Shown here: positions 1 through 64,000 of the stretch, piece by piece | Numbering within the stretch: the stretch's first letter is position 1 | Layout: every line of letters starts with the position of its first letter | Origin: Candidatus Shapirobacteria bacterium | GTDB taxonomy: Bacteria; Patescibacteriota; Microgenomatia; UBA12405 | DNA: 64,000 bases | Direction: 5' to 3' | NCBI GenBank assembly: GCA_041659325.1 | Contig: JBAZYN010000002.1 | Span: 140,906-204,905, forward strand | Made by a program: the position numbers and the translations under genes | Notes under the pieces: model-generated | Database searches by the model: none | The model's input: only the letters and a program-made list of their open reading frames with translations | What the model was told of the DNA's origin: nothing

Positions 1-143
1 CGGGCACGGTGAGGGCCAAAACTGGAGGGGCAGTAAAGGGACGTGTAAATGGGAGCACCGGGAAAAATGTCGGACAGTGTTTCAAAAACTGATTCGGCCC
101 CGCCGTATTCTTTGAGATAATCATGAACAAGAGCGATTCTCAT
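1..143 (-). CDS. glycosyltransferase family 4-like protein, N-terminal fragment (gene runs off the window start)
   Basis: Reverse-strand translation from the ATG at 141-143 reads MRIALVHDYLKEYGGAESVFETLSDIFPGAPIYTSLY..., a typical GT4 (RfaB-like) N-terminus. Truncated by the window edge, so it is absent from the ORF track. Confidence 0.5.
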   Translation of the reverse strand, partial: MRIALVHDYLKEYGGAESVFETLSDIFPGAPIYTSLYCPSSFGPHRA

Positions 144-191
144 GACTGATTATAACTTAGAGCGGAAAACATAACGTTATAATAAGAGGCA

Positions 192-962
192 ATGAAACAC
201 ACGGTCGTTTTTTCCATCCATGATACTGCCGGAATAATATTTGACTTGGTGGAACAAATAACGCCAACCTTGCAGGAAATATTTAGCCGGGCAGTAGTTA
301 GCATTACCCCAAAGACGGAAGAAACTCAGGAGAGGCGGGTGGAAAAAATGGGAAGAGACGGGTTTTTTGAGCTGTGTAAAAATGAACCGGGAACAATGGT
401 GGGAGATCATTATATGAAGGCGGTCAGGACGGCCCTGGAGAGGAGTGAGGAAGATGAGGTGATTCATGTTTGCACCCCGGACAGATTGGCGTTGGCGATA
501 GTGAAGCATAAAAATGAATTTTTGAAAGACATGGAAGAGGAGAGGAAAGAGGAGAGGCCGATACTTTACGAAAGATCGGATTTTGCCTGGTCGACGCACC
601 CAATAAATTATCGGGCAATTGAATCAATGGCAGCCAATTTGGGAAAGATACTTTTTGGAAAAGAACTGGATTTTTTCTGGTGTGATTTGGCAGTAAGAGC
701 AGGATTGTTGAAAACGGCGGCAGAAAAGGTGAAGTCTTCTGATTTTACGGTATTAGCGGAGCTTATTTTGCCACTAAAAGACGAATTGATAGTAAAGAAG
801 GTTGATTGGTTGGAATGGGAAGACCCGTTTATTTTTGCGAAAGAACCGGAGGGTTTTAAAAAAGAAAGAGAGGCGTCAGAGGAAGAAAATCGAAAAAGAT
901 TGGGGTATGTGGTGGCAACGATAGAGTGGCTGTTGGCGGCACAAAAAGATTCTGGCGTGTAA
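192..962 (+). CDS. hypothetical protein (acidic, K/E-rich C-terminus)
   Basis: 256-aa ORF in a coding-dense region. No motif I can recognise. Confidence 0.4.
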   Translation: MKHTVVFSIHDTAGIIFDLVEQITPTLQEIFSRAVVSITPKTEETQERRVEKMGRDGFFELCKNEPGTMVGDHYMKAVRTALERSEEDEVIHVCTPDRLALAIVKHKNEFLKDMEEERKEERPILYERSDFAWSTHPINYRAIESMAANLGKILFGKELDFFWCDLAVRAGLLKTAAEKVKSSDFTVLAELILPLKDELIVKKVDWLEWEDPFIFAKEPEGFKKEREASEEENRKRLGYVVATIEWLLAAQKDSGV

Positions 963-999
963 AGATTGCCACGCTTCGCTCGCAATGACGTGGTGATGG

Positions 1000-1929
1000 T
1001 TAAAAAAGGCTGGCCTGGTTGGAGTCAATTATAATTTTTTTGGAAGATTTTTTGGGTTTGAGACCGAGCTTTTTGGTGGCACGGGTGATGAGAGAACGAA
1101 AATTATATTCTTGGAATAAGGGGAGAAGGTCTTCAAATTTTTTTTCAGTCCAACGGGCGGATTTGAGGGTAAATTTTAGAGGAATATTGGTAACTAATGT
1201 GGCGAGTTTTTGGGATAAATAGGCATTTTCTTTGTCCTTTTCCAGCTTTTCCCTGATAGATGGTTTGATTTCGCCTAGATGCTCATAAATATTGTCTAAA
1301 GTTTGGTATTTTTCTAAAAGATCGACGGCAACGACAGGGCCAATGCCGGCAACACCGGGATAATTGTCGGACATATCCCCCATCAGGGCCTTGAGATCGA
1401 TAACCTGATTGGGATTGACACCTAATTTTTCTTTGACGTCTTTTGGTTCGTAAATTTTTGTTTCGGAAAGGCCGCGGATTGGAACAAACAAATTAACCCG
1501 CGGACCAACCAGTTGCATTAGATCTTTGTCACCGGTGATGATGGTAATTTTTAGTTTAGATTTTTTTTTGAGAGATTTAATGGCAAGAGTAGCAATCAAG
1601 TCGTCGGCCTCAAAACCACCCATGGCGTAGTGGGAAATGCCAGCTTTTTTGAGAGTACTCGGCAACTGCGGAAGTTGGGAAATTAATTCCCTATCGGCGG
1701 GTTTACGCTTGGCCCGATAGCCAATAAATTCCTGATTGCGGAAATTGGGACCCGGGGAGTCGAGACAAACCATCAGATAATTTGGTTTTAAAATTTCAAT
1801 TGAGGACAAAATCATGGAGTAAAAACCATAGATGGCATTTACTGGCTGGCCGTTGGTAGTAAGGGGTGGGATAGAGTGATAGGCACGGTGAGCAATAGCA
1901 TGGCCATCGACAATAACAAGATGAGACAT
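1000..1929 (-). CDS. 5'-3' exonuclease (stand-alone Pol I N-terminal / FEN-like domain)
   Basis: Likely start at MSHLVIVDGHAIAHRAYHS. It has the PIN-like acidic cluster (DGHA, EADD) and an H3TH region (GDMSDNYPGVAGIGPVVAVDLL) typical of bacterial 5'-3' exonucleases. Confidence 0.8.
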   Translation of the reverse strand: MSHLVIVDGHAIAHRAYHSIPPLTTNGQPVNAIYGFYSMILSSIEILKPNYLMVCLDSPGPNFRNQEFIGYRAKRKPADRELISQLPQLPSTLKKAGISHYAMGGFEADDLIATLAIKSLKKKSKLKITIITGDKDLMQLVGPRVNLFVPIRGLSETKIYEPKDVKEKLGVNPNQVIDLKALMGDMSDNYPGVAGIGPVVAVDLLEKYQTLDNIYEHLGEIKPSIREKLEKDKENAYLSQKLATLVTNIPLKFTLKSARWTEKKFEDLLPLFQEYNFRSLITRATKKLGLKPKKSSKKIIIDSNQASLF

Positions 1930-2037
1930 GGAGAAATTATACAATGCTTTGGGCGGGCAGTAAGTTGCGCGACGGACAATACTTTATTTGCTAAGCAAAG
2001 TTTCCTTTAGATAAAACAGGTGCTGATAGGGTAAAAT

Positions 2038-2979
2038 TTGGTGATGAGTCAGCACGCGATTCCACAACAGATATCATCCTACGAATTTAAATTGGTAGGA
2101 GAAATGACACTGAAACAGTTTGCCAAGGCGGCCGCCGGAGTAATTTTGGCACTATTGATAAACAGCACCAAGCTGATATTTTTTGTGAAATGGCCACTGA
2201 TCGCGATAACAGCAGGAGGAGGATTGGCACTGGCCTTTGTTCCCTACCAGGACAGGCCTCTGGAAACATGGATTGGGGCTTTTTTAAAATCAATATATGC
2301 GCCAACGATTTTTCTTTATAAAAAAAGGGCTAATCAGAATTGGCTTGATATTGACATGGTAAAAGCCAAAGAGGAAGAACGGGAAGCGGCCGAAGCCAGT
2401 CAAGCGCCTTTGGCGATGAAAAGCCAGGATAAGGTGAGGGAGTTTATCCAATCACTGCCTTCGGTTAAAAAGGAAACGATAGACCAGGGCAATCAAGGAC
2501 AGGAGCTTGGGGCGGTGGCGGACAAGGTGGCGATGGGAAAGACAATGGAGGCTTCGAAAGTAGCGTCGGTTGGGCAGGGTAGTGGCGAGACAGCAATCAG
2601 TGAAGCATCCGAAAGAGAGGGCTGGAAAGAGGCGGCGGCCAAACTTGATTTGAAAACAGAAAAACTCAAGGCTACCGGCCAGGCGGTTTTTGGAGCAATA
2701 CCAATGCCCGACATCCCGGAGCTACCTAATTTAATCGTGGGGATGGTAACGGACAAGGAAGGAAAAATAGTGGAGGGAGCAATCGTGGAGATATTGGATT
2801 CGCAGGGAAATCCGGCGAGAGTACTAAAAACAAATCCGTTGGGACAGTTTAAATCGTCAACACAGTTAACCAGCGGCAAATATTTGATAACAACCGAAAA
2901 GGACAATTATGATTTTGACAGGATTTCACTTGATTTAACGGGACAATTAGTTCAGCCAATAAAAATATTGGCTAAATAA
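2038..2979 (+). CDS. PrgI/VirB3-like T4SS membrane protein with C-terminal carboxypeptidase-regulatory-like beta domain
   Basis: Two N-terminal TM helices (AAAGVILALLINSTKLIFF, IAITAGGGLALAFVPY), as in PrgI/VirB3. It lies immediately upstream of VirB4, which is the conserved order. The C-terminal segment IVGMVTDKEGKIVEGAIVEILDSQGNPARVLKTNPLGQF looks like a CarD-like beta-sandwich. Confidence 0.45.
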   Translation: MVMSQHAIPQQISSYEFKLVGEMTLKQFAKAAAGVILALLINSTKLIFFVKWPLIAITAGGGLALAFVPYQDRPLETWIGAFLKSIYAPTIFLYKKRANQNWLDIDMVKAKEEEREAAEASQAPLAMKSQDKVREFIQSLPSVKKETIDQGNQGQELGAVADKVAMGKTMEASKVASVGQGSGETAISEASEREGWKEAAAKLDLKTEKLKATGQAVFGAIPMPDIPELPNLIVGMVTDKEGKIVEGAIVEILDSQGNPARVLKTNPLGQFKSSTQLTSGKYLITTEKDNYDFDRISLDLTGQLVQPIKILAK

Positions 2980-3010
2980 AGTTTTGAAACTAAGGTATTA
3001 TTAAAATAAT

Positions 3011-3721
3011 ATGCCGGTCGACCCATTAAAGATTGCGATTAAAGGAACAACTCAAGATCATCTGCCGATTGAGGATGTGATTGATGGGATTGTTCTTTTG
3101 AAGGACGGTTCGTGTGCCATGGTGATGCAACTGTCCTCGGTTAATTTTGATCTTTTGTCAGAAAGGGAGCAGTCGGCCCTGGTGTTTGCCTATGGGGGGA
3201 TTTTAAATTCATTGAATTTTCCGATTCAAATCGTAATCCAGACATCCACAAAAGATGTGACCTCGTATCTCAATAACCTAAAGGAGGCGGAGGGGAAACA
3301 GGTCAACACACTACTTCGGGAGCGAATTAAACAGTATCGGAAGTTTATAGAAGAGACAGTAAGAAAGAATGATGTGTTGTCAAAATCATTTTATGCGGTG
3401 GTTCCCTTTTCGATAATAGAGCTTGGGATTAAGTCAGCCTCGAAACAGATGGTGGGTAGCTTGCCTTTCATGAAACAACAAAGCGGTAGCTCCGGATTGC
3501 CGTTTACCAAAGAATATATTTTGGAAAAAGCAAAAGCGAGCCTGGAACCAAAGAGAGACCATTTGATAAGACTGTTCTCGCGGTTGGGACTGGAAATAAA
3601 AGTGTTGAATACAAAAGAATTAATCGAATTGTATTATAGGCTTTACAATGAAGAAACGGCCGCAAACCAAAAGATTCAGACGCTGAGTTACGGTACGCCG
3701 GTGGTTAATGCAAAAATATGA
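3011..3721 (+). CDS. VirB4 N-terminal-domain-like protein (short paralog of the VirB4 entry domain)
   Basis: No TM helix. The motif IEDVIDGIVLLKDGSCAMVMQLSSVNFDLLSEREQ parallels the DGLVSTKDIIAPGSLEV motif at the N-terminus of the downstream VirB4. Its stop overlaps the start of the next gene (ATGA). Confidence 0.4.
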   Translation: MPVDPLKIAIKGTTQDHLPIEDVIDGIVLLKDGSCAMVMQLSSVNFDLLSEREQSALVFAYGGILNSLNFPIQIVIQTSTKDVTSYLNNLKEAEGKQVNTLLRERIKQYRKFIEETVRKNDVLSKSFYAVVPFSIIELGIKSASKQMVGSLPFMKQQSGSSGLPFTKEYILEKAKASLEPKRDHLIRLFSRLGLEIKVLNTKELIELYYRLYNEETAANQKIQTLSYGTPVVNAKI

Positions 3722-6231
3722 TCAATTTTTTTAAAAAACCAGAAAAGAAGACTGAGGTGGCTCCGATTGCACCAACCGCCACGGAGAAGCAACAACCCGG
3801 ACAGAGGCAGTTTGTGGACGGATTGGTGTCGACGAAGGATATTATTGCGCCTGGATCGTTGGAAGTTGATTTTGAACATATAAGGATTGATGGTAAATAC
3901 TACAGGACATTGTTTATTACCGGATACCCGAGATTTGTTGGAATTAACTGGCTGTCGCCTTTGATTAATTTCGACGCGTCTCTGAATGTGTCGATGTTTA
4001 TTTACCCAACCGATGGAAAAGAGATTTTGGATGACTTAAGGCGAAAAATTGCGGAAATGGAGGCAGAAATTAACACAGATATCCAAAGAGGCCGGGTCGT
4101 AGACCCGTCCACACAGGCCAAGCTTGAGGATGCCCTAAATCTTCAGGCCGATCTGGTGAAGGGAGAAGAGAGATTTTTTCAGTTTGGACTATATGTGACA
4201 ATCTCAGCTACCTCAAAGGAAGAAATTAACAGGATTAATAAAAATCTTGAGGCGGCATTGGGAGCGCTGATGATAATCAGCAAAAAAGCTACTTTGCAAA
4301 TGGAAGAGGGTTTTATGAGCACACTTCCCCTTTGTTCTGACAAGCTGAATATTACCCGAAACATGGATACAACTTCTCTGGCAACAACTTTTCCGTTTGT
4401 CTCGTCTGATCTGTCTGACGACAAGGGAATAATGTATGGGATTAATGAGCATAACGGATCGTTGGTGATTTTTGACCGGTTTTCGATGCAAAACTATAAT
4501 TCGGTGGTTTTTGCCTCAGCCGGAGCAGGAAAATCATATTTGATTAAACTTGAGGCGATCCGGTCACTGATGTTGGGGACAGAGATTATCGTAATCGATC
4601 CGGAAAATGAATATAGGGATTTATGCGAAGCAGTGGGAGGGCAATATATTGCCTTTGGCTACGGAGAGGAATCCAAAATAAATCCTTTTGACCTGTCATT
4701 GGTGGTGGAAGAAGGAGAAAACGCGCTCAATTCTAAGATTTTGGCGCTTCATAAACTTTTTAAAATAATGATCGGGGCTATGGATCCGATCGAGGAGTCG
4801 ATTTTGGATAGGGCGGCAATGGATGCCTACAAAATGAAGGGAATCACGCCTGACATTGAAACCCAAACAAGGGAACCGCCACTGGTGGAAGATTTGTATA
4901 AATCGCTTATCGGGATGGAGGACAAGCAGGCTCAAAACCTGGCGGCAAGATTTGAAAAATACATCAAGGGATCTTTTGCGGGAATATTTAACCAAAAAAC
5001 GACGGTTAATTTGACCAATAAGTTTGTGGTTTTCGGAATAAGAAATTTGGAAGATGCTCTCCGGCCGGTAGCAATGCACATTATTCTTGACTATATCTGG
5101 ACGATAGTAAAAAAGACGCTAAAAAGAAGGATATTGATAGTGGATGAGGCGTGGTATCTCATGCAGTATGAGGATTCGGCGGCATTTTTGAGAGGAATTG
5201 TAAAGCGAGGGAGAAAATATTACATCGGAGTAACAACAATTACACAGGACGTTGACGATTTTCTGGCCACTCCTTACGGAAAAGAAATTGTAACTAATAG
5301 TGCCATTCAGATTCTTTTAAAACAGCACAGTGCGGCGATTGATCAGGTGGGCGATGTTTTTTATTTGTCGGAGGGGGAAAAACAGTTGCTGTTGACGGCC
5401 GATAAGGGCGAGGGAATATTTTTTGCCGGAAAAAATCATGTAGCGATCAGAGTAATAGCATCTGAGGATGAGCACCGGCTGATTACGTCAAACCCAGAAG
5501 AGATTCTGAAGATGAAAAACCAGGGGAAAAGTTTTGGACAAAGCCCGATACCTGAGCCAACGGTCGAGCCACCGGTGGCGCTGATTCCTACGACAGAAGC
5601 AAAGAAACCAGTAGAGGAAATAAAAAAACCTGAGATGGAAAGCAAGCCTCAGCAGGAAACTGCTGCCTTGGACAAAACTAAACTAGCACCGCAAATAGTA
5701 GCCATACCGAAAGAGAAGACTCCTGCGGAGGGAAAACCGGCAATGGGGACCATTTATCAGACGGTGGTGGAAACAAACAAACCAGATGAGCAGGAAGAAA
5801 TACTGAAAAAGAGACTGGCCGAAATGGCGGAACAGGAAAAAAATGAAATTAGCGAACACCGGAAAAAAATTGCCGAAGAAGAAAGGCAGAAAGCCGAGGC
5901 AGAAGCTAAAAGGATGGCAGAAACATCGTCTAGCTTGCCGAAATATCAGGACTTGTTTAAGTCATACACCCCGGCAAAAACGGCGGGGCAAACTAGCCCA
6001 CCACCAATAAAGACTGGGCCGCTTATAAAAAGTGAAACGGTTGGTAATAAACCATTGGTTTTGGAACCAAAAAGGCCTATTTTTTTAAACCAGGAAGAAC
6101 CAAAGATTCCCCAACCGCCACAACTTTCAAAAAAAACAAAACCGGTTTTTGAGGAGCCGAAGGAAGAGGTTAAGGCCGCCACCGATGACGGGAAAACAAA
6201 AATGGATTATGATAAGTTGTTTAGCAACTGA
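3718..6231 (+). CDS. virB4: type IV secretion ATPase VirB4/TrbE/PrgJ family, with a ~240-aa low-complexity P/E/K-rich C-terminal tail
   Basis: Has the VirB4 N-domain signature (KYYRTLFITGYPRFVGINWL), Walker A VVFASAGAGKSYL and Walker B RRILIVDEAWYLM. The tail from ~5500 onward is PEPTVEPP.../EEILKKRLAEMAEQEKNE... low-complexity sequence. Confidence 0.85.
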   Translation: MINFFKKPEKKTEVAPIAPTATEKQQPGQRQFVDGLVSTKDIIAPGSLEVDFEHIRIDGKYYRTLFITGYPRFVGINWLSPLINFDASLNVSMFIYPTDGKEILDDLRRKIAEMEAEINTDIQRGRVVDPSTQAKLEDALNLQADLVKGEERFFQFGLYVTISATSKEEINRINKNLEAALGALMIISKKATLQMEEGFMSTLPLCSDKLNITRNMDTTSLATTFPFVSSDLSDDKGIMYGINEHNGSLVIFDRFSMQNYNSVVFASAGAGKSYLIKLEAIRSLMLGTEIIVIDPENEYRDLCEAVGGQYIAFGYGEESKINPFDLSLVVEEGENALNSKILALHKLFKIMIGAMDPIEESILDRAAMDAYKMKGITPDIETQTREPPLVEDLYKSLIGMEDKQAQNLAARFEKYIKGSFAGIFNQKTTVNLTNKFVVFGIRNLEDALRPVAMHIILDYIWTIVKKTLKRRILIVDEAWYLMQYEDSAAFLRGIVKRGRKYYIGVTTITQDVDDFLATPYGKEIVTNSAIQILLKQHSAAIDQVGDVFYLSEGEKQLLLTADKGEGIFFAGKNHVAIRVIASEDEHRLITSNPEEILKMKNQGKSFGQSPIPEPTVEPPVALIPTTEAKKPVEEIKKPEMESKPQQETAALDKTKLAPQIVAIPKEKTPAEGKPAMGTIYQTVVETNKPDEQEEILKKRLAEMAEQEKNEISEHRKKIAEEERQKAEAEAKRMAETSSSLPKYQDLFKSYTPAKTAGQTSPPPIKTGPLIKSETVGNKPLVLEPKRPIFLNQEEPKIPQPPQLSKKTKPVFEEPKEEVKAATDDGKTKMDYDKLFSN

Positions 6232-6254
6232 TCCGGCTGAAATTGCTATAATCT

Positions 6255-9200
6255 TTGGTGATGGAGAGAAGAAAATTCGGACAGACGACGGCCAGATTCA
6301 GAACAATAAGCGACGTAATTGACGGGCTTCGACTGATTTTGGGGAGCAAAGACAGGAACCTTGAGGGTGATCCGGAGTTAATAAGAGCGATAGAAGCGGT
6401 CGGAATTAAAATTAACGCTGAAAAGCCCGGGCCGATTGAGGATATTGTAGAGAGGCTAGAACACCTGATGGCAACAGTCGAGGAGGAGGTTTTAAGTCGG
6501 CGAATTGAAGAAGCCTTTTCAACTGCCGAACAAGATCTCCGCAACGCAAGGATGCCAGCGGCGGAAATGAGAGCGCTACTAGAGGAATATGACAGACACC
6601 TTCAGGCGGGTTTGACACCTGACGAAGCAGCAAGGAGGGTTGAAAGGGAGAGTGGTAGAAAAATTACGGCACTTTTACAACGACGATACGAAATTCACCA
6701 GGAAAATGTAGCCAGTGGGGCGAAAGAAGGTCTGATTGAAAAAATCGTGACTGATGGGAGACTGGAATTGGAGATAGAGTTGGAGGCGGCCGGAGTGGAT
6801 AAAGATGCGGCGGAAGGAATTGCTGAGAAGATAGTTAAAAAAACTGTTTTAAATAAGGTACTTTCTGATGACATTCCTAAAATTGCAGAACAAGCGTTAG
6901 GTGTGGTGCCCCAAGGAGACATAAGAGACTATTCCAGAGAGATTGTGGTACAAAAATTTAAGGATATTACCGCCAAAATAGAAGTTGGTCCAAGAATCGA
7001 GAAAATAACAATAGATTTGGTAGATCAAATAATACAAGTCAAACCCAACGTAACTGCGGAGGAAGAGAAGGGGCTAAGAGAGGCGGTTGGAAAAGAGGTT
7101 ACGGAACAGGTCATGGGTGGTAACAGATTGGGGGAAGTTTCGGTGGATGCGGCAGAAACAGATAGAGGCGGCGTAAAGGGAACGCCAAAATTGTCTGAAC
7201 TAATTATTGATAATCTTGATTTACCGCCATCAAAGGTTGGCCTTGTCGAAAAAGCGGTCAGTGTCGCCAGTGTAGCGGCAATGGAGGAAGTGAATTATGG
7301 CCGCGCGGCAGAGTCTGTGGTTGAAGCGTTGGCTCAAATACCGGCGGTGCGGGACACGGTGAAAGCAAGAGCGGCTGAAATCACAAAAGTGGTGAAGGAA
7401 GAAATTCAAAAATCAGTAGCTGACGGTAATTTTGAAACAGTGGCGGGTAAGGTTGCGGAGAAAATCGATCCTGATTCCAGGTCTGGAGTAGCAATCGGGA
7501 TGGCGGTAGAGGAGGAGGTGGCGAGGGAATTGCAAAGATGGAGTCCTGGAAAAGTTGAGGCGATAACTAGAGTGTTTGTTGAAATGGGGCCAAAGGCAGA
7601 GGCAAAGATGACAGAGATAGAGGCAGCAGTGGTAGAAGAAAATGCTGCGAGAAAAGCAGATCCCCGGACGGTATTTTCGCGGATACAAAAAAGGGTTGGC
7701 GCTATATTGGAGATCCCCGAAAGCGATGCTCCGATAGTATCGGCGATGGCGAGGGCGGAGGAAAGAAGCAGACAGTGGGATAAGGCTAAGGCGGATCAGG
7801 TCGCCGACAGGCTAGTGACGGTATTGAAAACAGACAAGACTATTGCGGCCAAATTATCTCCAAGAGAAGAATCATTTAAATCGATGATAAGGCCGAAAAT
7901 GGAGGCGGCTGTTATTGAAGGTCTGCCCCTTGAAGAGAGTACAACCAAAAAACCACTAGCCAGAAACCTTACTGATAGAGTGGTAGTCCTGCTTGGGATA
8001 CCTGCGGAAAAAATACCGATGGTTAGGATGGCAGTAAAGAAGGCCGGAAAGGAAGTTGATTGGCTGATAATGTCTGACAGAGAAAATATAAAAATAATCA
8101 GACAGGAAGAGATCAGAAATCAAATAGAACTAGGAATAGTTCGAGCAAATAGGGGTGTTGTGCTGACGACTAACCAAATGAATGCCGTACACGAGTTTTC
8201 CGGATTTGTGGCTCGATTTCGGGGAGCAGAATCCGGCATAGAGCCTTATAAGGATGAGGCGGTAGCTTTTGCAGAAGGACGGGATTTACGCCCGGGGGTA
8301 ATTAATAACGCGTGGGGTGATTTAGCCAATATTACAAAAATCGTCCGGATGTCACCGAGTCAATTTAAAAAATTCAGTGATCAATATTATCGGTTGAAGG
8401 ATGGACTTGGAGGGCTAAAAGTGCCTTTTGAGTCTCCGGCGATAAGATCGCTTGACGGGGTAATGAGGTTTATAAAAGATAACCCTAAAGTCCAACATCT
8501 GTTGAACTTTGCCCAAAAATTTACCGGACTCTCAAACTCGATTGGCAGTTTTACCAACGGATTGGTTAAAAAGATTGGTTTGGAAAAGGCCGGAATATCG
8601 GTGATCGAAAAGATTGGCGGGCAGGCAATGGGAGAGTTTGTCCGACAATCACTGGTGGTGATAGGACAAAACGGAATGAGACAGGGATTGACGATGATCC
8701 TGAGGGGGATTATCGGCGGAGGGGTGAAAGCGGGATCGGTGGTTGGGGGCGGGACGGCCGGAGCACTGGCGGGGGCAGTGGCGGCTTTTCAGGCAGTGCC
8801 ACTGGTGGGGCAAATAATTTTGATAGGCGCCCTAGCGGTGGTGGGAATTAAAAAAGTTATAAAGCCGATTCTTGATAGATTTTTTAAACCAATTGCGGGA
8901 ATAATTGGTAATTTGGGATTGAATTTGGGGATTAAAAAGTTTTTTCAAGACAAATTTGGAAAAGGTTTTGGGTGGCTATTGGGAGCCGGAGCGACACTGG
9001 GGGTGATGATAGCAGCCGTTCCTATGGCCTTTGCCGGGTGGTGGGCGGCAACAATGGCTCTAATGTTTAGTAAGGTGATTGTGGCGGTCTTTATTGGCAT
9101 AATTACATTTTCTCTTATCACCTCGATTAATGTGTCGGCTCAGGTAACCAGGGGGCCGCCTTCGGGAGTAGAAGTGTATGATTATGGTAACGAGCCTTGG

Positions 9201-9689
9201 GAGATATTTGTTCCGAATTTACCGTTGCCCACAAGAGATCCCAGTATTGTTATTCCCGAAAGTTGCCCGGGGATATGGCCGACAGATTCCGGAGTGGTAA
9301 CCCAGGGACCACTGGGACAGTGGTCTCACCGAGGAACGCAGGCAATTGATATAAGTATTATATCCGGATCCCCAATCTATGCGACACATGACGGATTGGC
9401 TTTTCCGGGGGGCGGAAAAGGAAGTGGTTATGGATTTTATGTTGACGTGATGGGGGTATGTAATGGGGTCTCAATTATAACCAGATATGCGCATATGCCC
9501 CGTTTAATATTTACGGAGCAAAAATTAGTTAAACAAGGAGAAATAATCGGTTACGTTGATAACACGGGCAACTCGACAGGCCCCCATCTTCACTATGAGC
9601 TGACCGGCGGACAAATTAACGACTGGCTTCCGAAACCAGTACCTCTGAAATGCAGTCATTATTATGAATGTTTGGTTTCTATCCCCTAA
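6255..9689 (+). CDS. giant T4SS-associated cell-wall hydrolase: N-terminal helical region, Gly-rich multi-TM segment, C-terminal M23 (LytM) peptidase
   Basis: The C-terminus carries M23 motifs HRGTQAIDI ... GNSTGPHLHYEL. The TM block is GIIGGGVKAGSVVGGGTAGALAGAV.../LLGAGATLGVMIAAVPMAFAGWW. Its position after VirB4 parallels PrgK/TcpG/VirB1-type hydrolases. Confidence 0.75.
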   Translation: MVMERRKFGQTTARFRTISDVIDGLRLILGSKDRNLEGDPELIRAIEAVGIKINAEKPGPIEDIVERLEHLMATVEEEVLSRRIEEAFSTAEQDLRNARMPAAEMRALLEEYDRHLQAGLTPDEAARRVERESGRKITALLQRRYEIHQENVASGAKEGLIEKIVTDGRLELEIELEAAGVDKDAAEGIAEKIVKKTVLNKVLSDDIPKIAEQALGVVPQGDIRDYSREIVVQKFKDITAKIEVGPRIEKITIDLVDQIIQVKPNVTAEEEKGLREAVGKEVTEQVMGGNRLGEVSVDAAETDRGGVKGTPKLSELIIDNLDLPPSKVGLVEKAVSVASVAAMEEVNYGRAAESVVEALAQIPAVRDTVKARAAEITKVVKEEIQKSVADGNFETVAGKVAEKIDPDSRSGVAIGMAVEEEVARELQRWSPGKVEAITRVFVEMGPKAEAKMTEIEAAVVEENAARKADPRTVFSRIQKRVGAILEIPESDAPIVSAMARAEERSRQWDKAKADQVADRLVTVLKTDKTIAAKLSPREESFKSMIRPKMEAAVIEGLPLEESTTKKPLARNLTDRVVVLLGIPAEKIPMVRMAVKKAGKEVDWLIMSDRENIKIIRQEEIRNQIELGIVRANRGVVLTTNQMNAVHEFSGFVARFRGAESGIEPYKDEAVAFAEGRDLRPGVINNAWGDLANITKIVRMSPSQFKKFSDQYYRLKDGLGGLKVPFESPAIRSLDGVMRFIKDNPKVQHLLNFAQKFTGLSNSIGSFTNGLVKKIGLEKAGISVIEKIGGQAMGEFVRQSLVVIGQNGMRQGLTMILRGIIGGGVKAGSVVGGGTAGALAGAVAAFQAVPLVGQIILIGALAVVGIKKVIKPILDRFFKPIAGIIGNLGLNLGIKKFFQDKFGKGFGWLLGAGATLGVMIAAVPMAFAGWWAATMALMFSKVIVAVFIGIITFSLITSINVSAQVTRGPPSGVEVYDYGNEPWEIFVPNLPLPTRDPSIVIPESCPGIWPTDSGVVTQGPLGQWSHRGTQAIDISIISGSPIYATHDGLAFPGGGKGSGYGFYVDVMGVCNGVSIITRYAHMPRLIFTEQKLVKQGEIIGYVDNTGNSTGPHLHYELTGGQINDWLPKPVPLKCSHYYECLVSIP

Positions 9690-9692
9690 CCT

Positions 9693-10709
9693 ATGAATAA
9701 AAAGATGCAAAATATTTTCTTAATTGTTGTGACAACGATATTGGTTTTGGGAATGATTAGAATTGCGTTTTTCAGGGAGAAGTCTACAATAACCAAACAA
9801 CCAGAAACCGGCAAAATATCGCTTGGGACAACGGAACCAATAAACGACCCGAGCACCGCGCGTCCAAAGTCGGTCTCCTGGGGAGTGACAAAACTTGATT
9901 TAGAGAAAAAGATGGCGGTTTACAAAATCAGCAGCCAACAGGTTGATGATGCCATGATCGAAAAAACAGCAAGGTCTTTTGGGTTTGAGGGGAAAGCAGA
10001 GGTAGACCAGGAAAGTTTTTTGGTTTACAACAATACGGAAAATAACACCACTCTGGATATCAATAAAACAAGCCGAACCATTAAATATTCAAAAAATTTA
10101 TTGGTGTATCCGATGATTAAAGTAGTCCGGACTATACCGGTTGAAGAGATCGGAGAAAGATTAAAGGATTTGGTAACAAAGCGTTTTGACCTTAAACCAG
10201 AAATAAAGGTGACGGTTGAAAGAACTGAGTACGAAACATTGGCGGGGCCGAGATTTGTGGCTTCTTCAAGAGAAAAGGCTGATATTGTAAAAATTAATGG
10301 CAACTACCAAGTTGGCGGGTATCCCGTGTATTCTTTTGCGGGATTTCCGATCATTGCTAGATTTTCTACTGATGGAAACTTGCTCAATCTTTCGGTTGAT
10401 TTGGCTTTTGATGAAACTAGCAAACAGGATTCGTTAACGGTCAAAACGGAAGAAGAACTAAAGAGGATTCCTCCCGAAAACTACAAAATAGTTGATATTG
10501 ACGGAGAAAAAGATTACGATATGTCTTCATATGAGGAGGCAATTGGGGGAGTTAACATTACGGGAGGCTATCTTGGATATATCCTTACACCTGAGAGTGA
10601 TTATTTGTTGCCCTATGTTTTTTTTAAGGGAAACAGCAAGCTGTTGTCGGGTCCGGTCGTGGTTACGATGGCGGTTCCGGCACTAAAAGAGGAAGGGCTT
10701 TATAAATGA
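9693..10709 (+). CDS. hypothetical secreted/membrane-anchored protein (T4SS locus member)
   Basis: N-terminal TM/signal (IFLIVVTTILVLGMIRIAFF). Tightly packed, 3 nt after the M23 gene. Confidence 0.45.
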   Translation: MNKKMQNIFLIVVTTILVLGMIRIAFFREKSTITKQPETGKISLGTTEPINDPSTARPKSVSWGVTKLDLEKKMAVYKISSQQVDDAMIEKTARSFGFEGKAEVDQESFLVYNNTENNTTLDINKTSRTIKYSKNLLVYPMIKVVRTIPVEEIGERLKDLVTKRFDLKPEIKVTVERTEYETLAGPRFVASSREKADIVKINGNYQVGGYPVYSFAGFPIIARFSTDGNLLNLSVDLAFDETSKQDSLTVKTEEELKRIPPENYKIVDIDGEKDYDMSSYEEAIGGVNITGGYLGYILTPESDYLLPYVFFKGNSKLLSGPVVVTMAVPALKEEGLYK

Positions 10710-11083
10710 AACTAAAAGACCTGGTTGGAGATTATCTTTTGATTACGATTCTTGCTGTAATTGCTTTGTTAATGCTGCTAACCCGGATAATATATACAGC
10801 CGGCAATAAAAGGCAAAACGACAGTCGCGAACTTTTGAAAACTACCGTTCCCTCGTTGGCACCGACACCAACTAGCAGCAATATCGATTTTGAAAAAAGT
10901 TATCCTTTGTGGAAATTGCTGCCCTATACCGGAGATGGTTTTGTGGTGGAAAAATATACAGAACCTTTGGTATTAAAAGTATCCCTTGAAAAAGGTGAAA
11001 AAAGTGCCGGTATCGAAAAAGTAGAGAAATGGTTGGAAGAAAACGAGATAAGTCCGGAAACGCATGTAATTGTGTGGGAATAA
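10706..11083 (+). CDS. small membrane protein, hypothetical
   Basis: ATGA overlap with the upstream gene. Single TM helix (LLITILAVIALLMLL). Confidence 0.4.
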   Translation: MKLKDLVGDYLLITILAVIALLMLLTRIIYTAGNKRQNDSRELLKTTVPSLAPTPTSSNIDFEKSYPLWKLLPYTGDGFVVEKYTEPLVLKVSLEKGEKSAGIEKVEKWLEENEISPETHVIVWE

Positions 11084-11096
11084 TCGCGACAATCCC

Positions 11097-12221
11097 CTAG
11101 TCCTGAAGACGGACAGGCATAATGATGTGAGTCAGGTGCGGCTCGGACTGGTCATGAAAAAATCCCGGGGTCAAAGATTCATTAAGTTCGATGGTTATCC
11201 CCGAGCCTTTGGTGTTGGTTAAAAAATCAGAGACGAATTTGAAATTGAAAGCAATTTCCAAAGGATCCCCTTCAATTTTGGCCTCAACTGAGGCTTTGTT
11301 TTGACCAATTTGAGGAGCGTTGGCAGTTAATTCAAGAAGATTGTTTTTAACGGAAAAACGAACCACATTGGCAGACTCTCGGGCAAAAACCGAAGCGATT
11401 TTTATGGCCTGAAGTAATTCTTCGCGGTCGAGAGAAATTTTGGTGGCATAGGAGTCGGGGATGATTCTTTTGTAGTCGGGGTAGTCCCCTTCAATGAGCC
11501 GGGAAACTATCTCTAGATCGTCCAGGACAAAGACTACCTGGTGTTCGTCTGATGTTAAGCCAATGCGGATAGTTTTAGTGTTTTTAGCCAGTCTAGTGAC
11601 TTCGATAAGACTTTTGGCGGGGATGAGAAAAGTAAGGTTGTCAACGCCCGGTTTTAGTTTAATCGGATTGACAATTTTTATTTCTTTTAGGGAAAGGCGA
11701 AAACCGTCGGTGGCAACTAATTTCAGACTTTCGGGGGTAAATTGACAGAGAATTGAAGTTAGGACCGGCCTGGTGTCGTCGATGGCGGCAGAATAAGCAA
11801 TTTGGGAAATAGCCTGAGAGAGAACGGTCAAATCCAACTCGAAAGAAGTATCGGGATTAATACCAGGGATTTCGGGATAGTCGGCGGACAGAGTGGTGGC
11901 AAAACTGGATTCGGCCTTTGACGAAATTAAAGTGAGTAAATTATTTGGATTCAAATCTAAGTCTATTTTTCCGGTAGGTAAATATGAAACAAATTCAGTA
12001 ATCTCTTTGGCGGGAACGGTGATACTCCCCTCTTGGTCGATCTTGGCGCCAATCCAGTAATTAATGCCTAATTCAAGATTGGTGGCGGAAAGCCGGAGAC
12101 GGCCTTTGTCGGTAAACAAAAGGATATTGCCAAGAATAGGAAGTTGGGTTTTTGAAGAAACAAAGCGAGAAACGTGCCCCAAAGCGGTGTTTAGATTTTC
12201 TTGCAAAAGGGAGATTTTCAT
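11097..12221 (-). CDS. dnaN: DNA polymerase III beta subunit (sliding clamp)
   Basis: Opens MKISLLQENLNTALGHVSRFVSSKTQLPILGNILL with three-domain clamp architecture. Lies directly downstream of dnaA. Confidence 0.9.
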   Translation of the reverse strand: MKISLLQENLNTALGHVSRFVSSKTQLPILGNILLFTDKGRLRLSATNLELGINYWIGAKIDQEGSITVPAKEITEFVSYLPTGKIDLDLNPNNLLTLISSKAESSFATTLSADYPEIPGINPDTSFELDLTVLSQAISQIAYSAAIDDTRPVLTSILCQFTPESLKLVATDGFRLSLKEIKIVNPIKLKPGVDNLTFLIPAKSLIEVTRLAKNTKTIRIGLTSDEHQVVFVLDDLEIVSRLIEGDYPDYKRIIPDSYATKISLDREELLQAIKIASVFARESANVVRFSVKNNLLELTANAPQIGQNKASVEAKIEGDPLEIAFNFKFVSDFLTNTKGSGITIELNESLTPGFFHDQSEPHLTHIIMPVRLQD

Positions 12222-12469
12222 GCCTTATATTAACAGGAAAAGGAAGACTTAAGGAGGTGAAGTTTGAAGCGGTAAATAAAATACAAAGATTAGTTTACAA
12301 AATAGTAGTAGTTATTAGTAGAGAGGGTGGGTAAGTGAAGAAACAGTCTGAGGCAAGCTAGGAAAAAGGTTTATAAGTTTGAAATTTACGGACGATGTTG
12401 ATAAAAACGGGGGTGGCGTCTTATAAGGGCGGTTTAGGTTTGGGTAAACTTCGGGGGAAAAGGGGAAGA

Positions 12470-12600
12470 AAAGTTGTGGATAATAATGTGGATAAGTGGG
12501 GGCAAAATGTGGAAAACCAGAGACGGACTAAAAAGCGGACTTGATTTGGTTGATAACCGAACGGGTTTGTGGATTAGTGGATAAGTCGGTGTGGATTTTG
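12470..12600. promoter_or_regulatory. DnaA-box cluster between dnaA and dnaN (oriC part II)
   Basis: TTGTGGATAA at 12475-12484, TGTGGATAAG at 12487-12496 and TGTGGAAAA at 12508-12516. Degenerate copies GTGGATTAGTGGATAAG / TGTGGATTT lie at 12567-12598. TGTGGATAA is the reverse complement of the TTATCCACA consensus. Confidence 0.5.
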
Positions 12601-13883
12601 TCCCGGGCATGCATAATACTGGTGTGATCCCGACCACCTAAAAGCCGGCCAACTTCTTCGAGAGGCAGGTTGATTTCGGTGATTAAAAGGAAAGCGGTTA
12701 AGTGGCGGGCAGTGACCAGGTCTTTTTTGCGACTGGAACCACAAAGGTCGCCGGTTTTTATGCCGAAATGTTTGGCACAAACAGAGATAATATGCCGGGG
12801 AGTGATGTCATTTCTGGTGAGGGAGGAGGAGTTGTGGGATTGAGGTGAAAAATAATTTTGAACAAATTCAAGATCGATTTCGTCTATTTTTTGGGAGATA
12901 GATTGAATAATGATTTCCTGAAGCTTACCTTCGATATCTCTAATGTTTGAGGTGATGCTGTCGGCCATAAAATTAACGGCATCGGAATCGATTTTTATCC
13001 CCTTTTCTTCAGCTTTTTGTTTGATGATGGCGGCACGCATTTCGAAATCGGGCAGTTGGATGTCGACGGTCAGACCGCCCATAAAACGGGAGACAAGTCG
13101 GTCTTCGATTTTGTCAATGTCGGCGGGTTTACGGTCGGAGGTTAATACGACTTGTTTTCCGGCCATATGGAGGGCGTTGAAAGTGTGAAAAAATTCTTCC
13201 TGGATATATTCTTTTCCGGCCAAAAACTGAATGTCGTCGACCAGAATACAATCAAGGTTTCGATATTTGTCTTTGAACTTGTTCATGTCTTTGGACTTGA
13301 GGGCGCTTATTAGCTCATTGCCAAAAGTTTCGGCGGGAAAATATTTGACTTTTAAGTCGGGGTCTTTTTTTAAGAGCTCGTGGCCTATAGCCTGCATTAA
13401 ATGAGTCTTGCCTACCCCGACTCCACCCCAAATAAAAAACGGATTGTAGGCCAGACCCGGATTTTTTATGATCCCCTGGGCGGCGGCGTAGGCAAAATTA
13501 TTGCTGTTGCCGACAACCAGATTTTCAAAGGTATATTTCGGATGAAGATTGGAGAGAGGGGAACGGTTTTTTTGAGAACCGTAGTTGAACAAGGGAGAGT
13601 TGGCGAGGACGTCGCTATTTAAAATTGGTTCCTGAAGAATAAAATCAAGAGAGTTTTTGGTTTTTGTTTGATTATCCAGGGCGCTTTTGAAGAGATCGTA
13701 GTATCTTTTTTTGTTGATATCAACAAGATAGGTGTTGGGGCAAGCGATGGTAGCCTGATTTTCTTTTAGGGCAATGAGCTGAGTTTTGGCAACAAAGGTT
13801 TGGTAGACGGCCGGAGCCAGGACGACCTTTAGTTCTTCTCTTGCATTTTTCCAAATTCGCTCAATTTCGTGAAGAGGCGGCAT
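12528..13883 (-). CDS. dnaA: chromosomal replication initiator protein DnaA
   Basis: AAA+ Walker A NPFFIWGGVGVGKTHLMQAIG and Walker B LDCILVDDIQF. The C-terminus has a DnaA helix-turn-helix (GRDHTSIMHARDKI). Confidence 0.9.
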   Translation of the reverse strand: MPPLHEIERIWKNAREELKVVLAPAVYQTFVAKTQLIALKENQATIACPNTYLVDINKKRYYDLFKSALDNQTKTKNSLDFILQEPILNSDVLANSPLFNYGSQKNRSPLSNLHPKYTFENLVVGNSNNFAYAAAQGIIKNPGLAYNPFFIWGGVGVGKTHLMQAIGHELLKKDPDLKVKYFPAETFGNELISALKSKDMNKFKDKYRNLDCILVDDIQFLAGKEYIQEEFFHTFNALHMAGKQVVLTSDRKPADIDKIEDRLVSRFMGGLTVDIQLPDFEMRAAIIKQKAEEKGIKIDSDAVNFMADSITSNIRDIEGKLQEIIIQSISQKIDEIDLEFVQNYFSPQSHNSSSLTRNDITPRHIISVCAKHFGIKTGDLCGSSRKKDLVTARHLTAFLLITEINLPLEEVGRLLGGRDHTSIMHARDKIHTDLSTNPQTRSVINQIKSAF

Positions 13884-14100
13884 TAATTTTTTGATAGTTA
13901 AAAAATAACGACATCATCGATAAAATATAAACATTACACCAGGGGGATGGTTGACTTATCCACATGATGATAAAGGAGTTTTCCACAATTAACAATGTGT
14001 CAAATCAACTTCAAATTTAATTATTGTAATCAGTAATCTGTAATCAGTAATTGGTAATTGATGGTCGGTAATTGGTGATAAATATGTTAAGATAGGATTT
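13884..14100. promoter_or_regulatory. oriC part I: AT-rich unwinding region, DnaA boxes and GTAATNN array upstream of dnaA, divergent from rpmH
   Basis: Perfect TTATCCACA at 13966-13974 and TTTTCCACA at 13979-13987. AT-rich runs at 13884-13940 and 14009-14035. The position (dnaA divergent from rpmH-rnpA-yidC) is the canonical origin location. Confidence 0.55.
14036..14090. repeat. GTAATNN 7-nt-period tandem array (G1) in the origin region
   Basis: gtaatca gtaatct gtaatca gtaattg gtaattg atggtcg gtaattg gtgataa. Confidence 0.8.
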
Positions 14101-14232
14101 ATGATAGAAGGAAAACAAAAAGTAAAAAGCACAAAAAGAAAACAGGGGTTTTTAAGAAAGATGTCGACTCAGGACGGCAGAAATGTAATTAAAAGAAGAA
14201 GATCAGCGGGAAGAAAGAGATTGGCAAAATAG
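14101..14232 (+). CDS. rpmH: 50S ribosomal protein L34
   Basis: Not in the ORF track (43 aa). It reads MIEGKQKVKSTKRKQGFLRKMSTQDGRNVIKRRRSAGRKRLAK, matching the L34 pattern K/R-rich ... GFR.RM.T..GR.VL.RRR.KGR..L. Confidence 0.8.
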   Translation: MIEGKQKVKSTKRKQGFLRKMSTQDGRNVIKRRRSAGRKRLAK

Positions 14233-14245
14233 AGTAAAATAGTTT

Positions 14246-14572
14246 GTGCTCCAAAAAAAAGATAGGTTGACTAAAAAAAAGGATTTTCAGGACGTCAGGT
14301 TGAGAGGACGGATGATTCAGTCCCCTTTGTTTGGGTTGAATTACTTAAACTCAGAGAATGGAAATAAATTTGGTTTTATTATCTCCAAAAAGATTTCCAA
14401 GAGGGCGGTTGACAGAAACAGGATAAAAAGGCTATTGGCAGAAGGGGTACGGATGAATATGGATAAAATAAAGGTGGGAGTTTGGGGGGTTTTTTTGGCG
14501 AAAAAGACCTTGCTTGGAAAAAAATTTGAGGAAGTGGAGGGGGAGGTAAGAAAAGTATTTGGTAATCTGTAA
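14246..14572 (+). CDS. rnpA: ribonuclease P protein component
   Basis: 108 aa and basic. Carries the RNR-like motif (KRAVDRNRIKRLL). Sits between rpmH and yidD, the conserved order. Confidence 0.8.
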   Translation: MLQKKDRLTKKKDFQDVRLRGRMIQSPLFGLNYLNSENGNKFGFIISKKISKRAVDRNRIKRLLAEGVRMNMDKIKVGVWGVFLAKKTLLGKKFEEVEGEVRKVFGNL

Positions 14573-14636
14573 CCAGTAATTAGTAACTGGTAACCTACCT
14601 GTCGGCAGGCAGGTCTGTAATTGGTAATCGGTAATA
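14560..14636. repeat. GTAATNN array pair flanking a hairpin (G2) between rnpA and yidD
   Basis: ggtaatc tgtaacc agtaatt agtaact ggtaacc, then tACCTGtcggcaggCAGGTc, then tgtaatt ggtaatc ggtaata. Confidence 0.75.
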
Positions 14637-14848
14637 TATTAGAAATGAAGAAATTAATCCTAATAATATTGAGGTTTTATAAGAGATATATTTCACGTGG
14701 GTATATCTGCCGGATGATACCTAGCTGCTCTGAATATACATATGAAGCGGTAGAAAAATATGGGGTGGTTAAGGGATTGTGGTTGGGGGGGAAGAGGGTG
14801 GTGAGATGTAATCCCCGGGGAAAGGGCGGAATCGATCTGTTAAAATAG
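14621..14848 (+). CDS. yidD: membrane protein insertion efficiency factor YidD
   Basis: ISRGYICRMIPSCSEYTYEAVEKYG...RCNPRGKGGID is the YidD signature. The true start may be MKKL at 14645. Confidence 0.8.
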   Translation: MVIGNILEMKKLILIILRFYKRYISRGYICRMIPSCSEYTYEAVEKYGVVKGLWLGGKRVVRCNPRGKGGIDLLK

Positions 14849-14855
14849 GAGCATT

Positions 14856-15632
14856 ATGAATATTTTTGCAGCACCGTTTGTTAACGCACTTTTTGGGTTT
14901 TATTACCTATTTGGAAATTTGGGTTGGTCGGTGGTGGTGGTAACAATTTTGATCAGATTGCTTTTGCTGCCCCTGGTTTTGCCCAGTTTAAAGTCGGCAA
15001 ACAAAATGAGGGATTTGCAGCCAAAACTAAATAGACTTAAGGAGAAATACGGGAGTGACAAGAAGGGATTGGCAACGGCGCAAATGGATTTGTATAAGCA
15101 GGAAGGGATAAATCCCCTATCAGGGTGTTTGCCGCAGATTTTGCAAATCGCAGTTTTGCTGATATTTTTTTCGGCTTTTAATATGGTTACTTCGTATTCG
15201 GCCGGAAAAGGCAGTATGGAGCAGATTAATAACCATTTGTTGCAGCAATTTAAAATTGACGATAGCTTTAAATTCAATATAGATTTTTTTGGATCGAGCT
15301 TGATTAAAACTCCCTCAGAATTGTTTAAAGATGGAATAGGAGTGGGTTTAATATTGCCCTTTGTGCTTTTAATCGGATCGGGATTATTGCAGTTTTTGAG
15401 CGCCAAAATGATGATGCCGGCGGCAGAAACCGACAAGGAGGTAATTGAAAAAACGAAGGATAAAGAAGATGATATGATGTCGGCCATGAGAACACAGTCG
15501 ACTTATATGATGCCCCTGATGACAGTGTTTATAGGTTGGGGTTTTTCTTTGGGAATTTTGTTATATTGGTTTGTAAATTCGGCGGTAATGCTTGTACAAC
15601 AAATGGTGTCCAACAGAGTGAATAAAGCGTGA
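14856..15632 (+). CDS. yidC: membrane protein insertase YidC/Oxa1 (short form)
   Basis: Five TM helices and the conserved P-L..L.P region (LLLPLVLPSLKSANKMRDLQPKLNRLKEKY) and GCLPQILQI. Confidence 0.85.
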   Translation: MNIFAAPFVNALFGFYYLFGNLGWSVVVVTILIRLLLLPLVLPSLKSANKMRDLQPKLNRLKEKYGSDKKGLATAQMDLYKQEGINPLSGCLPQILQIAVLLIFFSAFNMVTSYSAGKGSMEQINNHLLQQFKIDDSFKFNIDFFGSSLIKTPSELFKDGIGVGLILPFVLLIGSGLLQFLSAKMMMPAAETDKEVIEKTKDKEDDMMSAMRTQSTYMMPLMTVFIGWGFSLGILLYWFVNSAVMLVQQMVSNRVNKA

Positions 15633-15645
15633 TAAAATAGCGACT

Positions 15646-16113
15646 ATGGATAACAAAGAGCGAAACGAAACAATTTTGCAGCTTACCTGTGAATTACTTG
15701 GCAAGATGAACCTGGAGGTAGAGAATGCCTTTGTAGAAGATATTGAGGATGAAGAAGGTCAGGTACTAGTGGGAGTAACGGTGGCAAATCCGGCAAGTTT
15801 AATCGGTTTTAGGGGAAGAAATTTGGCGGCGGTTCAGACAGTGTTGTCTTTGATGGTAAAAAGTAAATTGGGCGAGTGGCTGAGAGTACTTTTGGATGTA
15901 AATAATTACAGAGAGGAGCAAAAAACCAGATTGGAATCGATGGTGAAAAACTTGGCGGAAAAAGTTTTGGAGACAGGCCGGAGTGTGGCACTGGCTAATA
16001 TGAGTTCATATGAAAGAAGAATTTGCCATATGTCGTGTTCAACTATCGAGGGAGTGGTGTCGGAATCCGAGGGCGAGGGCGAAGATAGACATGTGGTGAT
16101 TAAAAAGGCGTAA
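15646..16113 (+). CDS. jag: Jag/KhpB-like RNA-binding protein (KH + R3H)
   Basis: The C-terminal R3H segment is YERRICHMSCSTIEGVVSESEGEGEDRHVVI. The location after yidC is conserved. Confidence 0.7.
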   Translation: MDNKERNETILQLTCELLGKMNLEVENAFVEDIEDEEGQVLVGVTVANPASLIGFRGRNLAAVQTVLSLMVKSKLGEWLRVLLDVNNYREEQKTRLESMVKNLAEKVLETGRSVALANMSSYERRICHMSCSTIEGVVSESEGEGEDRHVVIKKA

Positions 16114-16149
16114 AGCGATAATAGGTTGATGGGCATGGTAGTATAGGGC

Positions 16150-17370
16150 GTGAAGAGGTTTTTGCTTTGGGGTGAGAGGTTGTTTTTGTTTCTTTTTATC
16201 CTTTTTATTCCAACCCAACTGGGGAAACATTTTTGGCCGGAATGGAGCTATGTGTGGGGAATAAGGGTCGATTATTTTTCGCCGGTTTTATATTTTTTGG
16301 ATCTGTTGTGGGTGAGCTGGTTTGGGTTTTATGTTTGGAGTGGGAAAAAAATAGAGACCAAAATTACATTTAAATTTTTTATATTTTTGATGTTTGTGGC
16401 CGTTAATATTTTGATAGCAAAAAACCAGATGGTGGCGGTTTATAAGTGGTTTAGGTTGGGACAGTTGGTATTGACCTGGGTAGTTTTTCGAAAGGATAGA
16501 AAAAGGGTGGAGGAATTTTTGACCAAAGCTATCCCCTGGTGGGTAATTCTGGAAAGTTTACTGGGGTTAGGGCAGGTTTTGATCGGATCGAGTGTAAATG
16601 GCTGGGCATATTTTTTGGGAGAAAGGAGATTTGCCTATACAACTTTGGGGGTAGCGCAGATTTCGGTTTTGGGACAGGGATTGGTTCGGGCCTATGGGAC
16701 TTTTTCACACCCGAATAGTTTGGCGGGATTTTTGTTGGTTAGTCTGATTATCTGGTTTGGCAAAAAGAAGGAGATAAACAGGACTTTTTGGTGGGCGATT
16801 ACCTGGATGGCGGTAGTGGGGATAGTAGTGTCGGGAAGTAGACTGGTGTGGATTCTAACTATGTTGGTAATAATGGCGGTGACTTATTTGCAGTCACGGG
16901 ATAAAAAGAAGGTGGTGGGGGTGGGGATAACGCTGATCGGGATTTTTGTTTTATTGGTAGCGGTGGTGAGTGTGAATTATCGAAGTAGTGATTTTTTGGG
17001 TGGTTGGGATAAAGAGGGTCTGAGCAAAAGAATCAGCTTGAACATGTCGGCAATGAGAATGGTGCGGATCAATCCGCTATTTGGGGTGGGGTTGGGGAAT
17101 TTTATTGTAAGGCTACCGGAGATGCAAAAAAGTGAAAGCTATTTTTGGTTGCAACCGGTTCATAACATAGGACTTCTGGTACTAAGTGAAATTGGGTTTT
17201 TTGGATTAATATGGGTGTTTTTGTTTTTATCGGGATTGAACCGGGGCAGAGTGGCTTTAACCCAGAAAATGATTTGGGTGGCAATATTGGTGACGGGGAT
17301 GTTTGATCACTATTGGCTAACGCTACCCCAAAATTCCTGGTTTTTGGTGGTGGTGATGGCTATTTTGTAA
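16150..17370 (+). CDS. O-antigen ligase/polymerase-like (Wzy_C) polytopic membrane protein
   Basis: About 10 TM helices, with a periplasmic loop carrying HPNSLAGFLLV...SGSRLVW. Confidence 0.55.
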   Translation: MKRFLLWGERLFLFLFILFIPTQLGKHFWPEWSYVWGIRVDYFSPVLYFLDLLWVSWFGFYVWSGKKIETKITFKFFIFLMFVAVNILIAKNQMVAVYKWFRLGQLVLTWVVFRKDRKRVEEFLTKAIPWWVILESLLGLGQVLIGSSVNGWAYFLGERRFAYTTLGVAQISVLGQGLVRAYGTFSHPNSLAGFLLVSLIIWFGKKKEINRTFWWAITWMAVVGIVVSGSRLVWILTMLVIMAVTYLQSRDKKKVVGVGITLIGIFVLLVAVVSVNYRSSDFLGGWDKEGLSKRISLNMSAMRMVRINPLFGVGLGNFIVRLPEMQKSESYFWLQPVHNIGLLVLSEIGFFGLIWVFLFLSGLNRGRVALTQKMIWVAILVTGMFDHYWLTLPQNSWFLVVVMAIL

Positions 17371-17383
17371 AGTAGAATAGATT

Positions 17384-18610
17384 ATGATGAAGAAGCCGAT
17401 TGTAAATACGGTAGTCCAGGTGTTGGGGAAGGTAGTAATGATTGGAGTAAGCCTGTTGACAACGGGTTTGTTGACTAGGGGTTTGGGAGTGGAAGGGTAT
17501 GGAAATTATATTTTGATCACCTCGGTATTTGTTTTAATTGACTCTTTGGCTGATTTTGGAACCAGGATTATCGGGATTAAGGAGGCGGCGGGCGCTGAGA
17601 GCGAGAATGAGAAAAGACGAATATGGGTTCAGATTATGTGGCTACGACTTTTATTGACAGGATCGGCGTTTGTGGCAGGACTGGGGTTGGTGTTTTTTTG
17701 GCGGGGTTTTTCGGGTATCAGACTTGAAGCGGGGGTGGCACTTCTTATGATTTGGTTTACTTCGGTGGCCGGAAGTATAGAGGTCGTGTGGCAGACTCGG
17801 ATGCAGATGTGGGTGAAAGTGTTGGCGGAAACAATATTTCCGGTAATGTTTTTGGGACTGCTGTATTCTGTTTCCGGGCCATTGAACCTGTTTTTGGTGT
17901 TTGGATGTGTGTTGGTGTCAAGAGCTATCAGTCTGGCTTTGGGGTTAAAGGCGGTGTTTTTTGTAATCGACCGAAAGCAGATAAAACCGATAGATTTTGG
18001 GTTTGTTAAAAAAATGTTTATTTTGGCCTGGCCGATGGGGTTGTATCTTCTGATTTTTTCGTCGTATGACCGGGCAGTGGACTCAATGATGATCGAGAGG
18101 ATGGTGGGGGTAAGAGAAGTAGCCTGGTACGGACTTTCGTACAAAATATACTCTACTCTATTGCAACCGGCATACTTTTTTGTCGGAAGTATATTTCCTT
18201 TGTTGTCGGGGAAAAGTGTAGCGGGTGGCAAAAAAAGATTAGTGGGAGTTTCTTTGGGGCTATTGGTTTTGGGAGCGGGAGTGGTGATAACGAGTGTGTA
18301 TTTTTTGGCGCCGTGGATTGTTGCGGTACTAGCGGGTTCTGAGTATGGTGAATCGGCGGTGATTTTGAGGTATTTGCTAGGGGCGGTGTTTTTTTCATAC
18401 CTTGGTCATTTGGCCGGGTTTACACTAATATCCAGGGGTAAACAGAAAACCATGCTAGTTTTTGGGGTGATAGTTTTGGTGTTTAATGTGGTGGCCAACC
18501 TGGTGGCGATACCGCGTTTTGGAGTTTACGGAGCGGCGGGAGTGACGGTAATGACTGAAGCTTTGGGGAGTATTTTGATGATAGGGACATTGGTAATTAG
18601 TAATCGGTAA
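17384..18610 (+). CDS. polysaccharide/oligosaccharide flippase (Wzx/MOP superfamily)
   Basis: A 12-14-TM protein with Wzx-like N-terminal features (VLGKVVMIGVSLLTTGLLTRGLGVEGYGNY). Confidence 0.6.
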   Translation: MMKKPIVNTVVQVLGKVVMIGVSLLTTGLLTRGLGVEGYGNYILITSVFVLIDSLADFGTRIIGIKEAAGAESENEKRRIWVQIMWLRLLLTGSAFVAGLGLVFFWRGFSGIRLEAGVALLMIWFTSVAGSIEVVWQTRMQMWVKVLAETIFPVMFLGLLYSVSGPLNLFLVFGCVLVSRAISLALGLKAVFFVIDRKQIKPIDFGFVKKMFILAWPMGLYLLIFSSYDRAVDSMMIERMVGVREVAWYGLSYKIYSTLLQPAYFFVGSIFPLLSGKSVAGGKKRLVGVSLGLLVLGAGVVITSVYFLAPWIVAVLAGSEYGESAVILRYLLGAVFFSYLGHLAGFTLISRGKQKTMLVFGVIVLVFNVVANLVAIPRFGVYGAAGVTVMTEALGSILMIGTLVISNR

Positions 18611-18633
18611 TCTGTAATCTGTAATGTGTGGCG
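18591..18633. repeat. GTAATNN array (G3) at the flippase gene 3' end, abutting its terminator
   Basis: ggtaatt agtaatc ggtaatc tgtaatc tgtaatg. Confidence 0.75.
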
Positions 18634-18653
18634 GCCGGAAAGGCCGCCTTTTT
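18630..18653 (+). terminator. rho-independent terminator after the flippase gene
   Basis: GGCGGCCGGAAAGGCCGCC hairpin followed by TTTTT. Confidence 0.5.
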
Positions 18654-18795
18654 GATATAGAGTCGTGGCGAGAAGCTTGCAGCAAGGTAATGACGGGGTG
18701 TTTTTGATGTACTAATTGGTTTGTCGTAATAACGATATTTTCTCTTTAATCCCTACAATATATTTTTGTTGGGACGAAATTTTTGGGATGAAATT

Positions 18796-18840
18796 CAAAA
18801 TCTACCCCTATCCCCTCCTTTGAAGAAAGGAGGGGAACAA
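18796..18840. repeat. palindromic element (P8), intergenic
   Basis: aaatctacccctatCCCCTCCTTTGAAGAAAGGAGGGGaacaag, near-identical to P6. Confidence 0.8.
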
Positions 18841-19005
18841 GAAGATGACGTTATTACGTTTTTTTCACGTTCTTACGTATTCCAAACCTAAGCATCTATG
18901 ATGTAATGACAAATAAACTTGTTAATAACCGCATATATACCGAAATATTACCGCAACACGCTTTTTGGGAACTAATGTGGAGAAAATTGATTTAGAATAT
19001 TAACT

Positions 19006-22000
19006 ATGAATTCGTCGGGGCCAGTGGCAATAGTTTATGGAATAGAAAAATTTGGAGCGAAGTTTTTGGTAAAGGAATTGCTGCTTAAAGATATATATGT
19101 GGTAGGAGTGGGAGAATATGTGTCGGGGATAGAGGAAAATGATAATTTTAGGTGGGTGGCGGGGAGAGGGGATTATGAGGGGAAGGTGAATTATGTTTTT
19201 GATTTTGAGGGAGATAAAAATATTTTTGATTTAGTTTTGAAGAACTCGGCTAAATTAACAGAGATATGCATTAACGACCAAAAAAAAGCGGAAAGAATAA
19301 AAAACGACTTGATTGGGGCGAATATTAACTGGAGGCTAATAGATGCACGGGGGGTGTATGGCCCGGGGATGGCAGATGATGGGGGAGGGAGGACCGGAAT
19401 TAATTTTTTAGTTGAGGCGGTGTCGGGGGCGGTGAAGAATGAAAATTTGGTTTTGCCGGCTTTGGGAACAAAGTTCAGGTTGTTGAATATTGTGGATTTG
19501 ACCGAAGTGGTTTTGAGGGCAAGCTTTTTATCGGGAACCGAGAAGGAGGAATATGTGATATTTGGCAATGAGAGTGACTCGGGGGAAGTAGCAAAGGTGT
19601 TGATTGATGAGGCAAAGATGACTAAGTTTAAGGTGGTCCAGAAGGATTATAAGTTTGAGACTCCAGGTAAGTATGAGATAGAAGAGAACTGGAGAAAATT
19701 ACGATGGCATCCCGGGGTGGAATTTAGAGAGGGAGTGGTGGAAACTTTGCAGTATTTTTTTTCGGTAATTGATGAAGAAAGCAGGAAAAAAATGAAAGAG
19801 GGGTCGAAAGCCAATAAGTCCAAAAGTCTGAAAGTCCAAAAGTCTGAAAGTCAGAAAATAAAAAAGGAGAAGAATTTATCGAGGTTTGAGGTGATGGTGG
19901 AGGAGGAAAAAACCAATTACGAATTACCAATTACCCACCCCGGCGGGCAGGCGAATTACGAATTAGAAAAAGATAAAAAAGAGACGGTAAGAAAGAATGA
20001 GGTGAGTAGGGAGGCAGAAGAAAGGAAAGCAGAAAAATACAAAAAGGAAATAGAGGAAGAATTTAAAAGGGCAAAAGAGAAAGAAGAGGAAAAAAAGGCG
20101 AAGGAGGAGATAATTTATAGTGAAGAGATTAAATCTTTGGCAAAACAATATACCCAAACCACACCACTGGAGAGAGATGAAGTGATAGAAGAGGACGAGG
20201 AAAGGATAGAGATAAAAAACGAGCTAAAAGACGGGCCTGCCCGCCTCGGTGGGTTAATCGGCAGGCAGGTTGAAAGTAGTAAAACGAGAGAAAAAAAAGG
20301 CGGGACAGGAATAATAAACTTTAAAAAGATCGGATTTTTGGTGATGATTATTTTGGGGTTGGGGATGTTTTCGATTCCGGTCGGGTGGGGGATAAAGGTG
20401 GTGGCCGGGATTAAAAATATCTCTAAAATCAGGGAATATATTGAGGAAGAAAAATACGCTGAGGCTGACAAAAAAGCAGAGACGACGATTGCCGGTTTGA
20501 AAAAAATCGACAACCAGATCGATGATTGGGGGCTAAATAGGATGAAGACTTTTAGGAATTTACAGACTGGGCTAAAGGTAGAGGAGGGAGTGTTGGTGAT
20601 TGAGAAAAAGGCGATTCCGATAGCGGAAGCAATGGAAAAAGTTAGCGGGGCGATTTTTGATGATAAAGAGATTTCCTGGGAAAGTGAACTTGAAGTTCTA
20701 AATAAAGGCATGGTGGAGGTTGATACTGAGATTGGGTTGCTGCAGGCTAGGCTTAATGGTGACTGGAACTGGTTGCCAGCCCGATTCCGACCGGAAGTGC
20801 AGAAGGGGATTAAAAGCTTAAACATGGCCAGATCGGTAATAGGAACTTCAAGGAAGGGACTGAATATCTTGAAAGAGTTTTTGGGAAGTGACGGAAAAAG
20901 GAGAGAATACCTGGTACTGTTTCAAAACGAAAATGAGCTTCGGGCAGGCGGAGGGTTTATCGGGTCGTGGGGGATGCTGAGTTTTGAGGGGGGAAAACTG
21001 CTTAACCTGGATATAAGGGACGTTTATGAGGCAGACGGACAGTTGAAAGGCCATGTTGAACCGCCGGCGGAAATTAAACAGTACCTGGGGGAGGCGGGGT
21101 GGTTTTTGAGAGATTCTAACTGGAAGGTGGATTTTGTGGATGCCAATAAGGATATTGAGTGGTTTTTGGAGAAGGAGACGGGAAGAAAGGTGGATGGGGT
21201 GATAGGGATTAATTTGGCGGTGGCCAAGGCGATACTGGATGTTACCGGGCCGATCTACGTGGTTGATTTTGGTGAAAAAATAGGTAAAGACAACCTATAT
21301 GAACAAGCTCAATTTTATGCAGAAAATAAGTTTTTCCCCGGCTCTAAACAGAAGGCTAGCTTTTTGGGGGGACTGGGAAGACAGTTGTTTGAAGAAATCA
21401 GGAATTTGGATTCGAAAAAGATGCTGGAGCTATATCTCCAAATATTAGAGCAGTTTGATAAAAACGAAATCCAACTGGTAATGCATGAAAAGCAGGCGGC
21501 GAAAATTGCGGCAGATTTGGGGTGGGACGGGGCGATATACCAGGGAAAGTGCCTGACTGACCGGTGTTATGCCGATTATTTGTATTTGTCAGAATCTAAC
21601 TTTGGAGTGAACAAGGCCAATTATTATATATACAGAGGGATTGAGCAGACGGTTGATATTACCCAAATGGCCATCAGCAGGGTGCTGAAAATTAACTACG
21701 AGAACACGGCGAAAAATAAAAGTTGGCCGGGTGGGGATTATAAAAATTATTTGAGGGTTTATATACCACAAGATACGAATCTGGCGGAGGTGAGTATTTC
21801 GGATTCGGCACAACCAGGAAAGAAATCGGTGGTGGGGGCAGGGGAGATGAAGATATCACAAATTTATAATAAAAAAGAAATAGGATTTTTAGTGCCGGTA
21901 CCGGTGGGGCAGAAAAGAACTGTAGAGATTAGATACGTAAGTAAAATTGATTTGGGGATAAAGGATAAATTCTCGTACCTTGGGTATATCCAGAAACAGT

Positions 22001-22158
22001 CTGGGTACGGTGATACGGGATTTGTGTCGTTGGTTTCTTTTCCTTTAGGATGGCAGCCGATACAAGTGCAGCCGGCGGCGAATATGGTTAATAATAAACT
22101 TTTGTTTAACACAAAATTGGATATGGATATAAAAATGGGGGTGGAACTGGGGAGATAA
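19006..22158 (+). CDS. DUF4012-domain protein with N-terminal Rossmann-like domain, K/E-rich coiled-coil linker and single TM
   Basis: The C-terminal region has YLVLFQNENELRAGGGFIGSWGML...DGVIGINLAVAKAILDVTGPIYV (DUF4012-type). The linker EEERKAEKYKKEIEEEFKRAKEKEEEKKAKEE contains an in-frame AGTCNNAA repeat insert (KSKSLKVQKSESQKIKKE). Confidence 0.6.
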   Translation: MNSSGPVAIVYGIEKFGAKFLVKELLLKDIYVVGVGEYVSGIEENDNFRWVAGRGDYEGKVNYVFDFEGDKNIFDLVLKNSAKLTEICINDQKKAERIKNDLIGANINWRLIDARGVYGPGMADDGGGRTGINFLVEAVSGAVKNENLVLPALGTKFRLLNIVDLTEVVLRASFLSGTEKEEYVIFGNESDSGEVAKVLIDEAKMTKFKVVQKDYKFETPGKYEIEENWRKLRWHPGVEFREGVVETLQYFFSVIDEESRKKMKEGSKANKSKSLKVQKSESQKIKKEKNLSRFEVMVEEEKTNYELPITHPGGQANYELEKDKKETVRKNEVSREAEERKAEKYKKEIEEEFKRAKEKEEEKKAKEEIIYSEEIKSLAKQYTQTTPLERDEVIEEDEERIEIKNELKDGPARLGGLIGRQVESSKTREKKGGTGIINFKKIGFLVMIILGLGMFSIPVGWGIKVVAGIKNISKIREYIEEEKYAEADKKAETTIAGLKKIDNQIDDWGLNRMKTFRNLQTGLKVEEGVLVIEKKAIPIAEAMEKVSGAIFDDKEISWESELEVLNKGMVEVDTEIGLLQARLNGDWNWLPARFRPEVQKGIKSLNMARSVIGTSRKGLNILKEFLGSDGKRREYLVLFQNENELRAGGGFIGSWGMLSFEGGKLLNLDIRDVYEADGQLKGHVEPPAEIKQYLGEAGWFLRDSNWKVDFVDANKDIEWFLEKETGRKVDGVIGINLAVAKAILDVTGPIYVVDFGEKIGKDNLYEQAQFYAENKFFPGSKQKASFLGGLGRQLFEEIRNLDSKKMLELYLQILEQFDKNEIQLVMHEKQAAKIAADLGWDGAIYQGKCLTDRCYADYLYLSESNFGVNKANYYIYRGIEQTVDITQMAISRVLKINYENTAKNKSWPGGDYKNYLRVYIPQDTNLAEVSISDSAQPGKKSVVGAGEMKISQIYNKKEIGFLVPVPVGQKRTVEIRYVSKIDLGIKDKFSYLGYIQKQSGYGDTGFVSLVSFPLGWQPIQVQPAANMVNNKLLFNTKLDMDIKMGVELGR
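19817..19857. repeat. AGTCNNAA 8-nt-period tandem array (copy A1, in-frame in the DUF4012 gene)
   Basis: agtccaaa agtctgaa agtccaaa agtctgaa agtcagaa. Confidence 0.85.
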
Positions 22159-22242
22159 AATCAATCCCTCACGTCCGGCGGTGGCCGGATGTTTCTCCCT
22201 TTGACCCTCCGAAGGTGGGCAGGCAAGGGAGGCTTCTAAGCT

Positions 22243-22659
22243 TTAATCCCTCTCGGCTTTGCCGCTTCTCCCTTTGACAAGGGAGAGATTTAAAATGTTT
22301 TTAACTTGATTAATTCGGAATAGAATTTGATCGTTAGTAAAGCGAATAGTGTTTATTCCTATCTGTTTTAGAAATTTATCTCTGGATTGATCGTAACCTA
22401 TTTTTTTATCATGGGAATTACCATCAATTTCAATGGCCAAATTTAATTCTGAACAATAGAAGTCAATAACAAATCGATTAATGGGTTTTTGTCTTAAAAA
22501 AGTAAAACCGGTTTTTTTATTTCTTAGTAATTCTCTCCAAATTTTTTCTTCGGCTTCTGTTGGATTGTTTCTGTTTTTTCTTGACAAACCCCTTAACTCT
22601 TTTAAGTAATTAATACTTCCATGTAGTGGGTTTAACGCTTCGATTACAACTTTTTTCAT
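22243..22659 (-). CDS. DUF559 (Vsr-like) endonuclease-fold protein
   Basis: FVIDFYCSELNLAIEIDGNSHD...IRFTNDQI is the DUF559 pattern. The gene is bracketed by inverted copies of the palindromic element. Confidence 0.65.
   Translation of the reverse strand: MKKVVIEALNPLHGSINYLKELRGLSRKNRNNPTEAEEKIWRELLRNKKTGFTFLRQKPINRFVIDFYCSELNLAIEIDGNSHDKKIGYDQSRDKFLKQIGINTIRFTNDQILFRINQVKNILNLSLVKGRSGKAERD
22245..22292. repeat. GC-rich palindromic element (P1), overlapping the 3' end of the DUF559 gene
   Basis: aatccctctcggctttgccgcttCTCCCTTTGACAAGGGAGAGattt. Confidence 0.75.
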
Positions 22660-22670
22660 ACTTTATTATA

Positions 22671-22705
22671 AAGTCTCCCTTGTCAAAGGGAGATTTAGAG
22701 GGATT
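22671..22705. repeat. palindromic element (P2), inverted relative to P1, just upstream of the DUF559 start
   Basis: aagTCTCCCTTGTCAAAGGGAGAtttagagggatt, the reverse complement of the aatccctctaaatctccctttgacaagggagactt consensus. Confidence 0.8.
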
Positions 22706-22722
22706 GAGAGATATAATCTGGT

Positions 22723-23055
22723 ATGAGGAATTTTATAAGAAAAAAAGAAGATTTTGTGTGTGAGCGGTGCGGGGAGAAGGTCACGGGGGATGGGTATACG
22801 GATCATTGCCCGAAATGTTTGTGGGGGAAGCATGTGGATGAGGTACTGCCCGGAGACAGAGCCAGTAAGTGCGGCGGCGGGATGGAACCTACGGAAACAA
22901 GTTACGAAAAAGGGAAATTCCGGATAAATTATAGATGCCAGAAGTGTGGGCATGAATTTTGGGTGAGAGCCGCCGACGCCGGAGGTTATGGCGGCCGAGG
23001 GAAGGGCAAGGACGATAATAGAGAGAAACTTTTAGACTTGATAAGAAACGTTTAG
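22723..23055 (+). CDS. RNHCP-domain zinc-ribbon protein
   Basis: CERCGEKV...GYTDHCPKCLWGKHVD...YRCQKCGHEF matches the RNHCP family pattern. Confidence 0.55.
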   Translation: MRNFIRKKEDFVCERCGEKVTGDGYTDHCPKCLWGKHVDEVLPGDRASKCGGGMEPTETSYEKGKFRINYRCQKCGHEFWVRAADAGGYGGRGKGKDDNREKLLDLIRNV

Positions 23056-23130
23056 TCTATGAGCGGAGAGAGGGATACTGTGATAAAGGAGTGAAGAAAC
23101 CTGGGCGGCGCTAATGATATAATCGAAGCT

Positions 23131-25134
23131 ATGGTTAAGGAAAAATCTTTGGTTGATAAAATAAAAAAACTGATAGGGGTGGGTGAAGGGAAAAAAGCCG
23201 ACGGGCAGCAAAAAAAGGATGACAAGAAGAGTGGGAAAAATTTGGAAGATTTGGGAATTTCTAAGGAGGTATTGGATAAGTTGCCGCCGGGAGTAAGAAT
23301 AAAGCGAATTGAAATCGGGCCAAAACAGATTTTGAGATGGATGTTATATTTGGTTTTGGCTTTTTGGCTGTTTTCGGCGATATTTCAGATTTTGAATCCG
23401 GAAGAGATTGTAAAAGCTCCCCTGTCGGAGGCGGTGGCGGCAATAAAAAAGGGTGAGGCGGAGGAAATAACGGTGGTAGATAATGAAATTTTGGTAAAAC
23501 TTAAACAGACTGATTCGGAAATAAAAGACGGGGCAATCAGCAGGGTGTTGGTGGTATCGAAGGAACCCGGTGCTTCGGCGGTGGAAATGTTGCAAAGGGA
23601 GGGAGTAGATATTTCACAGGTCAAAATACAAATAGAAAACCAAAAAGGGTGGAAGCTTTTGGGGGAAATATTTGGATTACTTTTGACGGTGGGTTTACCG
23701 CTGATTTTGATTTTTTGGCTTTTTTCTAGACAAGCCGGGGGAGGAGCGGGCGGGGTTTTTGGATTTGGAAAGTCAACCGCCAAACTTTTTATAAAAGGAA
23801 AACAAAATTTGACGTTTAAAGATGTGGCAGGGGTGGAAGAAGCAAAAAAAGATTTGGAAGAAGTGGTGGATTTTCTTAAACATCCGGAGAAATATTTGAA
23901 AATGGGAGCCAGAGCACCAAAAGGAGTTTTGCTAGTAGGGCCATCAGGAGTCGGGAAGACGCTTTTGGCCAAGGCGGTGGCGGGTGAAGCGAACGTACCA
24001 TTTTACTCAATGGCGGGCTCGGAATTTATGGAGATGTTGGTTGGGGTGGGAGCATCCAGGGTGCGCGATTTGTTTGGGACGGCGAAAAAAGCCGGTAAGG
24101 CGATTATTTTTATTGATGAAATTGATGCGATTGGCCGGGCCAGAGGAGGCTTGGAGGGGGGACACGGAGAGAGAGAGCAGACCTTGAACCAAATTTTGGT
24201 AGAGATGGATGGATTTGAGGCAAATACGGCCGTGGTGGTTTTGGCGGCTACAAATCGAGGAGATCTGTTGGACCCGGCACTATTGAGGCCGGGAAGATTT
24301 GACAGAAGAGTAATATTGGAAATGCCGGATATTGAGGCAAGAAAAGAAATTATAAAAATACACGCAAGAAAAAAGCCCTTTGTTGATGAAATAGATTGGG
24401 ATAGGGTGGCAAGAAGGACGGTTGGTTTTAGTGGAGCGGATTTGGAAAATATGTTAAATGAATCAGCAATTAAGGCGGCCAGAGAAAACAAAGAAAAAAT
24501 TGACATGGGAGATATTGAAGAAGCGGCATTGAAGGTAAAATTGGGGTCAGAAAAAAGAAGGGCACAGACCGATGAAGATAAAAAAATGACGGCTTATCAT
24601 GAGGCCGGACATGCAATTGTTAACTATGTGGAGGAGCTGGACCCGGTTCACAGGATTTCGATAGTCTCACGAGGGATGGCGTTGGGATTTACCCTGATTC
24701 CGCCAAAGAAGGATATAGTTCACGAAACAAAATCGAGATTAGTAAAATTAATGGCAATGGCAATGGGGGGGCGGGCAGCAGAAGAGCTGACTTTTGGAGA
24801 TATTACCACCGGGGCATCTTCAGACATCTCTCATGCGACCAATATTGCCAGGAATATGGTGATTGAATGGGGAATGTCGGATTTGGGGCCGGTGAGCCTT
24901 GGCCCACTGGTGGATGCAAATGATTATGGGAAAATGTGGATGGAACCATCCAAAATTTCGGACGGGATGCAGACAAAGGTGGATGAGGAGATTAATAAAC
25001 TGATAACTACGGCCTATGAGAGGGCAAAAAAGATTTTGAGTGGTAAGAAAGAGAAGCTTGAGTCACTCGCTAAAGTATTGGTGGAAAAAGAGAGTTTAAA
25101 CCAGGATGAATTTGAGGATTTTATGAAGAGATAG
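23131..25134 (+). CDS. ftsH: ATP-dependent zinc metalloprotease FtsH (with an unusually long basic N-terminal extension before TM1)
   Basis: Walker A GPSGVGKTLLAKAVAGEA, Walker B IIFIDEIDA, SRH region and HEAGHA zinc motif. The true start could be downstream of 23131. Confidence 0.9.
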   Translation: MVKEKSLVDKIKKLIGVGEGKKADGQQKKDDKKSGKNLEDLGISKEVLDKLPPGVRIKRIEIGPKQILRWMLYLVLAFWLFSAIFQILNPEEIVKAPLSEAVAAIKKGEAEEITVVDNEILVKLKQTDSEIKDGAISRVLVVSKEPGASAVEMLQREGVDISQVKIQIENQKGWKLLGEIFGLLLTVGLPLILIFWLFSRQAGGGAGGVFGFGKSTAKLFIKGKQNLTFKDVAGVEEAKKDLEEVVDFLKHPEKYLKMGARAPKGVLLVGPSGVGKTLLAKAVAGEANVPFYSMAGSEFMEMLVGVGASRVRDLFGTAKKAGKAIIFIDEIDAIGRARGGLEGGHGEREQTLNQILVEMDGFEANTAVVVLAATNRGDLLDPALLRPGRFDRRVILEMPDIEARKEIIKIHARKKPFVDEIDWDRVARRTVGFSGADLENMLNESAIKAARENKEKIDMGDIEEAALKVKLGSEKRRAQTDEDKKMTAYHEAGHAIVNYVEELDPVHRISIVSRGMALGFTLIPPKKDIVHETKSRLVKLMAMAMGGRAAEELTFGDITTGASSDISHATNIARNMVIEWGMSDLGPVSLGPLVDANDYGKMWMEPSKISDGMQTKVDEEINKLITTAYERAKKILSGKKEKLESLAKVLVEKESLNQDEFEDFMKR

Positions 25135-25696
25135 AAGTTTTTCTTGGCTTGTAGTGGTAGAGAAAAAGAGGACCATAAATGGGCCCACGGGGATCAATTT
25201 TGACCGGTTTAAGTTTAGGAAAATTGAAAGCAGCACTAACCAGACGAGTGCCGGTTTTTATTTCCTTGATTAGCTTGGGATACAATTTATCGTTGGTTTC
25301 CTGGAGGAGATAGGTAGTGATAATATTGGCCTTTGATAGGTCAATTTCAAAAAAGCTTTTTTGGATAATATGGGCTCGATGGGAGAGACCAAAAATAAAA
25401 ATACAAAGACGGGAATACCAGACACGAAAAGGATCAATTTCAATGCCATAGGCCTTGGCACCACGCAAAGCGGCGGCAATAACCAAGCGACCGTCACCGG
25501 AGCCTAAGTCGTAAAATATTTCTCCGGGTTGAATTTTGGCCAAATCCATAATATGGTCAACGACCAGGGGTTCCAGAGGAACAAAGGGAGCACCATCGGG
25601 CGTGGTTCGATCACGTTGTTGTGATTTTTTGATTAGGGCTAACAAAGCAATTAAAAAAAGACCAACAAAAACATCAAACATAATTAAAGATAGCAT
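25121..25696 (-). CDS. class I SAM-dependent methyltransferase (small, N-terminal TM)
   Basis: FYDLGSGDGRLVIAAALRGAKAYGIEIDP is SAM-binding motif I. Convergent with ftsH. Confidence 0.5.
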   Translation of the reverse strand: MLSLIMFDVFVGLFLIALLALIKKSQQRDRTTPDGAPFVPLEPLVVDHIMDLAKIQPGEIFYDLGSGDGRLVIAAALRGAKAYGIEIDPFRVWYSRLCIFIFGLSHRAHIIQKSFFEIDLSKANIITTYLLQETNDKLYPKLIKEIKTGTRLVSAAFNFPKLKPVKIDPRGPIYGPLFLYHYKPRKTSISS

Positions 25697-25708
25697 TTCA
25701 GGCGGAGG

Positions 25709-27406
25709 TTAGGTGGTCGATTCTTCAAGATTGATTATTCGCTGAAGAATGGCGAGAGAGCCGAGGTAAACCGGCTCAGCGCCGTCGAGGCGGAGATGAT
25801 GGTTGCCAAGATTTTTGGCCTTTGAATAGGGAGTGTCCGAGGCGTAGTTGATTATACCGACATCAAAGGGAGCATTGTTGAGATCGATTATGGTGTTTTT
25901 GGGCGTTTGCTGATCGTAGGTGGCTTCGGTGATGGCATTTAAATATGGGCCTGATTCCATCTCGATAACAGTTAAATTGTTTTCGGAATATTTTTGGAGG
26001 AGAGCTTCGTTTTCCAAGAAGGTTCCCAGGACGGAGACGGATTTTTGATTGGTAAGAATGGAGCCCTGGTTGTTGGTAAAGGGAAAGAAAGAATTAAAAC
26101 AGTTTTTGAACATATAAGAATTTTGGGTATGCTCATCAAAAACCATGCGGGGGATTTGAATGTCGCCAACTTCGCTGTTTAGGACAGCGGCTTTGCCGAG
26201 GATATAGACTCCGTTTATACGATTGACATTTTCCAGAATTTCGCTCAAAACGTGGTAAGCGGCAAAACCTAGGGGGTAATCAATGTTGAAGATAATGGCC
26301 GGGGAATCGGCTAGTTTTGAGGGTTTGGTGATTTTCAGGCGATTGTCGAGATGGGGTGATTTGAGGAGATTTTTTACTGGAAAGATTTGGGTATTGATGT
26401 CGAGAAAATGGGAGCTTTTTATGGTGATGACGCCAAGTTTTTCCTGATATTTTAGATAATCTTTGTTGAATTCAGGCAGGGAGAGATAGAATTTTGAGGC
26501 AAAGTACAAAAAGTCATTTGGGTCGATAAAGTACTGGTGGTTTTTTATTTGATCCCAATATTTGTAGAGTTCGGGGAGGTCCTTCTTTAGAGAGTCTAGG
26601 ATGAGATTTTTGTTTTTTAGGACAAAGCCTGTAAAGAGATTTATGATGCTATGGGTGTTGCTAGAGATGAAATAAATTTTTTGCCGGGATATGTGAAATT
26701 TCGGAGAAACGGTGGTAGCAACGTTTTTCCACCATTTTTGGGTGGTTTTGGCATAGTCAACCCAGGACCCGGCCAGAAGCTGGATGCGAAGGTTGAGGAT
26801 ATTTTTGTAAATTCTTTTGAGGCGGATAGGCCATTTTGGGCCTAAGGCCTTGACGAAACTTTGCCAGTCTGAAGTAGAGATATTGATGTTTTCCAAAAGA
26901 TGGTTGTTTTTTAGATCTTTTTTTAAAGAGAGATAAGTTTTGTATTTGGAGTGAAGGATGGTGTGGAGCTTGTTCCATTCGGTTTGGTAGGCGATAAGAA
27001 GATTAGTAAGATCATCAACGTCGGAGATGGAGGCGGCAAAGGAGGCAAAAATGCGACTGTTGGGGTTGAAATGAGTGGTGCGGCGGCGGCCGGGGGTGTA
27101 AATTTTTTGCCAGGAATCAACGTTGGGGAAGCCGGCGTTTTTGAAAACCCCCGGGGTTTGGCCGACTATAACTTTTCGAGAACGGTCTATTTCTTCCGGC
27201 AGGCGGAAGACTGAGTAGACAAAAGCGGCGGTATCAAAAATTTGGGGGTCTTCGCCGTTTGGGTGAAGTATGGGCCTCATTTTTAGCTGAGAGTTGGATA
27301 GAGAGTTGATGGTGATTTCGAGAGTGCCTTTGAGGGCGGAACGGTAAGAGCGGACATGGAGGTCGATGGCGTCGATGCCCGGAGTGATGGAAACGGGATT
27401 GTTCAT
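25709..27406 (-). CDS. large hypothetical protein
   Basis: Start placed at the internal Met (MNNPVSITPG) to avoid a ~100-nt overlap with the divergent gene. No recognisable motif. Confidence 0.45.
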   Translation of the reverse strand: MNNPVSITPGIDAIDLHVRSYRSALKGTLEITINSLSNSQLKMRPILHPNGEDPQIFDTAAFVYSVFRLPEEIDRSRKVIVGQTPGVFKNAGFPNVDSWQKIYTPGRRRTTHFNPNSRIFASFAASISDVDDLTNLLIAYQTEWNKLHTILHSKYKTYLSLKKDLKNNHLLENINISTSDWQSFVKALGPKWPIRLKRIYKNILNLRIQLLAGSWVDYAKTTQKWWKNVATTVSPKFHISRQKIYFISSNTHSIINLFTGFVLKNKNLILDSLKKDLPELYKYWDQIKNHQYFIDPNDFLYFASKFYLSLPEFNKDYLKYQEKLGVITIKSSHFLDINTQIFPVKNLLKSPHLDNRLKITKPSKLADSPAIIFNIDYPLGFAAYHVLSEILENVNRINGVYILGKAAVLNSEVGDIQIPRMVFDEHTQNSYMFKNCFNSFFPFTNNQGSILTNQKSVSVLGTFLENEALLQKYSENNLTVIEMESGPYLNAITEATYDQQTPKNTIIDLNNAPFDVGIINYASDTPYSKAKNLGNHHLRLDGAEPVYLGSLAILQRIINLEESTT

Positions 27407-27468
27407 AGTGTCTATATTATACAGAAACAAAATAGGGGATAGAAATTGAATAGTGTTATAATTTTGGC

Positions 27469-29700
27469 ATGATAGAAAAGATCCCTGATTTATACAGAGA
27501 AAAAGCCTTTTGGGGGACAGATATTGGTGATCAGCAGAGAATGCAGCAGATAGATGGGGTGGCACAAAGGATTAATAATGCTTTAAATCTACAAGGGGGG
27601 GTAGTGGCGAGGAGGAGGGATGCAGAGCTGATAAGCGTGGTAAATGGTTTGGCGGCGCCAGGGGAGTGGAGGTGTGATACAGCCCAAGGATTAGTTGAGG
27701 CAAGCAGAGATCCCCAGCGAACAGTAAACAGGGATCTGGCGGAGAGGCGTTTGGATATTTTGGCGGATGCGGCATATATTGCCATAAAATATGGAGATAA
27801 TGATGGATTGAGGACGGCGTTGGAAGAAGGCTCGGTTGAGAAAATTGAGGATCAGCTGCCGAGACCATTGAAGGGAATTGGAGAAAGGGTGAGAAATTTA
27901 GAAATTCATAATTTAGATATCAGGGCAATACTGGATAAATTGGATAGTCGAGGAAGAGGTTTGAAGGCGGCGGGTGAGGTCGGAAAAAAACAATTGGCTT
28001 TAAATTTGGGAGAGGCGATTGTGAAGTTATCGAATTTGGAAGACTTGGACGTAAGGAGTGATGAAGAAATGATGAGGGTGTCGGCTTATTTGGGGGCAGA
28101 AGCAGAGGCGATGGGGGGGGGTGTGGTAGGAGGTAATATTGCAGATCAGGTGGCGGAAGGGGTGGGGAGGGCGATGGGAGATAGGGTGAGAGGCGGAGAG
28201 CCTATGGTTGTTCCAAGAGATGAGGCTGAAGAAGATTATTTTAGAGACTTGGCAGCTTATCAAAAAGCACAGGGTGAATTGCAAGAGGCAGTAAGAGAAG
28301 TGTCTTTAAGAGAGCTTTTAGATTCATTTTTGGGAATTTCAGCTCCTAGAGAAAGGGGTCCGCAGATGTGGGAATATAAACCTCCTGAATGGATAAAGCC
28401 CATTTCGGTTGAGGACTGGAGAAAGCTTTTGGGGATTACGGAAAAGTTTTTCGTGGCAGTTTATAACAAGAGAAATGATTCTGAATATGGTACTTCTGTA
28501 GAAATGGTTGGTAAGAAGATCTTGAGTATGCAGGGATTGCCAGAGAAGACATTGAAGTATTTATTTGAACACAGGGCATTGAAGTTGAATCTGGTATGCG
28601 GAGAAATTATGAGAGATCTAATGGTGCCCATGGAAACTTCTCCGGTTGAAGTTCCCAAACAAAACCGCGACGGCAGTTATTATTATGCAACTGAAACAAG
28701 CCGGGTTTATGTATTTTCGTCGGAACCCAACGGAGATTATTCGAGGAGTGTTCAGAGGCTTGTTGATGATGAGGTTGCTTACAAAAAGGGTATGGCGGCT
28801 AACTTGTTTGGCAATAGCGCTTTTGGTTTTAGAAGTCTCGAATCAGCAGAGTTGGCAGTGGCAACAGCAATGAATATTATGGAAATGGGCGGGGTTTTTT
28901 CACTGGCAGATACGAAACGGATATTGGGCTGGGAGTCTGATGCTGTACGGGTAATACAGAGGCCGGAAACGAAATTTCATGCAAAATTAGGAAAAGAGTT
29001 GTGGGGGGGTCCGTGGGGAGAATATCTAATGGCAGTGGCGGGTGGAAACAGAGCAGCTATGCAAAGCGAAGCGGAGAGGTTAGGTATTATTCCAAGACTT
29101 CTTGCAGGATCCTTTTTTGATCAAAAGGTGAAGACAGAAGGAGGTGTTATGGTGAAGATGGGAGAGGCCCTATATCAAAGAAGAAGGGTGGTTTTGAATG
29201 ACGTGGATAAAGATATATATTTTGACTGGAGAAAAGATCAAATCAAGGCGGCGGGGGGGATGTTTTTATATATGACAGGAAAAGCACCACTTGAATTTAG
29301 GACTATTAATGAAGTTGATAATGTGACAACGAAATGGAGGGAGGAGTTATTTAACGATACAAGAGCGTTACGTGAGAATGGAACGTCCGTTGTTACAACT
29401 GAATTAGTAGCAATGGCGATAGGCGGGTCCACTGGAGTTTGGCCTTTTGAAGGACCTTTTTTAAGGATGACTCAGCCCGGACCTGATTTAACAAACGACT
29501 ATTTGTTGGGTGGTTCAGAGATTACTCGTTTGGTAGCTGGGACAAATATTCTAGAGAGAGAAAGGCTGAGACGCTTTTTTGGGATTGATAAATCAAGAAT
29601 GGGGATATTAAATCGGAGAGTAGCCGGGTATAGAATGGCAAATGAGGCCGGGCAATCTGGAATAAAGAAGGGGGTGGCCAGGTGGTTAGGTAGAAAGTAG
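27469..29700 (+). CDS. large hypothetical protein (743 aa, soluble, acidic)
   Basis: Long ORF with no recognisable motif. Lies between the two T4SS loci. Confidence 0.45.
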   Translation: MIEKIPDLYREKAFWGTDIGDQQRMQQIDGVAQRINNALNLQGGVVARRRDAELISVVNGLAAPGEWRCDTAQGLVEASRDPQRTVNRDLAERRLDILADAAYIAIKYGDNDGLRTALEEGSVEKIEDQLPRPLKGIGERVRNLEIHNLDIRAILDKLDSRGRGLKAAGEVGKKQLALNLGEAIVKLSNLEDLDVRSDEEMMRVSAYLGAEAEAMGGGVVGGNIADQVAEGVGRAMGDRVRGGEPMVVPRDEAEEDYFRDLAAYQKAQGELQEAVREVSLRELLDSFLGISAPRERGPQMWEYKPPEWIKPISVEDWRKLLGITEKFFVAVYNKRNDSEYGTSVEMVGKKILSMQGLPEKTLKYLFEHRALKLNLVCGEIMRDLMVPMETSPVEVPKQNRDGSYYYATETSRVYVFSSEPNGDYSRSVQRLVDDEVAYKKGMAANLFGNSAFGFRSLESAELAVATAMNIMEMGGVFSLADTKRILGWESDAVRVIQRPETKFHAKLGKELWGGPWGEYLMAVAGGNRAAMQSEAERLGIIPRLLAGSFFDQKVKTEGGVMVKMGEALYQRRRVVLNDVDKDIYFDWRKDQIKAAGGMFLYMTGKAPLEFRTINEVDNVTTKWREELFNDTRALRENGTSVVTTELVAMAIGGSTGVWPFEGPFLRMTQPGPDLTNDYLLGGSEITRLVAGTNILERERLRRFFGIDKSRMGILNRRVAGYRMANEAGQSGIKKGVARWLGRK

Positions 29701-29710
29701 ATAGAGTTTT

Positions 29711-31330
29711 TTATTTTGCGACATTTCTGATTGCATCCGAAGCCGCCTGAGCGCTTCCTGGGCCGAGAGTTCCTTCAATTAATCCGCCGACAATTCCTCT
29801 TGAAGCACCGGTCTTAGGATCTGCAATACTAGTGGCAGCTTTATTACCTATAAAGGATTTTCCGAATCTTGCAATTGGGTTTTTGCTTAAGTTTGTGCTT
29901 TCACCAATAGCCACTCCCCACGGAGATGGTTTAATCATAAAAATATACTGAGGGATCATATCGGGGAGCTTGGAAAGAAGCATAAGGCTAGCAAGACCAA
30001 CAGCGACGGGTAAAAGACCACCGGAGGGGATGGTGGCAAGATTTACCATGAATCCCACTAGTCCACCTGATTCTAAAAGTTGAGGCTTCCAGATACCGTA
30101 TTCGTGTCTGGTATTGTCAATGATTATGTTGGCTAAAACTAAAAACAATAGGGAAATAGGGAAAACGGAAATGTTGGCGACTAGTTGGAGTAACCAGGTG
30201 GAAAATCCTGTTTTCACATTGGGAAAAGCACCTATGCCGATGACAAAAGGAGCGGTAATAATTTGGAAAAGAATGGTGACGTAACATTTGACTAAGCCGA
30301 AATAAAATTTGACTTGCCAGATCATGACGGCAATGACGATAACCAAAAGCATGAAAACAGCTCCGATGGTTCCTCCTGTTAAGGCTCCTGCCGGTCCGGC
30401 TAATCCACCAACTATGGCTCCGATTACGCCACCCAGGGCGGCCAGAGAGGCCTTGGGGGCCATGCGGAGCATGAGGTCGCCGACAGTGGCCAATCCCGCT
30501 TCGGAAAAAAGCTTGAAAGTCCAACCTTCCTTGAGACCCAGGGCTTTTAGAATACCGCCAAAAAAATTTTGGTCAATTAGATTGTCGTCTAGATTAGTTT
30601 TTCCTGTAGCCTGATAAAGAACAGCGAGACCGAAAGACTGGAGGAAGATTGAAAGGTCGATTATTAGGCCGGCAATGGCATAGGAGAAAGTAACCAGGAT
30701 GAGAGTAATTATTACCTGGGGAATGGCGCTTTGAATGGTAATTACGGCTTGGGGGCTGATTTTGACCCGGAGCATGATCATAATGCCGATAATCACAAAT
30801 AGGAATGAGGAAATTAAATAGACAACATTTCGGAAACCTCGCCAAAGTGGGAGAATGGGCTGAAGACCATTGAAACCGATACCGACTCCCTGAGCATAGG
30901 CCGGTTTTCCCAAGAGATTATTTTTGAGCTGAGCAATATATTGAATTCCGGATGCCTGGGGGATATAGAGGGAAGCAGTCATGCGGTTTATGGAACCGAC
31001 CATGCCACCCGGGATATAACTGGTTTCCTCGCCTTTGAAAATGCCTTCCGGGATTTTATCGACCATACCTTCGATTACTCCGGTTGAAATACTGCCGAGG
31101 CTTTCCATGGTCCAACGTTCATTGTTGCCGCCGGCATCACGAGCATCCTGTTTTTTTTCGAGATAGGAGACTTCTTGGGCTTTGATTTTGGTAGTTAAAA
31201 TGGAGCTGCCAATGAGAAGAAAGGCGATTATAAGGAATTTTAGGACGGGAGAAATTTTGGGGATTATCCGATGCTCGCGACGGTTTAGCCAATTAAGGGT
31301 GGCTTTGATGTTCATAAAATATTTTAGCAT
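29711..31330 (-). CDS. VirB6/TrbL-like polytopic T4SS membrane protein
   Basis: At least 8 TM helices including Gly-rich AALGGVIGAIVGGLAGPAGALTGGTIGAV, and an N-terminal periplasmic region. Sits downstream of the pilin array and the secreted protein. Confidence 0.5.
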   Translation of the reverse strand: MLKYFMNIKATLNWLNRREHRIIPKISPVLKFLIIAFLLIGSSILTTKIKAQEVSYLEKKQDARDAGGNNERWTMESLGSISTGVIEGMVDKIPEGIFKGEETSYIPGGMVGSINRMTASLYIPQASGIQYIAQLKNNLLGKPAYAQGVGIGFNGLQPILPLWRGFRNVVYLISSFLFVIIGIMIMLRVKISPQAVITIQSAIPQVIITLILVTFSYAIAGLIIDLSIFLQSFGLAVLYQATGKTNLDDNLIDQNFFGGILKALGLKEGWTFKLFSEAGLATVGDLMLRMAPKASLAALGGVIGAIVGGLAGPAGALTGGTIGAVFMLLVIVIAVMIWQVKFYFGLVKCYVTILFQIITAPFVIGIGAFPNVKTGFSTWLLQLVANISVFPISLLFLVLANIIIDNTRHEYGIWKPQLLESGGLVGFMVNLATIPSGGLLPVAVGLASLMLLSKLPDMIPQYIFMIKPSPWGVAIGESTNLSKNPIARFGKSFIGNKAATSIADPKTGASRGIVGGLIEGTLGPGSAQAASDAIRNVAK

Positions 31331-31334
31331 GAAA

Positions 31335-33566
31335 TTATAAAGGTTGATCTGTATTTACTTTTTTCCAATCTTCAGGTTTCATGTAAAGATCGAAGAGGTT
31401 GCGGGCAGCGACGTCTTTCTGGCCAAAATCGCGGGTGATTTCCTCTTTACCGGTACTGGAATTAGGGGATTTATCCAATTCATATTTTTCCTGATCTTCG
31501 GCAGGAAGGCCGAGCTTGAGGTAACCAGTATCGGTTTTCAGATTGTCGACCAAGCTAGCGGGGAGAATGAGGGTGACCTCCTTTTCGCCGGAAAAAGTTT
31601 TTGCCTCATTTTCGACCACGCCGAAAAATTGGAGAATTTTTATCCAGAGGGTAAGGGGAGTGGGCTTGTCAACAGAAGGATCGCCGGGGCGATATTTGGT
31701 ACAAACCCATTCACTGGGTTCGGTTTGAAAAGAGGCATGATCTTCCTGAGGATTAAAAATTCCAAGAGCGTATGAAACCTGAAGGCTTGAGAGAACAGAA
31801 CCAAGGGGGATGGTCCGATCTTTTTTGGTTTCTTCGCCGGTTTCATCGTCTTTGATTAAAACTTGGGTGTTTATCGAACCACGGGGAACTATGGGCATCT
31901 GCCGGTAAAGGGTATCATAAGCGCTGTCGGAGAGGGGGGAGAAACTTTTTCCAAAGATTGATTGATAACCGCCGCCTTCGAATTGGTGAAGCATGATGGC
32001 AACGACGTCCCCAGGAAGAGGGATTTTTTTGAGGGTATAATTTACCGGCTTTTCGTAAGAGGTATTTATACCCCTTTTGTAATAATTCCAACCGACTTCA
32101 CATACCGTGACGGGACGGCAGGAGGCATCTGAGGGTTTGGGAAAAAGGTTTTTGGGGCCGTCGGGGCAACTCCAGGCAAGTTGTTCGTCGGTGGAAATAA
32201 CATCGTGGAGACCATCCAGGGAGCGGCAGGCATCTTCGATAAAGATTCCTTTGAGGTATAACTTATCGTCTTCGGTCATGTATCGGACAGTAGCATTGTC
32301 CCCCTGGTTGCCGTAGTTTAGAAATCTATCGTTGAGCTGTTCGGGGGTGGCGTTGAAATCCGGAGGCTGTTGTTTGGCGAGATGGATAGAGCTATTTCTA
32401 GGGCTTGGGTTAGTCTTCCTTTCATTTTTGATTTGTTCGATATCGTTTACTTCCTGTCTTTGATAGGTATTTCCGGCGCCGGAAACGCCGACACTGGCAA
32501 CTTTGGGGTTAATAGTTTCACTGGCAGAAACTTTGTAGGTACATGTGGAAAAATTTATTTCGTTAGAATTTGAATAAAATTTAGATGCCTTATCTTCGGG
32601 GTGTCGGGGGTCGGCTTCGTTTGGGACGCCTCGGACGGCCTCTTTTAGGTCAATGGGGGGGGGATAACCCCAGGATGTATTGGGATTGTAGATGGTAGCA
32701 TCGGGATCGATAGCACAGTTCTCGATGATGTCGTCGGGGCAATTGGCCTTGAGAGCATCGGTAACTTTGGGATTGGTGAGCCGCCAACTACCGGCATAGT
32801 TTCCGGGGGAGAAGGTAAAGAGGGTATAGGCAAGGATATCGCCTTGGCCCTGCCAGAAAGCAGTAATACCTTTACCGCAAAAGAATTTGATAAATTCGCA
32901 ATCGTCGTAAATAACTCCGCCGTTGTCGACGCCAACTTCGGTAAAAATAAACTGTTTGCCGGCAAGAGGACCCGAGCTGTAATTTTTGGCGGTATCTTCC
33001 CGATAAGGGTGATAGGAGATGATGGAAAAGCTGGGGCCGAAAGCAGCACTGGTTTTGGGGAAATTGGCGTTTTGAGGGTCCAGGGCAGGAGAGATAATTG
33101 GCCCTCTGGTCAGACAGGATTGTAATTTGGTAATAAAGCTATGGGCTCGTTCAATGGCGGCATCAAGACTGATTATGCCGCTTAAAGTTTCTCTTTCGTA
33201 ATCCTGTTCAAGTTCGTTGAAGGGTTCGATGTAGACGGTTTTGCCCGGAGCGTAAGAATTTATGACTCGGCACCAATCGTTGGCGGCTTGGGTTTGGCTG
33301 GCATCGTCGCTAAGCATTTTTTTGCCAATATTGGTCCAGTTGGCGTGGATGCGGATGACGACATTTGAGGCGGAAATATTTTCAAAGCGGGCCAAACCTT
33401 CGGGGGTTTCGGGGATGATGGTCATCCAGTTTTTGACGGCCGGATCGGCGACCCAATTGGCACTTGCTGGGTCATTGATAAGATTGATTCCAGGAGAGCC
33501 GGCGAAGGCAGGAGAGCTATTTAATAAGAAAAACAGAGTCAATAATCCGAAGAGACGTTTGAACAC
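31335..33566 (-). CDS. large secreted protein (signal peptide), possible glycoside-hydrolase-like fold
   Basis: Signal peptide MFKRLFGLLTLFFLLNSSPAFA. Co-directional and tightly spaced between the pilins and VirB6-like gene. Confidence 0.45.
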   Translation of the reverse strand: MFKRLFGLLTLFFLLNSSPAFAGSPGINLINDPASANWVADPAVKNWMTIIPETPEGLARFENISASNVVIRIHANWTNIGKKMLSDDASQTQAANDWCRVINSYAPGKTVYIEPFNELEQDYERETLSGIISLDAAIERAHSFITKLQSCLTRGPIISPALDPQNANFPKTSAAFGPSFSIISYHPYREDTAKNYSSGPLAGKQFIFTEVGVDNGGVIYDDCEFIKFFCGKGITAFWQGQGDILAYTLFTFSPGNYAGSWRLTNPKVTDALKANCPDDIIENCAIDPDATIYNPNTSWGYPPPIDLKEAVRGVPNEADPRHPEDKASKFYSNSNEINFSTCTYKVSASETINPKVASVGVSGAGNTYQRQEVNDIEQIKNERKTNPSPRNSSIHLAKQQPPDFNATPEQLNDRFLNYGNQGDNATVRYMTEDDKLYLKGIFIEDACRSLDGLHDVISTDEQLAWSCPDGPKNLFPKPSDASCRPVTVCEVGWNYYKRGINTSYEKPVNYTLKKIPLPGDVVAIMLHQFEGGGYQSIFGKSFSPLSDSAYDTLYRQMPIVPRGSINTQVLIKDDETGEETKKDRTIPLGSVLSSLQVSYALGIFNPQEDHASFQTEPSEWVCTKYRPGDPSVDKPTPLTLWIKILQFFGVVENEAKTFSGEKEVTLILPASLVDNLKTDTGYLKLGLPAEDQEKYELDKSPNSSTGKEEITRDFGQKDVAARNLFDLYMKPEDWKKVNTDQPL

Positions 33567-33588
33567 AAGTAATTATAACAATTGGGAT

Positions 33589-33975
33589 TTAGCCGGGGAT
33601 GAGGAACTTGGTGATGGCGACTCCGGTAAATTTTTCAATAAGACTGAGAATGAGCCAGGAACCAATGACACCAACCAGACCGAGGATGGCCATGGTAAGA
33701 GTGGAGGAAGCGGAGGCGATTTTTTTGGAATCGCCGCCGGAGAAAAGATAATTGTAGCCGCCGGAGATAAACATGTAGAAAAAAGCCAGACCGGCGAAGA
33801 AAACGATTACCTGGAGGACATTGTAGAAGAGACACTCTAGCCCTTGAATAGTGGCGACATCAGTGAAGTCTCCGCTACCAACACAGCGGGCGTCTTTGGT
33901 GGCCCATTCCTGAGTAGTTTGGGCGAGAATAGTGGAAGGATGGAATAAAAATAACATGAGAAACGCGATTAACAT
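33589..33975 (-). CDS. VirB2/TrbC-like T4SS pilin paralog 1
   Basis: Signal/TM1, then the loop GGDSKK, then TM2 (TLTMAILGLVGVIGSWLIL). The two-helix architecture is shared by all six tandem paralogs. Confidence 0.6.
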   Translation of the reverse strand: MLIAFLMLFLFHPSTILAQTTQEWATKDARCVGSGDFTDVATIQGLECLFYNVLQVIVFFAGLAFFYMFISGGYNYLFSGGDSKKIASASSTLTMAILGLVGVIGSWLILSLIEKFTGVAITKFLIPG

Positions 33976-34066
33976 ATGTGATTATAACATTTTGGTGGGG
34001 GGCAGGGAAAACAAAAACCTCCCCCGATTTTGTCGGGAGAGGTTTTGAATTTCAACTAAGAGCAAA

Positions 34067-34450
34067 TTACCAGGCTTTGATTTCGAGGTTGAGGATATCG
34101 ACACCAAAGATGACGTTGATTAGTCTCATGATGGCGAAAGCGGCAAAGACGATAGCCAGACCAATCAGACCATTGGTGATTTGGGCACGGGCAGCGGCGA
34201 CTTTTTTCTCGTCACCCTCGGAAGTTACCCACTTGAGACCACCCATGATAAGAATAAAGAAGAAAACTAAAGCAACTACAAGCATGACCAGGCTGATGGC
34301 TCCGGAGACAATTCTGCCGACGGTGAGAGCCTGAAGATCGCCCCACTGAGATCCTTCTTGGGGGCCGACAGTAATTTTACCGTCGTCTGCAGCGTATAAG
34401 GGAGCGGCAATCACGGCATAGGTGATTTTGTTTTTTATTTTGGTGAACAT
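34067..34450 (-). CDS. VirB2/TrbC-like T4SS pilin paralog 2
   Basis: TM1 LVMLVVALVFFFILIMGG, then SEGDEKK, then TM2 GLIGLAIVFAAFAIM. Confidence 0.6.
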   Translation of the reverse strand: MFTKIKNKITYAVIAAPLYAADDGKITVGPQEGSQWGDLQALTVGRIVSGAISLVMLVVALVFFFILIMGGLKWVTSEGDEKKVAAARAQITNGLIGLAIVFAAFAIMRLINVIFGVDILNLEIKAW

Positions 34451-34519
34451 ATGTTTTTGTTCTATTTTTACATTAATTGATAATTTATTTAGAATATTGT
34501 ATCAGTTTGCAAATTAAAA

Positions 34520-34888
34520 TCAAAGAGTTGGTACGGGAAGAGATAAAGTTTGAAGAGAAGTGATGCCGAAAACAATACCAATAACTTTTAAGATGGCAAA
34601 AACCGAGAAGGAGGCAATTAACCCGACTAGGGCATAGGTGAGTTGTTTTTGGGCTTCTTCGATTTTTTTAGGGTCACCGCTTGAGTCAATGTAGTGGTAG
34701 GAACCCATTAAGAAATGCCAAATAAAATAGAGAACGGCGACAAGCATAAAAACAGAAAGTATCCCCCGGACAATGCGGTCGAAATAACCTATAGGGTCAC
34801 TGACCTGAACTGAGCTGCCGCAGTCGGGATTTAGGAGCTTGTTGCAAATGACGGCATAGGCCGGTTTGACGAGTTGAAAATTTATCAT
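34520..34888 (-). CDS. VirB2/TrbC-like T4SS pilin paralog 3
   Basis: TM1 VFMLVAVLYFIWHFLMG, then SSGDPKK, then TM2 ALVGLIASFSVFAIL. Confidence 0.6.
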   Translation of the reverse strand: MINFQLVKPAYAVICNKLLNPDCGSSVQVSDPIGYFDRIVRGILSVFMLVAVLYFIWHFLMGSYHYIDSSGDPKKIEEAQKQLTYALVGLIASFSVFAILKVIGIVFGITSLQTLSLPVPTL

Positions 34889-34893
34889 ATGAT

Positions 34894-35259
34894 CTATAGA
34901 TGAAGATCGTTTAGTAACGTGTCCAGATTGAAGATGTTTTCGAGTCCTAGAATTTTGCCCAGAAGAGAGCCGAGGCCGACGGCAAAAATAACGATAGCGA
35001 TACCGAGAATGCCGTTGGTGATTTTGTGGCGAGCTTCTTCGAGTTTTTTCTCGTCGCCTTTGGAGGACATAAAGGCATAGCCGGCGAAGACGGTTTGGAT
35101 AGTAAAATAAATTAAGGCAACAACGGAAAGCATGCCAAGAACAACGCTGACGGTATTTTCGAGATTAGTGGTGGCTTGGGTGCCATCCTTGGGTACTATT
35201 CCCGGGCCGACATAGGGATCGTAAGCGATGGCGAGAAGTCTAGTCATTAGGGCCATAGA
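34894..35259 (-). CDS. VirB2/TrbC-like T4SS pilin paralog 4
   Basis: Start taken at the internal MALMTRLL, because the longest ORF to 35394 would overlap paralog 5 by ~155 nt. TM1, then SKGDEKK, then TM2. Confidence 0.5.
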   Translation of the reverse strand, partial: SMALMTRLLAIAYDPYVGPGIVPKDGTQATTNLENTVSVVLGMLSVVALIYFTIQTVFAGYAFMSSKGDEKKLEEARHKITNGILGIAIVIFAVGLGSLLGKILGLENIFNLDTLLNDLHL

Positions 35260-35674
35260 CGTTTGGAGTAAGAATGGGTATGCCGGTAATACGCTCAATA
35301 ACACCGGCGAGGGTGAAGGCAGAGGCAATGATGATAATCCCCAGGATACTTTGCCAGATTTTTGCCCAGGCAGCTTCGGTTTTTTTGGAATCACCGCCGG
35401 CGGTGATATATTCGTAGCCGGCCAATATTACCTGGATGATAAAGAAAAGACCGCCGATGGTGCCGGCAAGTTTAAAGATGTTGCCAATTAAAAGAAAAAT
35501 ACCGCCTTCTTCAAAGTAAGGGTTGCCGTCTATGGGGGGCTTGATGGTGCCGATGATGGGGCTGCCACCGCCTCCGGGGTCAACGGCGGCTTGGACGATT
35601 GAGGGTTTAAAAAAGTGGATTAAGGATTTCAAGTCCGGTAATAACTTGTATGATTTGGATGATGGAATAGGCAA
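35240..35674 (-). CDS. VirB2/TrbC-like T4SS pilin paralog 5
   Basis: TM1 GGLFFIIQVILAGY, then AGGDSKK, then TM2 ILGIIIIASAFTLAGVI. Start uncertain, since the longest ORF overlaps paralog 6 by 68 nt. Confidence 0.5.
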   Translation of the reverse strand: MPIPSSKSYKLLPDLKSLIHFFKPSIVQAAVDPGGGGSPIIGTIKPPIDGNPYFEEGGIFLLIGNIFKLAGTIGGLFFIIQVILAGYEYITAGGDSKKTEAAWAKIWQSILGIIIIASAFTLAGVIERITGIPILTPNVYGPND

Positions 35675-35939
35675 AAACGACTACTCCGAATCCGATAAAC
35701 GAGCTAGTTATGGCTTGTTGCCCCTGGGCAGCTTTTTTTGGGTCACCATTACCTGCACCAATTATATAGGTAACACCGCCGAAAATCAAAAGGCCGAGGA
35801 GGACGGTTCCGGCGATAGTGATGGAGTTTTTCAGAATGATATTGACAATTACGCTAAAAGTCGGATAGCTTCCGCCGAGGGTATTGCCCCCACCAAGGGG
35901 GGTATCTTTTATGTCTACAGCAGCTAGCAAGCGATTCAT
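35607..35939 (-). CDS. VirB2/TrbC-like T4SS pilin paralog 6
   Basis: TM1 TIAGTVLLGLLIFGGVTYIIG, then GNGDPKK, then TM2 FIGFGVVVFAYSIIQII. Confidence 0.6.
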   Translation of the reverse strand: MNRLLAAVDIKDTPLGGGNTLGGSYPTFSVIVNIILKNSITIAGTVLLGLLIFGGVTYIIGAGNGDPKKAAQGQQAITSSFIGFGVVVFAYSIIQIIQVITGLEILNPLF

Positions 35940-36072
35940 GAACTAATTATACTGTTTGGTGATACTGACTGCAAGGATTATTGATATAATTTTTCTGTAT
36001 TGAATGGGAAAAATGATGTTATAATACGCCACAATTTATCCCTTATATTAATTTATAATTTCCCCCTAAAAC

Positions 36073-36882
36073 ATGAGAAAATATATTTGTTTTGGTGTTT
36101 TTGCTCCGGTGTTGGCGCTGAGTTTGTTTTTGGCTTTCGGGTGTTTACCGATACAGGCGGCATCCGGTAACGGATATTTACTGGAGTCGGTGCAATTACA
36201 GGAAAACTCGGGATTTGGATTTTTGAATTTTGGGAAAACAATGGTTCGGATGGCTATAGATAAGGGAATCGAACCCAATTTGATTGTGATGCTGCTGTTG
36301 CTACCGTTGGTGGCGACATTGGTGTCGGTACTGCATTATGTGTTTGGACTTTCAGGGTATGGGATTTTTATGCCGACAATGATTGCAGTGACATTTTTGG
36401 CAACAGGGATTATAGGGGGACTATTGTTGTTTGCGATGATTTTGATGATATCAATTTTTGGAGGACTGGCTTTGCGGAAACTAAAACTTCACTTTTGGCC
36501 GGCGAGATCGATTAATTTATTGTTGATTTCGGTGGGGACCTTTGGGCTGATGCTGATTTCTTCTTCGGTACAGATAATCGATATCAGTAATATTTCGATA
36601 TTTCCGGTACTATTTATGATAATGCTGTGTGAGGAATTTGTGCGGACACAATTGGTGAAGAGTAGAAATGAAGCCCAGAGATTAGCAGTTGGGACGTTGG
36701 TGCTGGCAATCATTGGGGCGGTGACGATGAACGTTCCGGAAGTGCAAAGATTGGTAATTTTGAACCCCGAATGGGTAATACTAATAGTACTGGTAGTAAA
36801 TTTGGGGGTAGGAAACTACACCGGAATTAGACTGTCTGAGGTAAAAAGATTTAAAAAGGCGATCAGAAAGAAAAATGTTTAA
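36073..36882 (+). CDS. 7-TM membrane protein (7TM module of ATP-grasp peptide-modification systems)
   Basis: Seven predicted TM helices. Its stop overlaps the start of the following ATP-grasp gene by 8 nt. Confidence 0.5.
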   Translation: MRKYICFGVFAPVLALSLFLAFGCLPIQAASGNGYLLESVQLQENSGFGFLNFGKTMVRMAIDKGIEPNLIVMLLLLPLVATLVSVLHYVFGLSGYGIFMPTMIAVTFLATGIIGGLLLFAMILMISIFGGLALRKLKLHFWPARSINLLLISVGTFGLMLISSSVQIIDISNISIFPVLFMIMLCEEFVRTQLVKSRNEAQRLAVGTLVLAIIGAVTMNVPEVQRLVILNPEWVILIVLVVNLGVGNYTGIRLSEVKRFKKAIRKKNV

Positions 36883-38212
36883 TTTGAAAGAGTACAAGCA
36901 GTTTTTGACAAAAAATGAGAGAAATAAGGTGTATTTGAGAAAGAATACGGCCGGGGCGAGAATGGTTGCCGATAGCAAGCTAAAAACAAAGAGGCTTCTA
37001 ATGAAATCGGGGGTAGGGGTACCGAAGCTGATTGCCAGGTTTAGAAATCAAGAAGAACTGACGGCGTTTAAATGGGAAAAGCTAGAAGGTAATTTTGTGA
37101 TTAAGCCGGTTTCCGGGTATGGAGGAGAGGGGATTCTGATAATCCGGAGAAGGGGTAAGTGGGCGGGAGATTGGCAAAAGATGAACGGAGAGATGGTTAA
37201 TACTAAAGATATAAAACGACATTGCCAGGAGATTTTGGGAGGACGGTACAGCTTGTACGGGATGCCTGATTATGTGTTGGTCGAGGAGAGAGTAAAGATT
37301 CATCCATTATTTTTGTCAATTACCAGGTCGGGGACGCCGGATGTGAGGGTGATTGTTTACAATAGGGTACCAGTGATGGCGATGCTGCGGGTGCCGACTG
37401 ATAAAAGCGGAGGGAAGGCAAATCTGCAACAAGGGGCGATAGGCCTCGGGATTGATTTGGCCACCGGGATTACAACATTCGGGATTGAGGGCAAGGGGGG
37501 GCAGATTGAAAAGATTTATGACTATGGGAAAAAACGGAAAAGAAAAGTTAACGGGATTAAGATCCCTTTTTGGAGAGAGATTTTGGAGACGGCGATAAAA
37601 GTACAAATGTCGATTGAGGGACTTGGATTTATAGGAGTGGATATCGTGCTTGATAAGGAAAAAGGGCCGATGATTTTGGAGGTAAATGCTAGACCGGGAC
37701 TGTCAATTCAGTTGTGTAATAAGGCAGGGCTGAAATCGAGAATTGAAAAGATTGAAGGGATGGATGTCCGGAGTGTGGATCACGGAATAACTTTGGCAAA
37801 GTATTTGTTTGGAGAGAGTTTTTTTGAAAAAGTAGAAGAAAAGGAGAAAGCAAAAACGGTAGGACCTTTGGAAATGATTAAAATTAAGTTGGGGAAGGGC
37901 AAAAAGCTAGTAAAAGAAGTCAGAGCGAAGATTGATACAGGAGCATTCAGAAGCTCGATTGACAGAAGTTTGGCGGAAAGTTTGGGATTATTGTCTGACG
38001 AAAGGGTGTTGTATTATCGGCATTATCGATCATCTTTGGGAAAGCATAAAGACAGGCCGGTGATTGGGTTGACTTTTTGGCTTAAAGGGAAAAAGGTGGT
38101 AACGGCGGTGAATGTAGCCGACAGACATAAATTGAGAACGAAATTTCTGTTGGGGAGAAAAGATCTGGAGGGTTTTTTGGTTTCGGCAAAAAAACAAAAT
38201 GAAAAACAATAA
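36875..38212 (+). CDS. RimK-related ATP-grasp ligase fused to a C-terminal retropepsin-like protease (RimB/DUF785-type, DTGA active site)
   Basis: ATP-grasp core FVIKPVSGYGGEGILII ... GFIGVDIVLDKEKGPMILEVNARPG. The C-terminal 110 aa contain AKIDTGAFRSSID (D-T-G-A) and GRKDLEGFLV, like the stand-alone protease encoded beside rimK in other bacteria. Confidence 0.6.
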   Translation: MFNLKEYKQFLTKNERNKVYLRKNTAGARMVADSKLKTKRLLMKSGVGVPKLIARFRNQEELTAFKWEKLEGNFVIKPVSGYGGEGILIIRRRGKWAGDWQKMNGEMVNTKDIKRHCQEILGGRYSLYGMPDYVLVEERVKIHPLFLSITRSGTPDVRVIVYNRVPVMAMLRVPTDKSGGKANLQQGAIGLGIDLATGITTFGIEGKGGQIEKIYDYGKKRKRKVNGIKIPFWREILETAIKVQMSIEGLGFIGVDIVLDKEKGPMILEVNARPGLSIQLCNKAGLKSRIEKIEGMDVRSVDHGITLAKYLFGESFFEKVEEKEKAKTVGPLEMIKIKLGKGKKLVKEVRAKIDTGAFRSSIDRSLAESLGLLSDERVLYYRHYRSSLGKHKDRPVIGLTFWLKGKKVVTAVNVADRHKLRTKFLLGRKDLEGFLVSAKKQNEKQ

Positions 38213-38312
38213 CTCAAATAAACGAAATAATTTTCAATATAATTTTTTTCGCTGTGAATGTGTTGCCACGTTCAACGCTCTAAAAATTACATTTTCAAAT
38301 TATTTTTAATAT

Positions 38313-39437
38313 ATGAAAAATAAAAAAATAGCAATATTTTTTGGAGGAAAGATCACCCATCACCTGAGGCTGCTGAGGATGGCGGCGAGGAAACTCCGGG
38401 TACAGCTGGATCTGGTTTCTTATAATAGGGTTTGTTTTGAAGCGGGTAAGGGGGTATATATAAGAGGAGATAAGGCCAGGATGAACGAAACCTGGGAAGT
38501 TTCGGAATATGACGTGTTGTTTTTCAGAACGACGGGGAAACACTGGGAAGAAGTAAGTTTAATTTTGGATGCTGTGAAAGGGAAGGACATAACGGTGGTT
38601 GACCCTTTGGTAAAAAATGGGAGGCCGTCTGATGCCTGTAAGGCTTATCAAATGCTGGAGTTGGCTAAGGCAGGCATAGGGGTGCCAAAAACAATATACG
38701 GAAGTTTGTGGTATCTGTATGAGATGATGAAAAATAAGACACAGTTTTCTGATCAGCATTTTTTTTCCTCCGGTGAATGTGGTGCCACGTTCAATGTTGT
38801 AAAAAAAACACTGATGACGAAAGCTGATTTGGATCAGAAAAATTTATTGGCTTCGGACTTTGCGTTGGATTTTAATTTTCCGATAATTTTGAAGGGGAGC
38901 GGGGGGGATAGGGGGAGCCGGGTGTTTAAAATTGATAACCTGGAAGAGATGGAAAAGATGGTGCGGGCATTGAGGAAATCCGAGACGGTAGAGGGTAAGC
39001 GATATATGGTTCAAAAATTTATCCCGAACAGCGGTGATTATCGGCTGCTGATTTTGGGCGAGAAAGTGCTGGGAGTGATGAAAAGAAGCAGCCAAAGTAT
39101 TGAGGAGTTTCGTAATAATTATTCGGTGGGGGGAAAGGTGGAAGTGGCGGATTTGCCGGAGTCAATAAAAAAGATGGCAGTGAAGGCGGCAAAAGTTTGT
39201 GGATTGATGGTGGCGGGGGTGGATGTGATGGAAAAGCCAAAATCTAATAGTCTTAAAGTCTTAAAATCTGAAAGTCTGAAAGTCAAAAGTCGAAGTTTTG
39301 AGGATGGGGAAATGAGTGGGGATTCTAATGATTATGTGGTGCTGGAAGTGAATAAGGGGCCACAGTTTAGGGGATTTATGGAAGCGACGGGAATTGATGT
39401 ACCGAAAGAAATCATTAAATTTTTAATAAGTTTATAA
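38313..39437 (+). CDS. RimK-like ATP-grasp ligase (paralog 2) with an in-frame repeat insert
   Basis: IILKGSGGDRGSRVF, LLILGEKVLGVMKR and YVVLEVNKGPQF. An AGTCNNAA array is inserted at 39241-39294, giving KSNSLKVLKSESLKVKSRS. Confidence 0.65.
   Translation: MKNKKIAIFFGGKITHHLRLLRMAARKLRVQLDLVSYNRVCFEAGKGVYIRGDKARMNETWEVSEYDVLFFRTTGKHWEEVSLILDAVKGKDITVVDPLVKNGRPSDACKAYQMLELAKAGIGVPKTIYGSLWYLYEMMKNKTQFSDQHFFSSGECGATFNVVKKTLMTKADLDQKNLLASDFALDFNFPIILKGSGGDRGSRVFKIDNLEEMEKMVRALRKSETVEGKRYMVQKFIPNSGDYRLLILGEKVLGVMKRSSQSIEEFRNNYSVGGKVEVADLPESIKKMAVKAAKVCGLMVAGVDVMEKPKSNSLKVLKSESLKVKSRSFEDGEMSGDSNDYVVLEVNKGPQFRGFMEATGIDVPKEIIKFLISL
39241..39294. repeat. AGTCNNAA array (A2, in-frame in RimK-like paralog 2)
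   Basis: aatctaat agtcttaa agtcttaa aatctgaa agtctgaa agtcaaa agtcgaag. Confidence 0.85.
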
Positions 39438-39520
39438 GTTAATGTGTATAATCAAATTTTTGCAGTGCTTCCGCCAGAGGCGGACTCCGCTCAGCTTCGC
39501 ACGCACTTTGCTTGACATGA

Positions 39521-40564
39521 TTGCGCGCGAAAAATCTTTATGTTTCGTCAAAATGTATAAATTATAAAAATATGAATAAAAAAATAATTACATTTACAAT
39601 GTCGCTGAAACAAAGTCAGTTTGAGGTTGATAGGTTGGAGCAAGAGGCAAAAAAGTTGGGAGTGGAGGTGAACAGGGCGCTTTATCGGGAGTTGAGCTTT
39701 GATTTGAACGAGAGAAGTAGGGTGTTTGTCAAAGGGGAGGAGGTGACGAAAGAGAATACTTTGGGGATGTGGTTTAGAGTAGCGGGGACGATAAGCGGAA
39801 AATATACGGAGGGGAGAAATATGGCGATAAGATTACTACAGGACAGGATTTTTTGTGCTAACCATGCGGGTTATTTGGGGTGGACGAGAATGGGGAAGAT
39901 TGCTCAACACGCGGTATTTTTGGAGAATCAAATTCCCGTAGTCGCGACTAAAATTTTTTATACTAAAGAGCAGGTATTAAATCCCTCTAAATCTCCCTTT
40001 GACAAGGGAGACTTGGGTTTGGGATGGCCTATGATTGCTAAGCATGAGAGAGGGTATCAGGGGAAATCGGTAAGAAAGTTTGAGAACTTTTTGGAATTAG
40101 AGAAATTTGTGATGAAAATGGACGAGATTAATGTGGGGATGTTTTTGTGGCAAAGGTATTTGCCGACAAAATGGGATATCCGAGTGATTGTTCTGGACGG
40201 AAAGGTAATCGGGGCGATGAAGAGGATGGCAAGAGGGAATGAATTCAGAAGTAATTATAGCCTGGGTGGGGCGGTGGAGGCTTGGGATTTGTCGGATAGT
40301 GACAGGATTTTGGCTGAGAAAGTGGCAAAGGTTTGCGGACTGGACTATTGCGGGGTGGATATAATGAAGAGTCCGAAATCCCTCTCTCCAACTAAAGTTG
40401 GAGCCTCCCCCTTTGAGGAAAGGGGGATTTTCAAAGAAGAAGATTATGATAGTTATATTTTGGAGGTGAATAGGCAGTGCCAATTTAAGGGGTTTGAGGA
40501 AGCAACCGGAATTAATGTAGCAAAAGCAGTGGTGGAGATGTTTTTGAAGAGAAATTCAGGGTAA
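39521..40564 (+). CDS. RimK-like ATP-grasp ligase (paralog 3) with two in-frame palindromic-element inserts
   Basis: WPMIAKHERGYQGKSV, VIVLDGKVIGAMKR and YILEVNRQCQF. The inserts NPSKSPFDKGDLGLG (39979-40013) and SPKSLSPTKVGASPFEERGIF (40376-40431) coincide with GC-rich hairpin elements. The true start may be MNKKIITF at 39572. Confidence 0.65.
   Translation: MRAKNLYVSSKCINYKNMNKKIITFTMSLKQSQFEVDRLEQEAKKLGVEVNRALYRELSFDLNERSRVFVKGEEVTKENTLGMWFRVAGTISGKYTEGRNMAIRLLQDRIFCANHAGYLGWTRMGKIAQHAVFLENQIPVVATKIFYTKEQVLNPSKSPFDKGDLGLGWPMIAKHERGYQGKSVRKFENFLELEKFVMKMDEINVGMFLWQRYLPTKWDIRVIVLDGKVIGAMKRMARGNEFRSNYSLGGAVEAWDLSDSDRILAEKVAKVCGLDYCGVDIMKSPKSLSPTKVGASPFEERGIFKEEDYDSYILEVNRQCQFKGFEEATGINVAKAVVEMFLKRNSG
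39979..40013. repeat. palindromic element (P3), in-frame in RimK-like paralog 3
   Basis: aatccctctaaaTCTCCCTTTGACAAGGGAGActt, identical to P5. Confidence 0.85.
40376..40431. repeat. compound palindromic element (P4), in-frame in RimK-like paralog 3
   Basis: aaatccctctctCCAACTAAAGTTGGagcctCCCCCTTTGAGGAAAGGGGGattt. It contains two hairpins. Confidence 0.75.
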
Positions 40565-41242
40565 GAGTGGAGTGGGGGTGGGAGGGAAGAGATTGGTGTT
40601 TGGGACAAAAGAGCGGGAACAAGAAGAAGAAAAGAGGGCGTTTTTGAGATCGGAGAAGGTATTGATTTGGCCCATGCAGGATAAGTATTGGAATTTTAGG
40701 GCGGAAGCGCGATGGGCATCGCTAGTAAAGATACATGGCAGGGGATGGGGCTCGTTTGGAGTGTCGGTACACTCCATAGCATCAATACCAGAGCCGGTTA
40801 ACTCGTCGGGGGTGTATTTAAATATTTCAACATAAGGGTGAGCGGCGATTGCGAGGCCACCTTGGGCGTGAACTTCGGCCACCTGTTTGGTTATTGGCTG
40901 ATATGGATTAATAGTTTTGGTGATATTTATGGCTAAAAGATGAGTGCGATTGGAGGTAATTTCTAGCCCAGGTATGCAATAGATTCTGGTTTCGGAAAGA
41001 CACCTTTGGATTACTTCGGGGCAAATTTTGTGGTCGGTGATGGCGATAAATTTGAAATTAAGATCGAGAGCAGATTGAATCATGGTTTCATAATCATCGT
41101 GGCCGTCGGAACAGGTGGTGTGGGTGTGAAGGTTGCCTAAACTTGGAGATTGGAGCATTTCGGGACGGTTGACAAAAACGTGGAATACTATTATTAGTAG
41201 TAACGTGAAAAGAAGAATGTAGGGATAATATTTGGTAACCAT
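40556..41242 (-). CDS. PHP-domain metal-dependent phosphoesterase with N-terminal TM
   Basis: LHTHTTCSDGHD...ITDH...AAHPY...SDAH motifs. Confidence 0.65.
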   Translation of the reverse strand: MVTKYYPYILLFTLLLIIVFHVFVNRPEMLQSPSLGNLHTHTTCSDGHDDYETMIQSALDLNFKFIAITDHKICPEVIQRCLSETRIYCIPGLEITSNRTHLLAINITKTINPYQPITKQVAEVHAQGGLAIAAHPYVEIFKYTPDELTGSGIDAMECTDTPNEPHPLPCIFTSDAHRASALKFQYLSCMGQINTFSDLKNALFSSSCSRSFVPNTNLFPPTPTPLLP

Positions 41243-41747
41243 CCTTTTTCTATTCTATACTGATGTGGTGGAGATTATTAAACCTAAAGCAGAGAATTTG
41301 GAACAAATTAAAAGTATTCTGGAACAGTGGACTGACAGGGAGGAGGTGGATAAGTATGTGGCAAGAATTTCAAATGAGATTAATGGGAGGACAGAATTTA
41401 ATATGCAGTTTTGGGTGGCGGTGGAAGATAAGAATGCTGTCGGAATTGTTGGTCTGAGCAACCTTTTACCGAAAATATTATTTTTTGGGAAAACAAGTAA
41501 CCCGGGAGAGATAAAAATATTGTATGTTGATACGAAACGGCAAGGTAAGGGGGTTGGTAAAATGCTTGTGAATTTTATTGAACATGAAGCAAAAAAACAG
41601 AAATATTCTGAATTGTTGGTTAGAAGCGCTTTCCGATACAGAGATACTGCGTGGGGTTTTTATCGAAAGATGGGCTATCTTGCAAAGGGAGAAATTGGCA
41701 GCGGAGAGAATTTGAAAACAATGCAGGTGTTCGGAAAATTATTGTAG
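41232..41747 (+). CDS. GNAT family N-acetyltransferase
   Basis: Acetyl-CoA motif RQGKGVGKMLVNFIEHEAKK. The start probably lies downstream of 41232, since the longest ORF overlaps the PHP gene. Confidence 0.6.
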   Translation: MVTILFLFYTDVVEIIKPKAENLEQIKSILEQWTDREEVDKYVARISNEINGRTEFNMQFWVAVEDKNAVGIVGLSNLLPKILFFGKTSNPGEIKILYVDTKRQGKGVGKMLVNFIEHEAKKQKYSELLVRSAFRYRDTAWGFYRKMGYLAKGEIGSGENLKTMQVFGKLL

Positions 41748-41836
41748 ACGAAGTCTGTTCTAAATAGAAACTAACTATTGTAAAACCGGACGTTGTTTGT
41801 GGTAAAGTTAATTATTAGACGTTTAACATACTTATT

Positions 41837-44302
41837 GTGAACAAGAAACCAAAGGTCTTGTATTATTTGGTCCTGTTATTGGCGTTGGGAGCGGCGGTGT
41901 ATTTGGCCGGGAAGAGCCAGGAAACAAGGAGAGGAGCTTATTTTGCCGGAGCCAGGGTGAATATATTGCCGGAAATGATTACCGGAAAGGTGGGGGCGGT
42001 GGTGCCGGTTCAAGTTTGGGTGACGAGTAACCAAATTGCCGGATCTGCGGAACTGGCGAAGGTAAGCTCACTTGACGCGACCGTGTGTTATGGTGACGAA
42101 TTGGTTTTGAATGCTGATACTTTGGATGAGGATTTGCAACTGAACACTGCAGCTTTTAAGAGTGTTGCCTTTAAACAAATTCAAACGCTGCCAACTTCTG
42201 TGGACGGAACAAACAAATGTTTAAAAATGGTTTTGATAACTACCGGGATACAGCCTGCCAGTTTGAAATCAGGGACTTTTCAGGCGGCAACAGTGAGGTT
42301 TAGGGGGGCAAAAGCCGGAAGCGGAAAAGTGATAATTAATACGGTGACAATGGGAGGATATAATCCTGCTCCCGGGGCAACTGATATGAGCCTGGAGGTG
42401 TCGGAAAAGAGAGGGGCAAGTTATACAATTAGCGGGACGTCGGTGACGGGAGATGTAAATTTTTACCCAATTGATTCACAAAATAAGGCAGTAGTGGTCG
42501 GTCAGTCGGTTGAGGGATTTTTGAATTTTGCAATTGGGACGAAAAAGCTGAGCGGGGTTGATTTTAGACTAAAATACGATAAAAATTTGTTGAAGTTTGA
42601 ATCGATTACGCCAATATTAACTAGCGGGGTGGCCGGTTTGGGGGCAAACTGTAATTCGGCGCTGTTTGGGGCCGAAAGTGATTTGTTGGATAAAAGAGTA
42701 GACGAGACTAATGGAACGATTAACTTGGCCGGTGTATCTATGGAAACTGATGACACTAAGTTTGCGACAGGAAATGTGTGTTTGGCAAGATTCAAATTTA
42801 GAGCGCTAGTGAACGGAGAAGCGGTAGTTACTTTGGATACTAATTATGAGAATATGGCGGCGGGTTATTTTCCGGGACAGGCGGACCAGAGCATAGGAGT
42901 GGGAAATATTGTTCCACTTAGATTTGTTATTGGTGGGGGGAGTGTTCCAACCAATACACCGACAGTGAGGCCAACCAATACCCCATGGATACAGCAACCA
43001 ACTAATACGCCGTGGATTAGACCAACTAATACACCGATAGTGAGGCCAACTAACACGCCGTGGATTAGACCAACTAATACACCGATAGTGAGGCCAACTA
43101 ACACGCCATGGATTAGACCAACTAATACACCGATAGTGAGGCCAACTAATACCCCATGGATACAGCAACCAACAAATACTCCGTGGATACAGCAACCAAC
43201 TAATACGCCGACAGTGAGGCCAACTAATACCCCATGGATACAGCAACCAACAAATACTCCGTGGATACAGCAACCAACTAATACACCGACAGTGAGGCCA
43301 ACTAATACCCCATGGACACCTTCCCCGACTGCGCAACCGACAACTCCTGTTTGTGGCAACGATGAACTGGCAGGACAAGGGGTGAGCGAGATAGAGTATG
43401 AAGTGGGAATGACTTCGGGTCATTTTACCTTTTCTTGGGCGTTGTATGCATTACCCGATAAGGCAGAAGTGTTCTATGAAGGGACAAAATTGTTTGAAGT
43501 AGCGGATGATAACGATGATTTTAAGGAGGTTGTCCTCAATTTTGGACCTGGTACCTCAACAAAGATTAAGGTGAGGATTGCTCCTGAAGATGGGGTTACC
43601 GAATCTTTGTGGTATTACAAAATTGACTGCCCAGTAGCCGGACATGTTCAACCGACCAGTACTCCAGTCGGACCGACAAATACACCAGTTAGACCGACGG
43701 CGACTCCAGTACCAGCAACCGCCGGGTGGCCGATTCTGAAATATATGATCTCCTACAGGGATGTAATATCCGGTAATATGTGTGCGACTGATTGGCCGGT
43801 GGTAATTACGGCTGTTGCTCAGGATGGAACGACTAAGGTATATCAAGGGCAGAGGCCGGTTAGGGACACATCTATTAGTACCGCCATGGTCTATAGGGGC
43901 CAATTAACTTTGACAGATTTTCCTTATTATGAAAAAGTGGCTATTTTCTTTAAGGGGCCAAAGCATCTACAGAGTAAGTATGGAGTTAATAACCAGAATG
44001 TTTATTATGCCTATGCCGGCGGAAATATCGTAATGACTGATAATGAGTCGGCTACTCCGGTCTATGATTTCAGCGGTTATCCTTTGATGCCGGGTGATGT
44101 AACAGGTGAGACAGTGGGAGCTCCGGATGGGGTAGTGGACGGAAGAGATTATTCTTTCGTGAAGGCGGCCGCAACCAGAATCGACGAAGTAGGTGATGGT
44201 GATTACCTGCAGGCCGATATGGATGGAAACTGCAAGGTAAACGGGATGGATACTGCTTACTTTAAACAAACACTAAAAGATAAGTTGGAACAGATGTATT
44301 AG
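41837..44302 (+). CDS. membrane-anchored surface protein: cohesin-like N-terminal domain, ~15 tandem PTNTP(W/I)(I/V)(R/Q) repeats, C-terminal dockerin-like Ca-binding repeat
   Basis: GTG start. It has an N-terminal TM and then a domain paralogous to the N-terminus of the 63111 gene. 24-nt tandem repeats span 42946-43318. The C-terminus has ADMDGNCKVNGMDTAYFK (a D-x-D-G-x-x-N-x-x-D dockerin-type loop). Confidence 0.65.
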   Translation: MNKKPKVLYYLVLLLALGAAVYLAGKSQETRRGAYFAGARVNILPEMITGKVGAVVPVQVWVTSNQIAGSAELAKVSSLDATVCYGDELVLNADTLDEDLQLNTAAFKSVAFKQIQTLPTSVDGTNKCLKMVLITTGIQPASLKSGTFQAATVRFRGAKAGSGKVIINTVTMGGYNPAPGATDMSLEVSEKRGASYTISGTSVTGDVNFYPIDSQNKAVVVGQSVEGFLNFAIGTKKLSGVDFRLKYDKNLLKFESITPILTSGVAGLGANCNSALFGAESDLLDKRVDETNGTINLAGVSMETDDTKFATGNVCLARFKFRALVNGEAVVTLDTNYENMAAGYFPGQADQSIGVGNIVPLRFVIGGGSVPTNTPTVRPTNTPWIQQPTNTPWIRPTNTPIVRPTNTPWIRPTNTPIVRPTNTPWIRPTNTPIVRPTNTPWIQQPTNTPWIQQPTNTPTVRPTNTPWIQQPTNTPWIQQPTNTPTVRPTNTPWTPSPTAQPTTPVCGNDELAGQGVSEIEYEVGMTSGHFTFSWALYALPDKAEVFYEGTKLFEVADDNDDFKEVVLNFGPGTSTKIKVRIAPEDGVTESLWYYKIDCPVAGHVQPTSTPVGPTNTPVRPTATPVPATAGWPILKYMISYRDVISGNMCATDWPVVITAVAQDGTTKVYQGQRPVRDTSISTAMVYRGQLTLTDFPYYEKVAIFFKGPKHLQSKYGVNNQNVYYAYAGGNIVMTDNESATPVYDFSGYPLMPGDVTGETVGAPDGVVDGRDYSFVKAAATRIDEVGDGDYLQADMDGNCKVNGMDTAYFKQTLKDKLEQMY
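42946..43318 (+). repeat. 24-nt coding tandem repeat (~15.5 copies) with 48/72-nt higher-order structure
   Basis: Alternating ccaactaatacaccgatagtgagg (PTNTPIVR) and ccaactaacacgccgtggattaga (PTNTPWIR) units. Toward the 3' side it runs PTNTPWIQQ-PTNTPWIQQ-PTNTPTVR. Confidence 0.9.
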
Positions 44303-44337
44303 ACCATGCTATACTAACCGGAATTGGGGGAAGATGA

Positions 44338-44411
44338 GGGTGATTAGCTCAGTTGGTTAGAGCACCGTCCTGATAAGACGGGGGTCAATAGTTCGAGTCT
44401 ATTATCACCCA
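44338..44411 (+). tRNA. tRNA-Ile (anticodon GAT)
   Basis: Acceptor GGGTGAT/ATCACCC, D-loop TAGCTCAGTTGGTTAGAGC, anticodon stem CCGTC/GACGG with loop cTGATaa, and T-arm GGTTCGAGTCT. Confidence 0.85.
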
Positions 44412-44764
44412 CATATGGGCGAGAGTTATTGTGAACAAGTAAAGGGTGGGGGTATGAGGCTATGTTACAATTAAGCTATGAGTAGGTTTACTGTATTGAA
44501 GGTGTTTTGTTTCTTTGCGGCGGTGGGATTGATTGCTTTTGGAAGTGTGGAAAATGTAGGGCGAACGATAAAATTTGCTTTTGAAAAGTTTAATCGGTAA
44601 GTGAAATTTGTCTTATTGACGAATTAACCGTATTTAGGTAGAATAGGAACACTTGCGGATGTTGACGAATAAGAAATATAAGTTCAAAAATTTTTGAGGA
44701 AGTAGTATTTTTGAACTCATAGGGCCGCAAGATGCGGCTCTTTTTATTTTTGGACTAAGGCCTT

Positions 44765-44838
44765 GGGCCTGTGGCTTAGTTGGTTATAGCGCTTCATTTG
44801 CAATGAAGAGGTCGGGAGTTCGACTCTCCCCAGGTCCA
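44765..44838 (+). tRNA. tRNA-Ala (anticodon TGC) with G3:U70 identity pair
   Basis: Acceptor GGGCCTG/CAGGTCC (G3·U70), anticodon stem CTTCA/TGAAG with loop tTTGCaa, and T-arm GGTTCGACTC. Confidence 0.85.
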
Positions 44839-44907
44839 CAACGTAAGAACGTACAATTTTGCAAAGCAAAACGTTACGTCCAACGTTGTTAGGATAAATC
44901 CACAACT

Positions 44908-44946
44908 AAGTCTGAAAGTTCAAAAGTCTTAAAGTCTTAAAGTTGA
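44908..44946. repeat. AGTCNNAA array (A3, spacer between tRNA-Ala and 23S)
   Basis: agtctgaa agttcaaa agtcttaa agtcttaa agttgagg. Confidence 0.8.
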
Positions 44947-45664
44947 GGAAGCAGTTAGAAATAAGGGAACAAATTTTGTTCCTTTAGACTGATTGCTGTA
45001 CATTAACAATCTGTTTGAATCAACAAGTAATAAAAAACAATTTCTTGGCAACTAAATTGAGTTGCCAAAGTTAAATAATAAATTTCGTTAAAGCAAATGG
45101 TGAATGCCTAGGTTGCTAAAGCCGAAGAAGGACGCAGAAGATAGCGAAATTCATTGGGGAGCTGTCAACAAGTAATGATCCAATGGTGTCCGAATGAGGA
45201 AACTCCCCCATTAGAAATATTGGGGTACCCAACGCAAGTTGAGGTAGGTAAGCCGGGGAACAGAAACATCCAAGTACCCGGAGGAAAATAAATCGTATGA
45301 GATTCCGTTAGTAGCGGTGAGCGAAACCGGATGAGCCTAAACTCTAGTCGCAAGACTAAGAGGGTTGCAGGGTTCGACCTTATGACAGGAAGAAACAGAA
45401 GAACGTTCTGGAATGGACGGCCGAAGACGGTGAAAGCCCCGTATTTTAAATTTCGAGTACTGTTTTAGTTGAATACCTAAGTACCGCGATCCACGTGAAA
45501 TGTCGCGGGAATCTGGGGCGACCAAGCTCCAAGGCTAAATACTTTAGCAGACCGATAGTGAACTAGTACCGCGAGGGAAAGGTGAAAAACACCCTATGTA
45601 AGGGGATGAAATAGATCTGAAACCATTTGCTAACAAACAGACAGAGCTTGTGCTTCGCACCTTG

Positions 45665-45750
45665 AGTCTAAAAGTTGCAAGTCTAAAAGTCTAAAAGTAA
45701 AAAAATACTTTAAAGACCTTGGACTTTAAGACTTTCGACTTAGAGCGCGG
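45665..45750. repeat. AGTCNNAA array plus its inverted copy forming a long hairpin inside 23S rRNA (A4)
   Basis: agtctaaa agttgcaa agtctaaa agtctaaa agtaaaaaaa, then tactttaaagaccttggactttaagactttcgactt, which is the reverse complement of another 8-mer array. Confidence 0.8.
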
Positions 45751-47908
45751 GGCATGAGTAATGTCGTGCCTATTGAAGAATGAGCCTGCGAGTGTTTCTA
45801 ATTACCAAGTTTAATCCCGCTAAGCGGGAGAAGGCGAAGCGAAAGCGAGTCTGAATAAGGCGATTAGGTAATTGGAGATGACCCGAAACCACTTGAGCTA
45901 ACCATGAGCAGGGTGAATGTCAACGAAAGTTGGCAGGAAGCCCGTACGGATCAGAGCTGCAAATCTGTCCGATGACTTGTGGTTAGGGGTAATATGTCAA
46001 TCGAAAGTGGAAATAGCTGGCTCTCTCCGAAATATATATAGGTATAGCGTCAAGTGTTTCTCTTTGGGGGTAGAGCTACTGGATGAATGTTTAAAGGAGC
46101 AATCCTTTGGCATTTAACCAAACTCCGAATACCGAAGAGTATAGCTTGGCAGTCAGTCCGACCGGGATAAGCTGGCCGGGCAAAAGGGGAAGATCCCAGA
46201 CTCACATCTAAGGTCTCTAAATTCATGTTAAGTGGGAAAGGTAGTGATTTTTCTAAGACAGTCAGGAGGTTGGCTCAGAAGCAGCCATCCTTTAAAGAAA
46301 GCGTAATAGCTCACTGATCGACCGTCCGTAGGGATGGTAGAAAAATCGCGCCTAAAATGTAACGAGGCTAAAACATGGTACCGAAGTTGGAGGATCAGGT
46401 GCGTAGCACCAGGAATTACAAAAATTAGTATAAATAAAGTCAGAAGATAATCTTTGAAAATGAATATTTATGCTGTTAGTTTGAAAGAATTAAGTGAACT
46501 ATAAGTCGACTTAGTATTTGAGTTTCATTTTGTAATTTCTAGTGTTGCGCATTTGGTCGGTAGGAGAGCGTTCTGACAGCGGTGAAGCTGTGGCGAAAGC
46601 CTATGTGGAGCGGTCAGAAGTGAGAATGCAGGCATGAGTAACGAAATGCCGGTGAGAATCCGGCACGCCGAAATATCCAAGGTTTCCTCAGCTACGTTGT
46701 TCGTCTGAGGGTTAGGCGATCCTAACACGAGGCCAGTGTAGTGCTGGCGTAGTGGATGGACTACCGGTTAATATTCCGGTCCTTCCTTGAATTCGTTTTA
46801 AGTTGGGGCGTGACGACAGTTGGAAGATTCAGAGTCCGCGTGATCGGGCTTTTAAGTGTTTAGCAAGAAGGGGTTGGAAAATCCGCCTTTTCGTTATAAA
46901 GTGAAGCACGAATAAGAGTTTTCGTGAGAAGACAATTGAATTGCATCCATATGTCCGAGAAAAGCGTCGCAAATAGAATTTAGGGAATTCGTACCCAAAC
47001 CGACACTGGTGGATAAGTCGAGAAGACTAAGGCGATTGGAAGACAGATGATTAAGGAACTTGGCAAATTAACTGGGTGTAAGCTTTGCAAGATACCCTGC
47101 CTCGAATAACATCGAGGCTACAACAAAAGAATGCATGGCGACTGTTTATCAGAAACACAGGTCTCTGCTAACCCGTAAGGGGATGTATAGGGGCTGAAAC
47201 CTGACCGGTGCCAGAAGGTTAAATGAGAGAATAGTTCCGAGCAATCGGAATAGTTTTCGATACAAGCCCTGGTGAACGTCAGCAGTAACTCTAACTGTTC
47301 TAAGGTAGCGAAGTCCTTTGTCGTGTAAGTTACGACCCGTATGAAAGGTTTAACGACTGTGCAACTGTCTTAATCATCTATCCAGTGAAATTGAAAGAGC
47401 GGTGAAGATGCCGTTTAATTACTGTAGGACAAAAAGACCCCATGAAGCTTTACTAGATCTTTACATTGATAAGAATATAATGATTGTCGAGCGTAGGAGG
47501 GAGTCCCGATCGTAAGATCGTGGACGTCAATGGAACACCTCCCTTTGTTATTTTTGAGTCTAACCTATCCCGGTGAAACCCGGGAGGGAACCGTGTATGG
47601 TTGCTAGTTTGCCTGGGGCAGGCACCTGCAAAAAAGTAACGCGGGTACACTAAGGTTGGTTTGGTCCGGCAGGAAATCGGACTGGACGTGCAAAAGCATA
47701 AACCAGCTTGACTGTGAGACTTACTAGTCGAATTCGCCGCAAGGCGAAGTTCCGAACAATTTGATTTCGGAATCAGGGTCGAAAGACGGTTTTAGTGATC
47801 CTCGTGACCCATTTGGTATGGGCACGGGCTTACTGGATAAAAGCTACTCTGGGGATAACAGGCTAGTCGCATCCGATAGTTCATATTGACGATGCGGTTC
47901 GGCACCTC

Positions 47909-48798
47909 AGCCATAAAGGCTGTCGGGGTGGGCGGAAGTAATTCCGTTAGTTTGTTAATCAATGGGTCTTTTTGGTTTTTTATAAGTTTTTTTCAAAAAA
48001 CTTAATATCTAGCTCATAACGGTGAACACCTTAATTGACATTCGGGTAACCTTCGGGTTACTCTTATATGTTCAATGGTCAATACCGTGGGAAGTCTAAC
48101 GAAAGTGCAAAAATCCATTCTTATTGGAAGTCTTTTAGGAGACGGTACAATGAGAAAGAAAATAAATGCATATCTTGAGGTAAATCATGCCTATTCACAA
48201 AAAGTATTAGTGGATTGGAAATATTGCCAATTAAAAAATTTGGTAATAACTCCGCCAAAATGGAGAAGAGGGAATGGAAAGAGAGAAGCTTACCGCTTCT
48301 TTACCCGAAGTTTACCGATTTTAACTCCGTTTTATAATAAATTTTTTATTAACGGGAAGAAAACAATTCCCGATAATTTAAAATTAAATGCTTTGAGTTT
48401 AGCTGTGTGGTTTATGGATGATGGGTCTAAAAGCCGATCATCTATTTATTTAAATACTCAACAGTTTACGGTTGATGAACAAAACCGGCTGATATTTCTT
48501 TTGGAAGATCAGTTTGGAATTAAATCGACTTTAAACAAAGATAAAATTTATTTTCGAATTCGTGTAAGAAGCGAAAGTTCAAAAAAAATGGTAAAAATTA
48601 TTGAAAAATATATTTTGCCCGAACTTAGGTATAAATTGCCAATTGTTATGACCCCGTAACGACTTGTTTTCCGATGTATATCGGGAGACAGATTCATTAT
48701 TTTATAATGGATAATACGCTAGCTCCTACTCTCAATCATATTGAGACAAGAGGATGAAGGGATAGTCTAAGACCATAAGAAATTATGGAATGACATTG
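47909..48798 (+). mobile_element. intron (probably group I) in 23S rRNA, at the GGCACCTC^GATGTCG site (E. coli ~2500 region), encoding a LAGLIDADG homing endonuclease
   Basis: Exon homology with E. coli 23S stops after GGCACCTC (47901-47908) and resumes at GATGTCGACTTGG (48799). The intervening sequence contains the 48075-48659 ORF. Boundaries are ±3 nt. Confidence 0.7.
48075..48659 (+). CDS. LAGLIDADG homing endonuclease (intron-encoded, two-motif monomeric type)
   Basis: Motif 1 SILIGSLLGDGTMRKK and motif 2 LSLAVWFMDDGSKSRS. Located inside the 23S rRNA gene. Confidence 0.85.
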   Translation: MVNTVGSLTKVQKSILIGSLLGDGTMRKKINAYLEVNHAYSQKVLVDWKYCQLKNLVITPPKWRRGNGKREAYRFFTRSLPILTPFYNKFFINGKKTIPDNLKLNALSLAVWFMDDGSKSRSSIYLNTQQFTVDEQNRLIFLLEDQFGIKSTLNKDKIYFRIRVRSESSKKMVKIIEKYILPELRYKLPIVMTP

Positions 48799-49305
48799 CG
48801 ATGTCGACTTGGCGCATCCTGGCCCTGAAGAAGGGGCCAAGGGTTGGTCTGTTCGCCCATTAAAGCGCTGCGTTAGTTGGGTTCAGAGCGTCGCGAGACA
48901 GCTCGGTCTCTATCCACAGTAATCGTTCGATTCTTGAAGGGATTCGTCTACAGTACGAGAGGACCTAGACGAGGAAACCCCTGGTGTGCCAGTTGTTCTG
49001 TCAAGAGCATCGCTGGGTAGCCACGTTTCTATAAGATAACTGCTGAAAGCATCTCAAGCAGGAAGCTGACCCTAAGATAAGGAATCGTGGTCCCGCAAGG
49101 GACGAGAAATCGCCGGGAGACTACCGGTTAATACTTTGCGTGTGTAAGGTCCGTAAGGATTTGAGCTAAGCAAAGGATAGATTGAAGAAATTTATTATTA
49201 ACTACGGTTTTTAGGTAATAGATCGATTGTTGCCTAGAAACCGGTGGCAGCTCAATTTAGAGGTCAAGAAAGAAGTTTTATATTTTGTTGATTTTAGTTT
49301 TTGGA

Positions 49306-49423
49306 TTTCGGTCACTGGAGCGAGGTGGAACCACCTTTTCCCATTTCGAACAGAGAAGTGAAACGCCTCAGCGCTGACAATAGGCTTCCCACAAGGGACT
49401 TTGAAGATAGGTCGTGGCCGAAA
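49306..49423 (+). rRNA. 5S rRNA
   Basis: CCCATTTCGAACAGAGAAGTGAAACGCCTCAGCGCTGA matches the conserved 5S loop C/helix III core. The terminal helix is TTCGGTCAC/GTGGCCGAA. Confidence 0.75.
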
Positions 49424-49495
49424 TCGAGAAACTAAAACGAAACCCTTTCCGGATAAACCGGTATTTCCCTTGAAAAGGGCAAATAAAAAGGGCAA

Positions 49496-49530
49496 AATCC
49501 CTCTAAATCTCCCTTTGACAAGGGAGACTT
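49496..49530. repeat. palindromic element (P5), downstream of 5S rRNA
   Basis: aatccctctaaatctccctttgacaagggagactt. It is preceded at 49466-49478 by a second hairpin, CCCTTGAAAAGGG. Confidence 0.85.
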
Positions 49531-49630
49531 AAGAGAATTGATTCAAATAGATTAAAAAAAGATTTATGTTAATAATTTATTTAGGGTAGACAATCCCGTT
49601 TATTCCCTGATATAGGGGATTTTTTATTAT

Positions 49631-50809
49631 ATGGCTAAAAAAAATAAAGATAGTCAGAAAGTCTCAAAGTCGAAAAGTCTCAAAGTCGAAAAGTCTCAAA
49701 GTCGAAAAGTCTCAAAGTCAAAAGTAGGTGAGGTTTTTTCCATGGCGGATTTGTTGAAACTGGAGGGGTCAATACCACTAGGGCTTAAAAAAGGTCAGGA
49801 TATTAAGGGAAAAATAACTTCGATAAAAAATAAGGCGATATTTATCGACGTAGGCGGGAAAACTGATGCGGTGGTAATGGGGAAAGAGTTTGAATTTGTG
49901 AAAGACTATGTGGCAGATTTGAAAATTGGAGATGAGATAGAAGTTCAGATTAAATCTCCGGAAAATGACAAGGGACAAATTTTGGTATCTATCAGAGGAG
50001 CCGCCTCGGGTTATGGTTGGAATTATTTTAAAGATAAAGAAAAGAGCGGTGGGGAAGTGACGGTTTTTGCGAAAGAACTAAACCGCGGAGGAACGGTGGT
50101 GGTGGCGCCATTTGGATTCTTTGGATTTATTCCGGGCTCTCAAATAGGCGGTAAATACGATGGCGATCCGGAAAAAATGCTGGGGAAGAAAGTTAAGGCG
50201 AAGGTTTTGGAAGTAGACCAGGCCAAAAATAGACTAGTTTTCTCGGAAAGATTGGTGTCTGAGCCCGGTAAGGTGGGCGAAGAAGTGAACGCGATTGAGA
50301 ATCTAAAAATCGGTGATGATTTTGAGGCCGATGTGGTACGGGTGGAGCCATTTGGAATTTTTGTTCGAATTAGTTTTATGGCCGGAGAACAGAAATTGAT
50401 CTTGGAGGGATTGGTGCATATTTCTGAAATTTCATGGGAAAAAGTGGAAAATGTGTCATCGCTGTTTAAAGCCAAAGATAAGATAAAAGTAAAATTAATT
50501 AACAAGAGTGAGGGAAGACTGCAATTTTCCTTGAAGAGAATGTCGTCTGACCCGTGGGAAAAGATTGAGGAAAAATATCCGAAAGAGAAGGAGCTTGAAG
50601 GAGTAGTGGTAAGAATTGCTAATTTCGGCGCCCTGGTAAAACTGGAAAACGGGGTGGAGGGATTGGTTCACATATCAAAACTTATCGGCGGAGTGGTTTT
50701 GAAAGAAGGCGAAAAGGTGCAGGTATATATAGAAAGCGTGGATGTGGCGAAGAGAAAAATTTCTTTGGGACTGGTGGCGATGGATAAGAAGAATGTGATT
50801 TATAAATAG
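49631..50809 (+). CDS. rpsA: 30S ribosomal protein S1-like (four S1 domains) with N-terminal repeat-derived insert
   Basis: S1 motifs FGIFVRISFMAGEQKLILEGLVHISEISW and FGALVKLENGVEGLVHISKL. The N-terminal KSKSLKVEKSQSRKVSKSKVGE is encoded by the AGTCNNAA array at 49653-49725. Confidence 0.7.
   Translation: MAKKNKDSQKVSKSKSLKVEKSQSRKVSKSKVGEVFSMADLLKLEGSIPLGLKKGQDIKGKITSIKNKAIFIDVGGKTDAVVMGKEFEFVKDYVADLKIGDEIEVQIKSPENDKGQILVSIRGAASGYGWNYFKDKEKSGGEVTVFAKELNRGGTVVVAPFGFFGFIPGSQIGGKYDGDPEKMLGKKVKAKVLEVDQAKNRLVFSERLVSEPGKVGEEVNAIENLKIGDDFEADVVRVEPFGIFVRISFMAGEQKLILEGLVHISEISWEKVENVSSLFKAKDKIKVKLINKSEGRLQFSLKRMSSDPWEKIEEKYPKEKELEGVVVRIANFGALVKLENGVEGLVHISKLIGGVVLKEGEKVQVYIESVDVAKRKISLGLVAMDKKNVIYK
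49653..49725. repeat. AGTCNNAA array (A5, in-frame at the rpsA 5' end), 16-nt super-period x3.5
   Basis: (agtctcaa agtcgaaa) x3, then agtctcaa agtcaaa. Confidence 0.9.
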
Positions 50810-50819
50810 GTAAGCTAAT

Positions 50820-50855
50820 GGTCGAAAGTCTAAAAGTCTGAAAGTAGAAAGCTTG
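50820..50855. repeat. AGTCNNAA array (A6, between the rpsA stop and its terminator)
   Basis: ggtcgaa agtctaaa agtctgaa agtagaaa gcttgaaa. Confidence 0.75.
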
Positions 50856-50861
50856 AAAAAA

Positions 50862-50886
50862 GCCCCGCTGAATCGGCGGGGCTTTT
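50862..50886 (+). terminator. rho-independent terminator after rpsA
   Basis: GCCCCGC-TGAATCG-GCGGGGC followed by TTTTATT. Confidence 0.6.
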
Positions 50887-50901
50887 ATTACCGATTGTCC
50901 T

Positions 50902-51363
50902 GTGATAGTATGGGGTATGTCGAATGAAACACCTGTAGAACTGCCGTCATCTTCTTTATCATTGAAAGAAAAATTAAGGCAGGAGATCGAAGGATCAGGG
51001 ATTGATCCAGAGATTGTCAGGGCGGTGGCGCTAAGATCGAAGTATTTGTTGGAGACAGCCGAAGCATCCAGTGAGTTGGATAGATTAAGGGGAGAAGGGT
51101 CGGATGTATCGGGGCTCCGTTATAGGTCGTGTGAACTTAATTTACAGGAAAGTATTGTCAGGAAAGGCACGGCGGATGCATTAGTTGCTATTAAATTTGA
51201 TCCGGGCGATGTGGAGGCTGCGGAGGTGTTAGTGAGTGAAATCAAGGCAAGAGAAAGGGAGCGATGGTCCAAGGAATCGAAAAGAGGCGATGGTTATCCA
51301 AATTATCAGTCTATTGTGGTCCTTGACTGTGTTGTAGAAGCAACGTCGCGTAAGAAAGGCTGA
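50902..51363 (+). CDS. hypothetical protein
   Basis: 153-aa ORF followed by a hairpin (51444-51468, CCCCACCGAATCGGCGGGGTTTTT) resembling the rpsA terminator. Confidence 0.4.
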   Translation: MIVWGMSNETPVELPSSSLSLKEKLRQEIEGSGIDPEIVRAVALRSKYLLETAEASSELDRLRGEGSDVSGLRYRSCELNLQESIVRKGTADALVAIKFDPGDVEAAEVLVSEIKARERERWSKESKRGDGYPNYQSIVVLDCVVEATSRKKG

Positions 51364-51811
51364 ATTTATGGAGGGTTACAATATATGTGGTTTGGATAAT
51401 GGAGATTTTACCAAAGGCGGGCAGGGCAAGGAGGGATCTTGGGAGCCCCACCGAATCGGCGGGGTTTTTGGTATGATATAATGCGATATGGCAGTCGGAG
51501 ATGTAATACGAAGAAACCTTCCATGTAGTGTTTCTGATGGTGAGGCGAGGGTGACTTTTGTGGAAAGTGAGGGTTATTGGACAAAGAAGTGTGAGGGGTG
51601 TGGTCGTTCTGGGGGTAAAGAGGGTTTACCTTGGTTGGAATCTGAAAGTGGGGCGGTAACACCAACAACAGCAGTTAGGGTGACCCGATGTTCGATGGTA
51701 TTAGAGTAAAGGCGCGGATAAGGGGTTGATAAGCGGACTGGTGCACTCTGGTTTTGATGTGCGGATTTCTCTGAGTCAAGATTTCTCCGTACATAACGGT
51801 AAAATTTTGTA

Positions 51812-51886
51812 GGTTTCACCAGAGGGGCTAGGAACGAAGAAAAGCAATGTAATCAGTAAACAGTAACCGGTAATTGGTAAAATAAA
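51812..51886 (+). promoter_or_regulatory. conserved ~75-nt upstream leader (copy 1, before the GT-C glycosyltransferase gene), containing GTAATNN array G4
   Basis: ggtttcaccagaggggctaggaacgaagaaaagcaatgtaatcagtaaacagtaaccggtaattggtaaaataaataa. It is ~90% identical to the 53397-53471 copy. Confidence 0.6.
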
Positions 51887-51889
51887 TAA

Positions 51890-53362
51890 ATGGAGAAAAA
51901 TCGGATGTGGTTTTGGGGAATTATGGTTGCTTGTTTATTGCTGAGTAGTTGGTGGCTTATACAGAATAATTTACTTTTTCATTCAGATGTGGGAAGAGAT
52001 ATGTATTTGCTAAAAGATATCGTGGACAACCGGCATCTGACATTAATCGGACCCAGATCGAGTTTGTCCGGTTTTTTTCACGGACCTTTGTGGTTGTATA
52101 TAAGCTTGCCAGTATTTTTGATAGGGGCGGGAAATCCAGTGGTAATGGCGATTTTTTGGTTGATATTATTGATACTCAGTTGGTGGTTGGTTTATCAAAC
52201 AGGAAGAAGGATGACGGATGAAACGACAGCGATGGTGGCGACAGTATTGGTGGGTAGTGCGACTATTTTAAATAGTCATGCGACGATTAATTCATATGGG
52301 GCAGTAATAATTTTTCCGCTATTTTATTATTGTTTCGGAGAATATATAAGAACAAAGAAAACTAAATATTTGGGTTTGGGGCTGTTGGTTGGCGGGGCAA
52401 TGGTTCAATTTGAAATTGTCTTTGGATTACCAATGCTTTCTGTGTTGATAATATATAGCGTATTTGAGATTTTTAGAAGCCGAAAATGGCGGAATATGTG
52501 GATATATATGTTGTTGTTGGTGCCATTTTCGACATATTTGATATTCGATTTGAGGCACGAGTGGATACAAACAAAAGCAGTTCTGGGGATGTCGGGAGAC
52601 TTTTCGGCATTTAATTGGCCAGATATGATTAATTGGTGGAAATTAATGACAGGAAATAAAATATTGGCCTGGTTTGCGGTAATTGGGGTGATTTGGGTAA
52701 GCTTAATAAAATTTAAAAATAGAAATAATGAATATGATTCATGGTGGTTGTGGGGAGGAACAGTGGTGGTTTTATGGGGAGTGTTGATGGTAATGAAAAT
52801 AGAATCGGTAGATTTTTACTATTTACCTTTGATCTCGGCGATGGCAATGATGATTGCCTGTCTGAAAAATTATTTTAACAAGCGGTTATACTGGGTGTTG
52901 ATAGTGTCGATAGTATCGGTAAACTTGATTAGGGCGGTAAAAGACACGGTGAACTATTCCAGAGATGTAAATCGCCAAGATCAGGCCACTTGGTTGGCAA
53001 ACGTAGAAGCAGGGAATTGGGTAGTGGATCACTGCGGCAATAATTTTGGTTATTTTGTTTATAGCTCGGATCTATATGGTTATTCATTGAGATATATGAT
53101 GGATCATTTGAAGATAAAAGAAGATGTTATTGGAGATTTGAACGTAAAGAAAGAAATAACCTGTTTATTGATGGGCCCAAATTCAATAGAGAACAATTGG
53201 AGCCGGGAAACTTGGAGGGAAAGTGATGTGAAAATTAAAACAAAACCGGCAGAGCTAAAATTATTTGGAAATGGGATATTGGTGGAAAAATATATATTAT
53301 CTGCTGAAGAGCAAAAAATAGCACCAAATCCATTTTTGATTAAGGACGCAGCTTTTAGATAA
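51890..53362 (+). CDS. GT-C superfamily glycosyltransferase (ArnT/PMT-like, polytopic)
   Basis: About 12 TM helices. The first extracytoplasmic loop carries HSDVGRDMYL (an acidic D/E motif after TM1). The overall topology is typical of lipid-linked sugar transferases. Confidence 0.5.
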   Translation: MEKNRMWFWGIMVACLLLSSWWLIQNNLLFHSDVGRDMYLLKDIVDNRHLTLIGPRSSLSGFFHGPLWLYISLPVFLIGAGNPVVMAIFWLILLILSWWLVYQTGRRMTDETTAMVATVLVGSATILNSHATINSYGAVIIFPLFYYCFGEYIRTKKTKYLGLGLLVGGAMVQFEIVFGLPMLSVLIIYSVFEIFRSRKWRNMWIYMLLLVPFSTYLIFDLRHEWIQTKAVLGMSGDFSAFNWPDMINWWKLMTGNKILAWFAVIGVIWVSLIKFKNRNNEYDSWWLWGGTVVVLWGVLMVMKIESVDFYYLPLISAMAMMIACLKNYFNKRLYWVLIVSIVSVNLIRAVKDTVNYSRDVNRQDQATWLANVEAGNWVVDHCGNNFGYFVYSSDLYGYSLRYMMDHLKIKEDVIGDLNVKKEITCLLMGPNSIENNWSRETWRESDVKIKTKPAELKLFGNGILVEKYILSAEEQKIAPNPFLIKDAAFR

Positions 53363-53396
53363 TTATTTGCCCTTAAGATACTATAAATTAAGAAGT

Positions 53397-53471
53397 GGTT
53401 TCACCTGAGGCCCTAGAAACGAAGAAAAGCAATGTAATCAGTAAACAGTAACCTGTAATTGGTAAAATAAA
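53397..53471 (+). promoter_or_regulatory. conserved ~75-nt upstream leader (copy 2, before radA), containing GTAATNN array G5
   Basis: ggtttcacctgaggccctagaaacgaagaaaagcaatgtaatcagtaaacagtaacctgtaattggtaaaataaaggg. Confidence 0.6.
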
Positions 53472-53474
53472 GGG

Positions 53475-64000: not shown

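What the first reader, a model, noticed from the sequence alone, without database searches (positions are those of the whole stretch)
33589..40564. Six tandem VirB2-like pilin paralogs divergently adjacent to a 7TM protein plus three RimK-type ATP-grasp ligases, one fused to a retropepsin-like (DTGA) protease: candidate pilin-processing/peptide-ligation system
On the minus strand there are six consecutive small proteins (110-144 aa) with the same architecture: signal/TM1, a G-G-D-x-K-K loop, then TM2. This is the fold of T4SS VirB2/TrbC pilins, and they are followed by a secreted 743-aa protein and a VirB6-like protein. Across a 133-nt divergent promoter region lies an operon encoding a 7TM protein, an ATP-grasp amidoligase fused to a C-terminal aspartyl-protease-like domain (AKIDTGAFRSS), and two further RimK-like ATP-grasp paralogs. 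From established knowledge, RimK adds C-terminal glutamates to a protein substrate, rimK operons elsewhere include a DUF785 retropepsin-like protease, and 7TM plus ATP-grasp plus protease neighbourhoods have been predicted to be peptide-modification systems. Conjugative VirB2/TrbC pilins need C-terminal processing and, in some systems, head-to-tail cyclisation. The inference is that this cluster may mature or tail-modify the adjacent pilins (protease trimming plus ATP-dependent amide ligation), or may modify a ribosomal protein as RimK does. A protease-ligase fusion beside a pilin array is, to my knowledge, undescribed.
Basis: partly seen in the sequence, partly recalled or inferred. Interest (0 to 1): 0.8.

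Follow-up and report, generated by a model that had tools for sequence, protein, structure and literature searches.

The report
Pilin array beside Rlo-like peptide-ligase operon
In a Candidatus Shapirobacteria chromosome, six secretion-system pilin genes sit back to back with an operon for a membrane-tethered peptide ligase and protease; both gene sets are variants of known kinds, and their adjacency holds in one bacterial clade only, so the proposed pilin-maturation role is unproven.

Summary
Six minus-strand genes (33589-35939) are PF18895 T4SS pilins. Across 133 nt lies an operon: a 7TM_transglut protein, an ATPgrasp_ST (RloC-like) ligase fused to a C-terminal retropepsin (RimB/RloA-like, DTGA), and two RimK-like ligases. 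The host is Ca. Shapirobacteria (Patescibacteria).

Both parts have published relatives: Patescibacteria VirB2-like pilin arrays (Microb Genom 2025), the RloABC operon (mBio 2025), and the RimK/RimB system with its RimBK protease-ligase hybrid (JBC 2025). The fusion protein occurs in thousands of sequence clusters and at least 477 species genomes.

The pilin/ligase junction is invariant in 61 of 61 Shapirobacteria-clade species loci with enough flank. In a sister lineage two extra pilin genes directly follow the RimK gene. All pilin-adjacent loci form one clade. In 22 of 24 other fused-type loci, and in five distant Patescibacteria lineages, the same 7TM-ligase-protease core has no pilins nearby and sits by ruvC/ruvA, mnmA or cell-wall genes.

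Best reading: a self-contained Rlo/Rim-type module that makes and trims acidic peptide tails at the membrane, placed next to a pilin cassette by clade-specific synteny. Pilin modification remains possible (about 0.2). This is a new variant of known kinds, of moderate interest.

The parts
27469..29700 (+). 743-aa cytoplasmic protein of unknown family. It travels with the pilin cassette.
   Evidence: No Pfam or NCBIfam hit and no TM segment or Walker A motif. Its 695-aa counterpart in L092 is inverted together with the cassette.
29711..31330 (-). 539-aa polytopic membrane protein of the pilin cassette (VirB6-like role possible, not shown).
   Evidence: 9 hydrophobic segments. It is conserved next to the pilins in 61 loci. 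Only 1 of 29 homologues hits PF04610 TrbL at E 8.6e-4, and a profile search of PDB sequences found nothing.
31335..33566 (-). 743-aa secreted protein, GH5-like glycoside hydrolase candidate.
   Evidence: N-terminal signal-like sequence; FNELE and FTEVG motifs (read by eye). Its homologue in L005/L006 (907 aa) hits PF00150 Cellulase + PF01464 SLT. No Pfam hit for the window copy itself.
33589..33975 (-). T4SS-type pilin paralogue, position 6 (farthest from the ligase operon).
   Evidence: PF18895 E 5.7e-6. Signal peptide and a conserved Cys pair. The AF2 model shows a helical hairpin, residues 43-77 and 83-117.
34014..34046 (-). Terminator-like hairpin (14-bp stem) between pilin 5 and pilin 6.
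34067..34450 (-). T4SS-type pilin paralogue, position 5.
   Evidence: PF18895 E 5.1e-6. Mean identity to positional orthologues is 64%.
34520..34888 (-). T4SS-type pilin paralogue, position 4.
   Evidence: PF18895 E 6.2e-7. Conserved ICNP...C motif in the N-terminal part.
34894..35256 (-). T4SS-type pilin paralogue, position 3. The ORF extends to 35394; the likely start is ATG 35256.
   Evidence: PF18895 E 4.7e-5, 23.8 bits against a gathering score of 26.6; weak PF04956 TrbC hit. Alignment.
35240..35632 (-). T4SS-type pilin paralogue, position 2. The ORF extends to 35674; TTG 35632 is a plausible start.
   Evidence: PF18895 E 5.4e-9. Start judged from the sequence and from orthologue lengths.
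35607..35939 (-). T4SS-type pilin paralogue, position 1 (nearest the ligase operon).
   Evidence: PF18895 E 8e-8.
36017..36032 (+). Conserved extended -10 element, TGTTATAATACGCCAC, the likely promoter of the ligase operon.
   Evidence: TATAATACG is present in 62 of 74 orthologous intergenic regions. Sequence.
36073..36882 (+). 7TM membrane protein: the RloB-like 7TM module without the inactive transglutaminase domain.
   Evidence: PF14402 E 1e-24. It matches only positions 315-506 of NF052267 RloB. It overlaps the next gene by 8 nt. 7TM-ATPgrasp_ST fusions exist elsewhere (P0240, P0266).
36875..38212 (+). RloC-like ATP-grasp amidoligase (about aa 1-315) fused to a RimB/RloA-like retropepsin domain (about aa 325-440, DTGA at 354-357).
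   Evidence: PF14397 E 7e-65 and PF05618 E 7e-7; TIGR02291 E 3e-80. AF2 pLDDT 85. Best folds are RimK 5zct/5zk6/7qys and ArgX/LysX. The retropepsin part hits PDB 9g59. K77, D256, E269, N271 and T355 are invariant, and D354 is nearly invariant.
38313..39437 (+). RimK-like ATP-grasp ligase, paralogue 1.
   Evidence: PF08443 E 3e-25. TIGR00768 scores 121.8 bits, below the cut-off of 143.4. 40% identical to paralogue 2 over 189 aa.
39521..40564 (+). RimK-like ATP-grasp ligase, paralogue 2.
   Evidence: PF08443 E 3e-27. TIGR00768 scores 119.2 bits, below the cut-off. The closest solved sequences are RimK 5zct/4iwx/7qys, E about 1e-12.
3718..6231 (+). VirB4/TraG-type T4SS ATPase. This is context: it lies about 27 kb from the pilin array, next to dnaA/dnaN.
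   Evidence: PF19044 P-loop_TraG E 7e-31, plus AAA_10 and DUF87.

Best explanation
Two separable gene sets lie back to back in a Ca. Shapirobacteria chromosome, roughly 20 kb from dnaA/dnaN.

(i) A Patescibacteria-type T4SS-like cassette. It holds six anciently diverged VirB2-like pilin paralogues in fixed order, a secreted GH5-like hydrolase, a polytopic membrane protein and a 743-aa cytoplasmic protein.

(ii) A self-contained Rlo/Rim-type amidoligase-peptidase operon. Proposed mechanism:
- The 7TM protein holds the RloC-like ATP-grasp enzyme at the cytoplasmic face of the membrane.
- That enzyme and the two RimK-like ligases use ATP to add alpha-linked acidic residues (most likely Glu) to a carboxylate acceptor, either a protein C-terminus or a growing free oligopeptide.
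- The fused retropepsin domain, dimerising through the ligase oligomer, cleaves such acidic tails. This sets their length or releases peptides, as RimB does for RimK.
- The 7TM partner couples the product to the cell envelope.

Shown here: the domain families, the folds, conservation of catalytic residues, the gene fusions linking 7TM, ligase and peptidase, and the distribution of gene neighbourhoods. Inferred: the substrate, the product and the direction of coupling to the membrane.

The module is not a dedicated pilin-maturation system. Its position beside the pilins is synteny inherited within one clade.
For: Families and folds:
- The ATP-binding Lys and the D...E-x-N Mg-site residues are invariant, and K-x-D-T-G-A is nearly invariant, across 45 fusion proteins.

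Gene fusions that tie the parts into one machine:
- 7TM_transglut-ATPgrasp_ST (P0240, P0266).
- ATPgrasp_ST-retropepsin-MATCAP carboxypeptidase (P0130, P0136, P0138).
- ATPgrasp_ST-retropepsin with a second ATP-grasp domain (P0161).

Distribution:
- The core 7TM + fusion + RimK/ATP-grasp is conserved in five distant Patescibacteria lineages without pilins. Neighbours there include ruvC/ruvA/ruvB, a PBP, FemAB, a Mur ligase, MurL and MATCAP. mnmA is a neighbour in L087, L105 and L125.
- 22 of 24 further fused-type loci with at least 4 kb upstream have no pilin hits.
- All pilin-adjacent loci form a single clade in a neighbour-joining tree.

Experimental precedent:
- RimK makes poly-alpha-Glu and glutamylates S6. 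RimB trims the tails and stimulates RimK, and a RimBK hybrid is proteolytically active (PMC11957791).
- RloA cleaves runs of 8 or more Glu, and loss of rloB or rloC suppresses the rloA1-3 phenotypes (PMC12239564).
- Disruption of an RloB homologue alters membrane-vesicle production in a screened bacterium (PMC12096838).
Against: - The pilin/ligase junction is invariant in 61 of 61 species loci, while the other flank of the operon is highly variable: at least 18 gene clusters among 46 loci.
- In lineage L092/L093 two PF18895 pilin genes follow the RimK gene on the same strand, with an 8-nt gap or an 11-nt overlap. That looks operonic and hints at a real functional tie in this clade.
- No substrate or product is identified.
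- The Glu specificity is inferred from distant homologues (15-20% identity in the fold matches).
- The two RimK-like proteins score below NCBIfam cut-offs.
- Some distant fusions have lost the catalytic Asp (A or N), so the protease role is not universal.
Confidence: 0.55

Rival explanations
1. In the Shapirobacteria-related clade, the ligase/peptidase module has been recruited to the T4SS-like cassette. It would post-translationally modify a pilin (for example the cytoplasmic GDxKK loop, or the protein before membrane insertion) or another cassette protein, or supply a peptide needed for pilus assembly.
For: - The divergent junction is conserved in 61 of 61 species loci, 57 of them with exactly six pilins, whereas the downstream flank is variable.
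- Adjacency survives an in-place inversion of the cassette in L092.
- Two extra pilin genes are apparently co-transcribed with the RimK gene in L092 and L093.
- The 7TM tether puts the ligases at the membrane, where pilins reside.
Against: - The adjacency is monophyletic, so a single origin followed by inheritance explains it.
- An in-place inversion cannot separate neighbours, so surviving it carries little weight.
- The core module is widespread without nearby pilins.
- The wider conserved block also contains evidently unrelated genes: FtsH, a methyltransferase and DUF6909.
- The pilin C-termini are inferred to be extracellular and are not acidic.
- The GDxKK loop is invariant among this window's six paralogues and is not obviously specific to this clade (not tested).
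- Promoter elements for the two directions look separate.
Confidence: 0.2
2. The module adds amino acids to a cell-envelope precursor rather than to a protein: a lipid-linked peptidoglycan stem peptide or a sugar-acid polymer. The 7TM protein would handle the lipid-linked or exported substrate.
For: - Neighbours in other lineages include a PBP (Transgly + Transpeptidase), FemAB, a Mur ligase, MurL, a glycosyltransferase and uppS.
- A YdjC (sugar deacetylase-like) domain is fused to the ligase-retropepsin in P0129.
- GH18 genes lie downstream in many clade loci.
- Pfam names PF14397 'sugar-transfer associated'.
- Rlo mutants in Pseudomonas show cell-shape, beta-lactam and hypo-osmotic phenotypes (PMC12239564).
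Against: - These neighbours vary between lineages and include housekeeping genes (ruvABC, mnmA), so they may be incidental.
- The fused retropepsin and MATCAP peptidases point to peptide or protein tails.
- The closest folds are RimK and ArgX/LysX, which act on protein C-termini.
Confidence: 0.15
3. This is a classical RimK/RimB system. [quoted passage not shown]
For: - RimK is the closest solved relative of the RimK-like paralogues and of the fusion's fold.
- The retropepsin is RimB-like and cytoplasmic, as in RimBK (PMC11957791).
Against: - Both paralogues score far below the S6-Glu ligase equivalog (49.9 and 55.6 bits against a cut-off of 331) and below the RimK family cut-off.
- The obligatory 7TM partner, which is fused to the ligase in some genomes, has no place in ribosome modification.
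- Three ligases would be redundant for S6 tailing.
- rpsF is not in the window, and its C-terminus could not be examined.
Confidence: 0.08

Closest known systems
RloABC operon of Pseudomonas aeruginosa (Lormand et al., mBio 2025, PMC12239564)
   Same: Both combine an ATPgrasp_ST/TIGR02291-type cytoplasmic ligase (RloC), a 7TM_transglut membrane protein (RloB) and a DTG retropepsin of the PF05618 family (RloA) in one operon. The Lys two residues before the catalytic Asp is kept (AK-I/M-DTGA).
   Different: Here the retropepsin has no signal peptide and is fused to the C-terminus of the ligase, so it is cytoplasmic. The 7TM protein lacks the inactive transglutaminase domain (it matches RloB positions 315-506 only). 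Two extra RimK-like ligases are present. The gene order differs, and the host is a monoderm Patescibacterium. The paper reports 96% of RloB sequence hits coming from Proteobacteria.
RimK/RimB and the RimBK hybrid (Little et al., JBC 2025, PMC11957791; PLoS Genet 2020, PMC7343187)
   Same: A RimK-family ATP-grasp ligase is paired or fused with a cytoplasmic retropepsin that trims poly-Glu. The principle of a protease-ligase fusion is the same.
   Different: RimBK has RimB at the N-terminus and a genuine RimK at the C-terminus. Here the order is ligase then protease, and the fused ligase belongs to the RloC/ATPgrasp_ST subfamily. A 7TM partner is obligatory. The RimK-like paralogues fall below the family cut-offs. 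S6 as a target was not tested.
VirB2-like pilin arrays of Patescibacteria (Microb Genom 2025, PMC12102498)
   Same: Tandem PF18895 pilins. That paper reports 441 arrays of 2-11 genes, especially in Microgenomatia, averaging 25% identity within an array. This array has six genes at 22-26% identity. A VirB4 gene lies near dnaA, as that paper describes.
   Different: That paper does not mention ATP-grasp genes. Here the six paralogues are positional orthologues across at least 57 species, which argues for distinct fixed roles rather than rapid variation. The array lies about 27 kb from virB4.
Tubulin tyrosination/glutamylation cycle (TTL/TTLL ATP-grasp ligases with MATCAP/CCP peptidases); an analogy from established knowledge
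   Same: An ATP-grasp ligase that writes C-terminal or side-chain amino-acid tails is paired with peptidases that erase them. Relatives of this fusion carry a MATCAP domain (PF08014) in the same polypeptide or as the next gene.
   Different: The tubulin cycle is a eukaryotic cytoskeletal system. There is no MATCAP in this window and no known target here.
VirB2/TrbC pilin maturation (signal peptidase, TraF-type cyclisation); established knowledge
   Same: Small two-helix pilins that can be processed at their termini.
   Different: Known maturation takes place outside the cytoplasm, is ATP-independent and uses serine peptidases. No ATP-grasp enzyme or retropepsin is involved.

Membership tests
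T4SS pilin (Pfam PF18895; VirB2/TrbC-like) | Match to the family HMM at or above the gathering score. | tested here: met
   Five of six score above 26.6 bits (26.7-36.4). The sixth scores 23.8 bits (E 4.7e-5) and also has a weak TrbC hit.
T4SS pilin (Pfam PF18895; VirB2/TrbC-like) | A small protein with two hydrophobic helices joined by a short basic loop. | tested here: met
   Hydropathy analysis, the invariant G-D-x-K-K loop and the AF2 helical hairpin.
T4SS pilin (Pfam PF18895; VirB2/TrbC-like) | Structural similarity to solved VirB2/TraA pilins. | tested here: inconclusive
   Foldseek against PDB gave no match with E below 0.8. A helical hairpin is too generic a shape.
T4SS pilin (Pfam PF18895; VirB2/TrbC-like) | Genomic association with VirB4 and VirB6. 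| tested here: inconclusive
   A VirB4-like ATPase is in the window but about 27 kb away. The adjacent polytopic protein is VirB6-like in only 1 of 29 homologues.
T4SS pilin (Pfam PF18895; VirB2/TrbC-like) | Polymerises into a pilus. | not testable with these tools
   Needs microscopy or biochemistry.
RloABC system | RloC-type ATP-grasp ligase (PF14397 / TIGR02291). | tested here: met
   PF14397 scores 219 bits against a cut-off of 31.4. TIGR02291 has E 3e-80, but its 269.5 bits are below the equivalog cut-off of 314.2.
RloABC system | [quoted passage not shown] | tested here: not met
   Only the 7TM part is present (PF14402; RloB positions 315-506). There is no transglutaminase domain.
RloABC system | RloA: a secreted stand-alone retropepsin with a signal peptide. 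| tested here: not met
   The domain is fused to the C-terminus of the cytoplasmic ligase and has no signal peptide.
RloABC system | Poly-Glu cleavage, and genetic suppression by loss of rloB/rloC. | not testable with these tools
   Experimental.
RimK/RimB (and the RimBK hybrid) | RimK-family alpha-L-glutamate ligase (TIGR00768; S6-Glu ligase PRK10446). | tested here: not met
   TIGR00768 scores 121.8 and 119.2 bits against a cut-off of 143.4. PRK10446 scores 49.9 and 55.6 bits against 331. Only the Pfam RimK domain is above threshold.
RimK/RimB (and the RimBK hybrid) | Retropepsin with a catalytic D-T/S-G. | tested here: met
   AKIDTGA at residues 351-357. D354 is nearly invariant and T355/G356 invariant in 45 sequences. 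Hit to PDB 9g59.
RimK/RimB (and the RimBK hybrid) | RimBK architecture: N-terminal RimB, C-terminal RimK. | tested here: not met
   The order is reversed, and the fused ligase is of the ATPgrasp_ST type.
RimK/RimB (and the RimBK hybrid) | The target is ribosomal protein S6 with a C-terminal Glu-Glu. | not tested
Graspetide (RiPP) ATP-grasp maturases | Match to maturase families and an adjacent precursor peptide with a leader and core. | tested here: not met
   TIGR04187 scores 24.9 and 15.3 bits against a cut-off of 350. No candidate precursor was seen, and the gaps between operon genes are only 84-100 nt.

The most novel reading that the evidence does not exclude
In Shapirobacteria and sister Microgenomatia lineages, an Rlo/Rim-type ligase-peptidase module has been captured by the T4SS-like cassette. 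It would reversibly add amino-acid (Glu) tails to a pilin or another cassette protein at the cytoplasmic face of the membrane. This would be the first ATP-grasp-based modification of a conjugative-type pilin, and a control point for the epibiotic contact apparatus of these bacteria.
Probability: 0.15. Interest if true: 0.75.

Novelty: new variant of a known kind. Interest (0 to 1): 0.4.

Why it matters
- Patescibacteria have tiny genomes, yet this ligase-protease-7TM module is kept in thousands of them and is unusually conserved: 62-78% identity across 80 Shapirobacteria-clade species loci. It probably serves a core envelope or homeostasis function.
- It extends the recently defined Rlo/Rim systems, which the Rlo authors described as found mainly in Proteobacteria, to a monoderm candidate phylum. 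There it appears in a fused, cytoplasmic form that may be easier to study biochemically: one polypeptide carries both the writer and the eraser.
- The gene fusions catalogued here (7TM-ligase, ligase-retropepsin-MATCAP, and ligase-retropepsin with a second ATP-grasp domain) argue that all components act on one substrate at the membrane. That sharpens hypotheses for the still unknown Rlo substrate in pathogens.
- If the clade-specific link to the pilin cassette proved functional, it would reveal a new kind of pilin modification in organisms whose T4SS-like genes are essential for their host-dependent lifestyle.

Tried and rejected
1. DUF6909 protein (25709-27565) as the missing VirB4: rejected. 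It has no Walker A motif and no PDB sequence hit. The real VirB4-like gene is at 3718-6231.
2. Foldseek of the pilin model against PDB: uninformative, because a helical hairpin matches unrelated coiled coils at E above 0.8.
3. Profile search of the polytopic-protein alignment against PDB sequences, and Pfam on all 29 members: nothing convincing, only a single weak TrbL hit.
5. The first genome scan, with an 18-sequence alignment, failed because no stretch was conserved enough. The successful scan returned only the 80 closest species. More distant contexts had to come from protein look-ups and a metagenome scan.
6. The retropepsin as a pilin leader peptidase: rejected. Pilin N-terminal leaders are not conserved; some orthologues start directly at the mature-like sequence, for example L063 position 4, 'MAICNP'. 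The same domain occurs in lineages without adjacent pilins.
7. A genome-encoded acidic acceptor or poly-Glu substrate near the operon: none found. No protein in the window ends in Glu-Glu, and the longest acidic run is 5 residues.
8. A shared operator in the divergent intergenic region: only separate -10-like elements were found.
9. The Iyer et al. 2009 amidoligase paper (PMC3268129) is not held, so its predictions are cited from memory only.
10. The last homologue search was left unused. The top hits of any query from this locus would again be the same clade.

Full report
**1. What is there**

On the minus strand, six small ORFs between 33589 and 35939 all match Pfam PF18895 (T4SS_pilin), with E-values from 5e-9 to 5e-5. 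Five exceed the gathering score; one scores 23.8 against 26.6 bits. They are 22-26% identical to each other. They share two hydrophobic helices and an invariant G-D-x-K-K loop. An AlphaFold model of one shows the expected helical hairpin. Two ORF starts are over-called, and realistic sizes are about 110-130 aa.

Downstream of the array on the same strand lie two genes. One encodes a secreted 743-aa protein with GH5-like motifs; its 907-aa homologue in relatives hits Cellulase + SLT. The other encodes a polytopic membrane protein with 9 predicted TM segments. Its VirB6 affinity is weak: 1 of 29 homologues hits TrbL at E 8.6e-4.

Across the 133-nt intergenic region the plus strand encodes four proteins:
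- A PF14402 7TM_transglut protein (E 1e-24). It matches only the 7TM half of RloB and has no transglutaminase domain.
- A 445-aa protein whose N-terminal 300 residues are PF14397 ATPgrasp_ST / TIGR02291 (E 7e-65 / 3e-80) and whose C-terminal 120 residues are a PF05618 retropepsin with AKIDTGA.
- Two RimK-like ATP-grasp proteins. They are 40% identical to each other over 189 aa. Their Pfam RimK domain has E of about 1e-25 to 1e-27, but they score below the NCBIfam RimK cut-offs.

**2. Organism and wider context**

The fusion protein is 100% identical to a protein of a Candidatus Shapirobacteria MAG, from a 335-kb contig (lineage). The window also holds dnaA, dnaN and yidC at 11-15.6 kb. A VirB4/TraG-type ATPase lies at 3718-6231, followed by a 1144-aa M23-peptidase protein. 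This fits the published observation that Patescibacteria place T4SS genes near the replication origin (PMC12102498). That paper already describes VirB2-like arrays of 2-11 genes, especially in Microgenomatia, averaging 25% identity within an array. It never mentions ATP-grasp genes. The DUF6909 protein next to the cassette is not an ATPase.

**3. The ligase operon is a variant of known systems**

NCBIfam names led to the RloABC operon of Pseudomonas aeruginosa. It comprises the secreted retropepsins RloA1-3, which cleave runs of at least 8 Glu; RloB, an inactive transglutaminase fused to 7TM; and RloC, a cytoplasmic ATP-grasp protein. Loss of rloB or rloC suppresses the hypo-osmotic, antibiotic-resistance, biofilm and cell-shape defects of the protease triple mutant (PMC12239564).

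The related RimK/RimB pair polyglutamylates and trims ribosomal protein S6. A RimBK protease-ligase hybrid from Desulfotalea has been purified and shown to be proteolytically active (PMC11957791). A protease-ligase fusion as such is therefore not new.

Three differences mark the present architecture:
- The ligase precedes the protease.
- The fused ligase is of the RloC type.
- The protease is cytoplasmic.

The AlphaFold model of the fusion is confident (pLDDT 85). Its best structural matches are RimK (5zct, 5zk6, 7qys) and ArgX/LysX, enzymes that extend protein C-termini. The retropepsin part aligns with PDB 9g59, including the Lys two residues before the catalytic Asp. The ATP-grasp catalytic residues are invariant, and the K-x-D-T-G-A motif is nearly so, across 45 homologues. 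Some distant fusions have replaced the Asp with A or N.

**4. How common is the fusion, and what is it fused to elsewhere**

- More than 7000 clusters in the 5.8-billion-protein collection match at E <= 1e-10. The top 120 are 70-100% identical.
- 477 stretches in the species-level genome collection encode a relative.
- An exhaustive representative search found 2057 cluster representatives at E up to 0.001. Fused forms go down to about 36% identity.

Other architectures were found:
- Forms of about 790-916 aa in which a MATCAP-type carboxypeptidase domain follows the retropepsin.
- Forms with a C-terminal YdjC domain.
- Forms with a second ATP-grasp domain.
- Proteins in which 7TM_transglut, with or without a transglutaminase core, is fused in front of ATPgrasp_ST.

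These fusions show that the 7TM protein, the ligase and the peptidases work as one physical unit, with the ligase on the cytoplasmic side of the membrane.

**5. Is the pilin adjacency conserved**

*Within the clade: yes.* In the 80 closest species-level genome loci (62-78% identity), every one of the 61 with at least 2.7 kb upstream of the 7TM gene carries at least five divergent pilins, and 57 carry exactly six. Truncated contigs carry as many pilins as fit (my own HMMs, cross-checked against precomputed Pfam annotation).

The six paralogues are positional orthologues. Mean identity to the same position is 45-64%, against 28-40% to other positions.

The flank on the other side of the operon is a variable region, with at least 18 different first-downstream gene clusters in 46 loci. 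The junction is therefore more stable than its surroundings. On the pilin side, however, the conserved block also includes FtsH, a methyltransferase and DUF6909.

*Outside the clade: no.* Five distant Patescibacteria lineages have the same core of 7TM + fusion + RimK or ATP-grasp (+ MATCAP), with no PF18895 gene within 9 kb. These include a Moranbacteria-labelled lineage and one labelled Pacearchaeota. Their neighbours are ruvC/ruvA/ruvB, a PBP, FemAB, a Mur ligase, MurL, a glycosyltransferase or mnmA.

A metagenome scan added 80 loci. Of 24 fused-type loci with at least 4 kb upstream, 22 have no pilin hits. All 14 proteobacterial-type RloB-RloC loci with that much flank also lack them.

A neighbour-joining tree of the fusion places all pilin-adjacent loci in a single clade: the Shapirobacteria clade, L137/L131 and L092/L093. 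Its sister clade is pilin-free (a crude distance tree, and the metagenome loci carry no taxonomy).

*One observation favours a real tie.* In L092 the whole cassette is inverted in place. In both L092 and L093 two additional PF18895 genes follow the RimK gene on the same strand, with an 8-nt gap or an 11-nt overlap, before a convergent uppS.

**6. Can the ligases reach the pilins**

- Positions 4 and 6 carry conserved Cys pairs in their N-terminal parts, which places the N-terminus outside the cell. With two TM helices, the GDxKK loop is then cytoplasmic and the C-terminal tail extracellular. This is an inference from topology rules.
- A cytoplasmic ATP-grasp enzyme could therefore reach only the loop, or the protein before insertion.
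- No pilin ends in Glu, and no protein in the window carries an acidic run longer than 5 residues or a Glu-Glu C-terminus.
- Pilin N-terminal leaders are not conserved, and some orthologues lack one, which argues against a dedicated leader peptidase.
- The divergent region holds a conserved extended -10 element for the ligase operon (TGTTATAATACGCCAC; its TATAATACG core is found in 62 of 74 loci). A separate -10-like element faces the pilins. No shared operator is obvious.

**7. Verdict**

Its position beside the pilin cassette is inherited within one clade.

I estimate the alternatives as follows:
- Independent module: about 0.55.
- Clade-specific functional coupling to the cassette: about 0.2.
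- An envelope-precursor substrate: about 0.15.
- Classical S6 modification: about 0.08.

Both halves are variants of recently described kinds, so the finding is of moderate interest. The most valuable points are three:
- Rlo-like systems extend to Patescibacteria in a fused, cytoplasmic form.
- The fusion catalogue ties the 7TM protein, the ligases and the peptidases together.
- The untested possibility of pilin modification remains open in this clade.

Noticed in passing
window 1-64000: GC skew on the plus strand is extremely high (0.15-0.47 per 2 kb; 0.30 overall). Third-codon-position skew is +0.50 in plus-strand genes and -0.55 in minus-strand genes read in their own orientation, so G greatly exceeds C on the plus strand whatever the gene direction. 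There is no sign change around dnaA/dnaN. The same holds for 64 orthologous loci (mean 0.29), while proteobacterial loci are near 0.
   Followed up: partly
window 2038-10709: A T4SS ATPase cluster sits beside the replication genes. It holds a VirB4/TraG-type ATPase (3718-6231), a 1144-aa protein with a C-terminal M23 peptidase (6255-9689), and unassigned ORFs at 3011-3721 and 9693-10709. It is next to dnaN (11097-12221, -) and dnaA (12528-13883, -).
   Followed up: partly
window 44338-49423: tRNA-Ile, tRNA-Ala, a full-length 23S rRNA (45077-47994) and a 5S rRNA (49307-49423) are present with no 16S gene upstream. A LAGLIDADG homing-endonuclease ORF (48075-48659, PF03161 E 3e-42) lies between the 23S and 5S genes.
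   Followed up: partly
window 41837-44302 and 55652-63767: An 821-aa cohesin/dockerin protein carries long PTNTPW(I/V)(R/Q) tandem repeats. Further on, two large proteins hit Dockerin_1 (57957-59381, 61259-63091). These two and neighbouring unassigned ORFs end in similar C-terminal motifs (WKVGFLGR, WKVGFSER, KVGFLAGR, WRWLGWCR). The cassette protein at 27469-29700 ends in ARWLGRK. This could be a shared sorting signal.
   Followed up: no
window 25709-27565 (-): The DUF6909 protein (PF21850, E 1e-157) is conserved next to the pilin cassette in many relatives. It has no Walker A motif. By eye its C-terminal part resembles nucleoside phosphorylases (EMESGPY).
   Followed up: partly
window 34014-34046 (-): A strong terminator-like hairpin (14-bp stem followed by a T-run) sits between the fifth and sixth pilin genes. 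It suggests attenuation or separate transcription of the last pilin.
   Followed up: no
L092 12229-12902; L093 8034-8675: In a sister lineage (fusion 58% identical to the window's), two extra PF18895 pilin genes directly follow the RimK gene on the same strand, before a convergent uppS. In L092 the six-pilin cassette is inverted relative to the window.
   Followed up: yes
P0130, P0136, P0138, P0129, P0161, P0240, P0266; L087 10297-11253: Relatives fuse the ligase-retropepsin to a MATCAP-type carboxypeptidase, a YdjC domain or a second ATP-grasp domain, or fuse 7TM_transglut in front of the ligase. In L087, MATCAP is a separate gene directly after the fusion. Several distant fusions have lost the catalytic Asp of the retropepsin (A or N).
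   Followed up: partly
L010, L011, L015 and others; L061: Many genome records carrying this typical Shapirobacteria locus are titled 'uncultured Gammaproteobacteria bacterium', and one is titled 'Candidatus Methanoperedens sp.'. These are apparently mislabelled or mis-binned MAGs.
   Followed up: no
L105 16124-18295 (-): In a pilin-free sister-clade locus, a T4SS coupling-protein-like gene (TrwB_AAD_bind, TraG-D_C) lies about 4 kb downstream of the ligase module. This is probably coincidental.
   Followed up: no

What the first reader, a model, noticed from the sequence alone, without database searches (positions are those of the whole stretch)
44338..49423. Unlinked rRNA locus (tRNA-Ile, tRNA-Ala, 23S, 5S without 16S), with 23S interrupted by a LAGLIDADG intron and two further insertions
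The large CDS 41837-44302 ends 36 nt before tRNA-Ile, so no 16S gene lies upstream. The tRNA-Ile / tRNA-Ala pair normally sits in the 16S-23S spacer, so the 16S gene appears to have been separated from the operon. The 23S gene spans ~4.1 kb. It contains an ~890-nt intron at the GGCACCTC^GATGTCG site (E. coli ~2500 region) encoding a two-motif LAGLIDADG endonuclease. It contains a ~190-nt AT-rich insertion at 46390-46555 relative to E. coli helix ~45. It also contains the repeat-derived hairpin at 45665-45750. A 350-nt spacer between the two tRNAs contains a GCCGCAAGATGCGGC hairpin followed by a T-run.
Basis: partly seen in the sequence, partly recalled or inferred. Interest (0 to 1): 0.6.

Follow-up and report, generated by a model that had tools for sequence, protein, structure and literature searches.

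The report
Unlinked, intron-bearing CPR 23S operon
This is the 23S-5S ribosomal RNA operon of an uncultured Shapirobacteria (candidate phyla radiation) bacterium; it sits apart from the 16S gene and carries a self-splicing group I intron with a homing-endonuclease gene plus two hairpin insertions, which is real but already well documented for this bacterial group.

Summary
The window holds tRNA-Ile (44338-44412), tRNA-Ala (44765-44839), a 4,113-nt 23S gene (45087-49199) and 5S (49307-49423). There is no 16S anywhere in the 64 kb. The 891-nt insertion (47908-48798) is a genuine group I intron, IA-like, at E. coli U2500^C2501. P1, P10, omegaG and the P2-P9 core are supported by covariation across 76 homologous introns. 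Its 194-aa ORF is an I-SceI-family, two-motif LAGLIDADG endonuclease looped out of P6. A strain with a 93%-identical 23S carries the same intron without the ORF (330 nt). The other two insertions lie at helix 25 and helix 45, the classical sites of RNase III-excised intervening sequences. The helix-25 insertion is absent from close relatives. The Ile-Ala spacer holds a conserved 40-codon gene, a conserved sigma-70-like promoter and the hairpin/T-run. The source is a Ca. Shapirobacteria MAG. Insertion-rich rRNA genes and unlinked rRNA genes are both published features of CPR bacteria, so this locus is ordinary for its lineage. Splicing, IVS excision and endonuclease activity are inferred, not shown.

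The parts
44338..44412 (+). tRNA-Ile (GAU)
   Evidence: ARAGORN; Rfam tRNA 70 bits. A homologous tRNA-Ile lies 2.7 kb upstream of tRNA-Ala in relative L087 and is absent upstream of tRNA-Ala in L083.
44478..44600 (+). 40-codon small gene (hydrophobic; annotated as MFA5828516.1, hypothetical protein)
   Evidence: ORF list. Against L083/L084 it shows 12 synonymous and 6 conservative changes with frame and stop codon kept (my reading of the alignment). The exact sequence is in NCBI.
44616..44644 (+). sigma-70-like promoter TTGACG-17-TAGAAT; probable promoter of the tRNA-Ala-23S-5S unit
   Evidence: 10 of 12 consensus match. Both hexamers and the next 21 nt are invariant in L083/L084, while 5 spacer positions vary. 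Function is inferred.
44721..44751 (+). G+C-rich hairpin followed by TTTTTATTTTT, 13 nt before tRNA-Ala
   Evidence: Terminator-like scan hit with 9 pairs, 6 of them G-C. The GCCGC/GCGGC stem and the T-run are conserved in L083/L084. The fold is not better than shuffles (z -1.05). Role unresolved (leader attenuator or boxB/boxA-like element).
44765..44839 (+). tRNA-Ala (UGC)
   Evidence: ARAGORN; Rfam tRNA 69.8 bits. A tRNA-Ala upstream of 23S without 16S is also seen in the Microgenomates relatives L003 and L008-L011.
44994..45011 (+). boxA-like element UGCUGUACAUUAACAAUC in the tRNA-Ala-23S spacer
   Evidence: One substitution against L083. Relatives carry GCUCUUUGA / GCACUUUGAAA motifs at the equivalent place. 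The resemblance to E. coli boxA is from memory and was not tested.
45017..45086 (+). 5' strand of the 23S processing stem
   Evidence: Inverted repeats I2, I6 and I9 pair it with 49182-49293. The co-fold of the two flanks gives -85.5 kcal/mol.
45087..47907 (+). 23S rRNA 5' exon (E. coli 1-2500)
   Evidence: Rfam LSU_rRNA_bacteria 1815 bits; alignment to E. coli 23S.
45652..45747 (+). helix-25 insertion: about 90-nt hairpin whose two arms are opposite-sense arrays of the octamer AAGTCTNA
   Evidence: Insertion at E. coli 548/549. Hairpin -52.1 kcal/mol, z -7.5. Absent from L083, L084 and L087. Octamer arrays are listed.
46390..46558 (+). helix-45 insertion: long stem with an A+T-rich (25% G+C) distal part
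   Evidence: Insertion at E. coli 1160-1179. 31-nt arms 46393-46423 / 46528-46558. Fold -56.4 kcal/mol, z -5.7. The basal stem is conserved and the distal ~125 nt are unrelated in L083. L087 and L003 carry different inserts here.
47908..48798 (+). group I intron (IA-like) at L2500, 891 nt, ending in omegaG (G48798)
   Evidence: position; same site in 77 sequences; covariation; weak Rfam Intron_gpI hits; ORF-less 330-nt homolog.
48075..48659 (+). LAGLIDADG homing endonuclease gene (194 aa, I-SceI family) in the P6 loop
   Evidence: PF03161, E 2.6e-42. I-SceI structures match at E 3e-15 over residues 16-191, with both motif Asp residues aligned. 1,847 homologs. NCBI MFA5828517.1.
48799..49199 (+). 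23S rRNA 3' exon (E. coli 2501-2904)
   Evidence: LSU model hit of 226 bits when scanned alone; alignment to E. coli.
49200..49295 (+). 3' strand of the 23S processing stem
49307..49423 (+). 5S rRNA, flanked by its own 24-nt stem (49292-49315 / 49414-49437)
   Evidence: Rfam 5S 63.8 bits; inverted repeat I3; fold.
49602..49630 (+). terminator-like hairpin plus T-run after 5S, directly before the S1 gene

Best explanation
The locus is the single 23S-5S rRNA transcription unit of a Candidatus Shapirobacteria (CPR/Patescibacteria, Microgenomates) genome. It has lost linkage to the 16S gene.

Transcription most likely starts at a conserved sigma-70-like promoter (44616-44644) in the tRNA-Ile/tRNA-Ala spacer. 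It then runs through tRNA-Ala, 23S and 5S. The pre-23S and pre-5S are released by cleavage in long flanking processing stems.

The 23S gene is interrupted after U2500, in the peptidyl-transferase centre, by an 891-nt group I intron that must be removed. The 5' exon end CACCU pairs with the internal guide GGGUG (P1, with a U.G wobble at the splice site). The 3' exon start CGAU pairs with GUCG (P10). The intron ends in omegaG and has a P3-P9 core with P7.1/P7.2, so it should splice by the usual two guanosine-dependent transesterifications.

The intron carries, looped out of P6, the gene for a monomeric two-motif LAGLIDADG endonuclease of the I-SceI family. This enzyme presumably cuts intron-less L2500 alleles and drives homing. 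The start codon lies in the 3' strand of P5. Codons 3-5 form the 3' strand of P4. The first and last codons pair with each other as P6. The stop codon sits just before P7. Translation and ribozyme folding are therefore mutually exclusive on one RNA molecule.

The two other insertions are extended hairpins at helices 25 and 45, the classical sites of intervening sequences. They are most likely cut out by RNase III without religation, which would leave a fragmented 23S rRNA.

Shown here: gene identities, positions, secondary-structure covariation, protein family, and presence/absence in relatives. Inferred: promoter use, splicing, endonuclease activity and IVS excision.
For: rRNA and tRNA identities. 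No 16S in 64 kb.

Source organism: the exact proteins belong to a Ca. Shapirobacteria MAG.

Splice site: the E. coli alignment puts the insertion at 2500. 76 of the 80 homologous loci carry a 687-938-nt insertion at exactly GGCACCT^CGATGTCG.

Intron structure: across 76 sequences, 53 modelled pairs are 94.4% canonical, and 34 pairs show two-sided compensatory changes. Controls with the 3' partner slid by 1-3 columns give 33-42%. Column shuffles reach at most 82.8%. The long-range P3 (CUAGC/GCUAG), P4 and P6 all covary across the ORF. Two hairpins lie between P7 and P3' in 53 of 64 sequences. The J8/7-P7 sequence GAAGGGAUAGUC is matched by Rfam Intron_gpI (E 0.015 in the window; E 1.1e-4 on the natural ORF-less homolog).

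HEG gain or loss: L083/L084, from two independent assemblies with 23S exons about 93% identical, have a 330-nt intron with a 10-nt P6 loop in place of the ORF.

Endonuclease: PF03161. I-SceI alignment with both catalytic Asp motifs, LLGDG and FMDDG.

IVS: positions, strong hairpins, lineage-specific or hypervariable among close relatives. The same sites are called probable RNase III IVS in CPR by PMC11270868.

Processing stems. Promoter conservation. Unlinked arrangement in relatives.
Against: There are no RNA data, so splicing, IVS excision and transcript ends are all inferred.

The Rfam group I model stays below its gathering score (20.5 and 25.8 bits against 50).

A conserved terminator-like hairpin with a U-run lies between the proposed promoter and tRNA-Ala. 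This is awkward for a strong rRNA promoter unless transcription reads through it.

No Shine-Dalgarno sequence is evident before the endonuclease ATG, which is buried in P5.

P7 is invariant, so it cannot be tested by covariation. The distal parts of P7.1, P7.2 and P8 could not be aligned.

The presence of an RNase III gene in this genome was not checked. The position of the 16S gene on the 335-kb contig is unknown.
Confidence: 0.85

Rival explanations
1. The helix-25 and helix-45 insertions are not excised. They stay in the mature 23S rRNA as surface expansion segments, and the rRNA is not fragmented.
For: Nothing here shows cleavage. Both sites are on the ribosome surface and tolerate extra RNA (general knowledge). 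The helix-45 basal stem is conserved between the window and L083, which fits either reading. Genomes with unlinked rRNA genes tend to have fewer RNase III genes (bioRxiv 10.1101/705046).
Against: Both sites are the two classical RNase III IVS sites, and PMC11270868 interprets CPR insertions there as IVS. The stems are long, near-perfect duplexes. The distal sequence is unconstrained: it is unrelated in a 93%-identical relative, and the helix-25 hairpin is absent there. This pattern is expected for RNA that is discarded.
Confidence: 0.3
2. The hairpin plus T-run at 44721-44751 is a working intrinsic terminator. On this reading the conserved promoter at 44616 makes only a ~100-nt leader or small RNA, and the 23S operon is expressed by regulated read-through (attenuation or antitermination). 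The alternative to this reading is that the element is simply a passive structure.
For: The promoter hexamers, the first ~21 transcribed nt, and the hairpin with its U-run are all conserved in L083/L084, while the sequence between them varies. The scan classes the hairpin as terminator-like. There is no room for another promoter in the 13 nt before tRNA-Ala. boxA-like motifs exist downstream in the spacer.
Against: The fold of the region is not better than shuffled sequence (z -1.05; z -2.2 for the whole leader). The upstream hairpin 44677-44721 is not conserved in L083. No Rfam family matches the region. Only two close relatives are available for comparison.
Confidence: 0.3
3. The intron is not autocatalytic in vivo. 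It either needs its LAGLIDADG protein as a maturase or is a decaying element.
For: Some LAGLIDADG proteins act as maturases (for example I-AniI, cited in PMC1995217). The Rfam score is low. 27 of 77 family members end in A instead of the canonical G.
Against: The window's copy has omegaG, a U.G pair at the 5' splice site, and intact P1/P10 and core helices. Natural ORF-less copies persist in the 23S genes of close relatives (CPR genomes usually carry one 23S copy), so the RNA must splice there without the protein. The site is in the peptidyl-transferase centre, so failure to splice would be lethal.
Confidence: 0.1
4. The apparent unlinking of 16S is an assembly artefact (a chimeric join at the conserved tRNA or rRNA).
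For: rRNA operons are frequent break or chimera points in metagenome assemblies (general knowledge).
Against: Upstream synteny (RimK-type ATP-grasp genes, then tRNA-Ile) recurs in the independently assembled L087. L083 (ENA) and L084 (JGI) also show a protein gene, the spacer and tRNA-Ala-23S with no 16S. Most CPR relatives with 2.5-5 kb of upstream sequence lack 16S motifs. The spacer has its own conserved promoter. Unlinked rRNA genes are typical of Patescibacteria.
Confidence: 0.03

Closest known systems
Insertion sequences in CPR rRNA genes (Brown et al. 2015 as cited; Tsurumaki et al. 2024, PMC11270868)
   Same: That survey found insertions in 82% of CPR 23S genes. Group I introns cluster around the peptidyl-transferase centre and often encode LAGLIDADG_1 or LAGLIDADG_2 proteins. 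ORF-containing and ORF-less versions occur at the same site. Short non-intron insertions occur at the two known IVS sites. The window shows all of these features.
   Different: The paper does not give E. coli position 2500 in the text I could read. Its sites 23IS9-11 lie between positions 1952 and 2593, and the figure is not held. Equivalence of this intron to one of its numbered sites is therefore inferred. The secondary-structure model and the ORF/P4-P6 overlap given here are not in that paper's text.
rrl_2500 group I introns of green-algal chloroplast 23S genes (PMC4877394)
   Same: Same insertion site in the large-subunit rRNA and same intron class.
   Different: The host is an organelle, not a bacterium. 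Sequence relatedness to the CPR family was not tested here.
Yeast mitochondrial omega intron and I-SceI
   Same: A group I intron in domain V of the large-subunit rRNA that encodes a monomeric two-motif LAGLIDADG endonuclease. I-SceI is the closest solved structure (E 3e-15).
   Different: Omega sits at L2449, not L2500 (from memory). The protein here is shorter (194 aa against 235 aa). Identity in the aligned region is low.
23S rRNA intervening sequences of Salmonella, Leptospira, Campylobacter and Coxiella (helices 25 and 45)
   Same: Same two sites, extended stem-loops, sporadic distribution among close relatives (background).
   Different: Excision and rRNA fragmentation are not shown here. 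The helix-25 hairpin is built from a genome-wide octamer repeat, which I have not seen described for known IVS.
Coxiella burnetii 23S rRNA gene (IVS plus two group I introns; Raghavan et al. 2007, known here only from its title in the reference list of PMC11270868)
   Same: One bacterial 23S gene combines IVS and group I intron(s) in a reduced genome with a single rRNA copy.
   Different: The intron sites differ (L1917/L1951 against L2500). The Coxiella paper could not be read.
Unlinked rRNA genes (bioRxiv 10.1101/705046) and the rRNA cluster of Microgenomates bacterium Ch65 (PMC7143001)
   Same: Patescibacteria form a cluster of taxa with unlinked 16S and 23S. In Ch65, trnI-GAU and trnA-UGC are separated by inserted protein genes, and the 23S has a LAGLIDADG intron.
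   Different: Ch65 still has 16S in the same cluster, whereas this window has no 16S within 44 kb upstream. Here the insert between the two tRNA genes is one 40-codon gene.

Membership tests
Group I intron | 5' exon ends in U that forms a U.G wobble with the internal guide sequence (P1) | tested here: met
   Exon CACCU pairs with intron GGGUG. The U.G pair is present in 76 of 76 family members.
Group I intron | Intron ends in G (omegaG), and the 3' exon pairs with the guide sequence (P10) | tested here: met
   G48798 is the last intron base. GUCG pairs with CGAU, and this pairing is canonical in 69-76 of 74-76 sequences. Note that 27 of 77 relatives end in A.
Group I intron | Conserved core P3-P4-P5-P6-P7-P8 in the canonical order, with long-range P3 and P7 | tested here: met
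   53 pairs are 94.4% canonical and 34 have compensatory changes. Slid controls give 33-42%. P7 (GACU/AGUC) is invariant and so is uninformative.
Group I intron | Match to Rfam RF00028 at its gathering score (50 bits) | tested here: not met
   20.5 bits (E 0.015) on the 3' part of the window's intron. 25.8 bits (E 1.1e-4) on the ORF-less homolog in L083. From memory, the model is weak for subgroup IA.
Group I intron | Guanosine-dependent self-splicing | not testable with these tools
   Needs in vitro transcription and splicing, or RNA-seq.
Group I subgroup IA | Extra hairpins P7.1 and P7.2 between P7 and the 3' strand of P3 | tested here: met
   Two hairpins are predicted in that segment in 53 of 64 family members, median z -3.9. 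In the window they are a 10-11-bp and a 7-9-bp hairpin. Subgroup-specific covariance models were not available.
LAGLIDADG homing endonuclease (I-SceI-like, PF03161) | Pfam LAGLIDADG_2 above the curated cut-off | tested here: met
   145.1 bits against a cut-off of 25, covering profile positions 2-167 of 168.
LAGLIDADG homing endonuclease (I-SceI-like, PF03161) | Two LAGLIDADG motifs, each with the catalytic acidic residue, in one chain | tested here: met
   LIGSLLGDG aligns to GLILGDA of I-SceI, and WFMDDGSK aligns to WFMDDGGK.
LAGLIDADG homing endonuclease (I-SceI-like, PF03161) | Cleaves the intron-less target site | not testable with these tools
   Needs a biochemical assay.
RNase III-excised 23S intervening sequence (IVS) | Located at helix 25 (~E. 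coli 540-550) or helix 45 (~1170) | tested here: met
   The insertions map to E. coli 548/549 and 1160-1179.
RNase III-excised 23S intervening sequence (IVS) | Forms an extended double-stranded stem | tested here: met
   z -7.5 and z -5.7 against shuffles.
RNase III-excised 23S intervening sequence (IVS) | Removed from the mature rRNA without religation (fragmented 23S) | not testable with these tools
   Needs RNA end mapping. The RNase III gene was not looked for.
Unlinked rRNA genes (16S-23S distance > 1500 bp, Brewer et al.) | No 16S gene within 1.5 kb upstream of the 23S gene | tested here: met
   There is no SSU hit in the window, that is, within 45 kb upstream or 14.8 kb downstream of the 23S gene.
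rrn antitermination boxA | Conserved boxA sequence in the leader or spacer that binds NusB/NusE | tested here: inconclusive
   UGCUGUACAUUAACAAUC is conserved against L083. GCUCUUUGA-type motifs occur in relatives. There was no model or binding test.

The most novel reading that the evidence does not exclude
The helix-25 intervening sequence arose recently and in situ from the genome's own octamer microsatellite (AAGTCTNA). Two opposite-sense arrays of that repeat form the hairpin. The same repeat forms length-variable tandem arrays in spacers and, read as K/S-rich 'KSLKV' linkers, inside protein genes. The hairpin is missing from strains whose 23S is 84-93% identical. If this is right, the locus would be a caught-in-the-act example of how rRNA intervening sequences or expansion segments originate from endogenous simple repeats rather than by horizontal transfer.
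Probability: 0.35. Interest if true: 0.4.

Novelty: already known. Interest (0 to 1): 0.2.

Why it matters
It matters little beyond correct annotation. Standard rRNA finders truncate this 23S gene at the intron: Rfam reports 45077-47994 as if the gene were complete. The 3' exon, the small gene and the promoter are therefore easy to miss.

The locus is a clean, well-resolved example of three things. (1) A compact L2500 group I intron whose endonuclease gene is threaded through P5-P4-P6. (2) Homing-endonuclease gain or loss between near-identical strains. (3) IVS turnover at helices 25 and 45. It could serve as a test substrate for splicing and homing assays in CPR bacteria.

It does not change what is known about CPR rRNA genes.

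Tried and rejected
1. Rfam at gathering threshold gives no group I hit. Only sub-threshold hits appear when small stretches are scanned. Classification therefore rests on my covariation analysis.

2. An archaeal-type bulge-helix-bulge intron or a plain IVS at position 2500 was considered. It was rejected because of P1/P10, omegaG, the J8/7-P7 motif and the covarying core.

3. MAFFT could not align the length-variable P7.1, P7.2 and distal P5/P8, so column counts there are meaningless. P7.1/P7.2 were tested by per-sequence folding instead.

4. The hairpin 44677-44721 upstream of the terminator-like hairpin looked like part of a small RNA. Its left arm is not conserved or compensated in L083, so it was dropped.

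5. I considered reading GCGGCUCUUUUUAUUU within the hairpin and T-run as boxA. The match beyond GCUCUUU is poor. A better boxA-like candidate is at 44994-45011. This is unresolved.

6. The global alignment of all relatives' 23S genes to E. coli is noisy where several introns lie close together. It was used only qualitatively.

7. A text search for 'L2500' plus 'group I intron' found nothing. A looser search found rrl_2500 in chloroplasts. The Coxiella omegaG paper is not held, and the bacterial group I intron review does not mention it.

8. For relatives whose intron ends in A, I looked for shifted splice sites that would restore a terminal G. None gives the conserved exon sequence.

Full report
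WHAT IS THERE

A whole-window Rfam scan at gathering threshold finds a bacterial LSU rRNA (1815 bits, from 45077), one tRNA and a 5S rRNA (49307-49423). It finds no SSU rRNA anywhere in the 64 kb. ARAGORN finds tRNA-Ile(GAU) at 44338-44412 and tRNA-Ala(UGC) at 44765-44839.

Rfam reports the LSU hit as ending at 47994. When the downstream stretch is scanned alone, 48799-49183 matches the 3' end of the LSU models at 226 bits.

A semi-global alignment to E. coli 23S (fetched) places the gene at 45087-49199, which is 4,113 nt. It shows three large insertions:
- 89 nt at E. coli 548/549 (helix 25);
- about 143 extra nt at E. coli 1160-1179 (helix 45);
- 891 nt at position 2500.

The upstream ORF 41837-44302 ends 35 nt before tRNA-Ile. 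It has only weak cohesin/dockerin matches.

SOURCE

The exact protein sequences of three ORFs are GenBank entries MFA5828515.1, MFA5828517.1 and MFA5828518.1. They come from a metagenome-assembled Candidatus Shapirobacteria genome, on a contig of 335,373 nt. NCBI already names the intron ORF 'LAGLIDADG endonuclease'.

THE INTRON

The DNA junction is ambiguous by one base (…GGCACCT|C…G|CGATG…). Placing it after U2500 gives a 5' exon that ends in U and an intron (47908-48798) that ends in G, as group I introns require.

The intron's internal guide, GUCG-GGGUG, pairs with the 5' exon end CACCU (P1, with a U.G wobble at the splice site). It also pairs with the 3' exon start CGAU (P10).

I fetched 80 loci encoding relatives of the ORF from GTDB species representatives. 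Of these, 76 have an insertion of 687-938 nt at exactly GGCACCT^CGATGTCG. Most are CPR lineages (Shapiro-, Davies-, Roizman-, Levyi-, Berkel-, Peregrini-, Sacchari-, Parcubacteria groups). A few are labelled Omnitrophica, Chloroflexi, Woesearchaeota and Hadarchaeales.

I removed the central part of the ORF, aligned 76 sequences, and projected a structure defined on the window's sequence.
- 53 pairs in P1, P10, P2, P3, P4, P5, P6, P7, P8 and P9 are canonical in 94.4% of cells.
- 34 pairs show changes on both sides.
- Sliding the 3' partners by 1-3 columns gives 33-42% canonical pairs.
- 300 column shuffles reach at most 82.8%.

The long-range P3 (CUAGC at 48018-48022 with GCUAG after the ORF) shows UA/CG/GC/AU exchanges. 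P7 (GACU/AGUC) is invariant.

The segment between P7 and the 3' strand of P3 folds into two hairpins in 53 of 64 members. This is the P7.1/P7.2 signature of subgroup IA.

The J8/7-P7 sequence GAUGAAGGGAUAGUC is what the Rfam group I model recognises. The score is low: 20.5 bits, E 0.015.

THE ORF INSIDE THE INTRON

ORF 48075-48659 (194 aa) is a full-length PF03161 LAGLIDADG_2 domain. It aligns over residues 16-191 with I-SceI structures (E 3e-15). Both motifs and their acidic residues are conserved: LLGDG and FMDDG.

The gene is threaded through the ribozyme:
- The ATG lies in the 3' strand of P5.
- Codons 3-5 (AAU ACC GUG) form the 3' strand of P4.
- The next codons (GGGAAGUCUAACGA) pair with the last codons (UUGUUAUGACCCC) as a long P6 that covaries strongly.
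- The stop codon is in J6/7, immediately before P7.

The ORF is therefore an insertion in the P6 loop.

AN ORF-LESS ALLELE

Two independently assembled contigs carry an S1 protein in the same 90%-identity cluster as the window's. They are L083 (ENA ERZ27250602) and L084 (JGI 3300029268). Their 23S exons are about 93% identical to the window.

They carry a 330-nt intron at the same site. Its first ~120 nt are nearly identical to the window's intron. P6 closes with a 10-nt loop where the window has the ORF. Rfam's group I model matches this natural mini-intron end to end at E 1.1e-4 (25.8 bits, below the gathering score of 50).

This is the expected picture for homing-endonuclease gain or loss. 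It also shows that the RNA must splice without the protein.

THE OTHER TWO INSERTIONS

Both sit at the two classical IVS sites. Both fold into long stems:
- helix 25: -52.1 kcal/mol, z -7.5;
- helix 45: -56.4 kcal/mol, z -5.7, with 31-nt arms.

The helix-25 hairpin (about 45652-45747) is absent from L083, L084 and L087. Those relatives have a short helix 25 like that of E. coli.

The helix-45 insertion keeps its basal stem in L083, but the distal ~125 nt (25% G+C) are unrelated in sequence. L087 and L003 have different, longer inserts there.

Tsurumaki et al. 2024 report many short non-intron insertions at these two sites in CPR 23S genes. They interpret them as probable RNase III-cleaved IVS. 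Excision is plausible here but not shown.

OPERON ARCHITECTURE

Long complementary flanks (45017-45091 with 49182-49293) form a processing stem around the 23S; the co-fold gives -85.5 kcal/mol. A 24-nt stem brackets the 5S.

The 352-nt tRNA-Ile/tRNA-Ala spacer is not empty. It contains four elements.
- A 40-codon ORF (44478-44600, annotated as MFA5828516.1). Against L083/L084 it shows 12 synonymous and 6 conservative differences with the stop codon retained. It is therefore under purifying selection.
- A TTGACG-17-TAGAAT promoter-like site. Its hexamers are invariant while its spacer varies.
- A conserved ~21-nt start region.
- The GCCGC…GCGGC hairpin with a T-run, 13 nt before tRNA-Ala. It is also conserved.

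Relatives differ upstream of tRNA-Ala:
- L083 has no tRNA-Ile upstream.
- In L087, tRNA-Ile and tRNA-Ala are 2.7 kb apart with four protein genes between them.
- In the published Microgenomates genome Ch65, two protein genes separate them.

tRNA-Ile is therefore probably not part of the 23S unit. The gap between the two tRNA genes is a variable spot.

A boxA-like sequence lies at 44994-45011, and relatives have GCUCUUUGA-type motifs at that place. Whether the hairpin/T-run attenuates transcription is open.

UNLINKING

L087 shares the upstream synteny (RimK-type ATP-grasp genes, then tRNA-Ile) and the downstream synteny (S1, RadA-like ATPase, Rho), with no 16S. Most CPR relatives with 2.5-5 kb of upstream sequence lack all three universal 16S motifs. 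The archaeal loci and one Peregrinibacteria locus are linked. Patescibacteria are a published cluster of taxa with unlinked rRNA genes. Misassembly is very unlikely.

COMPARISON WITH WHAT IS KNOWN

Everything above matches published descriptions:
- insertion-rich CPR rRNA genes with group I introns around the peptidyl-transferase centre, LAGLIDADG_1/_2 genes, ORF-less variants at the same sites, and IVS-type insertions (PMC11270868);
- a Microgenomates 23S gene with a LAGLIDADG intron and split trnI/trnA (PMC7143001);
- unlinked rRNA genes;
- rrl_2500 as a group I intron site in green-algal chloroplasts.

I therefore rate the locus as already known and of low interest. It is, however, a tidy example.

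MOST UNUSUAL SIDE OBSERVATIONS

These are listed in full under 'noticed in passing':
- the helix-25 hairpin is built from a dispersed octamer repeat;
- the strand G/C skew is extreme across the whole window;
- a third of the intron's relatives end in A instead of G.

Noticed in passing
window 19806-19866, 39239-39284, 44908-44943, 45665-45741, 49658-49725, 50825-50845, 53581-53612: Tandem arrays of the octamer AAGTCTNA give 19 pattern matches, all on the + strand, against 0.03 expected. They occur in spacers, as both arms of the helix-25 rRNA hairpin (one arm inverted), and inside ORFs. In ORFs they read as K/S-rich 'KSLKV' stretches, for example at the S1 N-terminus and in the ORF starting at 53475 (RadA-like by its zinc-finger N-terminus and the ATPase families of its homolog in L085/L087). 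The S1 array differs from relative L083 by exactly 24 nt, which is three units and keeps the reading frame. It is absent in L087.
   Followed up: partly
window 1-64000: G-over-C skew on the + strand is extreme. (G-C)/(G+C) is 0.19-0.45 in every 4-kb bin, and the cumulative skew rises monotonically. A comparable strand disparity is published for Microgenomates of order UBA1400 (Ch65, PMC7143001). There, however, the rRNA-bearing strand is the C-rich one, whereas here it is the G-rich one.
   Followed up: partly
loci L006, L007, L010-L012, L016, L018, L021, L027, L028, L031 and others (3' end of the L2500 intron): 27 of 77 members of this intron family end in A rather than the canonical omegaG. 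P1, P10 and the invariant P7 fix the 3' splice site at the same place. No shifted junction restores a G. The only precedent I know is one Coxiella 23S intron, known to me from a paper title in the reference list seen. The window's own intron ends in G.
   Followed up: partly
window 44478-44600: A conserved 40-codon gene (MSRFTVLKVFCFFAAVGLIAFGSVENVGRTIKFAFEKFNR, with a hydrophobic core) lies between tRNA-Ile and tRNA-Ala. It is annotated as hypothetical protein MFA5828516.1. Comparison with L083/L084 indicates purifying selection. Its function is unknown.
   Followed up: partly
window 44843-44907: A 65-nt segment directly after tRNA-Ala is absent from L083. It is flanked by the 7-nt direct repeat CCACAAC (CCACTAC in L083) and contains a short palindromic hairpin. 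It may be a small insertion with a target-site duplication, or a slippage product.
   Followed up: no
L079, L081, L082 (Hadarchaeales), L049 (Woesearchaeota label), L019/L034 (Omnitrophica label), L023 (Chloroflexi label): The same L2500 group I intron with an I-SceI-like endonuclease occurs outside the CPR, including in archaeal 23S genes that are linked to 16S-tRNA-Ala. Several 'Gammaproteobacteria' labels among the closest hits look like mislabelled bins.
   Followed up: no
relatives' 23S genes, e.g. L024, L059, L073, L077: Many relatives carry three to six large insertions in one 23S gene at the classical sites 1917, 1923, 1931, 1951, 2262, 2449, 2500, 2593/2596 and 2657. The window's gene, with one intron, is a modest case.
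   Followed up: no
window 49602-49631: A terminator-like hairpin plus T-run ends one base before the annotated S1 start codon. The rRNA unit's terminator and the S1 start therefore abut.
   Followed up: no
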